Origin: Flavobacteriaceae bacterium
GTDB taxonomy: Bacteria > Bacteroidota > Bacteroidia > Flavobacteriales > Flavobacteriaceae
Assembly: GCA_017851655.1 (NCBI GenBank)
Contig: JAFMMH010000002.1
Location: forward strand, 813-64,812
DNA: 64,000 nucleotides
Reading direction: 5' to 3'
The notes below the pieces were generated by a model that searched no databases, was not told the origin of the DNA, and saw only the letters and a program-made list of their open reading frames with translations. Positions 1 to 64,000 of this stretch are shown piece after piece. Position numbers and translations under genes: made by a program. How positions within the stretch are numbered: the stretch's first letter is position 1; each line of letters opens with the position of its first letter.

Positions 1-2102
1 CTATTCAGCTTAAAGAAGAGAATAAAGCTTTTAAAGTAGAAAAATATGTTCACTCCTATCCCAACTGTTGGAGAACAGATAAACCTATTTTATATTATCC
101 TTTAGACTCTTGGTTTATTAAAGTTACTGAAGTAAAAGACCAGATGACAAGTCTCAACAAAGAAATCAACTGGAAGCCTAAATCTACGGGAGAAGGTCGC
201 TTTGGAAACTGGCTCGCAAATGCAAATGACTGGAACCTTTCCCGATCTAGATTTTGGGGCATCCCACTTCCAGTATGGAGAACAGAAGACGGGAAAGAAA
301 CAAAAGTAGTTGGTTCTATTGGTGAATTAAAATCTGCTATAGAAGCGTCTGTTTCTAAAGGATACATGACTCATAATCCTTTCGAAGGGTTCGTTGAAAA
401 TGATTTTAGTGAAACCAATTACGAGCAAATAGACCTTCACAAACACATAGTAGATAATGTAATTCTTTGCAGTAGTGACGGAAGGCCCATGCATAGAGAA
501 ACTGATTTAATTGATGTGTGGTTTGACTCTGGCTCAATGCCCTACGCACAGTGGCATTATCCATTTGAGAATAAAGAACTTATTGATCAAGGAGATTGTT
601 TCCCCGCAGACTATATCGCTGAGGGAGTTGATCAAACTCGAGGTTGGTTTTACACACTTCATGCAATCTCTACTTTAGTTTTTGGGAAAAAAGCTTATAA
701 AAATGTGATTTCAAATGGACTGGTTTTAGACAAATCAGGTCAAAAAATGTCCAAGCGATTGGGTAATGCCATTGATCCTTTTGAAACATTAGACCAATTT
801 GGTCCAGATGCTACACGCTGGTATATGATTTCGAATGCGAATCCTTGGGACAACCTAAAATTCGATGTCGAAGGGATTGGTGAAGTCAAAAGAAAGTTTT
901 TTGGAACACTTTATAATACCTATTCATTTTTTAGCTTATATGCCAATATTGATGGCTTTGATCCACAAAAAGTAACCCGAGTTCCGCTAAACAAAAGAGC
1001 TGAATTGGATCAATGGATTTTATCAGAATTACATACTCTTATTCAAGAAGTTGATTTAGCGTATGAAGACTATGAACCCACAAAAGCTAGCCGTGCAATT
1101 TCTGATTTTGTCCAAGAAAAACTCAGTAATTGGTATGTTCGTTTATGTCGAAGACGTTTCTGGAAAGGAGAATATGGAGAAGATAAAATTGCTGCTTACC
1201 TTACTCTTCATGAGTGTTTGACTACAGTTTGTCAATTGGCAGCACCCGTTGCGCCATTTTACATGGATCGCTTGTATCAAGATTTGAACCTTACCTCTGT
1301 AGAGTCCGTCCATTTAACGGATTTCCCCAAAATAAAAATAGCCAACATCAATTCAGAATTGGAACAACAAATCAATACTGCACGGACACTCACTTCATTG
1401 GCTTTATCATTACGGAAAAAAGAACAGATAAAAGTGAGGCAACCGTTACAAAAAATGATTATTCCTGTTAAAAATGATAAAGAAAGGAAACGTATTGAAA
1501 ATAGTATTGAGCAACTAAAAAGTGAAATCAATATCAAAACTGTGGAGCTTCTAGATGATGCCAACAGTTTGTTAGTCAAAGAAATTAAACCCAACTTTAA
1601 GACATTGGGACCTCGTTTTGGCAAAGATCTTAAAGCTGTTACTCAGGCTATCAGTAGCCTGAACACTCAAGAAATTCAAGAACTTGAAGAGCAAAATAGC
1701 ATTGAGATTTTAATCAATGGAGCCCCAGTCCGTTTGGAGGTTAGTGATGTTGAAGTTTTTTTTAAAGATATTGAAGGCTGGCAAGTTGCACAAAATGATA
1801 AAATGACCGTTGCTTTGGACATGACAATAACTCCTGAACTAAAAAAAGAAGGTCTAGCAAGGGAATTAATCAATCGTGTTCAAAATCACAGAAAAGACAC
1901 TGGATTAGAAGTTACAGACAAAATCGATATTTATTTAAAAGAAGAACAGGAACTACAAGCTGCAGTTGCAGAAAATAAAAGTTATATCTTGTCTGAAACT
2001 TTGGCCAACAATTTAACGTTTAGACCATTAATGGAAGATGGCTTCCCCCTCGAATTTGATAATATCACAACAGCAATAAAGATTAAAAAACTAAAGTCAT
2101 GA
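1..2102 (+). CDS. ileS: isoleucine--tRNA ligase, C-terminal ~700 aa (5' end lies outside window)
   Basis: Frame 3 is open from nt 3 (IQLKEENKAFKVEKYVHSYPNCWRTDKPILYY...) and runs into the listed 144..2102 ORF. KMSKS loop present as KMSKRLGN. DQTRGWFYTLHA block typical of IleRS. Confidence 0.95.
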   Translation, partial: IQLKEENKAFKVEKYVHSYPNCWRTDKPILYYPLDSWFIKVTEVKDQMTSLNKEINWKPKSTGEGRFGNWLANANDWNLSRSRFWGIPLPVWRTEDGKETKVVGSIGELKSAIEASVSKGYMTHNPFEGFVENDFSETNYEQIDLHKHIVDNVILCSSDGRPMHRETDLIDVWFDSGSMPYAQWHYPFENKELIDQGDCFPADYIAEGVDQTRGWFYTLHAISTLVFGKKAYKNVISNGLVLDKSGQKMSKRLGNAIDPFETLDQFGPDATRWYMISNANPWDNLKFDVEGIGEVKRKFFGTLYNTYSFFSLYANIDGFDPQKVTRVPLNKRAELDQWILSELHTLIQEVDLAYEDYEPTKASRAISDFVQEKLSNWYVRLCRRRFWKGEYGEDKIAAYLTLHECLTTVCQLAAPVAPFYMDRLYQDLNLTSVESVHLTDFPKIKIANINSELEQQINTARTLTSLALSLRKKEQIKVRQPLQKMIIPVKNDKERKRIENSIEQLKSEINIKTVELLDDANSLLVKEIKPNFKTLGPRFGKDLKAVTQAISSLNTQEIQELEEQNSIEILINGAPVRLEVSDVEVFFKDIEGWQVAQNDKMTVALDMTITPELKKEGLARELINRVQNHRKDTGLEVTDKIDIYLKEEQELQAAVAENKSYILSETLANNLTFRPLMEDGFPLEFDNITTAIKIKKLKS

Positions 2103-2476
2103 GCGAAAAAACAAGATATACGGATGCAGAACTTCAAGAATTTAGAGCCCTAATTGAAGAAAAAATTCAAAAAGCTAAGGCTGATTTAGTTCTCCTTAAA
2201 AGTGCCTATATGAACGACGGTAATAACGGAACGGAAGATACTGCTCCTACCTTCAAAGCTTTTGAAGAAGGCTCTGAAACCATGTCTAAAGAGGCAAATA
2301 CACAACTTGCAATCCGTCAGGAAAAATTTATAAGGGATTTAAAAAATGCTTTAATCCGTATAGAAAACAAAACCTATGGCGTTTGTCGTGTTACGGGTAA
2401 ATTGATTAACAAAAAACGTTTGTATCTAGTGCCTCATGCCACATTGAGCATAGAAGCAAAAAATATGCAAAAATAG
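2099..2476 (+). CDS. DksA/TraR-family-like small regulator (degenerate zinc finger)
   Basis: 125 aa with a helical N-terminal half. C-terminal YGVCRVTGKLINKKRLYLVPHATLSIEAK resembles the TraR/DksA finger region, but the protein has only one Cys. ATGA overlap with the ileS stop (2099-2102). Sits between ileS and lspA. Confidence 0.6.
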   Translation: MSEKTRYTDAELQEFRALIEEKIQKAKADLVLLKSAYMNDGNNGTEDTAPTFKAFEEGSETMSKEANTQLAIRQEKFIRDLKNALIRIENKTYGVCRVTGKLINKKRLYLVPHATLSIEAKNMQK

Positions 2477-2486
2477 CAATCCCCTC

Positions 2487-3137
2487 ATTCTGAAAACTCA
2501 AAAAACATATTTTACACTCCTTTGGGCAATAGGTATTATCGTATTCGTTTTACTTGTTGATCAGTCCAGTAAAATCTATATTAAACTTAACTACCCCCTA
2601 TCTAGTTATGGTGTCCCACCCATAGTCGATTGGGGTTTTTTTAAACTTCTGTTTGTTGAAAATAGTGGAATGGCAATGGGAACCAAGCTCAGCGATTTAA
2701 TCCCTTTTATTTCAGAAAAAAAAGCAAAACTTATCCTGACACTTTTCAGACTAGTTGCTATTGGAGGTTTAGGCTATTGGCTATGGGACTCATTGAAAAA
2801 GGAAACTCATCTGCTGTTGAAGTGGGCTTTAGCGCTTATTTTTGCAGGTGCTCTGGGAAATATTATTGATTCTGTCTTTTACGGCATCCTTTTTTCAGAT
2901 AGTTATGATTCTGTTGCAACACTTTTCCCTGACAAAGGATACGCGCCCTTATTTTATGGTCATGTTGTAGACATGCTTCAGTTTCCACTTGTAGAATGGG
3001 ATTGGCCGGATTGGATCCCCTTCATCGGTGGAGATCACTTTTTATTTTTCCAATACATTTTCAATGTAGCCGATACTGCCATAAGCACCGGTGTTGGAAT
3101 ATTAATTGTTTTTAACAAAAAGATTTTCAAACAGTAG
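2487..3137 (+). CDS. lspA: lipoprotein signal peptidase (signal peptidase II); start codon uncertain (ATT 2487 or CTG 2490)
   Basis: VENSGMAMG, HVVDML and FNVADTAIS blocks (LspA catalytic Asp regions). TM1 plus the VDQSSKIY motif is encoded upstream of the first ATG (2670), in a frame open from 2454. Confidence 0.85.
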   Translation: MLKTQKTYFTLLWAIGIIVFVLLVDQSSKIYIKLNYPLSSYGVPPIVDWGFFKLLFVENSGMAMGTKLSDLIPFISEKKAKLILTLFRLVAIGGLGYWLWDSLKKETHLLLKWALALIFAGALGNIIDSVFYGILFSDSYDSVATLFPDKGYAPLFYGHVVDMLQFPLVEWDWPDWIPFIGGDHFLFFQYIFNVADTAISTGVGILIVFNKKIFKQ

Positions 3138-3138
3138 A

Positions 3139-3711
3139 TTAAAAAGCAACTGTTTTAGTTGGGCAAACACAAAAATCTAGGGGAATGTCTCCTGAATAAA
3201 CATCATCAATTTCAGGGATAGGATCGAAAAATGAAAGTCCAATTTTTACTATTTCTGGTTTACATTGTCCTAAAAATCGATCGTAATAACCTTTTCCATA
3301 TCCGACACGATGCCCTTTTTCATCACAAACCAGTAATGGTACAAAAACTACTTGCAATAGAGAAACATCGATCTCAATTCCTTCAGCTGGTTCTGGAATA
3401 TTCCATTTATTTTTCACTATTCTTGTGTTGTCTGTAAGTAGAATATGTTCCAAGTCGTTGTTGTTTTTGACTTTAGGAAGGACCACCTGTTTATCTCTAC
3501 CCTGCAATAGGGTCAGTATAAGGGTTGTATCTATTTCGTTTTTAGCTGATATGGATAAAAATAAATGGAAGTAATCCAAACTCCATATAGGTAGATCTAA
3601 ACAGCGATTTGCAATATCAAAACTCATATTTTCATGAATTTCTTCTGAAAGTGCTTGCCGCTTTTTCAAATAAAGTTCTCGAAGTTCAGTTTTAGAGTGC
3701 TTCATTTTCAT
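3139..3711 (-). CDS. 5-formyltetrahydrofolate cyclo-ligase
   Basis: 190 aa. GHRVGYGKGYYDRFL motif and the N-terminal KTELRELYLKKRQ pattern typical of MTHFS. Confidence 0.8.
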   Translation of the reverse strand: MKMKHSKTELRELYLKKRQALSEEIHENMSFDIANRCLDLPIWSLDYFHLFLSISAKNEIDTTLILTLLQGRDKQVVLPKVKNNNDLEHILLTDNTRIVKNKWNIPEPAEGIEIDVSLLQVVFVPLLVCDEKGHRVGYGKGYYDRFLGQCKPEIVKIGLSFFDPIPEIDDVYSGDIPLDFCVCPTKTVAF

Positions 3712-3764
3712 TAAATCCTTCTATCTAACATTTCAATACCAAAGAAAATCAATATTTTCGTTTT

Positions 3765-5564
3765 GTGAAATCAGATCAGCTTGAAATTCAAATAAAAACA
3801 CTTCCAGAAGTGGCAGGGGTCTATCAGTATTATGATAAGCAAGAGAAAATAATTTACATAGGTAAGGCCAAAAACCTAAAAAAACGCGTCAATTCTTATT
3901 TCACTAAAACTCATGACAACCGAAAGACGGCATTACTAGTTAAAAATATCGCCCGCATTACACATATAGTTGTGGACACTGAAATGGATGCACTCCTTTT
4001 AGAAAACAACCTGATAAAAAAATACAAACCCCGTTACAATATTCTTTTAAGGGATGATAAAACCTACCCGTGGATTTGCATAAAAAAAGAGCCTTTCCCA
4101 CGTGTCTTTTTCACCCGAAGAGTGATCAAAGATGGTTCTGAGTATTTTGGCCCTTACACCAATATGAAAACCATTAGAACATTGTTGGATTTGATTCGAA
4201 ATTTATATCCTCTTAGGAGTTGTAATTTCGATTTAAGCGAAGAAAAAATCAATTCTAAAAAATACAAGGTTTGTTTGGAATACCATATTGGAAATTGTCA
4301 CGGCCCTTGTGTTGGTAAGGTTGAACCCGCATATTACGAAGCAGATATAGACAGCATTCGAAATATTGTAAAAGGGAACTTTAAAAGCGCAATTGTAGCC
4401 CTAAACAAAGAAATGAATGGCTATGCTGAAGTCATGGAATATGAAAAAGCACAATGGATAAAAGAAAAAATTGACAGTCTTGAAAACTACCAGTCGAAAT
4501 CTACTATTGTAAACCCCAAGATCAATCATGTAGACGTATTTTCAGTGATCTCTGATGAAAGCTATGGTTACATCAACTATATTCAGGTATCATTTGGTTC
4601 CATTGTCCGATCACATACCTTGGAGATCAAGAAGAAATTAGACGAGTCTGATGAAACATTACTTCAGTTAGGGATCGTTGAAATTCGGCAGCTATTTTCA
4701 AGTACAGCTACAAAGGTGTTCCTTTCTCAAAATGTTTCTTTGGGTGAAACTTTAAAAGTAGAAGTCCCGCAACAAGGAGATAAAAGAAAGTTAGTAGAAA
4801 TGTCTCTCCGAAATGCAAAATACTTCAGAATGGAACGGTTTAAACAAATGAAAATCGTAGATCCTGATCGGCATATCAAGCGAATTATGGAGCAAATGAA
4901 AAAAGATTTAAGGCTGCCCCATGCTCCCTATCACATTGAGTGTTTTGACAACTCAAACATTCAAGGAACTCATCCTGTTGCAGCTTGTGTGGTTTTTAAA
5001 GATGGAAAGCCTTCTAAAAAAGAGTACCGCCATTACAACATCAAAACAGTGACTGGTCCTGATGATTTTGCTTCCATGGAAGAAGTCGTTTTTAGACGAT
5101 ACAAAAGACTTCAAGAGGAAGGATTATCTCTACCGCAACTGATCGTTATTGATGGTGGAAAAGGACAACTTTCTTCTGCTGTAAAAAGCTTAGATTTATT
5201 AGGGCTAAGAGGTAAAATTGCGATATTAGGAATAGCAAAAAGATTGGAAGAAATCTACTTCCCAGGAGACTCCATACCTCTTTATTTGGATAAGAAATCC
5301 GAAAGTTTGAAAATTCTTCAGCGTGCTAGAGATGAAGCGCACCGTTTTGGAATTAGTTTTCATCGCAACAAAAGAAGTCAAACCAGTTTGAGTTCAAAAT
5401 TAGATTTCATTCCAGGAATTGGACCTGCTACTCGAGATCAGTTATTAAGTCATTTCAAATCTTTAAAACGAATCAAAGAGGCAAGTCAGCAAGAAATGTC
5501 AGATCTTCTAGGGCCTCAAAGGGGTAAAAAAATATACAATGCCCTTCTATCTTCAAAAAACTAA
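3765..5564 (+). CDS. uvrC: excinuclease ABC subunit C
   Basis: GIY-YIG N-terminus (GVYQYYDKQEKIIYIGKAKNLKKRVNSY). Length 599 aa. C-terminal HhH region. GTG start. Confidence 0.95.
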   Translation: MKSDQLEIQIKTLPEVAGVYQYYDKQEKIIYIGKAKNLKKRVNSYFTKTHDNRKTALLVKNIARITHIVVDTEMDALLLENNLIKKYKPRYNILLRDDKTYPWICIKKEPFPRVFFTRRVIKDGSEYFGPYTNMKTIRTLLDLIRNLYPLRSCNFDLSEEKINSKKYKVCLEYHIGNCHGPCVGKVEPAYYEADIDSIRNIVKGNFKSAIVALNKEMNGYAEVMEYEKAQWIKEKIDSLENYQSKSTIVNPKINHVDVFSVISDESYGYINYIQVSFGSIVRSHTLEIKKKLDESDETLLQLGIVEIRQLFSSTATKVFLSQNVSLGETLKVEVPQQGDKRKLVEMSLRNAKYFRMERFKQMKIVDPDRHIKRIMEQMKKDLRLPHAPYHIECFDNSNIQGTHPVAACVVFKDGKPSKKEYRHYNIKTVTGPDDFASMEEVVFRRYKRLQEEGLSLPQLIVIDGGKGQLSSAVKSLDLLGLRGKIAILGIAKRLEEIYFPGDSIPLYLDKKSESLKILQRARDEAHRFGISFHRNKRSQTSLSSKLDFIPGIGPATRDQLLSHFKSLKRIKEASQQEMSDLLGPQRGKKIYNALLSSKN

Positions 5565-5640
5565 AAGTTCCCTATAGTATTTAACAATTTTTAAATGTCA
5601 AATTTCATCATGATCATATGGGATTTCTTACCTTTGAGGC

Positions 5641-6438
5641 ATGTTAAAAAGGTTAATCTTTATACTTTTTTTAAGCTTATCACTTGGAGCATCACAAAGC
5701 ATTCCTATCGATCCTACTATTGCTTTAAATTCTTTCAAAAATGGAGAATGGTTTCAGCTGCGACTTCATTACGGATGGTTTAATGCCAGTTATGCGAGCT
5801 TTTCACTAGAAAGAGATACCATCGCTGAAAAACCCGTTTTCCATGCCAAAGGATTTGGTGAAACTACAGGCTTAGCAAAATGGTTTTTTAAAGTAGAGGA
5901 TTATTACGAAAGTTATTTTGATGAAAAAACAGGGGCACCTTACAAATTCATCCGCAACATCAATGAAGGAGGTTACTCTAAAAACATTGAAATTAATTTT
6001 GACCACGAAAGTAAAACAGCTGAAGTTCTTGATAAGAAAAAGAAAGAAACCAAACAGTATGAAATTCAATCCAATGTCCATGATTTAGTTTCCTGCTTTT
6101 ATTACCTCCGAAATTATTACCCCGAACAGGGTATCGAAGAGAATCAAACTTTTGATATCAATATGTTTTTTGATAATGAGAATTATGTATTCAAATTAAA
6201 ATATTTGGGGAAGGAAAAGATTGACAGTAAATTTGGGAAAATTAACTGTCTGAAGTTTAGACCTCTAGTTCAATCAGGTAGGGTGTTTAAAGAACAAGAA
6301 AGTGTTACTCTGTGGATCTCAGATGATAAAAACAGATTGCCTATAAGACTTCAAGCAGATATTTTAATTGGATCTATAAAAGCGGATATAGAAAATTTTA
6401 AGAATCTAAATCACCCTTTCAAAATAGAAGTAGAGTAA
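5641..6438 (+). CDS. DUF3108-like secreted protein
   Basis: Signal peptide. GEWFQLRLHYGWFNASYASFSL block resembles the DUF3108 N-terminal signature. Family call from memory only. Confidence 0.5.
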   Translation: MLKRLIFILFLSLSLGASQSIPIDPTIALNSFKNGEWFQLRLHYGWFNASYASFSLERDTIAEKPVFHAKGFGETTGLAKWFFKVEDYYESYFDEKTGAPYKFIRNINEGGYSKNIEINFDHESKTAEVLDKKKKETKQYEIQSNVHDLVSCFYYLRNYYPEQGIEENQTFDINMFFDNENYVFKLKYLGKEKIDSKFGKINCLKFRPLVQSGRVFKEQESVTLWISDDKNRLPIRLQADILIGSIKADIENFKNLNHPFKIEVE

Positions 6439-6441
6439 CAG

Positions 6442-7764
6442 ATGAATAAAATTAAAATAACTTTAAAAATCTTCATTGTCTCTACTTTAAGTGGAATACT
6501 CTTTAGCCTATTTGTTTCATGTCAACAAGATGTTCAAGAAAAATCATCTGAACAGCCTGCTCTGACTATCGAACCAAAACCAGATTTATATTTTGGAATC
6601 GATCGAAATGTATATCAAACTGAAGAATATAAAGTTAAACGAGGGGATACATTTGGTAAAATATTAGAAGAAAACGGAATAGATTACCCTCAAGTTTATG
6701 CCATCCTCCAGGCAATCAAAGGAAAGGTTGATGTTCGAAAACTAACTATTGGAAAACCATATACCCTGTTTTTTAGTAAAGACACTATCCCTACTCCCGA
6801 ATATTTTATTTATCATGCTGGAGTAGCGAGTTATAAAAGAATTCACTTACGAGACAGTCTTTATGGCGAAGAAATTATTAAACCTTCTCAAGTTGTAGAA
6901 TTAGAAGCTTCAGGTGTAATTGAGAGTTCGCTATATGAAACCATGCAAAAAAGCGGTATCAATGAATCTCTGACTTATTATCTTTCCGATATTTATGCGT
7001 GGACGATAGATTTTTTTCGTCTTCAGAAAGGAGATCGGTTTAAAGTAATTTATACTGAAAAATTTGTTGACGACACCATCTCCGTTGGAATAGAACGAAT
7101 AAAAGCAGCCTATTTCGAACACAACGGCAAGCCATTATACGCCTTTGAATATGTCCCCGATTCAGAAAAAGGTATAGTAGATTATTTTGATGATAATGCT
7201 AAAAGTTTAAGACGTGCATTTTTGCAAGGTCCCCTTAAATTTAATCGTGTTTCTTCACGATTCAACCTCAAGAGGAGGATTGCTTACTATGGCAATCGGA
7301 TTCGCCCACATAAAGGAACTGATTTCGCTGCCTCTGTAGGAACACCAATTTTAGCAACTGCAAATGGAACAGTAGTCAAAGCAAGCTATACTAGAGGAAA
7401 CGGGAACTACGTGACTCTAAAGCACAATGGAGTGTATTCTACTCAATACCTTCATATGAAAAAAAGAAACGTTAAAGTAGGACAATTTGTCCAACAAGGA
7501 GATGTTATAGGATGGGTAGGTATGACTGGAAATACCTCAGGCCCTCATGTTTGTTATCGTTTCTGGAAAAACGGAAGACAAGTAGATCCTTTTAAACAAA
7601 AACTCCCAGAAGCAAAGCCCATATCTGCTGAATTAAAATCAAAGTTTGCTGAACATATTGTTCCTTACAAAACAAAACTAGATTGCATTGCTTTTGAAAC
7701 TCAAGAGGATCCTGAAGTTGCCGCAATACTTAATCAAAAAAAACATGTCCAAGACCCTTCCTAA
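6442..7764 (+). CDS. M23 family peptidoglycan metalloendopeptidase
   Basis: HKGTDFAA ... GNTSGPHVCYRF (HxxxD / GPH M23 motifs). N-terminal TM/signal. LysM/OapA-like YKVKRGDTFGKILEENG segment. Confidence 0.85.
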   Translation: MNKIKITLKIFIVSTLSGILFSLFVSCQQDVQEKSSEQPALTIEPKPDLYFGIDRNVYQTEEYKVKRGDTFGKILEENGIDYPQVYAILQAIKGKVDVRKLTIGKPYTLFFSKDTIPTPEYFIYHAGVASYKRIHLRDSLYGEEIIKPSQVVELEASGVIESSLYETMQKSGINESLTYYLSDIYAWTIDFFRLQKGDRFKVIYTEKFVDDTISVGIERIKAAYFEHNGKPLYAFEYVPDSEKGIVDYFDDNAKSLRRAFLQGPLKFNRVSSRFNLKRRIAYYGNRIRPHKGTDFAASVGTPILATANGTVVKASYTRGNGNYVTLKHNGVYSTQYLHMKKRNVKVGQFVQQGDVIGWVGMTGNTSGPHVCYRFWKNGRQVDPFKQKLPEAKPISAELKSKFAEHIVPYKTKLDCIAFETQEDPEVAAILNQKKHVQDPS

Positions 7765-9382
7765 TCATTCCCCTAAAGACTTTTCTTCATGGAAAGCTAT
7801 CGAAGAACATCAAAAAAATATTGCGAGTAAAAATATTTTGTCCCATTTCGAAAACGAACCTAATCGAATGGATTATGCTGGTTTACAATGGGAAGATTTC
7901 TATGTAGATATCTCCAAAAATAGATTGGACAAAAAAGGCTTTGATCTTCTAATTGAACTTGCTAAAGAAAGTGAATTAATATCTGCAATAGAAGCACAAT
8001 TCTCAGGTGCAAAAATCAATGCTACCGAAAATAGAGCAGTTTTACATACAGCGCTAAGGTCACTTAAAAAAGAAGCTATTTTAGTAGACGGAAAGGAAAT
8101 AAATCCAACAATAGAAGCTGCTCAAAATAAAATGTATGCTTTTTGTGAGGAAGTGATCTCTGGTAGATGGAAAGGATACAGTGGAAAATCAATAACCCAC
8201 ATCGTAAATATTGGAATAGGAGGATCAGATCTTGGACCAGCTATGGTGGTCGAGGCCTTAGCCCACTATCAAAATCATTTGGATATTCGTTTTGTTTCTA
8301 ATGTTGAAGGGGATCATCATGTTGAAGTATTAAAGGGATTAAATCCTGAAACAACACTTTTTGTAATTGTTTCTAAAACCTTTACAACTCAAGAAACACT
8401 TAGTAATGCGAATAGCATTAGAGATTGGTTCTTGACCCAAGCTCCCGAGGGTGGGATCGCTCAACATTTTGTTGCAGTTTCTACCAATCTTGAAAAAACA
8501 CAAGCATTTGGAATTGCTACAGAAAACATCTTCCCAATGAATGATTGGGTTGGGGGACGTTTTTCGCTTTGGAGTACTGTCGGAATAAGTATTTGCCTTG
8601 CCGTAGGTTCGCAACATTTTAAAGCCTTACTCCAAGGAGCAGGTAAAATGGATCTGCATTTTCAGGAAGCACCTTTAGAAAAAAATATTCCAATCGTATT
8701 GGGCTTATTAAGTATTTGGTACAATAACTTTTGGGGTGCAGAAACCGAAGCCTTAATTCCATACACGCAATATCTCCGAAGCCTTCCTGCATACTTACAA
8801 CAAGGTATTATGGAAAGTAATGGAAAAAGCGTAGGAAGAAATGGAAAACGAGTTGATTTTCAAACAGGAACTATTATTTGGGGTGCCTCTGGAACCAATG
8901 CACAGCATGCTTTTTTCCAATTAATTCATCAAGGAACAAAACTTATTCCTGCAGATTTTATTGGCTTTAAAAAGTCATTAAATGGAAATGAAGAACACCA
9001 ACAGAAATTGTTGGCAAATTTTATTGCACAGACAGAAGCATTGATGACTGGTAAAACTAAAAATCAAGTTTTAGAGGAACTTAGAAACACTGAACTCACT
9101 GAAATACAAAAACAAGAATTAGCTCCCTTTAAAGTCTTTGAGGGAAACAAGCCCACGAACACTATTTTAATAGAACAATTGAATCCTGAAAACTTAGGGG
9201 CACTTATTGCACTTTACGAACATAAAATATTTGTACAAGGAGTCATTTGGAATATCTACAGCTATGATCAATGGGGAGTAGAACTAGGAAAACAACTAGC
9301 TAATACAGTACTTGAGGATATTCAAAAAGGAATTTCTAACCCTCACGATCCTTCTACTTTAAAACTACTTTCTAAAATTTAA
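7745..9382 (+). CDS. pgi: glucose-6-phosphate isomerase
   Basis: IGIGGSDLGP, SKTFTTQET and GIMESNGK blocks. I prefer ATG 7745 (MSKTLPNHSPKDF) over the listed 7688 start, which lies deep inside the M23 gene. Confidence 0.95.
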   Translation: MSKTLPNHSPKDFSSWKAIEEHQKNIASKNILSHFENEPNRMDYAGLQWEDFYVDISKNRLDKKGFDLLIELAKESELISAIEAQFSGAKINATENRAVLHTALRSLKKEAILVDGKEINPTIEAAQNKMYAFCEEVISGRWKGYSGKSITHIVNIGIGGSDLGPAMVVEALAHYQNHLDIRFVSNVEGDHHVEVLKGLNPETTLFVIVSKTFTTQETLSNANSIRDWFLTQAPEGGIAQHFVAVSTNLEKTQAFGIATENIFPMNDWVGGRFSLWSTVGISICLAVGSQHFKALLQGAGKMDLHFQEAPLEKNIPIVLGLLSIWYNNFWGAETEALIPYTQYLRSLPAYLQQGIMESNGKSVGRNGKRVDFQTGTIIWGASGTNAQHAFFQLIHQGTKLIPADFIGFKKSLNGNEEHQQKLLANFIAQTEALMTGKTKNQVLEELRNTELTEIQKQELAPFKVFEGNKPTNTILIEQLNPENLGALIALYEHKIFVQGVIWNIYSYDQWGVELGKQLANTVLEDIQKGISNPHDPSTLKLLSKI

Positions 9383-9568
9383 CCAAAGGTTTAAAGGTTC
9401 AGTAAAGATCTTTTAAATTCATGATTTTTTGTAAAATTCAATCTACTTTGAAGTGTTTTTAATTTTAAAATGGAATTGATACAAGAAATTCAGTACCACT
9501 TTAATATAAAAGATCGGTTTTCAATTAAATCTTTAATGTTTAAAAAAAACCTTTACAGTTTGCGATTT

Positions 9569-11263
9569 TTAAACTTCAAACCGAATGTCCTTAACCACTA
9601 ATTGTAAACTTTTTACTCCATTGAATTCATTTTCATCTACATTATACAGCATAGAAAAAGGGCGTTTTTGCTTGATTTTTGTGTGATGTGATCCCAAGCC
9701 AAAAGCAATTCCTTGAAGTGTACAACCACTTGAATCCACAACTTCAAGTTTTAAATGATCATTTTCTTTTCCTACCAAACGAGACCCTCCATAATCCCTG
9801 CATTGATGAGAGACAAATACTGGACGCATGTTTTTAGGCCCAAATGGACTCATTTGTGAAAGAATACGATACAATTTAGGGGTAATATTATCCAACGAAG
9901 TTTCTACATCATATACCAAGCTAGGCAAACGTTGTGACTCCGAAATACGACTATTTACAGCCATTTCAAAAGCGACTTTAAATTCCTCCAACTGTGTTTC
10001 TTTCATTGTTAAACCCGCTGCATATTTATGCCCCCCAAATTGGATCATGTGAGCTTTACAAGCTTCCAAAGCTTGATAAACATCAAATCCTTTTACAGAT
10101 CGGACAGAACCTGCCAAAACATTCTCAGACTTAGTCAAAACAACTGTTGGACGGTAATAGCTTTCTATCAAACGGGAAGCAACAATGCCTATAACTCCTT
10201 TATGCCAAGAAGGGTGATATACCACCGTACTCGATTTGTATTTAGCTTCTTCGAGTTCAATTTGTTGAAGCGCCTCTTTTGTTATCCTTTCATCTGTTGA
10301 CCTTCGCTCAGTATTAAAAAATTCTATTGATCGCGCAATAGGTAAAGCCTCTTCAGGACTATTTGATAATAATAGCTCTACTGCATTAATCCCTTGATTC
10401 ATTCTACCGGCAGCATTGATTCGTGGAGCAATAATAAAAACCAAGTCACTGATTCGAGTTGGTCTTTTCAATTGCTTCAGAAAAAACTGAAATCCGTATC
10501 GAGGGGATTCTTGAATTTGTTTTAATCCTAAATAGCTCAATACTCTGTTTTCTCCTGTCATAGGTACAATATCAGCTGCAATTGCAGTAGCAACCAAATC
10601 CAGATAAGGGGCTAATGTTGTTTCAGGTAATTGAGAATATTGGTGTAATGCTTGAATTAATTTAAACCCAATTCCACAGCCACATAGTTCTTTATAAGGG
10701 TATTCACAATCTGTTCTTTTGGGATCCAATACTGCAACAGCATTTGGAATGTGGTCTCCAGGCAAATGATGATCGCAAATGATAAAATCAATTCCTAAAT
10801 CAGAAGCATAATCAACAAGGTCGTTTGCTTTAATTCCGCAGTCAAGCGCAATAATTAGTTGTATTCCTTCTTGATTGGCACGATCTATTCCAGCTTTTGA
10901 AATTCCATAACCCTCTGAATAACGATCGGGGATATAAGGCAAAACATCCGTTAATTTTTCTTTAAGGTAGGACGTCAAAAGGGCTACTGAAGTAGTTCCG
11001 TCTACGTCATAGTCTCCAAACACCATTACAGCTTCATTCAGTTGAAAAGCGCGGTTAATTCGCTCCACTGCTCTATCCATATCTTTCATTAAAAATGGAT
11101 TGTGCAAGGCTTCCCATTGAGGTCTAAAAAATTGTTTGGCTTCCTCAAAGTTTTGGATCCCTCTTTGAGCAAGAAGTACAGCTATAAGCTCAGGTACATT
11201 TAAAAGCTGACTCAATTCTTGAACTAAATTCTGATCTGGATTTGTTAGCTTTTGCCAGTTCAT
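9569..11263 (-). CDS. recJ: single-stranded-DNA-specific exonuclease RecJ
   Basis: DHH motifs (VFGDYDVDGTTS, DCG, ICDHH) and DHHA1 GGHKYAAG. ATG 11263 (MNWQKL...) lies 1 nt after the rsmI stop, so the listed 11326 start is an over-extension. Confidence 0.95.
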   Translation of the reverse strand: MNWQKLTNPDQNLVQELSQLLNVPELIAVLLAQRGIQNFEEAKQFFRPQWEALHNPFLMKDMDRAVERINRAFQLNEAVMVFGDYDVDGTTSVALLTSYLKEKLTDVLPYIPDRYSEGYGISKAGIDRANQEGIQLIIALDCGIKANDLVDYASDLGIDFIICDHHLPGDHIPNAVAVLDPKRTDCEYPYKELCGCGIGFKLIQALHQYSQLPETTLAPYLDLVATAIAADIVPMTGENRVLSYLGLKQIQESPRYGFQFFLKQLKRPTRISDLVFIIAPRINAAGRMNQGINAVELLLSNSPEEALPIARSIEFFNTERRSTDERITKEALQQIELEEAKYKSSTVVYHPSWHKGVIGIVASRLIESYYRPTVVLTKSENVLAGSVRSVKGFDVYQALEACKAHMIQFGGHKYAAGLTMKETQLEEFKVAFEMAVNSRISESQRLPSLVYDVETSLDNITPKLYRILSQMSPFGPKNMRPVFVSHQCRDYGGSRLVGKENDHLKLEVVDSSGCTLQGIAFGLGSHHTKIKQKRPFSMLYNVDENEFNGVKSLQLVVKDIRFEV

Positions 11264-11264
11264 A

Positions 11265-11936
11265 CTATTTATTGCTATTTCCTTCGACCACAACAACAAA
11301 CTCTCCTTTTGGAGGGTTTTGCTCAAAAAAATGAAGCGCTTCTTTTAAGCTTCCTCTGAAATTACTTTCAAATTTTTTACTTATTTCTCTCACTACAGCT
11401 ACTTTCCGTTCCGACCCAAAATAGGGAATCATCTGGTCCAGAGTCTTGAGAATTTTATGCGGAGATTCATAGAAAATCAAGGTTCGAGGTTCTTTAGCCA
11501 TCTGTTCCAAACGGCTCTGTCTTCCTTTTTTAGGGGGAAGAAAACCCTCAAAAATAAAACGATCAGCTGGAAGACCACTCTGAACTAACGCAGGGATTAA
11601 AGCAGTTGCTCCGGGTAAACATTCAACTTCAATTCCTTCTTTTAACGCGTGATGTACCAATAAGTATCCTGGGTCAGAAATTCCTGGAGTCCCCGCATCG
11701 GATATTAGTGCAATTGTTCTACCAAGTCTTGCTTGATCTATTATTTGATTTACTTTTTTGTGTTCATTATGCATATGAAAACTCTGCATGGGCGTCTTGA
11801 TTTCATAATGACTAAGAAGTTTTTGACTTACTCGTGTATCCTCTGCTAATATGAGATCCACCTCTTTCAATAATCGAATGGCTCTTAAAGTCATGTCTTC
11901 AAGATTGCCAATAGGTGTAGGAATTAAATAAATCAA
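11265..11936 (-). CDS. rsmI: 16S rRNA (cytidine1402-2'-O)-methyltransferase
   Basis: MIYLIPTPIGNLEDMTLRAIRLLKEVDLILAEDTR and SDAGTPGISDPG are classic RsmI blocks. Confidence 0.9.
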   Translation of the reverse strand: MIYLIPTPIGNLEDMTLRAIRLLKEVDLILAEDTRVSQKLLSHYEIKTPMQSFHMHNEHKKVNQIIDQARLGRTIALISDAGTPGISDPGYLLVHHALKEGIEVECLPGATALIPALVQSGLPADRFIFEGFLPPKKGRQSRLEQMAKEPRTLIFYESPHKILKTLDQMIPYFGSERKVAVVREISKKFESNFRGSLKEALHFFEQNPPKGEFVVVVEGNSNK

Positions 11937-11970
11937 TTTGTTATTTTTTTTAGTAAAAATTTATCCAAAA

Positions 11971-12651
11971 CTAGCTTTTAAAACTATTCTTTAAAATCGC
12001 CAAAAAACGTTCTTCTATAGGTTTTTTTTCCTCCCAGTGCGGGTATTCTATTTTAACCTTCCCTCCTATAAAGTCTTCAACTTCATGCCATTGTTCGAAT
12101 GTAACAATCTGAGAGATTACCGCTTCATAAGATTTAATGTTGTCTTGAAATAAATGCTTTATAAATGCCATACGATCATTTAAATCAATAGAAAGAGATT
12201 TCGCAAAATGATCATTCAAATTTTTTCGTTCTTCAGCTTCGACAATAGACTGCTCGGGTTTGTCATCTTTTTCAGCTGTTTTGGGTGCTTTCGGAACAAA
12301 AACTGGAGGCTCCTCCACACTATCAAAAAGGCGTTCATAATTTTCTGGTTCAGGCATTTCTGTAACCATATTTTTGATGGTTTCCATCATAGGTGGTACT
12401 TCCAGATCCTCTTTTTTTTCTGTAAAATTGGTTCTAGGCCCCGTCAACGTCTCCAAAACAGCAGAAAGTTCGGCTTGATAGCGTTTCCAACGTTCTGAAT
12501 TTGAGCTCTCTTCTGTCAAGAATTTTTGAAAAATTGAAATTTCATAAAGCTTCTGTATGGCTTTGTGAATATCATCCATATCCCAATGCGCTTGGTTTTT
12601 CAAAACCATCTCGGCCCATTCTACTAAAGCTGCTTTTATTTTTTCTGTCAT
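11971..12651 (-). CDS. hypothetical acidic protein
   Basis: 226-aa ORF with no competing frame and no family I can name. Divergent from tdk. Confidence 0.55.
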   Translation of the reverse strand: MTEKIKAALVEWAEMVLKNQAHWDMDDIHKAIQKLYEISIFQKFLTEESSNSERWKRYQAELSAVLETLTGPRTNFTEKKEDLEVPPMMETIKNMVTEMPEPENYERLFDSVEEPPVFVPKAPKTAEKDDKPEQSIVEAEERKNLNDHFAKSLSIDLNDRMAFIKHLFQDNIKSYEAVISQIVTFEQWHEVEDFIGGKVKIEYPHWEEKKPIEERFLAILKNSFKS

Positions 12652-12739
12652 GAATTAATCTGCTTCAACCCATTCGAAATTTAATATCTTTGTAGGAATA
12701 GATTTGGGATTGACCCTTAAATTAGCCGAAAATTACAAA

Positions 12740-13333
12740 ATGTTTTTAGAAAACACCGTAAACGCAAACGAACAATTTGGATGGATTGAGGTGATTTGTG
12801 GTTCCATGTTTTCTGGAAAAACAGAAGAATTGATTCGACGGCTAAAACGAGCGCAATTTGCACAACAAAAAATTGAAATTTTTAAACCCGCTATTGATCT
12901 GCGATACGATGACCAGTTAGTCACTTCACATGATCAAAATCAAATTCCTTCTACCCCAGTACCAGCAGCTGCAAATATCCCTATGTTAGCTGATAGCTGT
13001 GATGTGGTGGGTATTGATGAGGCTCAATTTTTTGATGATGAGATCGTAAAAGTATGCAATGACCTTGCTAATAGAGGAATTCGAGTCATCGTAGCGGGAC
13101 TGGATATGGACTACCGTGGGAATCCTTTTGGCCCCATGCCTGCACTGATGGCAACTGCAGAATATGTCACTAAAGTTCATGCAATCTGTACTCGCACTGG
13201 AAATTTAGCCCATTACAGTTACCGGACCTCTAAAGAAGATGATTTGTTACTTTTGGGAGAAAAAGAAAATTATGAACCTCTTTCTAGAGCTGCATATTTT
13301 CATGCCAATAAGAAAAATAATAAAAAATCCTAG
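12740..13333 (+). CDS. tdk: thymidine kinase
   Basis: P-loop [14 protein letters not shown] and IDEAQFF. ATG 12740 preferred over TTG 12704. Confidence 0.9.
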
Positions 13334-13345
13334 ATCCGCTATCTC

Positions 13346-14434
13346 TTGAATACACTTCACCTTTATCTCCAAAATCTCGATCATAATTACCGCCAAATCC
13401 GAAAAAAAATTCAACCTAATACACTCTGTATTGGCGTAGTTAAAGCTAATGCTTACGGAACTGAATTCATTCATTTCGCAAAACGTCTTGTAGAATTAGG
13501 AGTTGACACTCTCGCCGTAGCCTATACTGAGGAAGGAGTTCAACTTAGAAAAGAAGGAATTAAAATCCCAATCATGGTATTTTACCCTCAAAAAAATTCA
13601 CTTGAAGCACTTATTGAATCCAATCTAGAACCCTGCTTATATTCCAAACACTTGCTTTTGTCTTTTGAGATCCTTTTAAATGAAAAAAAAATTGAAAATT
13701 ATCCTATCCATATCAAATACAACACTGGATTAAATCGAGTTGGTTTTCCTTTTGATGAAGTCAATTGGATTTTGGATAAAATTTCCCTGCCTTGTTTCAA
13801 TTTAAAAACTGTTTATTCTCATTTAGCTGCCTCTGAAGAAAAACGTCCCTCATTATTATGCGACAAACAAATCCAACGTTTTAAAAAAATCAAGGAACAG
13901 CATAGTAAAAAAAATGAAGCCCCTCCTAAGTTTCACTTACTCAACAGTTCAGGCATCTTTAATTATCCCGAATTTCAATTTGATGCTGTTCGTTGTGGTA
14001 TTGCGTTTCATGGATTTGCCAATCATCCAGACTGGGATAAATTACTTAAACCTGTAGCACAGTTAGAAACGATCATCACTCAAATTCACGATGTCATGAA
14101 AGGTGAAAGTGTTGGTTATGATCATGGTTGGAAAGCTCCAAAACAAGTCCGAATCGCAAGCCTCCCGTTAGGACATGCTGATGGAATTGGTAGGCATTTT
14201 GGGAATCAAAGTTCTTCCGTAATCATTCACGGACAAGAAGCACCTATAGTGGGTAATGTCTGTATGGATATGCTAATGGTTGATGTATCAGAAATATCCT
14301 GTGAAGAAGGAGATAAAGTTAATCTCTTCGGACCACTCAGATCGGCCTCAGAATTTGCTGTGAATGGTGGAAGTATAAGCTATGAAGTTCTAGCAGGTCT
14401 TGGATCACGGATCAAAAGGGTTATCCACTTTTAG
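13346..14434 (+). CDS. alr: alanine racemase
   Basis: PLP-Lys block GVVKANAYG, YSHLA, and C-terminal GNVCMDMLMVDV. TTG start. Confidence 0.9.
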   Translation: MNTLHLYLQNLDHNYRQIRKKIQPNTLCIGVVKANAYGTEFIHFAKRLVELGVDTLAVAYTEEGVQLRKEGIKIPIMVFYPQKNSLEALIESNLEPCLYSKHLLLSFEILLNEKKIENYPIHIKYNTGLNRVGFPFDEVNWILDKISLPCFNLKTVYSHLAASEEKRPSLLCDKQIQRFKKIKEQHSKKNEAPPKFHLLNSSGIFNYPEFQFDAVRCGIAFHGFANHPDWDKLLKPVAQLETIITQIHDVMKGESVGYDHGWKAPKQVRIASLPLGHADGIGRHFGNQSSSVIIHGQEAPIVGNVCMDMLMVDVSEISCEEGDKVNLFGPLRSASEFAVNGGSISYEVLAGLGSRIKRVIHF

Positions 14435-14489
14435 TTTTTTGTTGTAAATACAACACTTTGTTATTTTTTTGAAACAAAAGCAAAGATCA

Positions 14490-14520
14490 TTTGCCTTCCC
14501 TATAATTAATAGTATTTTTG
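14490..14520 (+). promoter_or_regulatory. candidate Bacteroidota-type promoter for asd (TTTG, 19 nt spacer, TATTTTTG)
   Basis: TTTG at 14490-14493 and TAnnTTTG match at 14513-14520, 20 nt before the asd ATG. Consensus knowledge only, no expression data. Confidence 0.45.
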
Positions 14521-14539
14521 GCATCTAAAAAAATATAAA

Positions 14540-15529
14540 ATGAAAGTAGCAGTTGTAGGCGCTACCGGTATGGTAGGAGAAATCATGTTGAAAGTGTTAG
14601 CCGAAAGAAACTTTCCAATCGAAGAATTACTTCTAGTCGCTTCTGAACGTTCGGTAGGGAAAAAACTAAGTTATAGAGGTAAAGATCATGAGGTAATCGG
14701 TTTAAAGACTGCTGTTGCAGCTCGCCCCGATATTGCATTATTTTCTGCTGGAGGAGACACCTCTTTGGAGTGGGCACCTCAATTTGCTGCTGTAGGAACT
14801 ACCGTTATTGACAATTCATCTGCATGGCGCATGGATGAAACTAAAAAATTAATTGTTCCTGAAATCAATGGCTCACTTTTAACTCTTGAAGATAAAATTA
14901 TTGCTAACCCAAACTGTTCTACCATACAGATGGTTATGGCATTAGCTCCTCTGCACAAGGAATTTAAGATCAAACGCCTCATCATTTCTACCTATCAATC
15001 GATTACTGGAACTGGAGTAAAAGCAGTTCGCCAATTAGATCAGGAGGCCCAAGGGCTTGAGGTAGAGAGAGCTTATCCGCATCCTATTCATAAAAATGCA
15101 CTCCCCCATTGTGATGTTTTTTTAGAAAATGATTACACCAAAGAAGAAATGAAATTGGTTCATGAAACACATAAAATTTTAGATGATGATCAAATGGGAA
15201 TTACGGCTACTGCAGTACGAATTCCTGTTGTAGGAGGACATAGTGAGTCTATAAATGTCGAATTTGAAAAGAATTTTGATGTCCCTTCTATTCGTGAAAT
15301 GCTTCAACAAACTCCAGGATTAATTGTACAAGATAATCCTGAGGGGGATTTGTATCCTATGCCTTTGAATGCTGAAGGAAAAGATGAAGTATTTGTAGGA
15401 AGAATTCGTCGAGATACTTCTCATCCCAATGCTTTAAATATGTGGATTGTAGCAGATAACCTTCGTAAGGGAGCAGCTACAAATACCATTCAAATAGCCG
15501 AATATTTGATTGCCAACCAATTAATCTGA
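14540..15529 (+). CDS. asd: aspartate-semialdehyde dehydrogenase
   Basis: MKVAVVGATGMVG Rossmann N-terminus. Active-site NPNCSTIQMV. 329 aa. Confidence 0.95.
   Translation: MKVAVVGATGMVGEIMLKVLAERNFPIEELLLVASERSVGKKLSYRGKDHEVIGLKTAVAARPDIALFSAGGDTSLEWAPQFAAVGTTVIDNSSAWRMDETKKLIVPEINGSLLTLEDKIIANPNCSTIQMVMALAPLHKEFKIKRLIISTYQSITGTGVKAVRQLDQEAQGLEVERAYPHPIHKNALPHCDVFLENDYTKEEMKLVHETHKILDDDQMGITATAVRIPVVGGHSESINVEFEKNFDVPSIREMLQQTPGLIVQDNPEGDLYPMPLNAEGKDEVFVGRIRRDTSHPNALNMWIVADNLRKGAATNTIQIAEYLIANQLI
15491..15526 (+). repeat. direct repeat, left copy (last 36 nt of asd)
   Basis: CAAATAGCCGAATATTTGATTGCCAACCAATTAATC. 33/36 identical to 17557-17592 by manual alignment. Confidence 0.8.
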
Positions 15530-15586
15530 AGTTAAAGTAAAGTTTTATCTAGTTACAAAAAACTAGAATTAGCTAACATTTACAAG

Positions 15587-15612
15587 CCCTTCGAATAATC
15601 GAGGGGTTTTTC
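15587..15612 (+). terminator. intrinsic terminator after asd
   Basis: CCCTTCGA-ATAA-TCGAGGGG (8-bp stem with one G-U) followed by TTTTT. Confidence 0.6.
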
Positions 15613-15727
15613 TTTAGAATTGAAAATTCGTTAAAAAATGAAAAATTCTAAACCAAAAGAACAGCATTATAAACAAGATCTGGAATTTCTTATTATATTG
15701 TAGTTTATTAACCATAAATCAATTTAA

Positions 15728-16177
15728 ATGGCACTTCTTATTATAGCAATTGTTATCTCATCCATAAGTATCTATGGCGCAATCGCCCTTAAAAGATTTT
15801 ACTTTATGCTAGGGTATTTTCTTTTTTCAATACTTGCAATAACCTCGTTTATGCCTCGTTTAGCTGAAGACCCTATGCTGTCTATTACATCATTGGCATT
15901 GTTTTTAGTTTTAGGGATAATTTCATTTCCAGCCAAAAAGAATATTACTGATTATAACGTCAATAGTGAGGCAGCGCCTTTGGTAAAATCTTTTATGCTC
16001 AAAACTTTATTTTCTCTAAGCACAATAAATATTTTGGCTATTTTTCTTGTTTATTATGATCCAAATATGCCTGAAGGAATGACAGAAGACATGAAGATTT
16101 ACGGAATGATTATGCACGGTATATTAGGGTTGTTACCTTTAATTGTTTTGATTAGAATGTCAAAAATGAATGCATAA
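15728..16177 (+). CDS. hypothetical multi-pass membrane protein (islet gene 1)
   Basis: 149 aa with 4-5 hydrophobic segments. No recognisable family. Confidence 0.5.
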   Translation: MALLIIAIVISSISIYGAIALKRFYFMLGYFLFSILAITSFMPRLAEDPMLSITSLALFLVLGIISFPAKKNITDYNVNSEAAPLVKSFMLKTLFSLSTINILAIFLVYYDPNMPEGMTEDMKIYGMIMHGILGLLPLIVLIRMSKMNA

Positions 16178-16391
16178 TAACATCTAATTTACAGGCAAGC
16201 TAGACACCTACTTGAATCGTTCTAAAAAGTTTTCAGATCATGGGTATAGATTGTTGTTTTGTTCAGATACTTAAAATAATTGTTTCAACATAACACCATT
16301 CCCTATGAAAACTCAGCTTCTGATTTTTTTTTTAAACTCTTTTGTAGACCGTATGGAACCTTTTTTTGAATTTTATATTATTATTTACTAA

Positions 16392-16838
16392 ATGCTCAAA
16401 AAATTATCCTTTTTACTATTGGCCTTTATCTTTCTCACTTGTTCAAAAGAGAAAGATTCTTTTTTGGAAGAAACTTTTTTAGATAAAATAGAGGATATTG
16501 TTTGGACTCGAGGAACTAATTATAAAACATTTAAAAGCAACCCATTTAAATTATACATAGTTGAAAATGGAATTTGTTTGGAATTCAAAGAGGGTGACAA
16601 CCAAGTCAGGGAAAACACTTTTAATTATAGTGTTGAGAAGATTACCCCAGACACACTTCAATTAGGATACAAAGTGCAAGGAGAAAAAATAAATCATTGT
16701 GGGACCTTTACTTACCATTTAGATACGGTAGGAAATCTAATTAGAACTTACAAAGAGTGTACGGGTTTGTTTGATGTTACTCAAACTTTAGAATTTTACA
16801 CCGCTGAAAAAACTTTAGATGAAGTATGCTTTGATTAA
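16392..16838 (+). CDS. hypothetical lipoprotein (islet gene 2)
   Basis: Signal peptide with lipobox FLTC|S. 148 aa. No recognisable family. Confidence 0.55.
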   Translation: MLKKLSFLLLAFIFLTCSKEKDSFLEETFLDKIEDIVWTRGTNYKTFKSNPFKLYIVENGICLEFKEGDNQVRENTFNYSVEKITPDTLQLGYKVQGEKINHCGTFTYHLDTVGNLIRTYKECTGLFDVTQTLEFYTAEKTLDEVCFD

Positions 16839-16911
16839 AAAGTGAGGTAAATATTTGATCCTCATTACGTTCAAAAAAATCTTTAAATTGTATATTAATA
16901 AATTAAAAAAA

Positions 16912-17334
16912 ATGAAAAATTTTAAAACTATTTTAATTGTCACACTAATACTAGATATCATGCAATGTATTCCTCTAGTGTTAGCGAAAATGGGAGGCGA
17001 AATGAAAAATCAAATGATAAATGACTTTAACATTGAAGGTTTAGCATCTAGTTCTCCAGGTTTAGAAGTACTTGATATGATGTTATACATCTTTGGTTTT
17101 ATTATTCTTGGCTCCATATTTTCAGTAATTTATGCACTTAGGTTAAAAACCCTTGACGGACTAAAATCAGCCACTTTTATATTGTTTATAATTCATTTAT
17201 TTTGGACTTTACCTGATTTTATAACCTTAATTAGTGGTGGTTCAGCTCATCCTCCACTTGCAATTATGGTTTTAACCCTAATACCAGTTATTGGACTGTA
17301 TTATGTATCCCAAAAAGGAGAGTTAAAATCCTGA
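16912..17334 (+). CDS. hypothetical 4-TM membrane protein (islet gene 3)
   Basis: ATG 16912 (MKNFKTILIV...) preferred over TTG 16855. Four hydrophobic segments. Confidence 0.5.
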   Translation: MKNFKTILIVTLILDIMQCIPLVLAKMGGEMKNQMINDFNIEGLASSSPGLEVLDMMLYIFGFIILGSIFSVIYALRLKTLDGLKSATFILFIIHLFWTLPDFITLISGGSAHPPLAIMVLTLIPVIGLYYVSQKGELKS

Positions 17335-17532
17335 TTAAAAATTTTAAAGTTAAATCATACGGAAATTCTCTTTGGGGACAGTAACAATTCATTCGAACAG
17401 TAAGCGTATTGTGTAGTTGCTATCTAGTTTGAAATCAAAATAGCACTTAATGTCTTTGATATTAGAGACTTTGAAGTGCGAAAGGTTTTTATATAGCACT
17501 TCCATGATGAATTAAATATTCAACTTTACCCT

Positions 17533-17592
17533 GAGGGAGAAGCATCTGCCACTGCTCAAATAGGCGAGTATTTGATTGCCAATCAATTAATC
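17533..17592 (+). pseudogene. displaced, 5'-truncated relic of an asd 3' end
   Basis: Reads EGEASATAQIGEYLIANQLI, against KGAATNTIQIAEYLIANQLI* at the end of the intact asd. No upstream asd body, and the stop codon is lost (continues KVKA...). Confidence 0.6.
17557..17592 (+). repeat. direct repeat, right copy
   Basis: CAAATAGGCGAGTATTTGATTGCCAATCAATTAATC, 2066 nt downstream of the left copy. Confidence 0.8.
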
Positions 17593-17674
17593 AAGGTAAA
17601 GGCACTTATAATACCCTTAAAATTATCTTGTTGCTTTACTTTTTTTTATAAATTTGCCGCTCAATTGTGGACTA

Positions 17675-18196
17675 ATGGATGCGATTAAAGAATTTACTAT
17701 CCCATTTGTGGGATTAAAAGAAGGAAAGCATCAATTTAAATTCACGATAGACAATACGTTCTTTGCGCATTTTGAGTTTAATGATTTCGACCGAGCTACG
17801 TTGAATGGAGAACTGATACTCGAAAAAAAGTCAAGCTTTTTAGAGTTACAGTTTGATATAAATGGTACGGTAGTCCTTCCTTGCGATGTTTCCATGGAAT
17901 GGTTCGATTGTCCGATAGCCACCCAATTTAACTTAATTGTCAAGTTTGGGTTGCCAGCAGCACAAGCTTCAGATGAAATCTTAATTTTACCCGAAGGGAG
18001 CTATCAAATTGATGTTGCTCAGTACTTTTATGAAATGGTTGTTTTAAATCTTCCACAAAAAAGAGTTCATCCGGGTATCGAAGACGGGACATTACAAAGT
18101 GAAATTGTTGATAAACTCAAAGCATTGGAACCAAAAGAATCACATTTGAAAGGATCTGAAGATCCACGATGGAATAAATTAAAAGATCTTTTGTAA
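17675..18196 (+). CDS. DUF177 (YceD-like) protein
   Basis: Sits immediately upstream of rpmF, as in most bacteria. ~173 aa acidic protein. ATG 17675 preferred over TTG 17654. Confidence 0.75.
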   Translation: MDAIKEFTIPFVGLKEGKHQFKFTIDNTFFAHFEFNDFDRATLNGELILEKKSSFLELQFDINGTVVLPCDVSMEWFDCPIATQFNLIVKFGLPAAQASDEILILPEGSYQIDVAQYFYEMVVLNLPQKRVHPGIEDGTLQSEIVDKLKALEPKESHLKGSEDPRWNKLKDLL

Positions 18197-18217
18197 AAAA
18201 GATAAAAATTAAAAATT

Positions 18218-18415
18218 ATGGCACATCCTAAACGAAAAATATCGAAAACCAGAAGAGACAAAAGACGTACGCACTACAAAGCTGCTGATCAGCAAATTGC
18301 AACTTGCTCTTCTACAGGAGAAGCACATCTTTATCACAGAGCGCACTGGCACGAAGGAAAACTCTATTACAGAGGGAAAGTGCTTGTAGATGCTACAACT
18401 GTAGCAGAAGCCTAA
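18218..18415 (+). CDS. rpmF: 50S ribosomal protein L32
   Basis: [22 protein letters not shown] is the bL32 N-terminus. 65 aa. Confidence 0.95.
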
Positions 18416-18534
18416 ATTATCTTCTTGAAAACCAAACTTGTTGGCGGAGGTGAATTTTATTGCAATAATTTTGATTGCATTAAAAAACCATTATCTTCAC
18501 TTGCTAATAGATTATTTCTTTGCTAAAAAATAGC

Positions 18535-19539
18535 ATGAATCTAGAACGTACGAAACAAACAAAAGCAGCCATTACTGCTGTAGGGGGCTATGTGCCTGAT
18601 ACAATTTTATCTAATCAAGATTTAGAAAAAATGGTTGACACTAACGATGCATGGATCACTTCACGTACAGGTATAAAAGAACGTAGAATTCTTAAAGATC
18701 CTGAAAAGCCAACCTCTTTCATGGCTATTGAAGCTGCTCAAGATCTAATTCAATCATACCATATTGATCCTTCTACCATAGACCTGGTAATCGTAGCAAC
18801 GGTAACTCCAGATATGCCTGTGGCAGCAACTGCAGCCTATGTTGCTTCTTCTATTGGTGCTACTGAGGCTTTTGGTTATGATTTAAGTGCCGCCTGTTCT
18901 GGATTTTTATACGGTATGAGTACATGTGCCGCATATATCAACTCAGGTCGATACAAAAAAGTTCTTTTGATTGGTGCTGATAAAATGTCTTCGATTGTTG
19001 ATTACACAGACCGTACAACTTGTATCATTTTTGGTGACGGAGCTGGAGCAGTGCTTTTTGAACCTAGTCCTAACGAATATGGATGGGAAGACGAATACTT
19101 CAGAAGCAATGGTGCAGAACGAATGTCCCTCAGAATAAAAGCTGGAGGATCCCTCTATCCTACTTCTACAACAACTCTAGAAAATGGATGGCACAACTTA
19201 TTTCAAGAAGGTAAGACAGTATTTAAATATGCCGTTTCAGAGATGGCAGAAGCTTCTGAACAAATTTTAAAAAGAAATGATTTAACTGGAAAAGAAATCA
19301 ATTATCTTGTTCCACATCAAGCCAACAAAAGAATAATAGATGCCACGGCAAAAAGGCTTGGACTGGAAGAAGAAAAAGTACTGATGAATATCAGCTATTA
19401 TGGAAATACTACAGCGGCTACAATTCCGCTTTTGCTAAACGACAATAAATTAAAATTTAAAAAAGGAGATAAACTTATATTCGCTGCCTTTGGGGGTGGA
19501 TTCACCTGGGGTGCATCATACCTAACTTGGGCAATCTAG
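18535..19539 (+). CDS. fabH: beta-ketoacyl-ACP synthase III
   Basis: Active-site AACSGF, HQAN, and GNTTAATIP blocks. ATG 18535 preferred over TTG 18520. Confidence 0.9.
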   Translation: MNLERTKQTKAAITAVGGYVPDTILSNQDLEKMVDTNDAWITSRTGIKERRILKDPEKPTSFMAIEAAQDLIQSYHIDPSTIDLVIVATVTPDMPVAATAAYVASSIGATEAFGYDLSAACSGFLYGMSTCAAYINSGRYKKVLLIGADKMSSIVDYTDRTTCIIFGDGAGAVLFEPSPNEYGWEDEYFRSNGAERMSLRIKAGGSLYPTSTTTLENGWHNLFQEGKTVFKYAVSEMAEASEQILKRNDLTGKEINYLVPHQANKRIIDATAKRLGLEEEKVLMNISYYGNTTAATIPLLLNDNKLKFKKGDKLIFAAFGGGFTWGASYLTWAI

Positions 19540-19557
19540 AAATTTAATCAATTATTT

Positions 19558-20034
19558 ATGGACATTAAAGACATACAAAACCTAATCAAATTTGTGGCCA
19601 AATCTGGAGCACAAGAAGTAAAATTAGAGATGGAGGACATTAAAATCACCATCAAAACGGGGTCAGATACCCCGCCGTTAGAGTCAGGATATATTCAGCA
19701 AATTCAAGCAGCTCCCGCAGTTATTCCTGCGGCACCTGCAGTAGCTAATGCTCCAAGTGATGTAGTAATTGAAAAGGCAGAAAATGAGGACCACCTCATC
19801 ACAATAAAGTCGCCGATTATTGGAACTTTTTATAGAAAAAGCTCTCCCGACAAACCCGTTTTTGTAGAAGTAGGGGACACTGTAAAAGAAGGGGATGTTT
19901 TATGTGTTATTGAAGCTATGAAACTTTTTAACGAAATAGAATCTGAACTCAGTGGTACTATCGTCAAAATTCTTGTAGATGATGCCTCGCCTGTAGAATT
20001 TGACCAACCTTTATTTGTGATCAACCCATCCTAA
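19558..20034 (+). CDS. accB: acetyl-CoA carboxylase biotin carboxyl carrier protein
   Basis: Pro/Ala linker and biotinylation motif CVIEAMKLFNEI. Confidence 0.9.
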   Translation: MDIKDIQNLIKFVAKSGAQEVKLEMEDIKITIKTGSDTPPLESGYIQQIQAAPAVIPAAPAVANAPSDVVIEKAENEDHLITIKSPIIGTFYRKSSPDKPVFVEVGDTVKEGDVLCVIEAMKLFNEIESELSGTIVKILVDDASPVEFDQPLFVINPS

Positions 20035-20043
20035 ATTTTAATC

Positions 20044-21384
20044 ATGTTTCAAAAAATTCTGATTGCAAATCGTGGTGAGATTGCAATGCGTATCATACGT
20101 ACTTGTAAAGAAATGGGAATCAAAACTGTTGCTGTTTATTCTAAAGCTGATGCAGACAGTCTTCATGTTCGCTTTGCTGATGAAGCGGTTTGTATTGGTC
20201 CAGCGGCCAGTAGTGAGTCTTATTTAAAAATATCGAACATTATCGCTGCAGCTGAAATCACCAATGCTGATGCTATTCATCCAGGATATGGCTTCTTGTC
20301 TGAAAATGCCAAATTTTCTAAAATCTGTAAAGAACACGATATTAAGTTCATCGGTGCTTCTCCTTCCATGATAGATCAAATGGGAGATAAAGCTTCAGCA
20401 AAAGCCACTATGAAGGCTGCAGGAGTCCCTACCATTCCGGGTTCTGAAGGTCTTTTAGAGTCCTTAGAAGAGGCTCGTACCTTAGCTTTGGAAGTAGGTT
20501 ATCCCGTAATGCTAAAAGCTACCGCTGGTGGTGGCGGAAAAGGGATGCGTGCTGTTTGGAAGGAAGATGAATTAGAAAAAGCATGGGAAAGTGCCCGTCA
20601 AGAAGCCAAAGCCTCTTTTGGAAATGACGGAATGTACATGGAAAAATTAATAGAAGAACCTCGACACATTGAAATTCAAATAGTTGGGGACTCTACTGGA
20701 AAAGCTTGTCATTTATCAGAGCGTGATTGTTCCATTCAGAGAAGACATCAAAAATTGACAGAGGAAACTCCCTCTCCTTTTATGACAGATGCTCTAAGAA
20801 AGAAAATGGGTGAAGCTGCTGTAAAAGCCTCTGAATATATCAAATATGAAGGCGCTGGAACCATTGAGTTTTTAGTCGATAAACATCGTAATTTCTACTT
20901 TATGGAAATGAACACCCGTATCCAAGTAGAACATCCAATTACAGAACAAGTCATTGATTATGATTTAATTTGTGAGCAAATTAAAGTGGCATCGGGAGAG
21001 AAGATTACTGGAAAAAATTACTTCCCTAACCTTCATTCCATTGAATGTAGAATTAATGCAGAAGACCCCTTTAACGATTTCAGACCAAGCCCAGGGGTCA
21101 TCACAACGCTGCACTTTCCAGGAGGGCATGGAGTACGTTTAGACACCCATGTATATAGCGGTTATGTAATACCTCCGCATTATGATTCTATGATCGCAAA
21201 ACTCATTACAACGGCTCAAACACGTGAAGGAGCAATTAGTAAAATGAAAAGGGCTTTGGAAGAATTTGTCATAGAAGGTGTAAAAACAACCATCCCATTT
21301 CATCTTAAACTGATGAATCATCCGGATTATGTGAAAGGAAATTACACGACAAAATTCATGGAAGATTTTTCGATGGAAGATTAA
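20044..21384 (+). CDS. accC: acetyl-CoA carboxylase biotin carboxylase subunit
   Basis: [22 protein letters not shown], and [14 protein letters not shown] blocks. Confidence 0.95.
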
Positions 21385-21871
21385 TTTCTTTTTGAAAATT
21401 TAATTCCCAGTATCCAACGTCTATCCATCGGTTAAATTTAAAACCGACTTGTTCTAATTGACCAACCTTTCTGAACCCTAGTTTTTCATGAAAACGGATA
21501 CTTCCCTCATTGGGAAGAGCTATCCCTGCGAGTAGGCTATAATATTCATTCTCTTTAAGCTGATGAATTAAATAACTGTATAATTGTTTACCTATCTGTT
21601 TTTGCTGATGCTTTGGAGAAATATAGATACTCGTTTCTAGCGTATATCTATAGGCTGATCTGGGTTTCCAAGGTACAGCATAGCAATAGCCAAGTACTAG
21701 ATTATTTTCTTCAAATACCAGCCATGGTAATTTACTGTAAGCGAATATCCGATCCTTAATCGTTTGCTCAACAACTTGGTTTTCTTCAAAAGTGACATGT
21801 GTATTAAGGATGTAATGATTATAAATATCTGCAATCGCAAGTGCGTCTTTTGATTGGGCTGTCCGAATCAT
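21356..21871 (-). CDS. GNAT family N-acetyltransferase (phosphinothricin/MSO acetyltransferase-like)
   Basis: [31 protein letters not shown]-terminus and Q-x-x-G-x-G/A-like QKQIGKQL. 29-nt convergent overlap with accC. Confidence 0.75.
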
Positions 21872-21882
21872 AGAAACTTAAT

Positions 21883-24021
21883 TTACCCTTTGGGCTTGGT
21901 TGATGTCCTCTGTGGTAATTCATTAAAACCCATATTGAATAAGGTAAATCCAAAAATATCGGCATATTGTTCAATGGTTTTAGAAACAGGAGTTCCTGCT
22001 CCATGACCCGCATTGGTTTCAATCCGAATTAATACGGGATTCCCGCCTTGTTGTTTATCTTGAAGTTCGGCTGCAAACTTAAAAGAATGTGCAGGCACTA
22101 CACGATCATCGTGGTCTCCAGTGGTAATGAGTGTTGCGGGATAATAGGTTCCTTCTCGGACCTTATGAACTGGGGAATAGTTCTTTAAGTAAGCAAACAT
22201 TTCTTTAGAATCTTGCGCAGTCCCATAATCATAAGACCATCCTGCCCCAGCCGTAAACTGGTGGTAACGAAGCATATCCAAAACACCAACAGCCGGCAAG
22301 GCTACTTTCATTAATTCTGGACGTTGGGTCATGGTTGCTCCAACTAAAAGACCTCCATTTGAACCTCCTCGAATGGCCAAAAATTCGGGGCTTGTAATAT
22401 TGTCAGAAATGAGATACTCAGCAGCAGCAATAAAATCATCAAAGACATTTTGCTTTTGCTGCTTAATTCCGGCTTTATGCCATTCTTTGCCGTATTCACC
22501 TCCACCCCTTAAATTAGGGACCGCATATACCCCTCCTAGTTCCATCCAAACCGCATTGGTAATGCTAAAAGAAGGACGTAAACTGATATTAAAACCACCG
22601 TATCCATACAATATCGTTGGGTTTTTGCCATTGTACTCAATTCCTTTTTTATGGGTTATAATCATGGGAATTTGCGTCCCATCAGCAGAAGAATAAAAAA
22701 CTTGTGTTGAAATATAATCATCTGGATTAAAATCAATGCTAGGGGTCCAGTATTTGTTAGATATTTGCGTTTTGGGTTCATAGGAATAAATGACCCCAGG
22801 AGAATGATAATTGGAAAAACTGTAGTATAAAACAGTATCTTTTTTCTTACCACTAAATCCACCTGCCGTTCCAATTCCTGGGAGTTCTACTTCACCCAAA
22901 TTATTTCCCTTATTGTCATATTGATAAACTTTAGTAATCGCATCCACCATATATTTTGCAAAAAAGAAACCACCTCCACTACTTGGAGCTAAGACATGCT
23001 CGGTCTCAGGAATAAAATCCTTCCAATACTTTTCTTGAGAACGTTGGGCAGAAACTTTTACCACTTTTTGATTAGGAGCGTTTTTATTTGTCACGATATA
23101 AAACTGATCTCCATCAGAATCCAAAAGATAACTGTCTGAACCATAATCCTCGTCCATCGGAATTAAGGGACTGTTTGGCGTATTTAAATCCTTAAGAAAG
23201 GAGATGTTTCCTGAGGTAGTTTTGGAAGCTGAAATAATTAGATAATGGTTGTTTTCTGTAACAGAAGCACCAACATATCGGTGTTTCTGTTCAGCTGTTC
23301 CTCCAAATACAAGCAGGTCCTCCGATTGAGAGGTCCCCAGTTCATGATAATATAATTTGTGCTGATCAGTCTTTTCGGAAAGCTCACTCCCATCAGGTTT
23401 ATCATAACTGGAATAGAAAAATCCTTCATCCAGTTTCCATTCAATTCCACTAAATTTGACATCAACAATAGTGTCTTCTAAAATTGTTTTTTGATCAGCA
23501 TCAATAACAATGATTTTTCGCCAGTCACTTCCCCCTTCACTAATAGAGTACGCTGCCAATTTTCCTGATTTGGAAAAACTTAAATTCGCCAAGGAGGTAG
23601 TGCCGTCTTTTGCAAAAGAATTGGGATCTAGAAATACTTCAACATCTTCCCCCTCTTTTTGACGATAAACAACATATTGGTTTTGAAGACCATTATTTTT
23701 ATAGAAATAGGTAAACTCTCCTTCTTTAAATGGAGCAGAAAGTTTCTCGTAATTCCAGAGTTTCTTCAATCTATTTTTAAGTTGCTCTCGAAAAGGAATT
23801 TGTTCCAAAACAGAAAAAGTGACCTCGTTTTGTCTGGATACCCAATTTTCTGTTTCGGGGCTGTTGTCATCTTCTAGCCAACGATAATTATCTACCACCT
23901 CTTCGTCAAAATAAATGTCGGTTACTGGAATTTTTGCTGTTTCTGGATAAGAAAATTTGTCTGATGGTTGGGCGCAGGAAAATAAAATCAAAATAAAAGG
24001 AAGGTATCTGTACTTTTTCAT
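21883..24021 (-). CDS. prolyl oligopeptidase (S9A) family serine peptidase, lipoprotein
   Basis: Catalytic GGSNGGLL, DDRV and GHG blocks. ATG 24021 (MKKYRYLPFILILFSCAQ, lipobox) preferred, because the 24078 start would lie inside the upstream terminator hairpin. Confidence 0.9.
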   Translation of the reverse strand: MKKYRYLPFILILFSCAQPSDKFSYPETAKIPVTDIYFDEEVVDNYRWLEDDNSPETENWVSRQNEVTFSVLEQIPFREQLKNRLKKLWNYEKLSAPFKEGEFTYFYKNNGLQNQYVVYRQKEGEDVEVFLDPNSFAKDGTTSLANLSFSKSGKLAAYSISEGGSDWRKIIVIDADQKTILEDTIVDVKFSGIEWKLDEGFFYSSYDKPDGSELSEKTDQHKLYYHELGTSQSEDLLVFGGTAEQKHRYVGASVTENNHYLIISASKTTSGNISFLKDLNTPNSPLIPMDEDYGSDSYLLDSDGDQFYIVTNKNAPNQKVVKVSAQRSQEKYWKDFIPETEHVLAPSSGGGFFFAKYMVDAITKVYQYDNKGNNLGEVELPGIGTAGGFSGKKKDTVLYYSFSNYHSPGVIYSYEPKTQISNKYWTPSIDFNPDDYISTQVFYSSADGTQIPMIITHKKGIEYNGKNPTILYGYGGFNISLRPSFSITNAVWMELGGVYAVPNLRGGGEYGKEWHKAGIKQQKQNVFDDFIAAAEYLISDNITSPEFLAIRGGSNGGLLVGATMTQRPELMKVALPAVGVLDMLRYHQFTAGAGWSYDYGTAQDSKEMFAYLKNYSPVHKVREGTYYPATLITTGDHDDRVVPAHSFKFAAELQDKQQGGNPVLIRIETNAGHGAGTPVSKTIEQYADIFGFTLFNMGFNELPQRTSTKPKG

Positions 24022-24062
24022 GAGAGAAAAATGTTTTTTTAAAATTACATAACTTTCAAAAA

Positions 24063-24101
24063 ATAACCCCTTTTTCAATATAATATTGAAAAAGGGGTTA
24101 T
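24063..24101 (-). terminator. intrinsic terminator after the carbonic anhydrase gene (39-nt perfect palindrome)
   Basis: ATAACCCCTTTTT-CAATATAATATTG-AAAAAGGGGTTAT. On the minus strand it is followed by TTTTT. Confidence 0.7.
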
Positions 24102-24122
24102 AAAAAATTAACGATTTTGATA

Positions 24123-24749
24123 CTAGTAAATATGTACTTTACCAGTTTTAATATCGTACATCCCTCCAAGAATTTTAATCTCACCCGAAGCTTCCATTTC
24201 TTTAAGAACCTCACTCTGTAAACGAATATTTTCAATAGTCATTTTTACATTTTGTGCTGCTACTTCGTTTACAAAATCACTATTTGAAGAATTTCTCAAA
24301 CTCTCATCTGCAGGCTCTTTTACTGCATCAACTGCAGGTTCAATTTTATTAATTAAAGCTGTTAAGTTTCCGAGTCTTGCATGATCACAAGCTCCCTTTA
24401 CAGCCCCACAAGCTGTATGACCTAATACAAGGACCAACTTTGTGCCAGCTAGCTTACATGCGAATTCCATACTTCCTAAAATATCCTCGTTAACAAAATT
24501 CCCAGCGATTCTAACGCTAAAAATATCGCCTATTCCTTGATCAAAAATCAGTTCAGAGGACACTCGAGAATCTATACAACTTAATACCGTTGCAAATGGA
24601 AATTGCCCAGTACTCGTTTCAGATACCTGTTGCATTAAATCACGATTCAGTTGCTTTTTTTGAACAAAACGTTGGTTCCCGTTTGTTAATTCTTGCAACG
24701 CCATGGTAGGCGTCATTTGATCTTGTGTTTCTTTTGTTTGTGCTTTCAT
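24123..24749 (-). CDS. beta-class carbonic anhydrase
   Basis: SCIDSRV and GHTACGAVKGAC zinc-ligand blocks. Confidence 0.9.
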   Translation of the reverse strand: MKAQTKETQDQMTPTMALQELTNGNQRFVQKKQLNRDLMQQVSETSTGQFPFATVLSCIDSRVSSELIFDQGIGDIFSVRIAGNFVNEDILGSMEFACKLAGTKLVLVLGHTACGAVKGACDHARLGNLTALINKIEPAVDAVKEPADESLRNSSNSDFVNEVAAQNVKMTIENIRLQSEVLKEMEASGEIKILGGMYDIKTGKVHIY

Positions 24750-24841
24750 AGTATTAAGTTTTTAGGAGAACCCCACTACAGGTGTTCCCAAGTTTGTTAA
24801 TGTTGTATTAATAAATCTTTTATAATTTTCATTGTCTTGTT

Positions 24842-24982
24842 TCAATGGCAAAGAATCTCTATCTGTACTGGATCATCTTTCGATTTTTCTGCAAGAACTT
24901 CAGCATCTGAAAGCACATTAGAATATGTACTTTCATGACCATAGGGCACTAAAATTCTAAAAGAGAGATGTGATTGACTCAT
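24842..24982 (-). pseudogene. 46-codon ORF resembling the N-terminus of a universal stress protein (possible truncated remnant)
   Basis: MSQSHLSFRILVPYGHESTYSNVLSDAEVLAEKSKDDPVQIEILCH* resembles the USP pattern ILVPvD-S--S--AL--A--LA----a-l-llhV. Only 92 nt remain before the next gene. Confidence 0.25.
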
Positions 24983-24991
24983 GAATTAAAT

Positions 24992-26587
24992 TTAAGATAC
25001 TTTTTTAGATGTGTTAAAAAATGTAATGAAACTGTCAGGGTTTAGAATAACACCCCGATGTGAAATTACTTTAATATCAATATTTTTGTTTTTTGCCTTT
25101 TCAGAAAAATCTTCTAAAATTTCAATTATATCATAATCTAAAAAACGGGTAGTCCGAACGTCTAACTCCAAAAATGTATCTTCAGAAAGAGAATCGAGTT
25201 CTTTTAAAATAGCTCCTTTATTAAAAAAAGTAACTTCCTCTGCTAAGGTCATTTTAATTTTATGTTTTCCATTACTCTTATCTTCGATATGTAAAAAATG
25301 AGAATTTTGGAAACTCTTGATCAAAATGACAACAATTCCTACGCCTAAACCAAGACCGATTCCTACTAAAAGATCTGTAAAGACAATCCCTAAAACAGTA
25401 ACCACAAAAGGAGTAAATTGTTTCCAACCCAAACGATACATTGTAATAAATAGACTCGGTTTTGCAAGTTTAAAACCTACAATAAATAGAATTGCAGCTA
25501 ATACAGAAAGTGGTATCTTATTGAGAAGTACTGGAATTAAAATTACTGAGATCAATAATAAAAATCCATGAATGATTGCAGCCATTTTTGTTTTCCCACC
25601 AGACTGGATATTTGCAGAACTTCTAACAATCACTTGTGTTACGGGTAGTCCACCAATTAGACCCGATAAAAAATTCCCAGCACCTTGAGCCATCAATTCT
25701 CTGTTTGTTGGTGTCACTCTCTTTTCGGGATCCAATTTATCTGTAGCCTCAACACAAAGTAATGTTTCTAGACTAGCTACTAATGCGATAGTAAAAGCAG
25801 TTATCCAAACCTCACTATTCCCGATTACTCCAAAATTAGGGAAACTAAATTGACCCATAAAAGAGGATAAACTATCCGGAATAGGAACAGAGACTAATTG
25901 GATCGGCTGAATACTCCAGGTAGCATTCCCCTCTGTAAAAATTACATATCCTATTCCAACAACAACAGCAACCAACGGTCCCTGGATAAGCTGAAATATT
26001 TTACCCTTTTTACTCAATACATTAGACCATAATATCAAAATAACAAGACCCAAAACCGCAATTACAGTAGCGCCTAAACTGAAGTAACTGAATGTATTAA
26101 TAATTCCTGAAAAAGTATTTTCTCCATTCGATTGAAAAAATGAAAAATCACCCTCTGGACTGTTATACCCAAAAAAATGTGGAATTTGTTTAAGAATTAT
26201 AATAATTCCTATCCCTGTTAACATTCCTTTGATAACAGAGGAAGGAAAATAATATCCAATAACCCCAGCACGTAATACACCCAAAAGAAATTGGATCATT
26301 CCACCCAGGACTACAGCTAATAAGAAGTTTTCAAAACCACCTAATGCTCCAATTGATGTAAGAACAATCGCTGCCAATCCAGCAGCAGGTCCACTAACTC
26401 CCAATTGAGAGCCGCTTAAACTCCCCACTACTATTCCCCCAACTATCCCAGCAATTAATCCTGAAAACAAAGGAGCTCCACTTGCTAAAGCAATCCCTAG
26501 ACACAAGGGGAGGGCTACAAAAAAGACAACGACACTTGCAGGTAAATCGTTTTTAAGATTGGAAATATATTTTGAATTTTTCATCAC
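24992..26587 (-). CDS. SulP family anion (sulfate/bicarbonate) transporter with C-terminal STAS domain
   Basis: 531 aa with ~11 hydrophobic segments. SulP-like GAGNFLSGLIGGLPVTQVIVRSSAN block. Soluble C-terminal ~120 aa. Confidence 0.9.
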   Translation of the reverse strand: MMKNSKYISNLKNDLPASVVVFFVALPLCLGIALASGAPLFSGLIAGIVGGIVVGSLSGSQLGVSGPAAGLAAIVLTSIGALGGFENFLLAVVLGGMIQFLLGVLRAGVIGYYFPSSVIKGMLTGIGIIIILKQIPHFFGYNSPEGDFSFFQSNGENTFSGIINTFSYFSLGATVIAVLGLVILILWSNVLSKKGKIFQLIQGPLVAVVVGIGYVIFTEGNATWSIQPIQLVSVPIPDSLSSFMGQFSFPNFGVIGNSEVWITAFTIALVASLETLLCVEATDKLDPEKRVTPTNRELMAQGAGNFLSGLIGGLPVTQVIVRSSANIQSGGKTKMAAIIHGFLLLISVILIPVLLNKIPLSVLAAILFIVGFKLAKPSLFITMYRLGWKQFTPFVVTVLGIVFTDLLVGIGLGLGVGIVVILIKSFQNSHFLHIEDKSNGKHKIKMTLAEEVTFFNKGAILKELDSLSEDTFLELDVRTTRFLDYDIIEILEDFSEKAKNKNIDIKVISHRGVILNPDSFITFFNTSKKVS

Positions 26588-26689
26588 TATAAATTGATTT
26601 TTTTGACTGAAAATAACTTTTCAATACAATTAAAATTTTAAAAAAAATGATTTTAAGCCTTTTCGGCTTTAATGTTGGCTTTAAAAAAT

Positions 26690-27016
26690 CTAAAAGCGTT
26701 CGGGAGGGGGTAGGTAAATCTCAAAGGAGATCGGGTTTGATGAAATAAAAAGTTTACCCTTGTTTTGTTTAATTTTGGAAAGAAGTGAAAGGTAACTAAT
26801 CCTAAGTTCAGGATTTAATTTTTTTTCTTCTTGATCCTTTTTCTCCTGTTTATCCTCATCTGTATCCTCTTGCCAATCAAAACTTAAAATTTCAAAAGAG
26901 TCCTCTGTAAGTTTTGACAATGAATCTAGAGTAGTAGAAAGCGTTAAGCTTCCTAACAAACAGAATACAATTAAGGATTTTACATCCCATTCAAAAAATT
27001 GAATTCTTTTTTTCAT
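26690..27016 (-). CDS. hypothetical secreted/anchored acidic protein
   Basis: 108 aa with an N-terminal hydrophobic segment and an Asp/Glu/Lys-rich centre. ATGA overlap with the TetR gene stop. Confidence 0.45.
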   Translation of the reverse strand: MKKRIQFFEWDVKSLIVFCLLGSLTLSTTLDSLSKLTEDSFEILSFDWQEDTDEDKQEKKDQEEKKLNPELRISYLSLLSKIKQNKGKLFISSNPISFEIYLPPPERF

Positions 27017-27681
27017 CTGAGAACACTTTTTGTCAGTTTTAAAAAAAACTCTACAATGCTATTTTTACCTTCTTCAACATCTGTGAGTGATGGAAGGTGT
27101 TTAGAAAAATATTTTTGATGATGTGCTCCTTCGATAATGGTGGAAATCAGCATGTGTGGATACTCAAATTTTGGGTTTACTTCCAAAACAAAATCACAAA
27201 CTCTTTGCACAACTCGTTTGTAGGTCTTGTAGTACCCTTTTTCATTTTCTTTATCTACATCAATGGTGTGATAGGCTTTAGATGATTCTGAAATAATTAT
27301 TTTATTTAAAAGTACTTCATTGATAAAGGTTATCTCATTGTCCTCCTTGATTTCCTCCGTTAAGATTTGAATGGACTTTTCAAGCCGCTCCTCTGCTGAA
27401 TGAATATTTATAGTTGCAAATACTAATTTGCACTCAATCCAACTCCAATACCAATTGACCAAATAAACTAAGAAAGAATGTTTACTCTCAAAATAACGAT
27501 AAATAGAGCTTTCATTTGAATTAATTTGAACACCTAGTTTTTTGAATGTAAATGCTTCATAACCCAATTCATGGATCATCTCTATTCCCACTTGCATGAT
27601 TTTTTTGCCAAGAGCTGAAGATTCAGGGTCTTTACAATAAAAACTTGGGTCAATCGATATATTTATTTGCAGATCATTCAT
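27013..27681 (-). CDS. TetR/AcrR family transcriptional regulator
   Basis: HTH region FTFKKLGVQINSNESSIYRYFESKH. Confidence 0.8.
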   Translation of the reverse strand: MNDLQINISIDPSFYCKDPESSALGKKIMQVGIEMIHELGYEAFTFKKLGVQINSNESSIYRYFESKHSFLVYLVNWYWSWIECKLVFATINIHSAEERLEKSIQILTEEIKEDNEITFINEVLLNKIIISESSKAYHTIDVDKENEKGYYKTYKRVVQRVCDFVLEVNPKFEYPHMLISTIIEGAHHQKYFSKHLPSLTDVEEGKNSIVEFFLKLTKSVLR

Positions 27682-27830
27682 AAAAAAGCAAATATAATAG
27701 TATTACTATCAATTATGAAAATATAACTGGTTTTTTTCTGTTTATTTGATTTTAATAACAAAGATTGCTTCAGTTCGTTTCTAAAACATGACCAAAGTTT
27801 ATGTTTGGTTTTAAACTGGAAAACAGTATT

Positions 27831-29954
27831 TTATTGCAAATTTGGTTTTTTACCTTCTAAAGAATAAGGTTTTGTTTTGAAATGTTTTTCGATTTTTTCT
27901 AATGCCATTAGTTCTGCCATAAACTGCCAATCAAAGTTTATGCTTTGGTTTGCTGGATGGTTGTGATGATCTTGATCTAAGATATAATCCTGAGGTTTAT
28001 CTAATACTCGTGATTTCCCATAAACTTGCTCTAGCTGCTCCCTTACCTCAGTAAAATTCTGAATAATTTTTTCAATATCACCTATGATTTCGGTTTCCTC
28101 GGAAGTATTTTCAGCTGTATCAAAAGCATACAGTTTATTTAAAAGTCTGAAATTATAATCTACTAAGTTGACAACTTCATTATACACAGCAAGATTAAAA
28201 TCTGATTTAGTTTTCTGGTTTTTAAGGGAAGAAAGTGTCATTTTAACTTTTTCTAATTCGGCAGCTTGAATTTGGAGCTCATCAATACGTTCAGCGTATT
28301 TTTCAGACCATAATCCCTTTTCATTAAAGTCAGGTAGATCAATGATATATTCTTCCACAGGGTTTTCTCTGTGTATCAAAGAATTTCGATGCACTCCTTT
28401 CTCCACTAGAAGATTAGTCCATAGTCCTACAGGATTATCTAAAGCATCAATGAAGGCATATTCATCTGACTGAAATTCTGATCCAAAAGTTCGGTGTCTG
28501 TAAGCTTTTTTGAAATCTGCTTTTGAGCGTTGTAATCCTCCCCAACTATATTCAGCAAAAGCTGAAATCCCTCTTTTGTATAATTCGAAGTGGGGAGAAT
28601 CATCATCCCAGAGGGTGAGTAATAATCCTTTGTAATTTCGATTGATAGATTGTTCGGCAAAGATGCGAATCTGATCGATATTACTCTCTCTTTGTGGCAT
28701 TAATGTCCAACGAGTTTGACCTGCTGTAGCTCCCATTACTTGAAAGCCATTAGACGAAAACCAATCCATAGCTTTCCCATTTCCATAAGATTCCGCCATA
28801 TGGTAGTTCCAGCGCATATAAACACAGTTTTTAGGGAACTGCTCTATAAACTTATTTAATTTAGGTTCATTCAATACCCATATTGAATCAACTGTTTTTG
28901 AATCCATATTTGCATCATATATTGGTGCCATTAAACCTGCTTGTTTAAGTGGCATATCGTCCCAAAAAATTGGTGTTCGATTGTTCTCATCAGCAAAGGT
29001 TGTTACTTTATTGAGCCAGATTAAATTTAACTCTAAAGCACTTTTGCCGCTTCCCCTTCCAGTAGTTTGAACTTCATCTCCACCGACATGAAGATATTTT
29101 CCATGTGGGAATGCTTCCAAAGCATCTAGATACAAATCAAACTGAAGGCTATATGTTTCAGGGTCTAATGGATTGAAAGCCCAATCGCTCTCAGGATCAT
29201 CTCTTAAGTGTTTATTTTTTTCGTGTTTAAGTATGAATGATGCATGACCTAAGCCTTGGACTAAAGGACTTATGGAAATATTTCGAGCTATAGCATACTC
29301 ACTTATAGCTTTCCATTCTTCAATAGAAAGTGCATCTGATGAAGCCACCTCAGGCCTTCTTTTATATTGGAGTTTGTCTTCAATCTCTAGTATCATCCCG
29401 TTGATTTTTAGCTGTGCCAACTCATCGATTAAATCATAGTAATATTCTTTTTTTTCAAGATGATGTTTGATATCAATCTGAATTGGACGAAAAGCAATTT
29501 TAGGAGCATCCTGTAATTGAACTAGTGGTAATGGAAGTCCTTGGTCTAAAGCATCTTCTATAAATTGGTTTAAAGTGATAAATGCATAAAATAGTCCTGC
29601 TTGATCCTGAGCTTGAATAGTAATTTTTTGCTTTCCAATTTCAAGAGAATACGATTCTGCACTCTCATTTGATTGGGGTTCAATACTAAATTGAAGTTGC
29701 GCTTTTTCAGCTTGATCTACAATTTTGAGTTGTTTTGTATGTCCGTATAGGAGGGGAAGGGCATCTCCATTTGGACTGAAAGCCCATTCCAATGAAGCAA
29801 GATCTATATTTGAGTCTCCATTTTTATAATTACTTTCTGCGACTGAAGGAAGTAATAAAAAAGAGGCTTCCAAACTAGTTGGTGGAGTAGAACATCCTGC
29901 AATTAATAAAATAAGGGTTGCTACTGCAATTTTTAACGAACTGAAACGTGACAT
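27831..29954 (-). CDS. glycoside hydrolase family 20-like beta-N-acetylhexosaminidase, lipoprotein
   Basis: Lipobox LIAGCS. Catalytic-region YLHVGGDEV (GH20 H-x-G-G-D-E). 707 aa. Confidence 0.75.
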   Translation of the reverse strand: MSRFSSLKIAVATLILLIAGCSTPPTSLEASFLLLPSVAESNYKNGDSNIDLASLEWAFSPNGDALPLLYGHTKQLKIVDQAEKAQLQFSIEPQSNESAESYSLEIGKQKITIQAQDQAGLFYAFITLNQFIEDALDQGLPLPLVQLQDAPKIAFRPIQIDIKHHLEKKEYYYDLIDELAQLKINGMILEIEDKLQYKRRPEVASSDALSIEEWKAISEYAIARNISISPLVQGLGHASFILKHEKNKHLRDDPESDWAFNPLDPETYSLQFDLYLDALEAFPHGKYLHVGGDEVQTTGRGSGKSALELNLIWLNKVTTFADENNRTPIFWDDMPLKQAGLMAPIYDANMDSKTVDSIWVLNEPKLNKFIEQFPKNCVYMRWNYHMAESYGNGKAMDWFSSNGFQVMGATAGQTRWTLMPQRESNIDQIRIFAEQSINRNYKGLLLTLWDDDSPHFELYKRGISAFAEYSWGGLQRSKADFKKAYRHRTFGSEFQSDEYAFIDALDNPVGLWTNLLVEKGVHRNSLIHRENPVEEYIIDLPDFNEKGLWSEKYAERIDELQIQAAELEKVKMTLSSLKNQKTKSDFNLAVYNEVVNLVDYNFRLLNKLYAFDTAENTSEETEIIGDIEKIIQNFTEVREQLEQVYGKSRVLDKPQDYILDQDHHNHPANQSINFDWQFMAELMALEKIEKHFKTKPYSLEGKKPNLQ

Positions 29955-30022
29955 ATCAAATTTTTTAATTCAATTAAATTACAAAAAACTAATGGATAAT
30001 TACTATTTTGATATCCATATGA

Positions 30023-30940
30023 ATGTGTAAAATGAACAAAATTACTGCTGCTTTTCCTTGGATTGTTTCTATTTCCACATTCCTAAGTTTAGTCTATCCT
30101 TCTTTATTTATTTGGTTTCAGGGTCCTCTGATTACTTTGGGCTTGGCTGGAATTATGCTTGGAATGGGATTAACATTGAAGGGAGAAGACTTTTTACAAA
30201 TTATAAAAAATCCGAAATGGGTGTTTTTGGGTTTGTTACTTCAGTTTATGGTGATGCCTCTTTTGGGTTGGAGTCTTGCAAAGGTTTTTCAGTTGCCCCC
30301 TTTGTTTGCAGTAGGTATGATTTTGGTTGCTTCTTGTCCTGGCGGAACAGCTTCTAACGTTATTGCTTATTTGGCCAAAGCTGAAATTGCTTTATCCGTA
30401 ACCATGACTGCATGTTCTACACTTGCTGCAGTATTCATGACGCCTTTTTTAACACTTCAACTTTCTGGGAGCTATCTTGAGATCCCAGCGGAAGGACTTT
30501 TTTTCAGCACCCTCAAGGTCGTTTTACTCCCTGTTGGTTTAGGGGTTGTAATGAATAAATATATTCCTAAGGCAGCATCTAAACTGGTGCCATACGCCCC
30601 TCCGATTGCTGTTATCTTGATCTCATTGATCGTTGCCAGTATTGTTGGTCAGGGAAAAGAGATTATTTTAAGTTCTGGTCTCCGTCTGATTCTGGGATTA
30701 ATTTGTTTACACTTTTTTGGTTTTGCTATCGGCTTTCTGATTAGTTTAGGAATATTAAAAAATTGGAAGGTTGCCAAAACCATTTCTATAGAAGTTGGAA
30801 TGCAAAATTCTGGTTTGGGGGTTGTATTGGCTCGTGAAAACTTCAGTAGTCCGTTGGTGGCTATTCCTGCTGCAATTTCGAGTTTAATTCATTCGCTACT
30901 CGGCAGTTTTTTTGTTCGAATATTTAAAAACAAAGGATGA
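30023..30940 (+). CDS. bile acid:sodium symporter (BASS/SBF) family transporter
   Basis: ASCPGGTASNV block and ~9 TM segments. Alternative start ATG 30032. Confidence 0.85.
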   Translation: MCKMNKITAAFPWIVSISTFLSLVYPSLFIWFQGPLITLGLAGIMLGMGLTLKGEDFLQIIKNPKWVFLGLLLQFMVMPLLGWSLAKVFQLPPLFAVGMILVASCPGGTASNVIAYLAKAEIALSVTMTACSTLAAVFMTPFLTLQLSGSYLEIPAEGLFFSTLKVVLLPVGLGVVMNKYIPKAASKLVPYAPPIAVILISLIVASIVGQGKEIILSSGLRLILGLICLHFFGFAIGFLISLGILKNWKVAKTISIEVGMQNSGLGVVLARENFSSPLVAIPAAISSLIHSLLGSFFVRIFKNKG

Positions 30941-30960
30941 ACAAACGCCTAAATTAGCCC

Positions 30961-31965
30961 TCAAGCAAATTCTTTACGCTGTAAGTATATCGCTCGGGCT
31001 GAAAAGAGTGCTTCTGTAAACGACCCGGGATCTGCCTTGCCTTGTCCTGCAATATCAAAAGCAGTACCATGATCTGGTGAGGTTCGGACCCTGTTTAATC
31101 CAGCAGTGTAGTTTACTCCCTTACCAAAAGAAAGTGTCTTAAAAGGGATGAGTCCTTGATCGTGATACATCGCTAAGACGGCATCGTATTTTGAATATGA
31201 TTGACTTCCAAAAAAACCATCCGCAGGAAAAGGACCAAAGACAAGCGTTCCAGATTCAAATAATTTCTTGAGCAAAGGACGCAGCATTTCATCGTCTTCT
31301 TTTCCGATCACTCCTTGATCTCCAGCATGTGGATTGATTCCCAAAATCGCAATTTTTGGTCGTTGAATTCCAAAATCTTGCTCTAAACTTTTTGATAAAA
31401 GGGTGATTTTTTTTGTGATCTTTTCTTCGGTCAATGCCGAAGGAACATCTTTAAGGGGGATATGATCCGTAACTAGAGCAACCCTTAGTTCTTCTGATAT
31501 CATAAACATGAGACTTTCTCCTTCTAGATGCTCATCCAAATAATCGGTGTGCCCTGGAAATTGAAAATTTTTTGATTGAATACTTTTTTTGTGAATTGGC
31601 GCGGTGACCAATGCATCTATTTCTTTGTTTCTTAGTGCTATTGTAGCTGCATTTAAAGAGCTCAGTGCTTCACTTCCTGCTTTTTCATTCTCTTTTCCAT
31701 AATCAAAAATAAATGGCTTTTTCCAGGTATTGATCACGTTCAATTGTCCTGACCTTGGAGTTTTGATATCCTTAAGATGAAAGATGGTCGTGGTTAGACC
31801 CATTCGCTTCTTTTCTTTAATTAGATTCTCACTATTTGCAAATACAATTGGTATAAAAAAATCAAAAAGACGTTTGTCTTGAAAAGCTTTAAGGATAATT
31901 TCAAGTCCTATACCGTTTGGATCACCGGCTGAAATTCCTACGCATATTTTAGAAGTTTCGATCAC
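30961..31965 (-). CDS. pdxA: 4-hydroxythreonine-4-phosphate dehydrogenase
   Basis: GDPNGIGLEI, FPGHTDYL, NPHAGD, and SPDHGTAFDIAGQGKA blocks. Confidence 0.9.
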   Translation of the reverse strand: MIETSKICVGISAGDPNGIGLEIILKAFQDKRLFDFFIPIVFANSENLIKEKKRMGLTTTIFHLKDIKTPRSGQLNVINTWKKPFIFDYGKENEKAGSEALSSLNAATIALRNKEIDALVTAPIHKKSIQSKNFQFPGHTDYLDEHLEGESLMFMISEELRVALVTDHIPLKDVPSALTEEKITKKITLLSKSLEQDFGIQRPKIAILGINPHAGDQGVIGKEDDEMLRPLLKKLFESGTLVFGPFPADGFFGSQSYSKYDAVLAMYHDQGLIPFKTLSFGKGVNYTAGLNRVRTSPDHGTAFDIAGQGKADPGSFTEALFSARAIYLQRKEFA

Positions 31966-32017
31966 ACCTTATTTTTTATCTCTATTTTTGATGACAAATG
32001 TAATTAATTTTAAAAGC

Positions 32018-32605
32018 ATGTTTACAGGAATAATAGAAGCTTTTGGACATGTCGTCGGGCTTGAAAAAGAAGCTGAAAATCTCCATATAACTCTTAAGAG
32101 TAAATTAGCAAATGAATTAAAAATTGATCAAAGTGTAGCACATAATGGTGTTTGCCTGACAGTTGTAAAATGTGACTCGATGAAATATACTGTCACAGCC
32201 ATTGATGAGACTTTACGCAAAACTAATCTGGGACTTTTAGAAGTAGGAGGTCTTGTAAACCTTGAGCGTGCAATGAAGTTAGGAGACCGTTTAGACGGTC
32301 ATATGGTTCAGGGTCATGTAGATCAAACGGCACTTTGTATTGAGTCAAAAACACAAGAAGGAAGCTGGGTTTATACCTTTGAATACGATAAAAAATCAGA
32401 ACAGATTACAATAGAAAAAGGATCCATCACGATAAATGGAGTCAGTTTAACAGTCGTTGATTCTAAAAAACATCAATTTTCAGTAGCAATTATCCCCTAC
32501 ACTTTTGAAAACACCAATTTTAAACAACTTAAAAAAGGAGATCTAGTTAACTTAGAATTTGATCTTATTGGAAAGTACCTCTCGAAATTATATTTAAGTC
32601 GTTAA
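32018..32605 (+). CDS. ribE: riboflavin synthase
   Basis: MFTGIIEAFG N-terminus and an internal repeat with GVCLTV / GVSLTV. ATG 32018 preferred over TTG 31988. Confidence 0.9.
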   Translation: MFTGIIEAFGHVVGLEKEAENLHITLKSKLANELKIDQSVAHNGVCLTVVKCDSMKYTVTAIDETLRKTNLGLLEVGGLVNLERAMKLGDRLDGHMVQGHVDQTALCIESKTQEGSWVYTFEYDKKSEQITIEKGSITINGVSLTVVDSKKHQFSVAIIPYTFENTNFKQLKKGDLVNLEFDLIGKYLSKLYLSR

Positions 32606-32636
32606 TTTTTATATATTTAGGTTTAGCTATATTAAA

Positions 32637-33905
32637 ATGAATTTACACGAACTTTTTGCATTTTTACTCATCCTTGCTTCCATTTTTTCAATAATTAACC
32701 TTCGGATATTAAAACTCCCTCAAACTATCGGTTTGATGGTTTTAGCAATTGTCTTATCCCTGGTTGTATTGATGGCAGGTTTGATTGATCCTGATTTCCT
32801 TTCGATGGCAACATCACTCACTGAACAATTCGACTTTAGTGTGATGTTAATAGACGTTATGTTGCCCTTTTTATTATTCGCAGGAGCAATCAGTGTTGAC
32901 GTACACGAGCTTCTAAAGGATAAAGTCACGATACTCCTTTTGGCTACTTTTGGTGTTATATTTTCCACATTCGCTGTCGGAACAGGGCTTTATTGGTTAG
33001 TCAGTCAACCCTTTTTAGGAATGACCGCTATTGGGTTAACCTATGTAGATTGTCTCTTGTTTGGTGCGCTAATAGCCCCTACAGATCCTATTGCAGTATT
33101 AGCAATGGTAAAAAAAATGAATCTGTCTAAAATAACAGAAACTCGAATAGCTGGGGAATCTCTTTTTAATGATGGAATAGGAGTGGTTGTTTTTCTAACC
33201 TTATTAACTATGAAAATTGAAGGCGTAGAAAACATAACTGCTGCAAGTGTAGGTTCATTATTTATAACTGAAGTTGTCGGAGGGATTTTACTTGGGGCAG
33301 CCTTGGGCTATTTAGGGTTAAAACTGGTTGAGTATATTGAAAATGAACATGTAGAATTGGAGGTCCTTATCACCCTTTCACTAGTATTGATGGTTCCTGT
33401 AATCGCACATATGTTTCATTTTTCAGCAGTTTTAGGAGTCGTCATTATGGGACTTTTTCTAAATCAAAATATAGATACTGATAAAAAAGTAGATGGGGTA
33501 CAAAAAGCAATGGGAGATTATGTTTATAAATTTTGGCATTTAGTGGATGAAACCTTGAATGCTATTTTGTTCATTTTAATTGGATTAGAAATAATTCCTA
33601 TCCTTCAAAACTTTGATTTGGGATACCTCTTCATCATTTTATTGGTCATTGTTCTGGTAGTGGTTTCTAGAGGAATTGGAGTTTTTGTCCCAATTAAACT
33701 GCTCTCCATAAAAAAGGTGTTTGAAAAAAATACGGCATTAATTATCACCTGGGGAGGACTTCGAGGTGGACTGAGTATTGCTCTTGCGTTAAACCTTCCT
33801 GACAGCATCGGCACAGGTAAAGATTTAATTTTAATTCTTACCTATGGTGTTGTATTATTTACGATTTTAGTTCAAGGACTCACCTTAAAAAAAATTGTCA
33901 AATAA
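32637..33905 (+). CDS. CPA1-type Na+/H+ antiporter (NhaP-like)
   Basis: 422 aa polytopic protein. GALIAPTDPIAV and ESLFNDGIGVVVF blocks typical of Na+/H+ exchangers. Confidence 0.85.
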   Translation: MNLHELFAFLLILASIFSIINLRILKLPQTIGLMVLAIVLSLVVLMAGLIDPDFLSMATSLTEQFDFSVMLIDVMLPFLLFAGAISVDVHELLKDKVTILLLATFGVIFSTFAVGTGLYWLVSQPFLGMTAIGLTYVDCLLFGALIAPTDPIAVLAMVKKMNLSKITETRIAGESLFNDGIGVVVFLTLLTMKIEGVENITAASVGSLFITEVVGGILLGAALGYLGLKLVEYIENEHVELEVLITLSLVLMVPVIAHMFHFSAVLGVVIMGLFLNQNIDTDKKVDGVQKAMGDYVYKFWHLVDETLNAILFILIGLEIIPILQNFDLGYLFIILLVIVLVVVSRGIGVFVPIKLLSIKKVFEKNTALIITWGGLRGGLSIALALNLPDSIGTGKDLILILTYGVVLFTILVQGLTLKKIVK

Positions 33906-33944
33906 AGTTTTTACAAAAGATTTGGATTCCTATATTTGGGTTGA

Positions 33945-34108
33945 GAAGTTCGTACTGTGACAACAGTAATGTCTAACTAAATTTAGAAAGGAGGTGTCTT
34001 ATGTCTAATGATAATCATTTGAGGAATTCAAGACAGCAGGTACCTAATTTAGGTCTGCTGTGATTTTCCTTATCTATTTATAAAGCGAGCCGATGGGCTC
34101 GCTTTTTT
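33945..34108 (+). ncRNA. candidate small RNA or structured 5' leader (contains a 20-codon ORF, 34001-34063)
   Basis: TATATTTG (-7-like box) at 33931-33938. AAGGAGGT at 33988-33995. ATG 34001. 12-bp bulged hairpin at 34033-34061. Terminator at 34084-34108. No family recognised. Confidence 0.3.
34084..34108 (+). terminator. intrinsic terminator 14 nt upstream of the 2OG oxygenase start
   Basis: AGCGAGCC-GATG-GGCTCGCT followed by TTTTT. Flanking A/T residues could extend the stem. Confidence 0.7.
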
Positions 34109-34121
34109 AAACTACGAAACC

Positions 34122-35072
34122 ATGCAAAAAATTCCTCAGGCCGATTTAAGTGCTTTTCTTTCAAATGACACAAGCCTACAAAATGAATTTGTTCAAAAGA
34201 TTGGAAACTCTTTTGAGGAAATTGGGTTTCTAGCACTCAAAGGGCATTTTTTAGATTCAGACCTTCAAGCATCTCTTTATGATGAAATCAATGCTTTTTT
34301 TGCACTTCCTCTAGAAATTAAAAGTCAATATGAAATTGAAGGAGGTGGAGGACAGAGAGGCTATACCGGTTTTGGAAAAGAACACGCGGAAGGAAGAAGT
34401 GTTGGAGACTTAAAAGAGTTTTGGCATTTTGGTCAAGACATTAGCAACCTTCCTCATCTAAAAACAATCTATCCAGAAAACATACATGTTCAAGAATTGA
34501 CTTCTTTTAATTCAATTGGAAATATCGTTTTTAAGCGACTTGAAAAAACTGCCCAAGTAATTCTTCAAGCCATTGCTTTGTATCTAAATCTTGACGTTTC
34601 TTATTTTGATCAGTATATCTTAGAAGGTAATTCAATTTTAAGAGCGATTCATTACCCTCCGATAACTGAAACACCTCAAGATGCAGAGCGTGCTGCCGCT
34701 CACGGTGATATTAATTTAATTACGCTTCTAATGGGTGCCCAAGGGAGTGGATTACAGGTTTTAAATCGACAAAATGAATGGATTGATGCAATTGCTGAGC
34801 CCGATGAGTTAATCATTAACGTTGGAGACATGCTTTCCCGATTGACAAATAATCGTCTTCCTTCAACCGTTCATAGGGTTATAAATCCTCCCAGAGAGGA
34901 ATGGGGAAAAGCACGGTATTCGCTGCCTTTTTTTATGCATCCTGTCCCACATATGCCCTTAAACTGCTTAGCAAAAACTGTAGATGAAAATCATCCAAAG
35001 CTTTATGAAGATATATCTGCTGGTGATTTTTTACATCAAAGATTGGTTGCCCTAGGACTTTTGGATAGCTAA
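34122..35072 (+). CDS. 2OG-Fe(II) oxygenase (isopenicillin N synthase family)
   Basis: HYPP...AAHGDINLITLL (H-x-D) and STVHRV (distal His/Arg) blocks. Confidence 0.85.
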   Translation: MQKIPQADLSAFLSNDTSLQNEFVQKIGNSFEEIGFLALKGHFLDSDLQASLYDEINAFFALPLEIKSQYEIEGGGGQRGYTGFGKEHAEGRSVGDLKEFWHFGQDISNLPHLKTIYPENIHVQELTSFNSIGNIVFKRLEKTAQVILQAIALYLNLDVSYFDQYILEGNSILRAIHYPPITETPQDAERAAAHGDINLITLLMGAQGSGLQVLNRQNEWIDAIAEPDELIINVGDMLSRLTNNRLPSTVHRVINPPREEWGKARYSLPFFMHPVPHMPLNCLAKTVDENHPKLYEDISAGDFLHQRLVALGLLDS

Positions 35073-35177
35073 TATTTTAATGCTCTAGTCTTAAAAGTTA
35101 AATCATCCAAAGTTCTTCATCGAATCTGAGATTAATTTCATTGATTTCATCCTGATCGAAGTTATAATAATCAATAT

Positions 35178-36026
35178 TTATAACTGATCAAAAACGAGGA
35201 TATCTTCTGCTGAAGTCAAATCAGGGAGATGTTCTCTTATAGGAAGACATATCGTTTGCTTTGGGTTTGCTGTATTCATTAGTCGCAGTGCTTCAGGCAG
35301 TTCTTTTTCATTTCGCTCGGGGTGAATTGGACAACTCTTTAAAAATGGATACAGAAGTTCACCATTAAAACTAAAGACATTCATACTGACTCTAATCTCT
35401 CCTGAAGCATCCCTATATTGTTCTACTAAGTCAGGATCAGGTTTTTCGATAATGTTTTTCAAATAACCTTCTGAATCAATATCCATACAAGCAAATTTTG
35501 AGATGCGCTCATCAGAAAAAACAAGTCCTGATCGGGCATAGCTAATTAATGCGTGAGGAGCATTTCGATCTTCGAGTAACATTTGAAAAGCTCGAGTTGA
35601 ATACAAATTATCCCCATTGCAAACAGAAAAAGTTGAGGTCTTTAATTCTGGGTGCTGATCTAAAGTTTGCTGAATTGCATCAGCCGTACCCAGAGGTTTT
35701 ACCCTTCCTTGTGGAACTTGCTGTATTGCAAAACGAAATTGTATTTCTGTAAAAATATTGTTTGTATTCCAGTCCTCTAGCTGACTTTTAAAAGCTTGAT
35801 TTTCTGGACTGGTAATCAAATAAATATTTCTATGTCCAGCAGCAACAGCATTTTTAATCAAATAAAACAATAACGGTTTTTGTGCAGCACCAAGTGGAAT
35901 TAGACTTTTATGGACTTGAAGTGCTTGTTTTTTTAAATCGGCAGTTATTGAAATTTCTTCCAAAGAACGCTTCATCCTAGAAGAAGCACCCCCTGCCATT
36001 ATCAATAAAGAGTTCATTTTTTTCAT
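35178..36026 (-). CDS. sugar-phosphate nucleotidyltransferase family protein
   Basis: N-terminal LIMAGGASSRMK (G-x-G-x-R loop of NTP-transferases). TAATG overlap with the upstream kinase gene. Confidence 0.75.
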   Translation of the reverse strand: MKKMNSLLIMAGGASSRMKRSLEEISITADLKKQALQVHKSLIPLGAAQKPLLFYLIKNAVAAGHRNIYLITSPENQAFKSQLEDWNTNNIFTEIQFRFAIQQVPQGRVKPLGTADAIQQTLDQHPELKTSTFSVCNGDNLYSTRAFQMLLEDRNAPHALISYARSGLVFSDERISKFACMDIDSEGYLKNIIEKPDPDLVEQYRDASGEIRVSMNVFSFNGELLYPFLKSCPIHPERNEKELPEALRLMNTANPKQTICLPIREHLPDLTSAEDILVFDQL

Positions 36027-37093
36027 TAGTGGATGGCTAATTTTACTTCATATGCATCGTGAGCACCAGCTGTTTTAAAAGCTTGAATAATATTCTCTTT
36101 AGTATGTTCCTCAGCTATAGCAACCATAGCGCCTCCTCCTCCGGAGCCTATTATTTTGGCCCCCAAAGCACCCGCCTGTAATGCAGCATTCATTTGATTA
36201 ATCATTGGCTCTGGAGTATTTTGGATGCACTCTTGAAGTATCTTTTGATGTGCATTCATTAAAGATCCCAATTGAATTAAATCAGGTTCCAATTGAAGTA
36301 ATTGTTTTTTAGCTTTTTGAGTAATGAGATGGTTGTGAATTGAGGCGTACCAATAAGGTTTATATGGATTTGAAACAAAGGATTCGTAATTGTTATAATC
36401 TACTTCCTGCGCCTTGTGAAGGTCAAATTCCGAATATTGAATCTTTACTTCTTCTATTGCTCTTTGGGCGAAATCTCTTGCATTTTGAAGAACCGATAAT
36501 GTTTTTTTTGCTAATCCAGACTCCGCCAAAATTAAGGTTCCCAAATTTGTTGACAAAGGAGTCACTTCCCCTTTTTGAGTGTCAATATAAATCATCCCTC
36601 CTTGGGCAATGGTGTACTGATCCATAAGCCCTCCTGGCTGTTTAAAAAATTGGACTTCAGAACGATAAGCCCATTCTCCAATTTGAGCATCTGAAACATT
36701 CCATTGGGCTTCTTGAGCCTCAATCAAGAAACGTAACCAAGCAACTACCAGTGCTGAAGAACTTGAAACTCCAGCATTTACTGGAATAGTTCCTGATATT
36801 TCAATAGTGTACCCTTGTGAAAATACAGCACCCTCTTGTCCTAAAATTACCATCGATGAACGATAGTAATCTTCGGAAGCAATATCATTGAAGTCTTTAT
36901 TGAGATTTATTGATATTTCTTCATCTAAATCAATAAGTTGAATAATATATTTTGATTCAGAATTCGGCACTGCTTTGATCTGAATATAACGATTAATCGT
37001 TCCGGCAATAACGGGGAGTCCTAGATAGTCCTGATGGTCTCCAAAAAAACAAATTCTAGCCGGGGCCTTAACTGATATTGATGTTTTAATAAT
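36026..37093 (-). CDS. GHMP-family sugar kinase; start probably a non-canonical ATT (37093)
   Basis: GHMP motif II PVNAGVSSSSALVVA. Motif III GSGGGGAMVAI. N-terminal motif APARICFFGDHQDYLGLPV is encoded upstream of the caller's GTG 36970, in a frame open to 37096. Confidence 0.8.
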   Translation of the reverse strand: MIKTSISVKAPARICFFGDHQDYLGLPVIAGTINRYIQIKAVPNSESKYIIQLIDLDEEISINLNKDFNDIASEDYYRSSMVILGQEGAVFSQGYTIEISGTIPVNAGVSSSSALVVAWLRFLIEAQEAQWNVSDAQIGEWAYRSEVQFFKQPGGLMDQYTIAQGGMIYIDTQKGEVTPLSTNLGTLILAESGLAKKTLSVLQNARDFAQRAIEEVKIQYSEFDLHKAQEVDYNNYESFVSNPYKPYWYASIHNHLITQKAKKQLLQLEPDLIQLGSLMNAHQKILQECIQNTPEPMINQMNAALQAGALGAKIIGSGGGGAMVAIAEEHTKENIIQAFKTAGAHDAYEVKLAIH

Positions 37094-37107
37094 GCGTTAA
37101 TTTACGA

Positions 37108-38502
37108 TTATGAAATGATGCTTAGAGGATTGGTGATTTTCCATTGTTTACGAGTAAAGTCTGGAAATTGTTGAGGCATTCCTCCTTGAGCAACAGATGC
37201 CTCACTAAGGGGTGAAACAGCACTCCATAAACAACCTTCATAAACATTTTGATCTAATGCCTGTCCTGTTCTCAAACATTCCACAATTCGATATAACATC
37301 ATGAAATCCATTCCGCCATGACCTCCCATTTTTTTGGCTAAACTTCCAAGTCGTTTGTACATTGGGTGCTCATATTGTTCATAAATTTTTTCCAACTGTT
37401 CCCCTTCTGCCCACTGATGATGACTATTTGTAGCGCCAGCTACTCCTCCCTCTAATGCAACACGTGTAGGGAATCCTGCTAGGGCTCCTTTGGTTCCTTG
37501 GACTAAGTTATGTCGAGTATATGGGCGAGGACTGGTTTCATCCCACTGAATCATGACTGTTCTTCCAAGAGTAGTTTTAACAATGGAGGTGTTTATGTCT
37601 CCTCCCTCATAGTTTAATTGATTCCATTTATGATCTGCAGGATAATTTTTCTCTGCATATAAAGCTCTTCCTCGAGCAGGTGAAGAATAAGATACAAGAC
37701 TGGAAAATTGGTCTTCCCCTCTTCCTAAGTTCATGTATTGTGCTACGGGACCTAGTCCGTGTGTTGGATAAAGATTCCCGTTGCGTTTTGCGTAGTGTGG
37801 TGTTCTCCAGGAGCCCGTGCCACGCTCTTGTTCCTCCATTTGAAAACGCAGTTCGTGAATATAGGCAGCCTCTGCATGAAGAATTTCTCCAATCACTCCT
37901 TGACGACATAAATTTAAATACAGTAATTCTTCTCTACCATAATTTACATTTTCCATCATCATACAATGCTTTTTGGTGCGCTCAGATGTATCCACTAAAT
38001 CCCACATTTCCTCCAAAGTGAGGGCTACAGGAACCTCAACAAAAGCATGGGCACCTTGTTTCATGACCTCTGACGCCATTGGGGCATGATTCTTCCAATT
38101 TGTTGCTATAAAGACCGCATCTGGTTTCACTTCTTGAAGCATGTTTTTCCAATCAGCTTCTCCTCCAAAATAGCGTTGAATATTTTGGTGTCTTCCACCT
38201 CCAACTGCTTGACAATTAGTGACTGAACGATCTACTAAATCTTCATAAAGGTCAGCAATTGCAACAATTTCTGTCCCCTCTATAGAGGCTAATTGTTTTG
38301 CATGACCGCTTCCTCTGGCTCCCACACCGATCATTGCAATTCTAACCGTGTCTAGTTTGGGTGCCTTAAAATCTCCCATATAAGTACCGCCAGATGGGGT
38401 TGATTCTTTTTCTTGAGAACACGCCATTGTACTTGCTAGATATAATGAGGCGGTTGACAATGATGTCTTTTTTAAAAAATTTCTCCTGTTAATTGATCCC
38501 AT
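37108..38502 (-). CDS. Tat-exported Gfo/Idh/MocA-fold protein, GH109-like (NAD-dependent glycosidase candidate)
   Basis: Twin-arginine leader INRRNFLKK plus lipobox-like MACS. Rossmann IAMIGVGARGSGH. 464 aa, the size and architecture of GH109 alpha-N-acetylgalactosaminidases. Activity not inferable from sequence alone. Confidence 0.7.
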   Translation of the reverse strand: MGSINRRNFLKKTSLSTASLYLASTMACSQEKESTPSGGTYMGDFKAPKLDTVRIAMIGVGARGSGHAKQLASIEGTEIVAIADLYEDLVDRSVTNCQAVGGGRHQNIQRYFGGEADWKNMLQEVKPDAVFIATNWKNHAPMASEVMKQGAHAFVEVPVALTLEEMWDLVDTSERTKKHCMMMENVNYGREELLYLNLCRQGVIGEILHAEAAYIHELRFQMEEQERGTGSWRTPHYAKRNGNLYPTHGLGPVAQYMNLGRGEDQFSSLVSYSSPARGRALYAEKNYPADHKWNQLNYEGGDINTSIVKTTLGRTVMIQWDETSPRPYTRHNLVQGTKGALAGFPTRVALEGGVAGATNSHHQWAEGEQLEKIYEQYEHPMYKRLGSLAKKMGGHGGMDFMMLYRIVECLRTGQALDQNVYEGCLWSAVSPLSEASVAQGGMPQQFPDFTRKQWKITNPLSIIS

Positions 38503-38546
38503 AATGATTTATTAAAAAGATCCCTCTATTTAAATTGTAATATGAG

Positions 38547-38591
38547 AATCTTTAATGAATTTTAAATTTATGAAATCTTTCATTAATGAAT
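38547..38591. promoter_or_regulatory. two copies of AATCTTT(C)A(T)TAATGAAT in the divergent promoter region
   Basis: AATCTTTAATGAAT (38547-38560) and AATCTTTCATTAATGAAT (38574-38591). The second contains the 12-bp palindrome TTCATTAATGAA. Confidence 0.3.
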
Positions 38592-38658
38592 GAATTAATA
38601 ATATACTTTGACATCAACTTTTTTAAAAATTGCTATCTTTAAAGTAAATATATATGAT

Positions 38659-38748
38659 ATGGGAGTTGGAGGAACTGTTCTTGGGAGTCTTTTGGTCTGT
38701 TTAGTTATTGGACTTATAATTGAACTTAAAGAACGTCATTTAAATTAA
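38659..38748 (+). CDS. mini-ORF 1, 29-aa single-helix peptide
   Basis: MGVGGTVLGSLLVCLVIGLIIELKERHLN*. Coding status unproven. Confidence 0.3.
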   Translation: MGVGGTVLGSLLVCLVIGLIIELKERHLN

Positions 38749-38750
38749 AA

Positions 38751-38849
38751 ATGGGTTACTTTTTAAGAAATATAATAGTCTACGGCGCCATCGCTCTCGT
38801 GGTTTGGATGCTTTATGCGGGTATTAAAGGGATGCAAAACAAAAAATGA
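38751..38849 (+). CDS. mini-ORF 2, 32-aa single-helix peptide
   Basis: MGYFLRNIIVYGAIALVVWMLYAGIKGMQNKK*. Starts 2 nt after the mini-ORF 1 stop. Confidence 0.35.
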   Translation: MGYFLRNIIVYGAIALVVWMLYAGIKGMQNKK

Positions 38850-38855
38850 ATTGAG

Positions 38856-38939
38856 ATGAATAAAAATAAAATGAAACTGATTTTTGCTATTGGAATCCTA
38901 AAAAAAATCGGTCTCTTGATTTGGATATTTTGGTTTTAA
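38856..38939 (+). CDS. mini-ORF 3, 27-aa single-helix peptide
   Basis: MNKNKMKLIFAIGILKKIGLLIWIFWF*. Starts 6 nt after the mini-ORF 2 stop. Confidence 0.3.
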   Translation: MNKNKMKLIFAIGILKKIGLLIWIFWF

Positions 38940-38961
38940 AAAAAACCCTTTTACATAAAAT

Positions 38962-38990
38962 AAAAAATGCGCTTAAAAGCGCATTTTTTA
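38962..38990. terminator. bidirectional intrinsic terminator
   Basis: AAAAAATGCGC-TTAAAA-GCGCATTTTTT. An A-run and a T-run flank a GC stem. Lies between convergent mini-ORF 3 and the 39007 lipoprotein gene. Confidence 0.6.
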
Positions 38991-39006
38991 TTAATTAAAA
39001 CTTCTT

Positions 39007-39378
39007 CTATTGTTTTATTCTTGTTCCTTCTAAATCAAACATACCCATTAAAGAGCCTGAAACAGTATCCTCCTGGATTGTAATGTCGAAATAAATATCA
39101 TAGCCCGCAGCATACGCTTCTATCGTAAAAACATTGTCTTGAAGTGTAGTGTCACCTACCTCAAATTCTACATCCTGCATTCCTTCTTTAGGTGAAATAG
39201 AAGCCGTGTAATTTTCCCCTTCTTTTGTAAGATTCAATAGCAGTGATAAATCTCCAATGTTATCAACTTCGAATACTGTCATTTCATACGATCCAACATA
39301 CGGATCACTTTTAATACTTTTCTGAACCCCACAGGAAAAGGTTAAAAATAGGGCAACTAAAGGAATTAATTTTTTCAT
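39007..39378 (-). CDS. hypothetical lipoprotein
   Basis: Lipobox LTFSCG. 123 aa. No recognisable family. Confidence 0.55.
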   Translation of the reverse strand: MKKLIPLVALFLTFSCGVQKSIKSDPYVGSYEMTVFEVDNIGDLSLLLNLTKEGENYTASISPKEGMQDVEFEVGDTTLQDNVFTIEAYAAGYDIYFDITIQEDTVSGSLMGMFDLEGTRIKQ

Positions 39379-39398
39379 TATTTTAATATATTAAATTA

Positions 39399-39875
39399 TT
39401 ACTCTGTACTCTCTGCAACCAATTCAACGTCTTTATCCCAAACAGTGATCGCACCACTTTTTTGATCTATCCATGTCATTCTAGTGTCATTGTTTGAAAA
39501 TGAAATCGAATAGTTAATCACATTTGATCCTTGAACATATTGATAAAATCCGGTTTCTGGATCAATAGACCAAGTGTACACTGCATAGGAAGGACTTAAA
39601 CAACCTCTCGAATTGATATCTATGAATTCATAAATTGTTGTTACAATTTTTTCTGAAATTGAGGCAGTAAATGACATGCAAGCGTATTCAGGAATGAGTT
39701 CTACCAAATCAGATTTAATATCCTCCCAAATTGTTGCTGTACCATTTTCATCAGAAATAGAGTAAATACTCCATTCTCCGATAGACTTGTCTGGTACGAT
39801 TTCTTCTTTACTACAATTTGTGAAGGTTAGAAGAAAAGTCAATAAGGAAACTTTTAAAATTGATGGTAGTTTCAT
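39399..39875 (-). CDS. hypothetical lipoprotein
   Basis: Lipobox FTNCS. 158 aa. No recognisable family. Confidence 0.55.
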   Translation of the reverse strand: MKLPSILKVSLLTFLLTFTNCSKEEIVPDKSIGEWSIYSISDENGTATIWEDIKSDLVELIPEYACMSFTASISEKIVTTIYEFIDINSRGCLSPSYAVYTWSIDPETGFYQYVQGSNVINYSISFSNNDTRMTWIDQKSGAITVWDKDVELVAESTE

Positions 39876-39967
39876 GGTTTTTATTATTTGACGCTAAAAA
39901 TACAAAAAAAGCGGGGTTACTTTTAATTTTTATAAAATTAAAATGTGATTCCCTAATTAATCAACTT

Positions 39968-39983
39968 TATGAAATATTTCATA
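39968..39983. promoter_or_regulatory. 16-bp perfect palindrome TATGAAATATTTCATA (candidate operator)
   Basis: Perfect dyad ~95 nt upstream of the 39875 start. Outer arms TCAACT (39961-39966) and AGTTGA (39990-39995) extend it. Confidence 0.3.
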
Positions 39984-40466
39984 GAACAGAGTTGATCTTA
40001 AGATTAAGCGTTTTTGTTTAACGATTGATTAAAACTTTGCCTTGTCAAAACTTATTTTATAAACTTTTAGCAAGGAAAATGTCTGAAAACTTAATAATCG
40101 AACAAAAAATAAATTCACTTCACTTTTATTGATGAATCCCTACTTGAATCAAATAAACTCTAATGCTTCTCGAAAGAAGAAATACATCGTCCGATTATAA
40201 AAAAGGTGTTTTATCTTGGAGAGTGACACCAACTGTTTCATTAATCAAAATATCAAAGCTTCAGAAATAGGGATAAAATTCAAGATGGTCTATTTTCCAA
40301 AAAGTACAAGCTGTAAAATTCTAAAATTCCTCTCTTTCTAGAGTTATTTATGATTTGCTCTCACTACTTGAGAACTTATTTAACAAATATTTTTTACCTT
40401 TCTAAGAAATCAGTAACCAAAATCAATAAATCTTGATCTTTAATTAAGATTATTTAGAACTAATTA

Positions 40467-43400
40467 ATGAGGACTATTCAACTACTATTTCTGCTTTTAA
40501 TTTGCACCCAATGCCAATTAGATATTCCAGATTCGATTGCCCTTGAATTAGAAAATCTGCCAAATAAAATTGACTACAACTATCATGTAAAGCCAATTTT
40601 ATCTGACCGCTGCTATCAATGTCATGGTCCAGATGAAAAAACAAGAAAAGCTGGTTTAAGACTGGATCTAGAAAAAATTGCATTTTCACGTCTTGAAAGT
40701 GGGAATAAAGCTTTCTCGAAAGGAAGTCTTAACGGAAGTGAGAGTCTCCATCGCATACTTAATACTGATGCTGAAATTCAAATGCCTCCTCCTGAATCAA
40801 ACTTAAGTTTGACTTCAAAAGAAAAAGCTATTTTAATTAAATGGGTAGATCAAGGAGCCGAATGGAAAGAACATTGGTCCTTTATTCCTCCCAATAAAAA
40901 GAGCATCAAGTATTCCCAAGGCTTAGGTCTTATTGATCATTTTATTACTGAAAAACATCAAGAAAATAATCTGGACTTTTCAAAACCTGCATCAAAAGAG
41001 ACCCTAATTCGCAGAGTTTATTTTGACCTTACAGGATTGCCTCCAACAGTTGCTCAAGTTGAGGCTTTTCTTAATAACTCGAGTGAAGATGCATATTCAG
41101 ATTTGGTAGACAGATTACTCGATTCTGATGCCTATGCAGAGCGAATGGCCGTAGAATGGATGGATTTATCCCGTTATGCAGATTCTCATGGACTTCATGC
41201 AGATGGGCTTCGAACGATGTGGCCATGGAGGGACTGGGTTATTAAATCATTTAAAGAAAATATGCCTTATGACCAATTTGTGACCTGGCAACTCGCTGGT
41301 GATTTAATGCCCAATGCAACTATTGAACAAAAATTAGCCACTGCATTTAATCGTAATTCTCCAATGACTGCTGAAGGAGGCGTTATAGATGAAGAATGGA
41401 GATTAAATTATGTTTTCGATAGAACAGAAACCATGAGTACTGCTTTTCTTGGCCTAACCGTAGCTTGCGCAAAATGTCACGATCACAAATTTGATCCCGT
41501 CTCACAGAAAGATTATTATCAGCTTACCGCTTTTTTTAACAATATTCGAGAGTTAGGAATGACAGGTGATGACGGCGATTACGGCCCGCTATTACCCCTT
41601 CCAGATGAATCTACTAAAGAGCACCTCAACCGACTAGAAAGTACTATTTCTCAGATAGAAAAGGAGGTAGAACTCAATGCAAAGGAAATGGCCAACCTTC
41701 AAGATTATATCAATGAACTGCCCTCTGAATCTCAACTATATGAAAGCAGAGTAGGCTACTATCCTTTTGATAAAATCAGAAAAGCCCTTAAAAAAGATAA
41801 AACTGGACATCATTTTGTTGCAGATGACAATGAAAATGTAGGTTCACGACTAGCTCCTGTAGTGATACCCGGAATCAAAAACAATGCCCTTCGTTTTGAA
41901 CAGGATTATGACCGCCTATTTATTAGTAAAGAAATTCCAAATTTTGAATGGGTTGATTCATTTTCAGGAGGTGTTTGGATAAATACGGATCAACAAAATT
42001 CCCAGTTTAGACAGTTCATCATGGGAACTACAGGAGGAAAGAATAATTTATGGCGCGGATGGGATTTCTATCTCGATGGAGAAAATAAGCTAAACTTTAG
42101 ACTGATAAATGTGGCTCCTGGAAACATGATTCATGTAAAAGCTCCCGAAATTATCCCTACAGAGAAATGGAAACATCTTGCTTTTTCATACGACGGAAGT
42201 GGAAAAGCAAAAGGAGTCAAAATCTATATAGACGGAGAAAAAATCCCCTTAGAAAATTTAATAGACAATCTATATAAATCCATTAAACCAGTTTCTGCCA
42301 GTGGCATTAAAGAAGAAGATCGCCCAGTTTTAATAGGCAAAAGTTATGAGGGTTCTACAGGAGACAATGGGACATTTTCGGGGAGTATGGATGAGTTGAT
42401 GCTTTTTGAAAAAGAACTTAGTGGGCTGGAATTAAAACTTTTGTTTAATTCTTATAATGAAAACCCCATTCCTCCGGGTAGTGATTTAATAAAAGAGCAT
42501 TGGATTTCAAATCAACCTCAATCGATTGCTCTTAACAACAAATTAAAACAAAATCGTCAAGAATGGTTGAATACTTTTGCTCCGGTTACAGAAATTATGG
42601 TGATGGAAGAACTTCCTACTGTTCGAGAAACTTTTTTGTATAATCGAGGAGATTATAATGATCCCAGCTACAGTGTAGAAGCAGCTGTGCCAAACAAGCT
42701 CCCTGCTATGAGTCCCGATCTTCCTAAAAACAGATTGGGTTTGGCAAAATGGTTATTTAATAAAAAAAATCCGCTTACAGCTCGAGTTGCTGTTAATCGG
42801 TATTGGCAAATGATTTTTGGTCAAGGGTTAGTCAGAACTCCTACTGACTTTGGGGTTCAAGGTGAGCTCCCTAGTCATCCCAATCTTTTAGATGCTTTGG
42901 CATTGGATTTTATGGAAAATGATTGGGATATAAAACAATTGATCAAAAAAATGGTACTCTCCAAAACTTACCGTCAAACTTCAAAAACAAGTCCAGAACT
43001 ATTTGAAAAGGACCCCAATAATATTTTGCTAGCACGAAGTAATCGCTACAGACTCCCTGCCGAAATGATTCGTGACAATGCTTTAGCAACAAGTGGTTTG
43101 CTAATAAACCATGTAGGAGGTGAGAGTGTTAAACCCTACCAACCTGAGGGGCTTTGGAAAGAAAAAAGTACTTTTTCCCTGCGCCTCTATGATTACAAAA
43201 CAACAAAAGGGGATAGTCTGTATCGTAGAAGTTTATACACCTTTATTAGAAGAACATCACCTCCGCCTTCTATGATAGCTTTTGATGCTACTTCTAGAGA
43301 AATTTGTGCTGTTCAGCGTGAAAATACTTCAACCCCTCTTCAAGCGTTAATTCTCTTGAACGATATTCAATTTTTTGAGGCCTCAAGGGTATTGGCAGAA

Positions 43401-43679
43401 AGGATTCAACTGGAGGGAGGGACTAAAGTGAGTGATCAGATTCAATATGGATTTCGTCTGGCCACATCACGATTGCCAAATTCAAAAGAGCTGGATATAT
43501 TAATTGATCTTTATCAGACTCAATTGAATTATTATAAAAAAACTCCAAAAGCAGCATATAACACGATCCGTGTAGGCGAAAAACCTTTTAACACTAAACT
43601 AAACCCCATGAAAACAGCAGCGCTCACAATCGTTGCAAATACCCTACTAAACCAAAACGAAACTTTTGTAAAGTATTAG
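40467..43679 (+). CDS. PSCyt (haem c) / DUF1549 / LamG / DUF1553 multidomain protein
   Basis: Signal peptide. CYQCH at nt 40611-40625. LIRRVYFDLTGLPPT (DUF1549-like). LamG-like WKHLAFSYDGSGKAKGVKIYIDGEK. NRYWQMIFGQGLVRTPTDFG (DUF1553-like). Confidence 0.85.
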   Translation: MRTIQLLFLLLICTQCQLDIPDSIALELENLPNKIDYNYHVKPILSDRCYQCHGPDEKTRKAGLRLDLEKIAFSRLESGNKAFSKGSLNGSESLHRILNTDAEIQMPPPESNLSLTSKEKAILIKWVDQGAEWKEHWSFIPPNKKSIKYSQGLGLIDHFITEKHQENNLDFSKPASKETLIRRVYFDLTGLPPTVAQVEAFLNNSSEDAYSDLVDRLLDSDAYAERMAVEWMDLSRYADSHGLHADGLRTMWPWRDWVIKSFKENMPYDQFVTWQLAGDLMPNATIEQKLATAFNRNSPMTAEGGVIDEEWRLNYVFDRTETMSTAFLGLTVACAKCHDHKFDPVSQKDYYQLTAFFNNIRELGMTGDDGDYGPLLPLPDESTKEHLNRLESTISQIEKEVELNAKEMANLQDYINELPSESQLYESRVGYYPFDKIRKALKKDKTGHHFVADDNENVGSRLAPVVIPGIKNNALRFEQDYDRLFISKEIPNFEWVDSFSGGVWINTDQQNSQFRQFIMGTTGGKNNLWRGWDFYLDGENKLNFRLINVAPGNMIHVKAPEIIPTEKWKHLAFSYDGSGKAKGVKIYIDGEKIPLENLIDNLYKSIKPVSASGIKEEDRPVLIGKSYEGSTGDNGTFSGSMDELMLFEKELSGLELKLLFNSYNENPIPPGSDLIKEHWISNQPQSIALNNKLKQNRQEWLNTFAPVTEIMVMEELPTVRETFLYNRGDYNDPSYSVEAAVPNKLPAMSPDLPKNRLGLAKWLFNKKNPLTARVAVNRYWQMIFGQGLVRTPTDFGVQGELPSHPNLLDALALDFMENDWDIKQLIKKMVLSKTYRQTSKTSPELFEKDPNNILLARSNRYRLPAEMIRDNALATSGLLINHVGGESVKPYQPEGLWKEKSTFSLRLYDYKTTKGDSLYRRSLYTFIRRTSPPPSMIAFDATSREICAVQRENTSTPLQALILLNDIQFFEASRVLAERIQLEGGTKVSDQIQYGFRLATSRLPNSKELDILIDLYQTQLNYYKKTPKAAYNTIRVGEKPFNTKLNPMKTAALTIVANTLLNQNETFVKY

Positions 43680-43681
43680 GA

Positions 43682-45142
43682 ATGAATTGCAACGATGACC
43701 ATCACAATAAAAAATATACCCGAAGAGACTTTCTAACCCGAACCTCAATTGGAATGGGAGCCTTGTCGTTAGGAGGTTTGTTGGGGCCCTCACCCGTACT
43801 GGGAAAAGATCTGATTTCACAAATGATTCAGACTAGCGGAGCAGGATTACCACATTTTGTGCCTAAAGCTAAAAGAGTCATCTACCTTTTTCAAAGTGGC
43901 GCCCCCTCACAATTAGATCTTTTTGATCATAAGCCTTTACTCAATAAAATGAATGGGAAAGAACTCCCAGATAGTATCATGGGAACCCAACGTTTGACGG
44001 GTATGACGGCCGGACAAACAAGCTTTCCAATGGCAGGTTCAGTTTTTGATTTCAAACAATATGGACAGAGCGGAGCTTGGGTAAGTGAATTAATGCCATA
44101 TACTTCAAAAATTGTAGATGAATTATGCTTCATCAAATCCATGCATACCGATGCTATCAATCATGATCCTGCAGTAACTTTTCTACAAACTGGTTCTCAA
44201 CTACCTGGACGTCCCTCTATTGGTGCTTGGCTTAGTTATGGATTGGGAACAGACAATAAAAATCTTCCTGAATTTGTAGTACTATTAACCAAAGACAAAT
44301 ACGGCCAACCACTCTATTCAAGATTGTGGGGCAATGGATTTTTGCCCTCTCAGCATCAGGGAGTACAATTTCGTTCAGGTAAAGATCCAGTACTCTACCT
44401 TGATAATCCTCCTGGTGTGACTAAAGAAAGTAGAAGTTCACAATTACAACATCTCGGTGAACTCAATAAAATTCAACATCAAGATGTGGGAGATCCTGAA
44501 ATCCTTTCAAGGATGAAACAATACGAAATGGCCTTTAGGATGCAAACTTCTGTTCCAGAAGTTATGGACGTATCCGATGAGCCTGATTATATTTTCGACT
44601 TATATGGAAAAGACAGTAAGACACCCGGAACCTTCGCAGCAAACTGTCTTCTAGCTCGGAAACTAATTGAAAAAGATGTCAAATTTGTACAGCTTTATCA
44701 TCAGGGATGGGACATGCATGGAGACTTACCAAATCAGATGAAGATCCAATGTAAAGATACGGATCAAGCAACTGCAGGTCTTATACAAGACCTAAAACAA
44801 CGCGGCCTTTTAGACGATACATTGGTCATTTGGGGAGGTGAATTTGGAAGAACAAACTACTCGCAAGGACTCTTAACTCCTGAAAGTTTCGGAAGAGATC
44901 ACCATCCTCGCTGTTTTACAGTTTTCATGGCAGGAGCAGGTATAAAAAAAGGAATTACCATTGGAGCTACAGATGAGTTTGGGTTTAACATCAATGAACG
45001 ACCTGTTCATATTCATGATTTTCAGGCTACATTAATGCATTTACTCGGTATCAATCACGAAAAACTTACTTTTAAATTTCAAGGAAGACGCTACCGTCTT
45101 ACAGATGTACACGGTAAGGTAGTTAATGAGATTCTCAGTTAA
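43682..45142 (+). CDS. DUF1501 protein (sulfatase/alkaline-phosphatase-superfamily fold), Tat signal
   Basis: TRRDFLTRT twin-arginine leader. HQGWDMHGDL, GGEFGRT, and GRDHHP blocks. Confidence 0.85.
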   Translation: MNCNDDHHNKKYTRRDFLTRTSIGMGALSLGGLLGPSPVLGKDLISQMIQTSGAGLPHFVPKAKRVIYLFQSGAPSQLDLFDHKPLLNKMNGKELPDSIMGTQRLTGMTAGQTSFPMAGSVFDFKQYGQSGAWVSELMPYTSKIVDELCFIKSMHTDAINHDPAVTFLQTGSQLPGRPSIGAWLSYGLGTDNKNLPEFVVLLTKDKYGQPLYSRLWGNGFLPSQHQGVQFRSGKDPVLYLDNPPGVTKESRSSQLQHLGELNKIQHQDVGDPEILSRMKQYEMAFRMQTSVPEVMDVSDEPDYIFDLYGKDSKTPGTFAANCLLARKLIEKDVKFVQLYHQGWDMHGDLPNQMKIQCKDTDQATAGLIQDLKQRGLLDDTLVIWGGEFGRTNYSQGLLTPESFGRDHHPRCFTVFMAGAGIKKGITIGATDEFGFNINERPVHIHDFQATLMHLLGINHEKLTFKFQGRRYRLTDVHGKVVNEILS

Positions 45143-45154
45143 ATACGAATAAAA

Positions 45155-46207
45155 ATGAAAAAAAATAGAAGAAAATTTTTAAAACAAACTGTTGCTGCAG
45201 CTGGAGGATTAGCAGTTGTTCCCTTCCAAGATATCTTTGTGCATCGTAACACATCAAAAGTAGAAAATCCTATTGTAGGGCATGGAGATTTTACTTATCG
45301 TGTTGATAAAGACTGGGGCATTCAAGATTCTTCTCAATTTCCTGTGAATGATTGCCATGAAATGGTTTTAGATAAAAAAAACAGGATCTTTATGACCACC
45401 ACCCATCCAAAAAATAATATTCTAATTTATGACCGGTCAGGAAAAATACTTGACTCATGGGGGACAGACTATCCCGGAGCACATGGCCTTACTATAATAG
45501 AAGAGGGAGGGGAAGAATTTTTATTTATTACTGATCCAGAAACACATAAGGTTTGTAAGACGACTATCAACGGTAAGAAACTTCTTGAATTTTCAGCACC
45601 AAAAGAGGTTAAAGATTACAAAGAAGTGAATCAGTTCAAACCAACGGAAACTGCAGTTGCTCCAAATGGAGATATTTATATCGCTGATGGTTATGGTTTG
45701 GATTTTATCATGCAATATGACTCAAAAGGAAATTTTATTCGTCACTTTGGTGGCAAAGGGAAGGCAGAAAATCAATTTGACTGTTGTCATGGAATTACAA
45801 TTGACACTCGAGGAGGAAAAGCACCTACCTTACTAATTACTTCGAGGACCGCAAACTGTTTTAAACGTTTTACTTTAGACGGGAATCATATTGAAACCAT
45901 TTCTCTTCCTTCCTGTTATATTTGCAGACCAGTCCTAAAAAACGATCTGCTTTATTTTGCAGTAATTGTAACGAAAGATTGGGGCACCTATGATGGTATG
46001 CTTGCCGTTTTAGATCAAAATAATAAAGTAATCTCAATGCCCGGGGGAAGCTCCCCTAGCTACAAGAACGGATTGCTTGAAGCCCCTGTATACGATCAAA
46101 AAACATTTCTTAACCCACATGATGTCTGCATAGATGACGATGAAAACATTTACATTCCTCAGTGGAATTCTGGGAAAACATATCCCATTAAACTTCATCG
46201 TGTTTAA
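45155..46207 (+). CDS. Tat-signal six-bladed beta-propeller (NHL-repeat-like) protein
   Basis: NRRKFLKQT leader. Repeated segments such as ...IYIADGYG..I..YD..G.F...FG. resemble NHL / amidating-lyase-type propellers. Confidence 0.6.
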   Translation: MKKNRRKFLKQTVAAAGGLAVVPFQDIFVHRNTSKVENPIVGHGDFTYRVDKDWGIQDSSQFPVNDCHEMVLDKKNRIFMTTTHPKNNILIYDRSGKILDSWGTDYPGAHGLTIIEEGGEEFLFITDPETHKVCKTTINGKKLLEFSAPKEVKDYKEVNQFKPTETAVAPNGDIYIADGYGLDFIMQYDSKGNFIRHFGGKGKAENQFDCCHGITIDTRGGKAPTLLITSRTANCFKRFTLDGNHIETISLPSCYICRPVLKNDLLYFAVIVTKDWGTYDGMLAVLDQNNKVISMPGGSSPSYKNGLLEAPVYDQKTFLNPHDVCIDDDENIYIPQWNSGKTYPIKLHRV

Positions 46208-46209
46208 AT

Positions 46210-47565
46210 ATGATCTTCCTTGAATTAAGCACATTTATTGGTAGATTACACCCTTTGGTAGTTCATCTGCCAATCGGATTTTTAGTTCTTGCTTTAATTT
46301 TTGATCTTCCTCTAGTCAAAAAGAGAAACAGTGCCGTTTCACTAATTTGGTTTTTTGCATCGATATTTTCAATTGTCGCTGTTGTATTGGGGCTTCTCTT
46401 AGCGCAAAATGGACACTATATTGAACAACAGCTTTCACTGCATCAATGGTCTGGAATTATTTTAGTCTTTCTTTGTTTTATTGGGTGGATGTCACGGTCA
46501 CCCTTCTTTAGGTTTCCAGATTTTATTCGAAAGGTGAATAATGGGATTGTTATACTAACCCTAATTATTGTTGGTCATTATGGAGGAACGTTAACCCATG
46601 GTGAAAATTATCTATTTGTTTATGCTCCTGAATGGCTCAGCTCAAAGCTTATAAAAGAGAAAACTGATCCAAAGTTTGCTGATGTTTCTTTAGACAGTGT
46701 CTATGTGTATCAAGACATGATTCAGCCATTGTTCAACGCAAAATGTGTGTCCTGTCACAATAACGAAGCAAAAAGAGGAGGTCTTGATATGACAAATGTG
46801 AAAGGGCTCTTTAAAGGTGGAAATAGCGGAGCCGCAATTGTTCAAAAAAATTTAGCTAAAAGCTTGATTTATAACCGAATTACCAAAGTACAATCTGATG
46901 TGAAGTTTATGCCACCTGCTGGAATACCAATGACTTACTCAGAAATTCAGTTAATTGAATGGTGGATTCAAGCTGGAGCTTCAATAGAAACTCCTCTTTC
47001 AAAACAAACATTAAATTCGGAAATCCAAACACTTTTATTAAAAAAATATGCGCTCGACACTGAGGAAAAACCGTGGTTTAAAAAAGTAATTTTGACTCCT
47101 CTTCAAGAGTCTGAGCTTGCACGATTTGATCAGAATAAACTTGAATGGAGAAAATTAGCTTTGGATAATCCCTTGCTTGATGTTCGCTTTCAAGGGAAAG
47201 AAATCAGTAAAGAAGTTCTTTCTGTTCTAGAGCAAAATGCACCTTATATAACATGGTTAAACTTAAGTGGAACTATTCTCGAAAAGGATGCTCTTAAAGT
47301 CATCGCTAAAATGGAAAATTTAACCCGTCTTTATCTCCAAAAAAGCAGCCTCCCAATTGGAGATTTGAGTCTATTAGAATCCCTAAGTCATCTCGAAATA
47401 CTTAACCTTCACAGCACTTCTGCAAATCAGAAAGTCTTTGAAGTAGCAAAACAACTCCCCGCTTTGAAAAAGCTCTATTTATGGAATACAAAATTGAGCA
47501 ATGATCAAATTGAAGCGCAAAAGTCTTTTTTTCCTAATACTGATTTAATTGGAGGCTTAGAATAG
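46210..47565 (+). CDS. membrane protein: DUF2231-like 4-TM domain + cytochrome c (PSCyt1-like) domain + leucine-rich repeats
   Basis: HPLVVHLPIGFLVLALIFDL. CVSCH at nt 46744-46758. C-terminal LxxLxLxxT repeats (LTRLYLQKSSL, LEILNLHSTS, LKKLYLWNTKL). Confidence 0.75.
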   Translation: MIFLELSTFIGRLHPLVVHLPIGFLVLALIFDLPLVKKRNSAVSLIWFFASIFSIVAVVLGLLLAQNGHYIEQQLSLHQWSGIILVFLCFIGWMSRSPFFRFPDFIRKVNNGIVILTLIIVGHYGGTLTHGENYLFVYAPEWLSSKLIKEKTDPKFADVSLDSVYVYQDMIQPLFNAKCVSCHNNEAKRGGLDMTNVKGLFKGGNSGAAIVQKNLAKSLIYNRITKVQSDVKFMPPAGIPMTYSEIQLIEWWIQAGASIETPLSKQTLNSEIQTLLLKKYALDTEEKPWFKKVILTPLQESELARFDQNKLEWRKLALDNPLLDVRFQGKEISKEVLSVLEQNAPYITWLNLSGTILEKDALKVIAKMENLTRLYLQKSSLPIGDLSLLESLSHLEILNLHSTSANQKVFEVAKQLPALKKLYLWNTKLSNDQIEAQKSFFPNTDLIGGLE

Positions 47566-48342
47566 GGTTAATTTTATTTCTTTTGGAACAGCAAACTGTC
47601 TTAAATAAAGCGTTTTGCCCATTTGAGCACGCTCTTTTTTGATTCTAGCTACAACTTCAGAAGGATACTGACTCTTATGACATAATAAGGCTTGATAAGC
47701 CTTGTCGTAATGAGATTCTGTAAATGAAATTTGAGTATTCAAATAAGACCGTTCTTGGCCTCTTAAAGTTTTAGCTCTTGCAGTATCTAGAAAATCTTTT
47801 GGAACACCAAAATAAAATAAATCCATTGGCTTATTCCATTTTTGAGATACAAAAACTTGAGTAACAGAAGCCCCTACTAATCGGTGATCCATATGAGAAG
47901 TTGCTCCATCAGGTCCCCAAGTGATTATTGCATCAGGAGAAACCTGATCAATAATTTCTTTCAGCTCTAGAATTAAACTTTGAACATGAGGTATATGACC
48001 GTCAAACCCCTCGGCTGATTTTAATTGATCGTGATAGTCTAAATGAATTAACTTCACTCCCAATACCTGTGCTGCACATTCCATTTCCCCTCTTCGAATT
48101 GCTGCAAGTCCATCACCAGCTTCATAATCTGTATATTCGTTTACTCCTAATCGACCATCTGTAGCAATAACTAAGGTTACCTCAACACCTTCTTCAACAG
48201 CTTTCACTAAAATAGGAGCTACAGACTGTTCGTCATCGGGATGAGCAAAAATTGCTAATAGTTTTTTAGGAGATTCTTGTGCAGCAGCTACAGCACATAC
48301 AAAACAGCTGTAAATAAGTATAAAAGCTTTTATTTTTTTCAT
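47557..48342 (-). CDS. PIG-L/LmbE family deacetylase, secreted
   Basis: Signal peptide. AHPDDE motif (AIFAHPDDEQ). HMDH block. Confidence 0.85.
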   Translation of the reverse strand: MKKIKAFILIYSCFVCAVAAAQESPKKLLAIFAHPDDEQSVAPILVKAVEEGVEVTLVIATDGRLGVNEYTDYEAGDGLAAIRRGEMECAAQVLGVKLIHLDYHDQLKSAEGFDGHIPHVQSLILELKEIIDQVSPDAIITWGPDGATSHMDHRLVGASVTQVFVSQKWNKPMDLFYFGVPKDFLDTARAKTLRGQERSYLNTQISFTESHYDKAYQALLCHKSQYPSEVVARIKKERAQMGKTLYLRQFAVPKEIKLTLF

Positions 48343-48402
48343 TCTAATTTGTGTATTTAAATGGTATATTAGATTTAAACTGAACTGTTAAAGTACAAAA
48401 TT

Positions 48403-49542
48403 ATGCGACGAAAACACCACACATATAGTCATACACTAGTCCTTTGTATCCTTCTTTTAAGCTTGACCAAAGCTTTTTCAATTTCATCAAAATCTAAAGT
48501 AATAGAAAATGAAGACCCATTGCGGCTTGCTATCATTGGATTAGTTCACGATCATGTGCATTGGATTTTTAATCGTAATAAAGAAGATGTTGTTGTTGTA
48601 GGTATTGTTGAAACCAATAAAAAAGCGATTGCAAAATATCAAAACCGTTATGCCCTTCCAGATTCTCTTTTCTTTGATAGTTATGAAAGCATGTACAGAA
48701 AAGTAAAACCAGAGGCAGTATCAGCTTTCAATCAGACCAATAAACACTTAGAGGTAGTTGAATTTTTTGCCCCTCTCAGAATCCCTATAATGGTGGAGAA
48801 GCCGCTAGCAGCCTCCTATGAAGAGGCAAAAAAGATTGAAGCTTTACATAAAAAATACCAAACCCCAGTCATAGTAAATTATGAGACTTCCTGGTATGAA
48901 AGTACCTATGAAACCAAAAAAATGGTAGATAATAATAAGCTTGGAGGCTTAACGAAAATGGTTTTTAACACCGGTCATCCCGGTCCCCAAGAAATTGGAT
49001 GTTCTCCTGAGTTTTTAGAATGGCTTACAGACCCTGTTCAAAATGGAGGTGGCGCTTTAACAGATTTTGGTTGTTATGGTGCCAATATTGCTACCTGGTT
49101 TTTAAATGGAGAAACTCCTTTACGCATTAGTAGTGTTATCAAGCAAACCAAACCTGAGCGATATCCCAAAGTTGATGACGACACCACAATCATTTTGGAA
49201 TATGCTGATCAACAGGTAGTTATTCAAGCTTCATGGAATTGGTCACACAATAGAAAGGATATGCAAGTGTATGGTTCACATGGATATATTGATGCTAAAA
49301 ATGGGAATTCAATGTCTATTTTAGAAAAGGAAAGTCAAGGACCATATGATCATACACCACCTGCAATTGAATCAAATCAAAAAGATCCATTTCGACTACT
49401 TCTTGAAGTAACAAAATACGGGAAAACTCTAGATCCTTTTAGTTTGTATACTCTTGAGAATAATCTGATCGTATCTAAAATTTTAACTCTTGCAAAAAAA
49501 GCTGCGGAAACAAAGCAAACTTTGTCTTGGAACGCGTTATAA
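48403..49542 (+). CDS. Gfo/Idh/MocA family oxidoreductase, secreted
   Basis: Signal peptide. RLAIIGLVHDHV Rossmann start. MVEKPLA block. Confidence 0.8.
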   Translation: MRRKHHTYSHTLVLCILLLSLTKAFSISSKSKVIENEDPLRLAIIGLVHDHVHWIFNRNKEDVVVVGIVETNKKAIAKYQNRYALPDSLFFDSYESMYRKVKPEAVSAFNQTNKHLEVVEFFAPLRIPIMVEKPLAASYEEAKKIEALHKKYQTPVIVNYETSWYESTYETKKMVDNNKLGGLTKMVFNTGHPGPQEIGCSPEFLEWLTDPVQNGGGALTDFGCYGANIATWFLNGETPLRISSVIKQTKPERYPKVDDDTTIILEYADQQVVIQASWNWSHNRKDMQVYGSHGYIDAKNGNSMSILEKESQGPYDHTPPAIESNQKDPFRLLLEVTKYGKTLDPFSLYTLENNLIVSKILTLAKKAAETKQTLSWNAL

Positions 49543-49606
49543 AAGTAGAATCAGTTCCATTCCTAAATAAGTACGCTCATTCCCTCATGTTTAGTAAATT
49601 TATAAC

Positions 49607-50098
49607 GTGTCAAAAATTTTAATCATTATGGGGGTAAGTGGAAGTGGAAAAACCACTTTGGGTAAAGCACTCGCCAAAAAATTCAATTACCGTTTTTTAG
49701 AAGGAGATCTTTTTCATTCGGATGCGAATAAAAATAAGATGAAACAAGGAATACCGTTAACAGATACTGACCGTTTACCCTGGTTAAATAAAATTAACCA
49801 CACCCTCCTAAACAGTCTAGACAAAGAAGTTGTTGTGGCCTGTTCTGCTTTAAAAAAGGAATACAGAGCAATTCTAAGTTCTAATCTCCCTAAAGACACT
49901 CTTCTATGGGTCTATTTAAATGCCGAATACACCGTTTTAAAAAAGCGAATGGAGAATCGTAGTCATTTTATGCCTGTAAGTCTTCTGGAAAGTCAACTAG
50001 AGCTTTTAGAGCCTCCAAAAGGTGCAATCGCCCTTAATAGTTCACATTCAGTTGAGCAAATGATAGAGCAACTAAAAACATATCTAAATGACAAATAA
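49607..50098 (+). CDS. gntK: gluconokinase
   Basis: P-loop GVSGSGKTTLG. GDLFHS. ACSALKKEYR. GTG start. Confidence 0.85.
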   Translation: MSKILIIMGVSGSGKTTLGKALAKKFNYRFLEGDLFHSDANKNKMKQGIPLTDTDRLPWLNKINHTLLNSLDKEVVVACSALKKEYRAILSSNLPKDTLLWVYLNAEYTVLKKRMENRSHFMPVSLLESQLELLEPPKGAIALNSSHSVEQMIEQLKTYLNDK

Positions 50099-51488
50099 AG
50101 TGCAATGGGGTATAGTAGGCATGGGTGTAATGGGAACCAGCCTCAGCAGGAATTTTGCTGGAAAGGGTATTCAGCTGGCTTTATTTAATCGTCGTTTAGA
50201 AGGAATCGAAGAGGATGTAGCTTTAACAAAAAAACACCACTATCCAGAATTGCATCAAGCACAAGCATACGAAGATTTAGTACAATTTACTGCGGCTTTA
50301 GAATCCCCTAGAAAAATCCTGCTCATGCTTCCAGCAGGCAAACCAACAAGTCTTATTTTAGACCAACTTACACCACTACTTTCAGAGGGTGATATTGTAA
50401 TTGACGGAGGAAACACTCATTATCAAGAAACAGAAAATCGCGCTTCTAAGCTCTCCAAAAAAGGAATTTTATTTTTGGGAATTGGTGTTTCAGGAGGGGA
50501 AGCGGGCGCTTTAAAAGGTCCTTCACTCATGGCTGGAGGAGATCAAAAGGCGTATGAAATCGTCAAAAAAGACTTGTTTCAAATTGCTGCAAAAAACAGC
50601 AAAGGAAATCCATGTTGTGCCTATTTTGGATCAGGAGGTGCCGGTCATTATGTTAAAATGGTACATAACGGAATTGAATATGCTGAGATGCAATTACTAG
50701 CTGAGGTATATGCACTGAGTCATCACAGCAAGATTCAACCCACACTAGAGGAATGGAATAGTACGGCAAGTAAAAGTTACCTTTTAGAAATTACTGCTGC
50801 ACTTTTAGCATATCAGGAAGATAACATGCCATTTATCGAAAAAATTGAAGACCAAGCGTCTAACAAAGGTACTGGTGCTTGGGCTACTGCAGCAGGTACA
50901 ACTTTAGGTTATCCCAATAACCTGATGTCCAGTGCACTTCATGCGCGCTATATTTCCTCTTTTAAAGAAGATAGAATTCAGTTTGCCAAACAATTCAATT
51001 CCGAGTTGTCAAAAACTAAAATCAGTTTCTCTGAACTCAAAAAAAGTTACGATTTATCACGATGGATTAATCATCATCAAGGGTTTGAAATGCTTGATTT
51101 AGCTGCCAAAGAATATAACTGGAAGCTTAATTTAAGTGAAGTAGCTTCGGTATGGGCAGAGGGCTGTATTATAAAATCCGAACTTATGGATTTTTGTATC
51201 ACACTCTTTAAAAAGGAAAAATCTATTCTGTTAAGTGAAGACTTTAAAAAACTATTAGAAGAGGGAAAAGATGCATGGAAAAATACAATTCTACAGACCG
51301 TAGAAAATGAAATTCCTGTACTTTCTATGCAGGCAGCGTGGTCTTATTTTGTCGCAATGAAAACAAAAAAAAGTACTGCTAATATCATCCAAGCACAACG
51401 AGACTATTTCGGAGCTCATGGATTTAACCGTACGGATCAAGAAAATAGTGAACTACTACACGGGCCTTGGAACAAAGATAAGCTCTAG
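50088..51488 (+). CDS. gnd: 6-phosphogluconate dehydrogenase (decarboxylating)
   Basis: GIVGMGVMG, GVSGGEAGALKGPSLMAGG, and GAGHYVKMVHNGIEYAEMQ blocks. Confidence 0.9.
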   Translation: MTNKVQWGIVGMGVMGTSLSRNFAGKGIQLALFNRRLEGIEEDVALTKKHHYPELHQAQAYEDLVQFTAALESPRKILLMLPAGKPTSLILDQLTPLLSEGDIVIDGGNTHYQETENRASKLSKKGILFLGIGVSGGEAGALKGPSLMAGGDQKAYEIVKKDLFQIAAKNSKGNPCCAYFGSGGAGHYVKMVHNGIEYAEMQLLAEVYALSHHSKIQPTLEEWNSTASKSYLLEITAALLAYQEDNMPFIEKIEDQASNKGTGAWATAAGTTLGYPNNLMSSALHARYISSFKEDRIQFAKQFNSELSKTKISFSELKKSYDLSRWINHHQGFEMLDLAAKEYNWKLNLSEVASVWAEGCIIKSELMDFCITLFKKEKSILLSEDFKKLLEEGKDAWKNTILQTVENEIPVLSMQAAWSYFVAMKTKKSTANIIQAQRDYFGAHGFNRTDQENSELLHGPWNKDKL

Positions 51489-52903
51489 TCTATCCTTCCT
51501 ACAGGGCGAACTTCAGACCCTTTAATTCCCGTAAGACGATCTCCTAAAACTCCTCTTACTGAGTCGGCAATTTTTGAGATTTTAGCAACCCACTCCGGAT
51601 GTGCATCTGCGATATTTTCTTTTTCTTGAGGATCTGAATCTAAATTATACAATTCCGCTTTTTTAATTTCATTCATCTCATAGGGAATAGGGAAACCATC
51701 ACTAGTTCCTTGTTTCCCGTTTAAACTCCTATAGGTATGGGGAACATATAATTTCCATTCCTTATGTCTTACTGCATGCAATTCATTTGTACGGTAATAA
51801 AAGAAGAAATTAGTATGAGGCGATTGGATACTCGATCCCTTCAATAAGGGCACTAATGAAGCACCATCAATTTTTTTCTCTGGTAATTGGCTCTGAGTAA
51901 ACTCTGCAAGAGTAGGTAACCAGTCAATTCCCATAGCAGGTGCATCAATTCGAGTATTGGGTTTTATTTCCTTTGGGTAACGTACAATTCCTGGAACACG
52001 GTGCCCCCCTTCCCAATTGGTCCCTTTTCCTTCTCTAAAAATTCCTGAAGACCCAGAATGACCCCCATAGGAAAGCCAAGGACCATTGTCAGAAGTAAAG
52101 ACAACAATCGTGTTGTCATCCAAACCTTCTTCTTTAAGTGTTTTTAAAATCCTACCAACAGAATGATCTATTTCATGAATCACATCTCCATACAACCCTC
52201 TATCCTGAGTTTTTTGAAATATTTCTGCTGCAAATAATGGGACATGCGGTTGGGGGTGAGGTAGATAAACAAAAAAAGGCGCCTCTTTATTCTTTTTAAT
52301 AAAGGCGATTGCTTTTTCTGTAAGCGCATTTGTTAAAAAAGTTTGATCCTCCAAAACGCGAAGGGGCGTTTCATTCTCATAAAGAAAAATATCTGGAAAA
52401 TTAAATACCGTACCCTGTTGTGGATGCTTAGGCCACATATCATTTGAATAAAGGATGCCGTAAAACTCATCAAAACCGTGATTACGAGGTAAAAATTTTG
52501 GGGCATCCCCTAAATGCCATTTGCCAAAAATCCCTGTCTTATAACCCCGTTCTTTGAGCAGCTCGGCTAAGGTAGTTTCGTCTGGATTAAGCCCCACTTT
52601 AGAACCAGGACTATAGGCATTGTGAATTCCTATCCTATCTGGATAACAGCCTGTAAGTATAGAAGCACGAGATGCAGAACATACTGGCTGTGTAGCATAA
52701 TACGATGTAAATAGGGCTCCTTCGGAAGCCATCTGATCCAGGTGAGGTGTACTGATGTCTGATGCTCCATACGCCCCTAGATCGCCATAACCTTGATCAT
52801 CAGTTAATATAAAAACGATATTCGGAGGGTGCTCTTCTTTAGGCTGATTACAATTCAGTAGAAGAAGTGCTCCAAACAGAAGTAAAAAGGGTTTCATGAC
52901 CAA
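51485..52903 (-). CDS. formylglycine-dependent sulfatase
   Basis: NIVFILTDDQGYGD and CSASRASILTG (C-x-A-x-R) motifs. Signal peptide. Confidence 0.9.
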   Translation of the reverse strand: MVMKPFLLLFGALLLLNCNQPKEEHPPNIVFILTDDQGYGDLGAYGASDISTPHLDQMASEGALFTSYYATQPVCSASRASILTGCYPDRIGIHNAYSPGSKVGLNPDETTLAELLKERGYKTGIFGKWHLGDAPKFLPRNHGFDEFYGILYSNDMWPKHPQQGTVFNFPDIFLYENETPLRVLEDQTFLTNALTEKAIAFIKKNKEAPFFVYLPHPQPHVPLFAAEIFQKTQDRGLYGDVIHEIDHSVGRILKTLKEEGLDDNTIVVFTSDNGPWLSYGGHSGSSGIFREGKGTNWEGGHRVPGIVRYPKEIKPNTRIDAPAMGIDWLPTLAEFTQSQLPEKKIDGASLVPLLKGSSIQSPHTNFFFYYRTNELHAVRHKEWKLYVPHTYRSLNGKQGTSDGFPIPYEMNEIKKAELYNLDSDPQEKENIADAHPEWVAKISKIADSVRGVLGDRLTGIKGSEVRPVGRID

Positions 52904-52908
52904 TAAAT

Positions 52909-55455
52909 TTACTTAACCTCCTTTAAAGCATTTTGAATAAGTGTGCTTAAATGGGTCTTGTGTGCTATGGAACTAATGGTTCCTTTCGGTTTTTTTACCC
53001 AACCTTGAATTTCATTTAAATTGTAAAGTGCTAAAGATTGGGAAAGGTTGTCGAATCTAGAAGCTGAACTCCCTGAAACCATATCTATCAGTCTTTTAAC
53101 ATAAATCAATTGTAAATTTTGACGGAATGAATTTACATTCTCATTGATATCCGCAGAGAACATTGCTTTATTCATGTCAGTCATGAACTGATCTAATTTG
53201 TATTGGTTACCATATAATTCAGAATCAGAAATTCTTTGTAACGTATTGGGATGAAGCAAATGCGCTAATACTCGGGATTGATAGCCCAATACGATATCAT
53301 GAATTTTGGGATCTTCAGGATTTGAGAAAAAATCAAAGCCTCTTCTTCTCTTTGCTAAATAACTGTATACTTCTTTTGGTGTTTGAAAAGCACTAGGTGA
53401 AAAAATATAATTTTCTAAAGCCTTAAAAGCTCTTTTTTGATCACGAAGAGAGACGGGGGTATAAGGTTGTTTTGAATTTGCTTGACCAAAAGTAGATCGC
53501 TCCACATAAACTCCACCAATGAATCTTGAAAGGATATCTCCTGCTCTTGCGGACTGGCTGTTAAGTAGGTAAAATGAACGCCTTAAATCGTCGTAAAAAT
53601 CCCCTTCAATACTGAATTGTGTTTTAATGTTTTTCTTCAAAGTATTCACCAACTTGATCCGATCTATTGAATACTGAATCTGATCCGATGAAAGATCGCC
53701 GGTCATGACACGCGGGTCAATGCCCTTTCCAGGAGAACGCATATCATCTGCATCATTTCCGAAAATCAGTTCTTTTTCTGTAGAACGCTCAAGTAATTTA
53801 AGACGTTCAGATTCATTTTCAAAAGGTTGATACCCGAATTGGATTGCCCAAATATCATAGGGTCCAACGGCCATATCAGCATATTGCCCTTGTTTTTCTC
53901 TATCTGGGTTGATGTTAAGTCCCGCATAATCCATTACCGAACCAGTCAGTGCTTTTCCGTCTATAAGTTCAGCATTGTATAACTCTTCTGGACTAAAAAG
54001 TTGACTTGCTTTCATGTTATGATTCAACCCTAATGTATGTCCTACCTCGTGCATAATTAAGGACTTCATTCCCTCTTTTCTGATTTTTTCCATTTCATAG
54101 TCTGGAGCATTCATCATTTGCAAAAAAGTTGCTCCAAAAAGTAGATTCTCGTGCATCACATTTCCCATTGAGCAATATAAAGGTGCTTCCAATACCATTT
54201 GTTTTAATTGGATTTCTTCCTCTGATTCAAGACGCATCATGGCATCAGCATCAACAAAAAGTTTATCATAAAAAACACGGTTAGTAAAGTGTACAAATTC
54301 TAGCATGATATCTGCCCCTATAATTTCTCCTGTTTTAGGATTGGTCATACTGGGTCCATATCCACCAAAAGGAGGTTGTGGTGAAGATGTCCAACGAAGG
54401 ACGTTATAGCGGATATCTCCTGCATCCCAATCTGCATCATCAGGTTGAATTTTTACCTCAACTGCATTCTTAAAACCAGCTTTTTCAAAGGCTTCATTCC
54501 AAGCTAAAACACCTTCTTTAATAGTTTCTCGCCATTCGAGTGGTGTAGAATTTTCAATCCACCAAGTGATGGGCTTTACGGGTTCAGAAATTGCTTGATC
54601 CGGATTTTTCTTGATCAACTTCCAACGTTGAATCATATCGCGATAATTTGTAGTCGTAGTCGTAGTCTGGTCATTTACTTGGGTTAAAAAATATCCTACA
54701 CGAGGATCGTCCATTCTAATTTCATAATCCTCTTTAGGCATCTTTAAGAAACTATGAAACACTTTTATAGAGACATTTCTTCCATCCGTAACCGCCTCAG
54801 AGCCTGAATTTCTTACAGTTGGATTTTTAAACACATAATTTGTTTTAATATTGGTGTTTTCTGGATAATTTTTAATTTCCTCGATTTTAGATTTAGCCTT
54901 ATCAAAAGATCCTAAGCTAAACGCATTGGATGAAGCCTTGGGATCTTTGGGTTGCTTTACACGAGTTAATGTTTCTGATAAAAAAAGATCATTGGCATTG
55001 ATTAAGTAAATCCCATTTTCCTTATCGTGAGCAAGTATTTTGCTGCTTGCAATTAAGGCTTCTGAAGTATTTGCTTCCTTAGATTTTGAAAGTGGATTAG
55101 AAGGATCAAAATAAAAGCTGGTGTTAGGTGCTACAATTTCGATCTTGTCAAAATATTTTTTTATTTCAAATAGGGTAGAGCCTCTATAAGAACCCCTAAA
55201 GCTTCCAGCCTCAAGTATTCCATCAGCAATTTGTGAAAAATAAATAAACTCGCTTTGGAGTTGTTCTTCTTTCACTGTCATCTTTACCTCTGCTGTAATT
55301 GTATCTTGATAGATGGTAAAAAGACCCTCAATTTTTTTACTGGAAGTGGTTAATTCCTCAATTGTTTTTTCCTTTTTTTCATCCTTTTTTTCATCCTTTT
55401 GAGCAAAGCTAATGGCAAAGACAAAAAGGGCTAAAACAGCTATTTTAAATTTCAT
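52909..55455 (-). CDS. large secreted zinc metalloprotease
   Basis: HEVGHTLGLNHN zincin motif. Signal peptide. 848 aa. Architecture resembles Bacteroidota DUF5117/DUF4953-type proteases (from memory). Confidence 0.8.
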   Translation of the reverse strand: MKFKIAVLALFVFAISFAQKDEKKDEKKEKTIEELTTSSKKIEGLFTIYQDTITAEVKMTVKEEQLQSEFIYFSQIADGILEAGSFRGSYRGSTLFEIKKYFDKIEIVAPNTSFYFDPSNPLSKSKEANTSEALIASSKILAHDKENGIYLINANDLFLSETLTRVKQPKDPKASSNAFSLGSFDKAKSKIEEIKNYPENTNIKTNYVFKNPTVRNSGSEAVTDGRNVSIKVFHSFLKMPKEDYEIRMDDPRVGYFLTQVNDQTTTTTTNYRDMIQRWKLIKKNPDQAISEPVKPITWWIENSTPLEWRETIKEGVLAWNEAFEKAGFKNAVEVKIQPDDADWDAGDIRYNVLRWTSSPQPPFGGYGPSMTNPKTGEIIGADIMLEFVHFTNRVFYDKLFVDADAMMRLESEEEIQLKQMVLEAPLYCSMGNVMHENLLFGATFLQMMNAPDYEMEKIRKEGMKSLIMHEVGHTLGLNHNMKASQLFSPEELYNAELIDGKALTGSVMDYAGLNINPDREKQGQYADMAVGPYDIWAIQFGYQPFENESERLKLLERSTEKELIFGNDADDMRSPGKGIDPRVMTGDLSSDQIQYSIDRIKLVNTLKKNIKTQFSIEGDFYDDLRRSFYLLNSQSARAGDILSRFIGGVYVERSTFGQANSKQPYTPVSLRDQKRAFKALENYIFSPSAFQTPKEVYSYLAKRRRGFDFFSNPEDPKIHDIVLGYQSRVLAHLLHPNTLQRISDSELYGNQYKLDQFMTDMNKAMFSADINENVNSFRQNLQLIYVKRLIDMVSGSSASRFDNLSQSLALYNLNEIQGWVKKPKGTISSIAHKTHLSTLIQNALKEVK

Positions 55456-55630
55456 AATCTATAGTTTGAATCGATAGTTTTTACCAATCATATAAAATAC
55501 AGAATGATAATCCTTAGATGAAGGGTTTTCAATGATTGAATTATGATTTTACAGTGGTAATTTTAAATTTGTTTTTTTAAAAATACAAAAACTCAAATAA
55601 CATTTGAACATTTGTAGCTATTTATGACAT

Positions 55631-56758
55631 TTAATCGAAAAGCAAACGTGCAGTAGCCTCTCCTATCTTACTTCCAATTGCGATTCCCATACCTCCCAAA
55701 CGAATCCCAAGTGCTACATTATCTCCTTCTTTTTTAACAATCGGCATTTTACTTTTCCCAAATCCCATAATCCCAGACCATTCCATTTCGATCTCAAATG
55801 GTTGTTCTGGAAGTATAAAACTTCTGAGATCAGCGACTAATTTTTCTTTTATTATTGGATTAATCCCAAAAGTGGCAGTGGTTTCAGTCTTAAAATCCAA
55901 CGCTCTCCCCCCTCCTAGAAGAATTCTGTTTTCGATGTTTCGGAAATAATAGTATCCTGCGTTGTAATTAAACGTTCCTTTTAATTTTAAGTTATCAATA
56001 GGGTTTGTCAAAAGAACCATTCCCCTTCCTGGATTCATATCGATATGGGGCAAAATATTCAGTGAAAAAGCATTGGTGCAAATTGCTAATTTGCGTGTTT
56101 TAAATCTGAGGGTTTGCCCTTTAATTTGAATTTCTAGCAGATTCCCTTGATTGTTTTTAGAGAAACCACTGACTTCTGTCTGTGTGAAAAAAAATATATT
56201 CCCTCTATTGACTTTATCCCTCAACGCGTTCATCATTTTCCCTGTATGAATTTGTCCTTCGAAAGGGTTTTCGATCAAATGCTTGATTTGATTTTTTTCA
56301 AATCCAAAAGTTTCAATTTTAGAATTATTTAAACTGAATATATTTTTATTGAATATTGGGGATAATAAACTGTTGAGTTCATCCATTTTTTCAAATTCCA
56401 CAGGGGTGTCTTCAAAAAAAAGTTCATGCCCTCCAAAGGGACGATAATCCATTAACTCATCTCCCAGTGTTTCTCTTAAAAGATTCAGTCCATTCAAACG
56501 TAATTGAAGTAAATCAATCATTGCAGCGTCCTCCATGCTTTTTCTGTCCTCTAACAATTCCGTGAGGGTTCCAAAGCATGCAAAACCTGCATTTTTGGTA
56601 CTTGCGCCTGATGGAAAAAGTCCACGTTCTAAAATAGCAATCCGGGCATTAGGATATTTGTTTCGATAAGTTAAAGCACAAAACATTCCGGTGATTCCAC
56701 CTCCCAGAACAAGAAGATCATAATCGAGCATTTCGGATTTTTCCCAATAGCTTAGCAT
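55631..56758 (-). CDS. FAD-dependent oxidoreductase (DAO family)
   Basis: YDLLVLGGGITGM dinucleotide-binding N-terminus. 375 aa. Confidence 0.8.
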   Translation of the reverse strand: MLSYWEKSEMLDYDLLVLGGGITGMFCALTYRNKYPNARIAILERGLFPSGASTKNAGFACFGTLTELLEDRKSMEDAAMIDLLQLRLNGLNLLRETLGDELMDYRPFGGHELFFEDTPVEFEKMDELNSLLSPIFNKNIFSLNNSKIETFGFEKNQIKHLIENPFEGQIHTGKMMNALRDKVNRGNIFFFTQTEVSGFSKNNQGNLLEIQIKGQTLRFKTRKLAICTNAFSLNILPHIDMNPGRGMVLLTNPIDNLKLKGTFNYNAGYYYFRNIENRILLGGGRALDFKTETTATFGINPIIKEKLVADLRSFILPEQPFEIEMEWSGIMGFGKSKMPIVKKEGDNVALGIRLGGMGIAIGSKIGEATARLLFD

Positions 56759-56762
56759 TCTA

Positions 56763-57104
56763 TTACAAACTGAAAATTTGTTCCATCAAAACCCATTTTT
56801 CGCCTTTTTTGGCAAAGGGTAGTGCTTGCTGATAATTAGACATTAATGCTTCCCATTCTTGCACCTTCGGATCAGTTGCATCTTTTTGTTGTTTTGCTTT
56901 TAATGTAAATTCAGCACTGGTTTCCATGATCATAAACAAGCGGTTGGAGACCAAATAAATTTCTAAAACTTCAACCCCTGTGGACTTAATTTGTTCAAGG
57001 ATTTCAGGCCATACATTTTTATGATACAATCTATAGGACTCTATCGCTTCTTTGTCATCTTTTAAGTCAAGTGTGAAACAAAATTTTTTTCGGTGATCTT
57101 TCAT
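56763..57104 (-). CDS. L-rhamnose mutarotase family (DUF718) sugar mutarotase
   Basis: 113 aa. KFCFTLDLKDD...YRLYHKNVWPEI pattern of RhaM-like proteins. Confidence 0.75.
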   Translation of the reverse strand: MKDHRKKFCFTLDLKDDKEAIESYRLYHKNVWPEILEQIKSTGVEVLEIYLVSNRLFMIMETSAEFTLKAKQQKDATDPKVQEWEALMSNYQQALPFAKKGEKWVLMEQIFSL

Positions 57105-57105
57105 T

Positions 57106-58422
57106 TTAATTTTGAGTTTTCAGATTTCTATAGCCAAATAGTGCTACAACTAAAAAACAAACTAAAGGAAGAGCAAAGGAAAAATTAACTTCAGAGACCC
57201 CTAAAATCTGAACATCACTATAACCCTGCCCTCCAATATCTAAAATCATCCCTTGTAAAATTGGCATAAACGCTCCTCCTACAATCGCCATGACTAAAAA
57301 TGCGGATGCGGGTTTGGCATCTTCACCCAACCCTTTTAGTGCAATTCCATAAATAGTAGGGAACATTAGCGACATACAAAAAGAAGTTAAAACTAATGCA
57401 TATAATCCTCCAATCCCTTCAATAAAAATAGTCCCTAAACAACAGCAAATTGCCAAAATACTCAAGTACATCAACAGTTTTCCCGCGGGGATAAACTTCA
57501 ATAAATAGGCACATAAAAAACGTCCAATCAAGAAAATCACAAGAGCTGCGTAAGCATAATTCACTGCATTTTGGTTACTAATTCCAATATTTTCTGCGTA
57601 TTGATAAATATAGGTCCAACACATAATTTGGGCGCCAACATAAAAAAGTTGTGCAATAACACCACCAACAAAATGTTCCTTTGTATAAATTCTTTTGATA
57701 GAGGACCACATACTGGATTCTTGATTTGATTTTTTTTCCTGAGGCATTTTTACAAAAGCGATAATAACCAGTAAAACACAAACAAATAACCCTAATGCCA
57801 CATAAGGATTTCGAATCAATTCAAGGTCTGAAGTTTTCACTGCAGCCTTTGCACTTTCTGATAACGTCTCATAAATTCCATTCCCTTGAGCATCAACATC
57901 ATCAGATTGTAGGGAGCCTAAAATAAACGTTTGGGCTACTAAAAGTCCCATTAGCGCTCCCATTGGATTAAATGCTTGTGCAAGATTGAGCCGTTGTGTT
58001 GCAGTCGCATCATCACCCATAGAAAGAATAAAAGGATTCGAAGTTGTTTCTAAAAATGCCAATCCGAAAGTAAGGATATATAAAGCTGCTAAAAAAAAGG
58101 CGTAATTTTCCAGTGCTGCTGCGGGTAGAAACAATAATGCTCCTAAGGCATATAATCCAAGGCCTATTAAAATGCCCGTTTTATAGGAATATTTTTTAAC
58201 AACAAATGCAGCAGGCAAGGCCATTGTAAAATAGCCCCCGTAAAAGGCCGCTTGAACCCATGAAGCTTGGGTGTTATTTAACTCCAATATTTTTTTAAAA
58301 GCAGAAACCATCGGATTGGTGATGTCGTTTGCAAATCCCCAAAGTGCAAATAAGGATGTAATTAAAATGAATGGAATCAACATTTTTTTTGGGACTACCG
58401 CTATTTTTTTATTCAAATTCAT
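57106..58422 (-). CDS. fucP: L-fucose:H+ symporter-type MFS permease
   Basis: 438 aa, 12 TM. N-terminal LFALWGFANDITNPMV block typical of FucP/GlcP-type permeases. Confidence 0.8.
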   Translation of the reverse strand: MNLNKKIAVVPKKMLIPFILITSLFALWGFANDITNPMVSAFKKILELNNTQASWVQAAFYGGYFTMALPAAFVVKKYSYKTGILIGLGLYALGALLFLPAAALENYAFFLAALYILTFGLAFLETTSNPFILSMGDDATATQRLNLAQAFNPMGALMGLLVAQTFILGSLQSDDVDAQGNGIYETLSESAKAAVKTSDLELIRNPYVALGLFVCVLLVIIAFVKMPQEKKSNQESSMWSSIKRIYTKEHFVGGVIAQLFYVGAQIMCWTYIYQYAENIGISNQNAVNYAYAALVIFLIGRFLCAYLLKFIPAGKLLMYLSILAICCCLGTIFIEGIGGLYALVLTSFCMSLMFPTIYGIALKGLGEDAKPASAFLVMAIVGGAFMPILQGMILDIGGQGYSDVQILGVSEVNFSFALPLVCFLVVALFGYRNLKTQN

Positions 58423-58432
58423 AGAGTTATAA

Positions 58433-59212
58433 TTAGAGAGATCGATCTAAATGGGTGTATCCTCCATCTACAAAAATCAATTGTCCTGTAGTATGGCTCG
58501 ATTGTTTAGATAGAAGAAAAGCAACTGTATTTCCAATTTCCTCAGCAGTTGTCATTCTTTTTTCCAAAGGGATTTTCGCTTCAATTTGTTGCAATTTTTC
58601 TTTTGGATCTGGAAAGGTCTTTATCCATTTTTCATACAAAGGAGTATAACACTCTGCTACAATTACTGCATTCACACGTATTGCAAAGGGTAATAATTCT
58701 ACTGCCCATTCTCGAGTTAACGCATTTCTCCCCCCATTTGCTGCTGCATAGCCCGATGTTCCGCCCTGTCCTGTAAATGACGTTTTAGAGCCAATATTGA
58801 CGATTGCACCTTTAGATTTTTTAAGTGCAGGAAGGCAATAATGTGCCATCATATAATAATGCGTAAGATTTCTATGAATAGATTGGGTAAATTCCTCAAA
58901 ACTACCTTCAGATAAACTGATACTGTCGTTTATTCCTGCATTATTAACTAAACCATCAATTGTACCATAGTCCTGAATTATTTTATCCACCGCCAACTTA
59001 CACTGATCTGGATCGGTTAATTCTGCATAAGCCACCCCAGCCTTTCCGCCAAGTTTTTCAAGCTCTTTAAGAGCCTTTGGAATAGTCTCCTTATTCCTCC
59101 CAATAATCACTGGAATAGCTCCTTCTAGAATTAATCGCTCACATATTCCGTAACCAATCCCTTTGGACCCACCTGTTACTATTATAATTTTTCCTTTGAG
59201 TTTTAAATCCAT
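58433..59212 (-). CDS. SDR family oxidoreductase (L-fucose dehydrogenase candidate)
   Basis: TGGSKGIG, NNAG, and Y-x-x-x-N/K region (SGYAAANGG). Confidence 0.8.
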   Translation of the reverse strand: MDLKLKGKIIIVTGGSKGIGYGICERLILEGAIPVIIGRNKETIPKALKELEKLGGKAGVAYAELTDPDQCKLAVDKIIQDYGTIDGLVNNAGINDSISLSEGSFEEFTQSIHRNLTHYYMMAHYCLPALKKSKGAIVNIGSKTSFTGQGGTSGYAAANGGRNALTREWAVELLPFAIRVNAVIVAECYTPLYEKWIKTFPDPKEKLQQIEAKIPLEKRMTTAEEIGNTVAFLLSKQSSHTTGQLIFVDGGYTHLDRSL

Positions 59213-59217
59213 AGTTT

Positions 59218-60048
59218 CTATTCTGTGATCTTGTATATCCTAGCAGCATTGCCTCCAAAAAGTTTTTTATTCTGCTCCTCACTGAATCCAGCAGTATATT
59301 CCTCGATCAAAAGGAGTACATCTTGATAAGTCGCAGCCACTAAACAAACTGGCCAATCTGATCCAAAAAGAATACGATCTTCTCCAAAACATTCAAAAAC
59401 TATATCCAAATAAGGAGTGAAATCAGAGGGTGAAAAGTTTGTAAAATCCGCCTCTGTAACCAATCCAGAAATTTTACAGGCTACATTTGGATTTTGAGCT
59501 AGAAGCTGGATGCCAATTTTCCAATCAGAAATTTTCTGATTTCTAATTTCTGGCTTTGCTATATGATCGATTATAAATTGTTGTTTAGGAAATTGTTTCA
59601 CTAGTTCTATAGCTGCGTTGAGTTGAAACGGATAAATTAGAATATCATAAGTCAAATCAAACCTGCTTAGTTTTGAGATTCCATTTTGAAAATCTTTAAG
59701 CAAAAGGAAATCCTGTTTCTCTGCTTGAACTATGTGCCTTAATCCTTTGAAATATTGATTTTGACTATAATATTCCAGTCTTTTTTCTAGGTTTTTATCT
59801 CGAAGATCAACCCAGCCCACTACTCCTTTTACAAAGTCGAATTGTTCAGCAAGGTGAAGTAAAAACTCGGTCTCTTGCTCTGATTGATCTGCCTGAACTG
59901 CGATACAGCCATCAATTGAATTTGTTGTTAAAAGTGGTTTCAAATCTGAAGGTAAATAATCTCGTTTTAGAACTCCCATCGTTTCATCGATCCATGAATC
60001 CCTATAAGGGTCGAATTTCCAAAAATGTTGATGGGCATCTAATCTCAT
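59218..60048 (-). CDS. amidohydrolase_2 family protein (L-fucono-1,5-lactonase candidate)
   Basis: MRLDAHQHFW N-terminus, IIDHIAKP, and GSDWPV are COG3618-type lactonase blocks. Confidence 0.75.
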   Translation of the reverse strand: MRLDAHQHFWKFDPYRDSWIDETMGVLKRDYLPSDLKPLLTTNSIDGCIAVQADQSEQETEFLLHLAEQFDFVKGVVGWVDLRDKNLEKRLEYYSQNQYFKGLRHIVQAEKQDFLLLKDFQNGISKLSRFDLTYDILIYPFQLNAAIELVKQFPKQQFIIDHIAKPEIRNQKISDWKIGIQLLAQNPNVACKISGLVTEADFTNFSPSDFTPYLDIVFECFGEDRILFGSDWPVCLVAATYQDVLLLIEEYTAGFSEEQNKKLFGGNAARIYKITE

Positions 60049-60908
60049 CTTATTTCGGAATAGGCGATTACCTTTTGTTTTGAACTTCCTAAACCTTCTA
60101 TGCCTAATTCAACCTCATCTCCTTCAACCAGGTATTTAGGAGGGTCAAGTCCAAGACCAACGCCAAAAGGTGTGCCAGTAGAAATAATATCTCCCGGTAG
60201 TAGTGTCATAAACTGACTAATATGACTGATGACATGCTGTACATTAAATATAAAATCTGATGTATTGCTGTCTTGCATGATCTTGCCATTGAGTTTAAGC
60301 CAAAGTCTTAAATTATTGGGATTTCCAATTTCGTCAGGAGTGGCAATAAATGGTCCTATAGGAGCGAAAGTATCACAACTTTTCCCTTTTACCCACTGGC
60401 CAGATCGTTCTAATTGAAACGCCCTTTCACTAACATCGTTATGAAGTACATAACCGGCAATATGCTTCATTGCATCTTCTTCACTCACATATGCTGCTTT
60501 TTCACCGATTACGATTGCCAACTCTACCTCCCAATCTGTCTTTGTACTTCCTTTAGGAAGCATTATAGGATCATTTGGGCCAACAATTGCTGAGGTTGAT
60601 TTAAAGAATAGTACCGGTTCATTTGGTGGTTCCATTCCACTTTCCGCTGCATGTTTCGCATAATTTAGTCCTACACAAACTATTTTAGATGGTCTGACTA
60701 AAGGTGCGGATAATCTTATGTTTGAATCAACTATAGGACAGTGAGATTGGTTTTTTTCTAACCACTTTTTAAGAGATCGAATTCCTCCTTCTCCAAAAAA
60801 AGTTTCGTCATAATCTTGTCCAAAAGCGCTAACATCAAGTCTCGTCCCATCTGCAAGTTCAATGCCCGGTTTTTCATTAGTTATTGTTCCAAATCGGATT
60901 AGTTTCAT
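60045..60908 (-). CDS. fumarylacetoacetate hydrolase family protein (2,4-diketo-3-deoxy-L-fuconate hydrolase candidate)
   Basis: KIVCVGLNYAKHA, WEVELAIVIG, and GDIISTGTP blocks. Confidence 0.8.
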   Translation of the reverse strand: MKLIRFGTITNEKPGIELADGTRLDVSAFGQDYDETFFGEGGIRSLKKWLEKNQSHCPIVDSNIRLSAPLVRPSKIVCVGLNYAKHAAESGMEPPNEPVLFFKSTSAIVGPNDPIMLPKGSTKTDWEVELAIVIGEKAAYVSEEDAMKHIAGYVLHNDVSERAFQLERSGQWVKGKSCDTFAPIGPFIATPDEIGNPNNLRLWLKLNGKIMQDSNTSDFIFNVQHVISHISQFMTLLPGDIISTGTPFGVGLGLDPPKYLVEGDEVELGIEGLGSSKQKVIAYSEIR

Positions 60909-60914
60909 TTTCTT

Positions 60915-61697
60915 TTATTTTCCGTTTAATTTTATAAATCCTCCATCAATTGGATAATCTGTTCCTGTAATAAATCCTGCTTCATCAGAACATAAGTACA
61001 AAGCGAGGGCAGCGATTTCCTTAGGAGTTCCCATTCTTCCAATGGGTTGTGTTTTTGATAGTTTCTCAAACATTTCCGCTTCGGCCCCAGGATAATTTTG
61101 TTTAATAAATCCATCTACGAAGGGTGTGTGAACTCTTCCTGGTGAAATTGAATTACATCGGATATTATCTTCAATGTAATCTTTTGCAATAGAATACGTC
61201 ATAGAGAGGACGGCCCCTTTAGTCATAGAATATGCAAAACGATCCTTTATCCCAACTGAACTCGCAATTGAGGCTAAATTTAATATACAGCCTTTGCCCG
61301 CCTTTTTCATTTGAGTGATGCAAGCTTTGGTGCAATTAAATACACCTTTAACATTAACATTATAAAGTCTGTCAAAAGCTTCTTCATCAGTAGATTCAAC
61401 TGTGCCTACATGTGCGATTCCTGCATTATTGATTAGTACATCAACAGGGCTTTCTTTTGAAATTTCCATTACGACAGAAGAAACTTCAGTGTATTTGGTA
61501 ACATCACATTGGTGTGCACTCGCAGTAAAACCAGCCGATTGAATTTCCTTTACGGTTTGTAATGCTCCCGATAAATTAGTGTCTAAAATATGAACTGTGG
61601 CACCCTGTTCTGCAAAGGTTGTAGCAATGGCTTGTCCAATACCACTCCCCCCTCCTGTGATGATTATTCTTTTGTTTACTAGACTAAACATTGCCAT
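60915..61697 (-). CDS. SDR family oxidoreductase (2-keto-3-deoxy-L-fuconate dehydrogenase candidate)
   Basis: TGGGSGIG, NNAG, and YSMTKGAV catalytic region. Confidence 0.8.
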   Translation of the reverse strand: MAMFSLVNKRIIITGGGSGIGQAIATTFAEQGATVHILDTNLSGALQTVKEIQSAGFTASAHQCDVTKYTEVSSVVMEISKESPVDVLINNAGIAHVGTVESTDEEAFDRLYNVNVKGVFNCTKACITQMKKAGKGCILNLASIASSVGIKDRFAYSMTKGAVLSMTYSIAKDYIEDNIRCNSISPGRVHTPFVDGFIKQNYPGAEAEMFEKLSKTQPIGRMGTPKEIAALALYLCSDEAGFITGTDYPIDGGFIKLNGK

Positions 61698-61842
61698 ACC
61701 GATCTGCTAAAAGATTAATTATTATGTACCACTAAATTTACACAATTGAATCAAGCAAGCAACTTTTTCAAATAATAAACTGCCTCAATGAAGTGGAGTG
61801 AAGTGTTTGAAAGGAGTCGTAAGGCAGCTTTAAAAGAAATGG

Positions 61843-62049
61843 CTATTTGCCCCTACCTGTTTTTCGAACTGCAGTTGTTCGCTTTGCTGCTCTTGGGGTA
61901 ACTACTTTTTTATTTTTCTCGTCTTGAGTTCCTTTTACTTTGCTATTGCCAAAAAATTTGCTGCTCATAATATCTGTTTCTTCAAAGATAACATATAAAA
62001 ACTTTAAGAATAAGATCAAAAAAATAAAAGGGTACGTCCAGCCAACCAT
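61843..62049 (-). CDS. small protein with Lys/Arg-rich tail (68 aa from ATG 62049, or 41 aa from ATG 61968)
   Basis: C-terminal KVKGTQDEKNKKVVTPRAAKRTTAVRKTGRGK. The long form adds one TM helix. No recognisable family. Confidence 0.4.
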   Translation of the reverse strand: MVGWTYPFIFLILFLKFLYVIFEETDIMSSKFFGNSKVKGTQDEKNKKVVTPRAAKRTTAVRKTGRGK

Positions 62050-62066
62050 AGCCTTGCTACCCTTTT

Positions 62067-62092
62067 AAAAAAAGTAGGGTGTGAAACCCTAC
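62067..62092 (-). terminator. orphan intrinsic terminator on the minus strand
   Basis: Minus strand reads GTAGGGT-TTCAC-ACCCTAC followed by TTTTTTT. No minus-strand ORF lies upstream of it. Confidence 0.5.
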
Positions 62093-62224
62093 GGGACAAA
62101 AGTAGTTAATATTAATCCAATCCGACTAACCCGTTACACCTTTTATTGAAAATCATCAGCTTTCAGTTATCTGCTCATCAGATATGAATTCACTAACTTG
62201 AGCTTTCTTTTGAAATGGCTCCTT

Positions 62225-62755
62225 ATGAATTTCTATTCATTTTTAATTCTGATTGTTATGATGCAAGGCTATGAAACCCAACCCTATAAAGTCGTAAAAA
62301 ATTACGATATGTTTGAGTTACGTTATTATCCTTCGGTAGCTATGGTTCAAACGGAAAGTGATACTGAATCAGGACAAAATTTTAGAAAACTCTTCCAGTA
62401 CATTTCAGGATCTAACGAATCCAATCTCAAGATTGCAATGACCACTCCTGTGCACATGGAAAAAAAAGGGAATAAGGAAAAAATGGCTTTTGTTTTGCCA
62501 AGTTCAATAGAGATCCCTCCCGAACCTCAAAATAAAAATGTTCAAATAATCCAATCGAAAGAAGCCTATTTTGCTGCTATTGGATACGGTGGATATTCAA
62601 CTAAAAGTAAATCAGAATACTACACCAAAATCCTTAAAGAGAATCTGAATGAAAATAAGCTGAAAATTCAAGGAGATCCTATCCTTTTGGGATATAATTC
62701 TCCTTATAAATTTTTTAATCGTCTCAATGAGATTATCATTGAAGTTGCTTATTGA
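62225..62755 (+). CDS. SOUL haem-binding family protein
   Basis: YETQPYKVVKNYDMFELRYY N-terminal pattern and MTTPV block typical of SOUL/HBP. ATG 62225 preferred over TTG 62198. Confidence 0.75.
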   Translation: MNFYSFLILIVMMQGYETQPYKVVKNYDMFELRYYPSVAMVQTESDTESGQNFRKLFQYISGSNESNLKIAMTTPVHMEKKGNKEKMAFVLPSSIEIPPEPQNKNVQIIQSKEAYFAAIGYGGYSTKSKSEYYTKILKENLNENKLKIQGDPILLGYNSPYKFFNRLNEIIIEVAY

Positions 62756-62919
62756 TTTTTAATACCTCAAATCTTTTTTCGCTTTTTTTAAAGCATTTTT
62801 TAAACTAAGGTTCAAGGCTTTAAAAGAAAAAAGACGTCTAAATTTCCCTAAAGTCTAAAATTTATGTTAGTTTGACAACGTTCGTTAAATTCTAATAAAA
62901 ATAAATTTCTATCTCTTCA

Positions 62920-64000
62920 ATAAAAGATAAAAAAGGCGCCTTTCTCAGTATTTTTCTATTGATTCTTTCAGGTGAGCTTGTTTTTATCTTGCCTTATTTT
63001 TTGTCTCGAGTTTTTAGACCTACTTTTTTAGATGTCTTTAATTTGACAAATCTTGAATTGGGAAGTTTGTTTTCGATATATGGCATTGTAGCTTTATTTT
63101 CCTATCCCTTGGGAGGAATTATTGCGGATAGATTTCTGCCAGGAAAGCTTATTGCTATCTCTCTTATCTTGACAGCCTTGGGTGGTATATTGCTAGCTAT
63201 TTATCCCCCTTATTTTGTATTGCAAATTCTTTATGGTTATTGGGGATTTACTACCGTATTCCTTTTTTGGGGTGCAATGATCAAGGGGACTCGACTTTGG
63301 GGAGGAACAAAAAATCAAGGCGAAGCTTTTGGAATTTTAGATGGAGGAAGAGGTCTAGTGGCTGCAATAATGGGAAGCATAGGAGTTATAATCTATTCTA
63401 TGTTCATGGAAAAAGATATTGAGACTGCAAGTCTAATTGAACGTCAAAATGCTTTTCGTTATGTTATTTTATTTGCTTCTTTCATCGTAGCTTTTGTAGG
63501 AACATTAGTGTATTTCAATTTAAATATTAAGCCAAATCAACAAAGGAGAATAAGTAGCGTCAAAAACTCTTTTACGAATATCAGCAATGTATTAAAATTA
63601 GAAGCAGTTTGGTTACTAATGTTTATTATCCTTTGTGCCTATTTTGGGTATAAGGTTACTGATATTTATTCTTTGTATGCTTCTGAAGTTATGAATTATG
63701 ATGAAATACAGTCTGCAAATGTAGGGGGGCTTCAGTTATACTTAAGACCTTTTGCTTGTTTTGTTTTTGGATATTTGGCTGACAAATCTAAAAGTATATT
63801 CTGGATTATTATTGGGTTTTTGGTCATGTTAGTTGGCTCAATTCTCTTTGCCTCAGGGATTATTAAATCCAATTTAAATGTCTTATTTTTCATATCCCTA
63901 ATTATTCTAGGCATAGGAACCTATGCTATTCGGGCTTTATATTTTGCAGTTTTACAGGAGGGTCAAGTTTCTTTAGCACTAACAGGAACAGCAGTTGGGC
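62920..64000 (+). CDS. MFS transporter, 3' end outside window; start uncertain (ATA 62920 / ATT 62905 / TTG 62959)
   Basis: Frame 1 is open from 62905 to the window end (checked codon by codon). Polytopic sequence ...GAFLSIFLLILSGELVFILPYFLSRVFRPTFLDVF...ILDGGRGLVAAIMG... Missing from the ORF track because it has no stop in the window. Confidence 0.75.
   Translation, partial: MKDKKGAFLSIFLLILSGELVFILPYFLSRVFRPTFLDVFNLTNLELGSLFSIYGIVALFSYPLGGIIADRFLPGKLIAISLILTALGGILLAIYPPYFVLQILYGYWGFTTVFLFWGAMIKGTRLWGGTKNQGEAFGILDGGRGLVAAIMGSIGVIIYSMFMEKDIETASLIERQNAFRYVILFASFIVAFVGTLVYFNLNIKPNQQRRISSVKNSFTNISNVLKLEAVWLLMFIILCAYFGYKVTDIYSLYASEVMNYDEIQSANVGGLQLYLRPFACFVFGYLADKSKSIFWIIIGFLVMLVGSILFASGIIKSNLNVLFFISLIILGIGTYAIRALYFAVLQEGQVSLALTGTAVG

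What the first reader, a model, noticed from the sequence alone, without database searches (positions are those of the whole stretch)
40467..47565. Translationally coupled four-gene operon of uncharacterised envelope proteins (PSCyt/DUF1549-LamG-DUF1553, Tat-DUF1501, Tat beta-propeller, DUF2231-cytochrome c-LRR)
Seen:
- Four plus-strand ORFs are separated by only 2, 12 and 2 nt (43679/43682, 45142/45155, 46207/46210). A 590-nt AT-rich non-coding region precedes them.
- Gene 1 (1070 aa) has a signal peptide and one CxxCH haem c motif (CYQCH, nt 40611-40625). It also has a DUF1549-like block, an inserted LamG/concanavalin-like segment, and a DUF1553-like C-terminus.
- Gene 2 (486 aa) has a twin-arginine leader (TRRDFLTRT) and DUF1501 blocks (GGEFGRT, GRDHHP). 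That implies a sulfatase/alkaline-phosphatase-type fold. I see no C/S-x-P/A-x-R formylglycine motif.
- Gene 3 (350 aa) has a second Tat leader (NRRKFLKQT) and NHL-like propeller repeats.
- Gene 4 (451 aa) joins a 4-TM DUF2231-like domain (HPLVVHLPIGF), a second single CxxCH (CVSCH, nt 46744-46758) and C-terminal leucine-rich repeats.

Established: the DUF1549/DUF1553 + DUF1501 pair is a recurrent, highly paralogous pair in Planctomycetota, Verrucomicrobiota and Bacteroidota. To my knowledge it has no experimentally assigned function.

Inference: the set comprises two mono-haem c domains, two Tat-exported (folded or cofactor-loaded) partners, and a membrane anchor with an LRR interaction module. 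This looks like a dedicated envelope complex that couples electron transfer to a hydrolase or oxidoreductase. The LamG domain and the neighbouring sulfatase, deacetylase and oxidoreductase genes suggest a glycan substrate.
Basis: partly seen in the sequence, partly recalled or inferred. Interest (0 to 1): 0.7.

Follow-up and report, generated by a model that had tools for sequence, protein, structure and literature searches.

The report
Conserved four-gene periplasmic cytochrome–enzyme module
Four tightly packed genes encode what looks like a membrane-wired electron-transfer enzyme complex of unknown function that recurs across marine, freshwater and soil Bacteroidota, and this compact version could make a large uncharacterised protein family experimentally tractable.

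Summary
Four + strand ORFs sit exactly as described, with gaps of 2, 12 and 2 nt, and Pfam recovers every predicted domain. One correction: gene 1 has two CxxCH motifs (CYQCH and CAKCH), so the operon has three.

New results:
- In 80 species-level genomes found through gene 4, 72 have the gene 1/gene 2 pair beside it, 47 also have gene 3, and 40 keep the exact order.
- Flanking genes outside the window's own clade are housekeeping genes, so this is a self-contained module, not a PUL.
- Gene 3 is PAL-like. The three Zn histidines and the catalytic Tyr of peptidyl-α-hydroxyglycine lyase align with invariant H110, H212, H322 and Y180.
- Genes 4 and 3 occur fused into one protein in other lineages, one of them a Planctomycetota MAG.
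- Where gene 1 lacks LamG, gene 4 carries discoidin/CHB_HEX modules instead.
- Gene 2 is a sulfatase-superfamily relative without a formylglycine motif.

Best reading: a quinol-linked periplasmic redox complex of two modules (1+2 and 3+4) acting on a bound ligand, probably a glycan. The chemistry is unknown. It is a new variant of the known, uncharacterised PSCyt/DUF1501 module.

The parts
39876..40466 (.). AT-rich non-coding region upstream of gene 1. It is shared with the divergent small lipoprotein-like ORF at 39399-39875 (-) and presumably holds the promoter.
   Evidence: 591 nt at 25.9% GC. There is no Rfam match, sigma-70-like sites are at chance level, and there is no Bacteroidota-type TAnnTTTG on the + strand. 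The promoter itself was not identified.
40467..43679 (+). Gene 1: probable lipoprotein of 1070 aa with PSCyt1 (haem c), PSCyt2/DUF1549, LamG and PSD1/DUF1553.
   Evidence: Pfam. Cys16 is invariant or nearly so. 38-82% identical across loci.
40611..40796 (+). Gene 1 PSCyt1 domain, with CYQCH (40611-40625) and candidate axial Met106 in the QMPP motif.
   Evidence: Pfam 1e-12. C49, C52, H53, M106 and P107 are invariant.
40932..41549 (+).
   Evidence: Pfam 1e-86. C334, C337, H338, D339, H340, K341 and D343 are invariant. No PDB sequence relative, even by profile search.
41943..42431 (+). Gene 1 LamG / concanavalin-like insertion, an optional ligand-binding module.
   Evidence: Laminin_G_3 1e-16. 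This is the only part of gene 1 with a PDB sequence match (4qvs, 3e-5). It is absent from the ~790 aa gene 1 homologues of distant clusters.
42729..43508 (+). Gene 1 PSD1/DUF1553 domain.
   Evidence: Pfam 9e-98. Many Arg, Trp, Pro and Cys947 residues are invariant. No PDB relative.
43682..45142 (+). Gene 2: Tat-exported DUF1501 protein of 486 aa, a diverged sulfatase/alkaline-phosphatase-superfamily member without a formylglycine motif. It is the most conserved of the four genes.
   Evidence: DUF1501 1e-156 and Tat motif TRRDFL. 57-95% identical across loci. hhalign against a sulfatase alignment gives 88% probability. Weak Pfam Sulfatase hit. No [CS]x[PA]xR motif.
45155..46207 (+). Gene 3: Tat-exported six-bladed NHL propeller of 350 aa with a PAL-like metal site (H110, Y180, H212, H322, plus R231 and H68).
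   Evidence: NHL / DUF5128 and the Tat motif NRRKFL. PAL (3fvz) profile match E = 6e-14. Residue-level alignment to PAL. Invariant residues.
46210..47565 (+). Gene 4: membrane anchor of 451 aa with a 4-TM DUF2231 domain (46210-46599), PSCyt1 haem c (46744-46923, CVSCH at 46744-46758) and LRR (about 47140-47550).
   Evidence: Pfam. AF2 mean pLDDT 83.7 with four long helices. H14, H19, H78, H123, H130, C179, C182, H183 and M234 are invariant. LRR confirmed. Its last 9 nt overlap the convergent PIG-L gene at 47557-48342.

Best explanation
The four genes encode one periplasmic, membrane-anchored redox enzyme system built from two modules.

Module B (genes 4 + 3):
- Gene 4 sits in the inner membrane through a four-helix DUF2231 domain. 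All five of its invariant histidines lie in the periplasmic half of the helices. This suggests one haem b or metal site next to a quinol/quinone site (inferred).
- That site passes electrons to or from gene 4's own periplasmic haem c domain.
- The LRR domain, or discoidin-type domains in other lineages, docks partners or substrate.
- The immediate partner is gene 3, a Tat-exported six-bladed propeller that keeps the His3/Tyr(/Arg) metal site of peptidyl-α-hydroxyglycine α-amidating lyase (PAL).

Module A (genes 1 + 2):
- This is the widespread PSCyt/DUF1501 pair.
- Gene 1 is a lipoprotein with one canonical haem c domain, a second invariant CxxCHDHK site and a ligand-binding LamG insert.
- Gene 2 is a very conserved Tat-exported sulfatase-fold protein that has lost the formylglycine nucleophile. 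Its many invariant His, Asp and Glu residues suggest a metal site on that scaffold (inferred).

Proposed mechanism (inferred, least certain step): electrons move between the quinone pool and the gene 1/gene 2 catalytic site through the haems of genes 4 and 1. The substrate, held by LamG, is probably a glycan or another envelope or dissolved polymer, and it is oxidatively modified. Where gene 3 is present, it cleaves the labile hydroxylated intermediate, as PAL does after PHM in the peptide-amidating enzyme PAM.

Shown: the domain content, the conserved linkage, the gene 4-gene 3 fusion and the conserved candidate ligands. Not shown: any cofactor, the direction of electron flow, the substrate, or transcription as one unit.
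For: Linkage:
- 72 of 80 loci found through gene 4 have gene 2 (and gene 1 where the contig allows) adjacent.
- Among loci with full flanks, 49 of 53 have the pair and 35 of 53 have gene 3.
- Of 30 loci found through gene 3 with enough flank, 21 have gene 2, 19 have gene 4, and 17 have genes 1, 2 and 4.
- The order 1>2>3>4 persists in contigs with GC from 0.36 to 0.57.

Fusion of genes 4 and 3:
- Five representatives (P0451, P0454, P0455, P0458, P0461) join DUF2231, PSCyt1 and, in some, LRR or F5/8C to a gene 3-like propeller. P0461 is from a Planctomycetota MAG.
- Against P0451, gene 4 scores 4e-59 and gene 3 scores 5e-45. All candidate ligand residues are kept in all five.

Complementary binding modules:
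- Gene 1 length and gene 4 length correlate at r = -0.85 over 77 loci. All 59 long gene 1 proteins pair with a short gene 4, and 12 of 18 short gene 1 proteins pair with a long gene 4.
- The extra gene 4 domains are CHB_HEX_C/Fn3_assoc and F5/8 type C.

Haem c:
- Three invariant CxxCH motifs, and invariant Met-Pro in both PSCyt1 domains.

Membrane module:
- DUF2231 scores above its cut-off. The TM domain alone scores 22.7 bits against Cytochrom_B561, whose cut-off is 23.
- AF2 predicts four helices with good confidence.

PAL-like site in gene 3:
- PAL chain positions 94, 163, 199 and 295 correspond to H585, Y654, H690 and H786. The offset of 491 comes from the 3fvz and 5wm0 matches.
- They align with H110, Y180, H212 and H322, which are invariant in 21 homologues and in the five fusions.
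- PAL is a Zn-dependent six-bladed propeller lyase (PMC6529398).

Gene 2:
- hhalign against sulfatases gives 88%.
- A greedier alignment puts invariant H161 (HDPA) at the formylglycine position and E387 at the sulfatase metal Asp.
- All 50 top Foldseek hits are alkaline-phosphatase-superfamily proteins, although the model is poor.
- Twin-arginine motifs are invariant in genes 2 and 3.
Against: - No cofactor, activity or transcript was measured.
- The gene 2 model is unreliable (pLDDT 41). The alignment that places H161 at the nucleophile position has low local confidence.
- PAL itself is a Zn lyase, not a redox enzyme, so fusion to a cytochrome is not explained by simple PAL chemistry.
- Gene 3 is dispensable: it is absent from about a third of clusters. 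Close gene 3 homologues (61-71% identical) also occur alone among housekeeping genes.
- Gene 4 also occurs alone (8 of 80 loci, for example Zobellia laminariae).
- The Cytochrom_B561 hit is just under its cut-off, and the one-sided position of the histidines does not fit a two-haem transmembrane wire.
- Proteobacterial DUF1501 proteins pair with DUF1800 proteins (PMC5122149). Whether those partners carry haem c domains was not examined here. If they do not, DUF1501 chemistry need not be redox.
- The counts come from related genomes and are not phylogenetically independent.
Confidence: 0.45

Rival explanations
1. Hydrolytic scavenging system. Gene 2 is a metal-dependent sulfo- or phospho-esterase of the alkaline-phosphatase superfamily. 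Gene 1 is its substrate-binding or targeting partner through LamG. The haem domains only stabilise, sense redox state or regulate, and genes 3 and 4 are accessory.
For: - Gene 2 relates to sulfatases.
- Sulfatase genes lie within 6 kb in 15 of 71 loci.
- DUF1501 pairs with DUF1800 proteins in Proteobacteria (PMC5122149).
- PSCyt genes often neighbour sulfatases in Verrucomicrobia MAGs (PMC5615132).
Against: - There is no formylglycine motif or other obvious nucleophile motif.
- Three CxxCH motifs and their Met ligands are invariant over wide divergence.
- A dedicated membrane cytochrome is linked to the pair in 72 of 80 loci.
- Ten of the 15 sulfatase-adjacent loci belong to the window's own clade.
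Confidence: 0.2
2. Respiratory or detoxifying oxidoreductase for a small periplasmic molecule, either a terminal reductase or a dehydrogenase feeding the quinone pool. The LamG, LRR and discoidin modules serve only for assembly or localisation, and no glycan is involved.
For: - The pattern of a Tat-exported catalytic subunit, a Sec-exported c-type cytochrome and a membrane quinol-linked anchor is the standard layout of periplasmic respiratory enzymes (established knowledge).
- The module sits among housekeeping genes rather than in PULs.
- There is a single copy per locus in many genomes.
Against: - The binding-type module is always kept on one subunit or the other.
- No known redox cofactor-binding family (Mo, FeS, Cu, flavin) was detected in genes 2 or 3.
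Confidence: 0.2
3. Envelope-maintenance function. The complex modifies one of the cell's own envelope components, such as a lipid-linked glycan, peptidoglycan or a secreted or gliding-related polymer, rather than a nutrient.
For: Recurrent neighbours are murF-like ligases, a gldJ-like FGE-domain gene, lptD-like and PAP2 genes. Gene 1 is a probable lipoprotein. PAL-type chemistry produces amides (PMC6529398).
Against: These neighbours are lineage-specific synteny and are not translationally coupled to the module. The module is missing from many related genomes and is found on contigs of widely differing GC content from marine, freshwater and soil samples.
Confidence: 0.1
4. The adjacency is fortuitous: four unrelated envelope genes that happen to be packed together in this genome.
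For: None beyond the general compactness of bacterial genomes.
Against: The order is conserved in at least 40 species-level genomes with unrelated flanks. Genes 4 and 3 are fused in other lineages, one of them a Planctomycetota MAG. Binding modules are complementary between genes 1 and 4.
Confidence: 0.01

Closest known systems
PSCyt1/PSCyt2/PSD1 + DUF1501 genetic module of Planctomycetota, Verrucomicrobiota and Lentisphaerota (Kamneva et al. 2012, PMC3542564; He et al. 2017, PMC5615132)
   Same: A Tat-type DUF1501 protein lies next to a PSCyt1/PSCyt2/PSD1 protein that may carry Laminin_G_3 or F5/8 type C. Both papers propose membrane-associated electron transport, and the function is unknown. 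Kamneva's most complex four-gene cluster also contains a second PSCyt1 protein joined to a β-propeller (PSCyt1/WD40).
   Different: Here the second cytochrome has a DUF2231 four-helix membrane anchor and an LRR domain. The propeller is a separate Tat-exported PAL-like NHL protein, not WD40. There is no PPC-domain protein and no Big_2. The host is a Bacteroidota genome, usually with one such cluster per locus rather than dozens of paralogues.
Peptidylglycine α-amidating monooxygenase system of animals (PHM + PAL, supplied with reducing equivalents via cytochrome b561)
   Same: Gene 3 aligns with PAL over at least 163 residues and keeps the three Zn histidines and the catalytic Tyr. Gene 4's membrane domain scores at the edge of the Cytochrom_B561 model. 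The logic of an electron-supplying membrane cytochrome together with a lyase is parallel.
   Different: No PHM (Cu2 monooxygenase) domain is present, and genes 1 and 2 are unrelated to PHM. Gene 4 has a c-type haem and only four helices, with all its histidines on one side of the membrane. The PAL-like protein is exported through Tat. No amidated product is known.
S1 formylglycine-dependent sulfatases / alkaline-phosphatase superfamily
   Same: The profile-profile match covers the C-terminal core (TDxxxxxLxxLKxxGxxxxTLVIxxx-D/E-xG). A greedier alignment extends over residues 120-476. All Foldseek hits belong to this superfamily.
   Different: There is no C/S-x-P/A-x-R motif. An invariant His (HDPA) sits at the aligned nucleophile position, and the β1 Asp-Asp metal ligands are not recovered. 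Export is through Tat. The protein is always paired with a cytochrome partner. No PDB relative is detectable by sequence.
DUF1800-DUF1501 operons of Proteobacteria (noted beside bacterial chitin synthase genes, PMC5122149)
   Same: A Tat-type DUF1501 protein is encoded next to a larger partner of unknown function in a conserved two-gene operon.
   Different: The partner here is PSCyt1/PSCyt2/PSD1 with haem c motifs. Homology between PSD1 and DUF1800 was not tested.
ScyF (NHL-repeat protein of the scytonemin cluster)
   Same: NCBIfam's best named match for gene 3 (8e-11 over 79 residues). Both are exported NHL propellers of unknown role that accompany oxidative chemistry.
   Different: The score is far below the family cut-off (41.7 against 350), so gene 3 is not a member. 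There is no PEP-CTERM tail.

Membership tests
PSCyt/DUF1501 module (Kamneva 2012) | A DUF1501 protein with a twin-arginine leader | tested here: met
   PF07394 at 1e-156. TIGR01409 scores 19.6 against a cut-off of 16.7. RR is invariant in 18 homologues.
PSCyt/DUF1501 module (Kamneva 2012) | An adjacent protein with the PSCyt1 + PSCyt2 + PSD1 architecture (LamG optional) | tested here: met
   All four Pfam families score above their cut-offs, and the gene lies 2 nt upstream of gene 2.
c-type cytochrome (PSCyt1 domains of genes 1 and 4) | A CxxCH haem-attachment motif with a distal ligand, in an exported domain | tested here: met
   CYQCH/M106 and CVSCH/M234 are invariant. Export is inferred from the lipobox and signal peptide of gene 1 and from the TM topology of gene 4. 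Haem attachment itself cannot be tested with these tools.
c-type cytochrome (PSCyt2 domain of gene 1) | The CxxCH motif binds haem | not testable with these tools
   CAKCHDHKFD is invariant, but the motif could equally be a Cys2His2-type metal site. There is no structural relative.
Alkaline-phosphatase / sulfatase superfamily (gene 2) | The shared α/β core fold | tested here: inconclusive
   hhalign gives 88% (E = 3e-6) over the C-terminal core and 71% over residues 120-476. Pfam Sulfatase scores E = 0.026. All 50 top Foldseek hits are from the superfamily, but TM-scores are 0.13-0.27 on a model with pLDDT 41.
S1 sulfatases (gene 2) | A C/S-x-P/A-x-R formylglycine motif | tested here: not met
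   The regular expression finds none. The aligned position holds invariant H161.
PAL (peptidyl-α-hydroxyglycine α-amidating lyase) (gene 3) | A six-bladed NHL β-propeller | tested here: met
   Pfam NHL and DUF5128. Profile match to 3fvz at 6e-14 as one collinear stretch, 87-249.
PAL (gene 3) | Zn ligands His585, His690 and His786, and catalytic Tyr654 | tested here: met
   They align with H110, H212, H322 and Y180 (numbering offset). These residues are invariant in 21 homologues and 5 fusions. The identity of the PAL residues is from my own knowledge of the 3FVZ literature.
PAL (gene 3) | Substrate-binding Arg706, and lyase activity on α-hydroxyglycine | tested here: inconclusive
   Invariant R231 lies 19 residues after H212, compared with 16 in PAL, but it falls outside the printed alignment. 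Activity is not testable here.
Cytochrome b561 (gene 4 TM domain) | Passes the Pfam model, and has two bis-His haem sites on opposite membrane faces | tested here: not met
   The score is 22.7 bits against a cut-off of 23. There are four helices rather than six, and all five invariant His lie in the periplasmic half by the AF2 helices and topology reasoning.
DUF2231 (gene 4) | Pfam PF09990 above the gathering score | tested here: met
   34.7 bits against 26.4. The family has no known function, and only one paper mentions it.
Polysaccharide utilisation locus (PUL) | An adjacent SusC/SusD pair and CAZymes conserved with the genes | tested here: not met
   A TonB-dependent receptor lies downstream in only 6 of 71 loci. 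The most recurrent flanking genes are housekeeping genes.

The most novel reading that the evidence does not exclude
The module is a bacterial, membrane-wired counterpart of the peptide-amidating enzyme system. A b561-like / c-type cytochrome (gene 4) draws electrons from the quinol pool. A previously unrecognised oxygen-activating enzyme, built on a sulfatase scaffold with a cytochrome partner (genes 2 + 1), hydroxylates a bound substrate. A PAL-like metallo-lyase (gene 3) then breaks the resulting carbinolamide or hemiacetal. The result would be periplasmic oxidative N- or O-dealkylation or cleavage of glycans or peptides. If so, it would assign a first chemistry to the very large PSCyt/DUF1501 families.
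Probability: 0.12. Interest if true: 0.9.

Novelty: new variant of a known kind. Interest (0 to 1): 0.62.

Why it matters
PSCyt1/PSCyt2/PSD1 and DUF1501 proteins are among the most expanded uncharacterised families in Planctomycetota and Verrucomicrobiota, and they also occur in Bacteroidota. They were flagged in 2012 as a conserved electron-transport-like module, and I found no functional study since.

This locus shows a compact version of that module, usually one cluster per locus. It adds two informative parts: a membrane cytochrome that could link the pair to the quinone pool, and a propeller with a recognisable catalytic site (PAL-like).

The same four genes are present in cultured strains, which makes genetics and biochemistry feasible. 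Examples are Maribacter algarum, Maribacter flavus, Eudoraea adriatica, Galbibacter mesophilus, Echinicola pacifica, Flexithrix dorotheae and Marinoscillum furvescens. The fusion and domain-swap evidence also says which proteins to test for interaction first.

Tried and rejected
- PDB sequence searches. Genes 1 and 2 gave nothing as single sequences. The gene 2 profile gave nothing. The gene 1 profile matched only through LamG.
- AF2 of gene 2. The permitted alignment (at least 75% identity) gave an unusable model with pLDDT 41. I treat its Foldseek result only as weak, consistent evidence.
- Foldseek with the good gene 4 model returned only LRR hits, so it says nothing about the DUF2231 domain.
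- The C-terminal 150 aa of gene 3 alone gave no PDB hit, so Arg706 could not be mapped.
- A literature search for the PAL residue numbers found nothing in the held library.
- Regulatory signals. There is no Rfam family, sigma-70-like and terminator-like sites are at chance level, and no TAnnTTTG lies upstream.
- A 14-nt palindrome is shared by the two nearby promoter regions (4 matches against 0.8 expected), but it is absent from all 164 related loci, so I did not build on it.
- A single Pfam scan of 150 neighbouring proteins exceeded the size limit. I replaced it with BLAST clustering plus representative scans.
- I rejected the idea that the module is part of a PUL or tied to the gluconate/6PGD genes. 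That synteny is clade-specific.

Full report
**Observation**

The gaps between them are 2, 12 and 2 nt. A 591-nt stretch of 25.9% GC precedes them.

Pfam recovers every predicted family above its curated cut-off:
- Gene 1: PSCyt1, PSCyt2/DUF1549, Laminin_G_3 and PSD1/DUF1553.
- Gene 2: DUF1501, at 1e-156.
- Gene 3: NHL / six-bladed propeller.
- Gene 4: DUF2231 and PSCyt1. The LRR hits are weak in Pfam, but a profile search of the PDB confirms them (E = 6e-24), and so does Foldseek.

Both twin-arginine leaders pass TIGR01409. Gene 2 has no C/S-x-P/A-x-R motif.

One correction is needed. Gene 1 has a second CxxCH, CAKCH at nt 41466-41480, inside PSCyt2. It is part of an invariant C-x-x-C-H-D-H-K-x-D block, so the operon carries three CxxCH motifs. 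Gene 1's conserved Cys16 also suggests that it is a lipoprotein.

**Is the four-gene set real?**

Gene 4 homologues all share the DUF2231 + PSCyt1 (+ LRR) architecture. The named ones come from Bacteroidota.

A profile scan of one genome per species matched at least 585 stretches that encode relatives. I analysed the best 80 loci by tblastn:
- 72 of 80 have gene 2 next to gene 4, with gene 1 as well where the contig allows.
- 47 of 80 also have gene 3.
- 40 of 80 show the exact order 1>2>3>4.
- Among the 53 loci with full flanks, 49 have the pair and 35 have gene 3.
- Variants exist: 1-2-4, 1-2-4-3, 4-1-2, divergent 2-1/4, and tandem 1-1-2-4.
- Eight loci have gene 4 alone.

I also searched metagenomes starting from gene 3. 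Of 30 loci with enough flank, 21 have gene 2, 19 have gene 4, 17 have genes 1, 2 and 4, and 8 have gene 3 alone.

The order 1>2>3>4 persists on contigs with GC from 0.36 to 0.57. These counts are not phylogenetically independent, but the flanks differ widely.

**Genomic context**

Only the window's own clade (L003-L014) shares the PIG-L, GFO/IDH/MocA, gluconokinase-like, 6PGD, sulfatase and GH109-like neighbours.

Elsewhere the recurrent neighbours are murF-like ligases, a gldJ-like FGE-domain gene, purA, fur, relA/spoT and lptD-like genes. TonB-dependent receptors appear in 6 of 71 loci.

The module is therefore self-contained and is not part of a PUL.

**Gene 3**

Sequence and profile searches of the PDB hit TRIM-type NHL domains repeat by repeat. 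They hit the PAL domain of peptidylglycine α-amidating monooxygenase as one collinear stretch (3fvz, 6e-14 with the profile).

In the printed alignment, PAL chain positions 94, 163, 199 and 295 align with gene 3 residues H110, Y180, H212 and H322. The full-length PAM entry 5wm0 gives an offset of 491, so these positions are His585, Tyr654, His690 and His786. To my knowledge these are PAL's three Zn ligands and its catalytic tyrosine. PAL as a Zn-dependent six-bladed propeller lyase is described in PMC6529398.

These four residues are invariant in 21 homologues, as are R231, D178, W337 and the blade-1 His68. Gene 3 is therefore best described as a Tat-exported PAL-like metallo-propeller.

**Fusion of genes 4 and 3**

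An exhaustive HMMER search with gene 3 found 193 representatives at E ≤ 1e-30. Five of them carry the gene 3-like propeller at the C-terminus of a protein whose N-terminus is DUF2231 + PSCyt1, in some with LRR or F5/8 type C as well (P0451, P0454, P0455, P0458, P0461). P0461 is annotated from a Planctomycetota MAG.

BLASTP of gene 4 against P0451 gives 4e-59 over residues 9-440. Gene 3 gives 5e-45 over residues 30-338. All candidate ligand residues of both parts are retained in all five fusions.

This Rosetta-stone fusion argues that genes 3 and 4 act together physically. The 2-nt junction between them in the window agrees with that.

**Gene 4**

AF2 gives a confident model (mean pLDDT 83.7) with four long helices, a small helical haem c domain and an LRR solenoid.

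Invariant residues are H14, H19, H78, H123, H130, C179, C182, H183 and M234. The haem c domain must be periplasmic, and the positive-inside rule fixes the loops. On that reasoning all five histidines lie in the periplasmic half of the bundle (inference).

The TM domain alone scores 22.7 bits against Cytochrom_B561, just under the cut-off of 23. I read this as a single haem b or metal site near a periplasm-side quinol site. It is not a two-haem transmembrane wire.

**Gene 2**

Gene 2 is the most conserved protein of the four, at 57-95% identity. The ranges for the others are 38-82% (gene 1), 42-86% (gene 3) and 33-64% (gene 4).

Evidence on its fold:
- There is no PDB relative by sequence or profile.
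- hhalign against a sulfatase alignment built from the window and related loci gives 88% probability over the C-terminal core. The sulfatase metal Asp (SDNG) aligns with E387 (GGEFG).
- A greedier alignment (71%) covers residues 120-476 and puts invariant H161 (HDPA) at the formylglycine cysteine position. Local confidence there is low.
- The AF2 model failed (pLDDT 41) because only close homologues were permitted as input. Even so, all 50 top Foldseek hits were alkaline-phosphatase-superfamily proteins, with low TM-scores.

Membership of the superfamily is likely. The classical nucleophile is absent.

**A binding module that moves between subunits**

In the distant clusters gene 1 is about 790 aa and lacks LamG. 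Gene 4 there is about 700 aa, with added CHB_HEX_C/Fn3_assoc and F5/8 type C domains.

Over 77 loci the two lengths correlate at r = -0.85. All 59 long gene 1 proteins pair with a short gene 4, and 12 of 18 short gene 1 proteins pair with a long gene 4.

This ties gene 1 and gene 4 to one complex. It also suggests that the complex usually carries a carbohydrate-type binding module. This supports a bound, possibly glycan, ligand better than the gene neighbourhood does.

**Literature**

The two-gene module (DUF1501 with PSCyt1/PSCyt2/PSD1, sometimes with LamG) was described in PVC bacteria in 2012. [quoted passage not shown] That paper's four-gene variant contains a PPC-domain protein and a PSCyt1/WD40 protein (PMC3542564).

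Verrucomicrobial MAG work noted CBM-bearing PSCyt genes near sulfatases (PMC5615132). DUF1800-DUF1501 operons occur in Proteobacteria (PMC5122149).

I found no functional study, and only one paper that even mentions DUF2231.

**Interpretation**

The best-supported reading is a periplasmic, membrane-anchored redox enzyme system of two modules, genes 1 + 2 and genes 3 + 4, joined through gene 4's cytochrome.

The parallel with the animal amidating system is a lead, not a result. In that system a membrane cytochrome supplies electrons, PHM hydroxylates and PAL cleaves. No PHM-like domain is present here, PAL is not itself redox-active, and gene 3 is dispensable in a third of clusters.

Rival readings remain open: hydrolytic scavenging, a small-molecule respiratory enzyme, and envelope maintenance. 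Chance adjacency is excluded.

**Verdict**

This is a new variant of a known but uncharacterised kind of module. Its value is that it offers a tractable entry point, in cultured strains, to the function of the PSCyt/DUF1501 families.

Noticed in passing
window 38570-38583 and 39969-39982: A 14-nt palindrome, ATGAAATnTTTCAT, occurs in both AT-rich promoter regions flanking the small upstream ORFs: upstream of the GH109-like gene and upstream of gene 1. There are 4 strand matches against 0.8 expected, but none in the 164 related loci.
   Followed up: partly
window 39007-39378 (-) and 39399-39875 (-): Two small ORFs (123 and 158 aa) have lipoprotein-like leaders (…LTFSCG, …FTNCSK) and no Pfam family. 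They are conserved just upstream of the cluster in the window's clade only (40-80% identity in L003-L014).
   Followed up: partly
window 38959-38992: A perfect 16-nt inverted repeat (AATAAAAAATGCGCTT / AAGCGCATTTTTTATT) sits just past the 3' end of the 123-aa ORF and looks like a bidirectional terminator. It underlies a sub-threshold Rfam TD-2 hit (34.3 bits against 48.7).
   Followed up: partly
window 47557-47565: The last 9 nt of gene 4 overlap the 3' end of the convergent PIG-L deacetylase gene (47557-48342, -). The same tail-to-tail overlap is seen in L003, L005 and relatives.
   Followed up: partly
window 51485-52903 (-): An S1-type sulfatase with a C-S-A-S-R (Cys-type, Ala variant) formylglycine motif. 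It was used here as the reference for the profile comparison with gene 2. A sulfatase lies within 6 kb of the module in 15 of 71 loci, mostly in the window's clade.
   Followed up: partly
L001 (Zobellia laminariae), 8941-11371: An orphan gene 4 homologue with about 1 kb of apparently non-coding DNA upstream and no genes 1-3. It sits at the gldJ-like / murF-like position where related genera carry the full cluster, which suggests loss of the partner genes.
   Followed up: no
L019, L023, L075: Two full-length gene 1 paralogues (51-57% identical to the window's gene 1) lie in tandem before a single gene 2 and gene 4. This would fit gene 1 as the variable, specificity-giving subunit and gene 2 as the constant one.
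   Followed up: no
L097 7986-9559: A stand-alone gene 3 homologue (61% identity) is followed after 2 nt by a SOUL haem-binding protein gene, downstream of menaquinone-type biosynthesis genes (UbiA, MenC-like, AMP-binding).
   Followed up: partly
L068: A 5.6-kb contig carrying gene 2 and gene 4 homologues is labelled as a Limnohabitans (Betaproteobacteria) MAG. All other named hits are Bacteroidota, so the contig is probably mis-binned.
   Followed up: no
window 52909-61697 (-): Downstream block: a DUF4953 Met-zincin (848 aa), a DAO-family oxidoreductase and an MFS transporter. By synteny with L003 there are also rhaM-like mutarotase, SDR and amidohydrolase_2 genes. It looks like a deoxy-sugar (fucose or rhamnose type) catabolic set, unrelated in distribution to the four-gene module.
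   Followed up: partly
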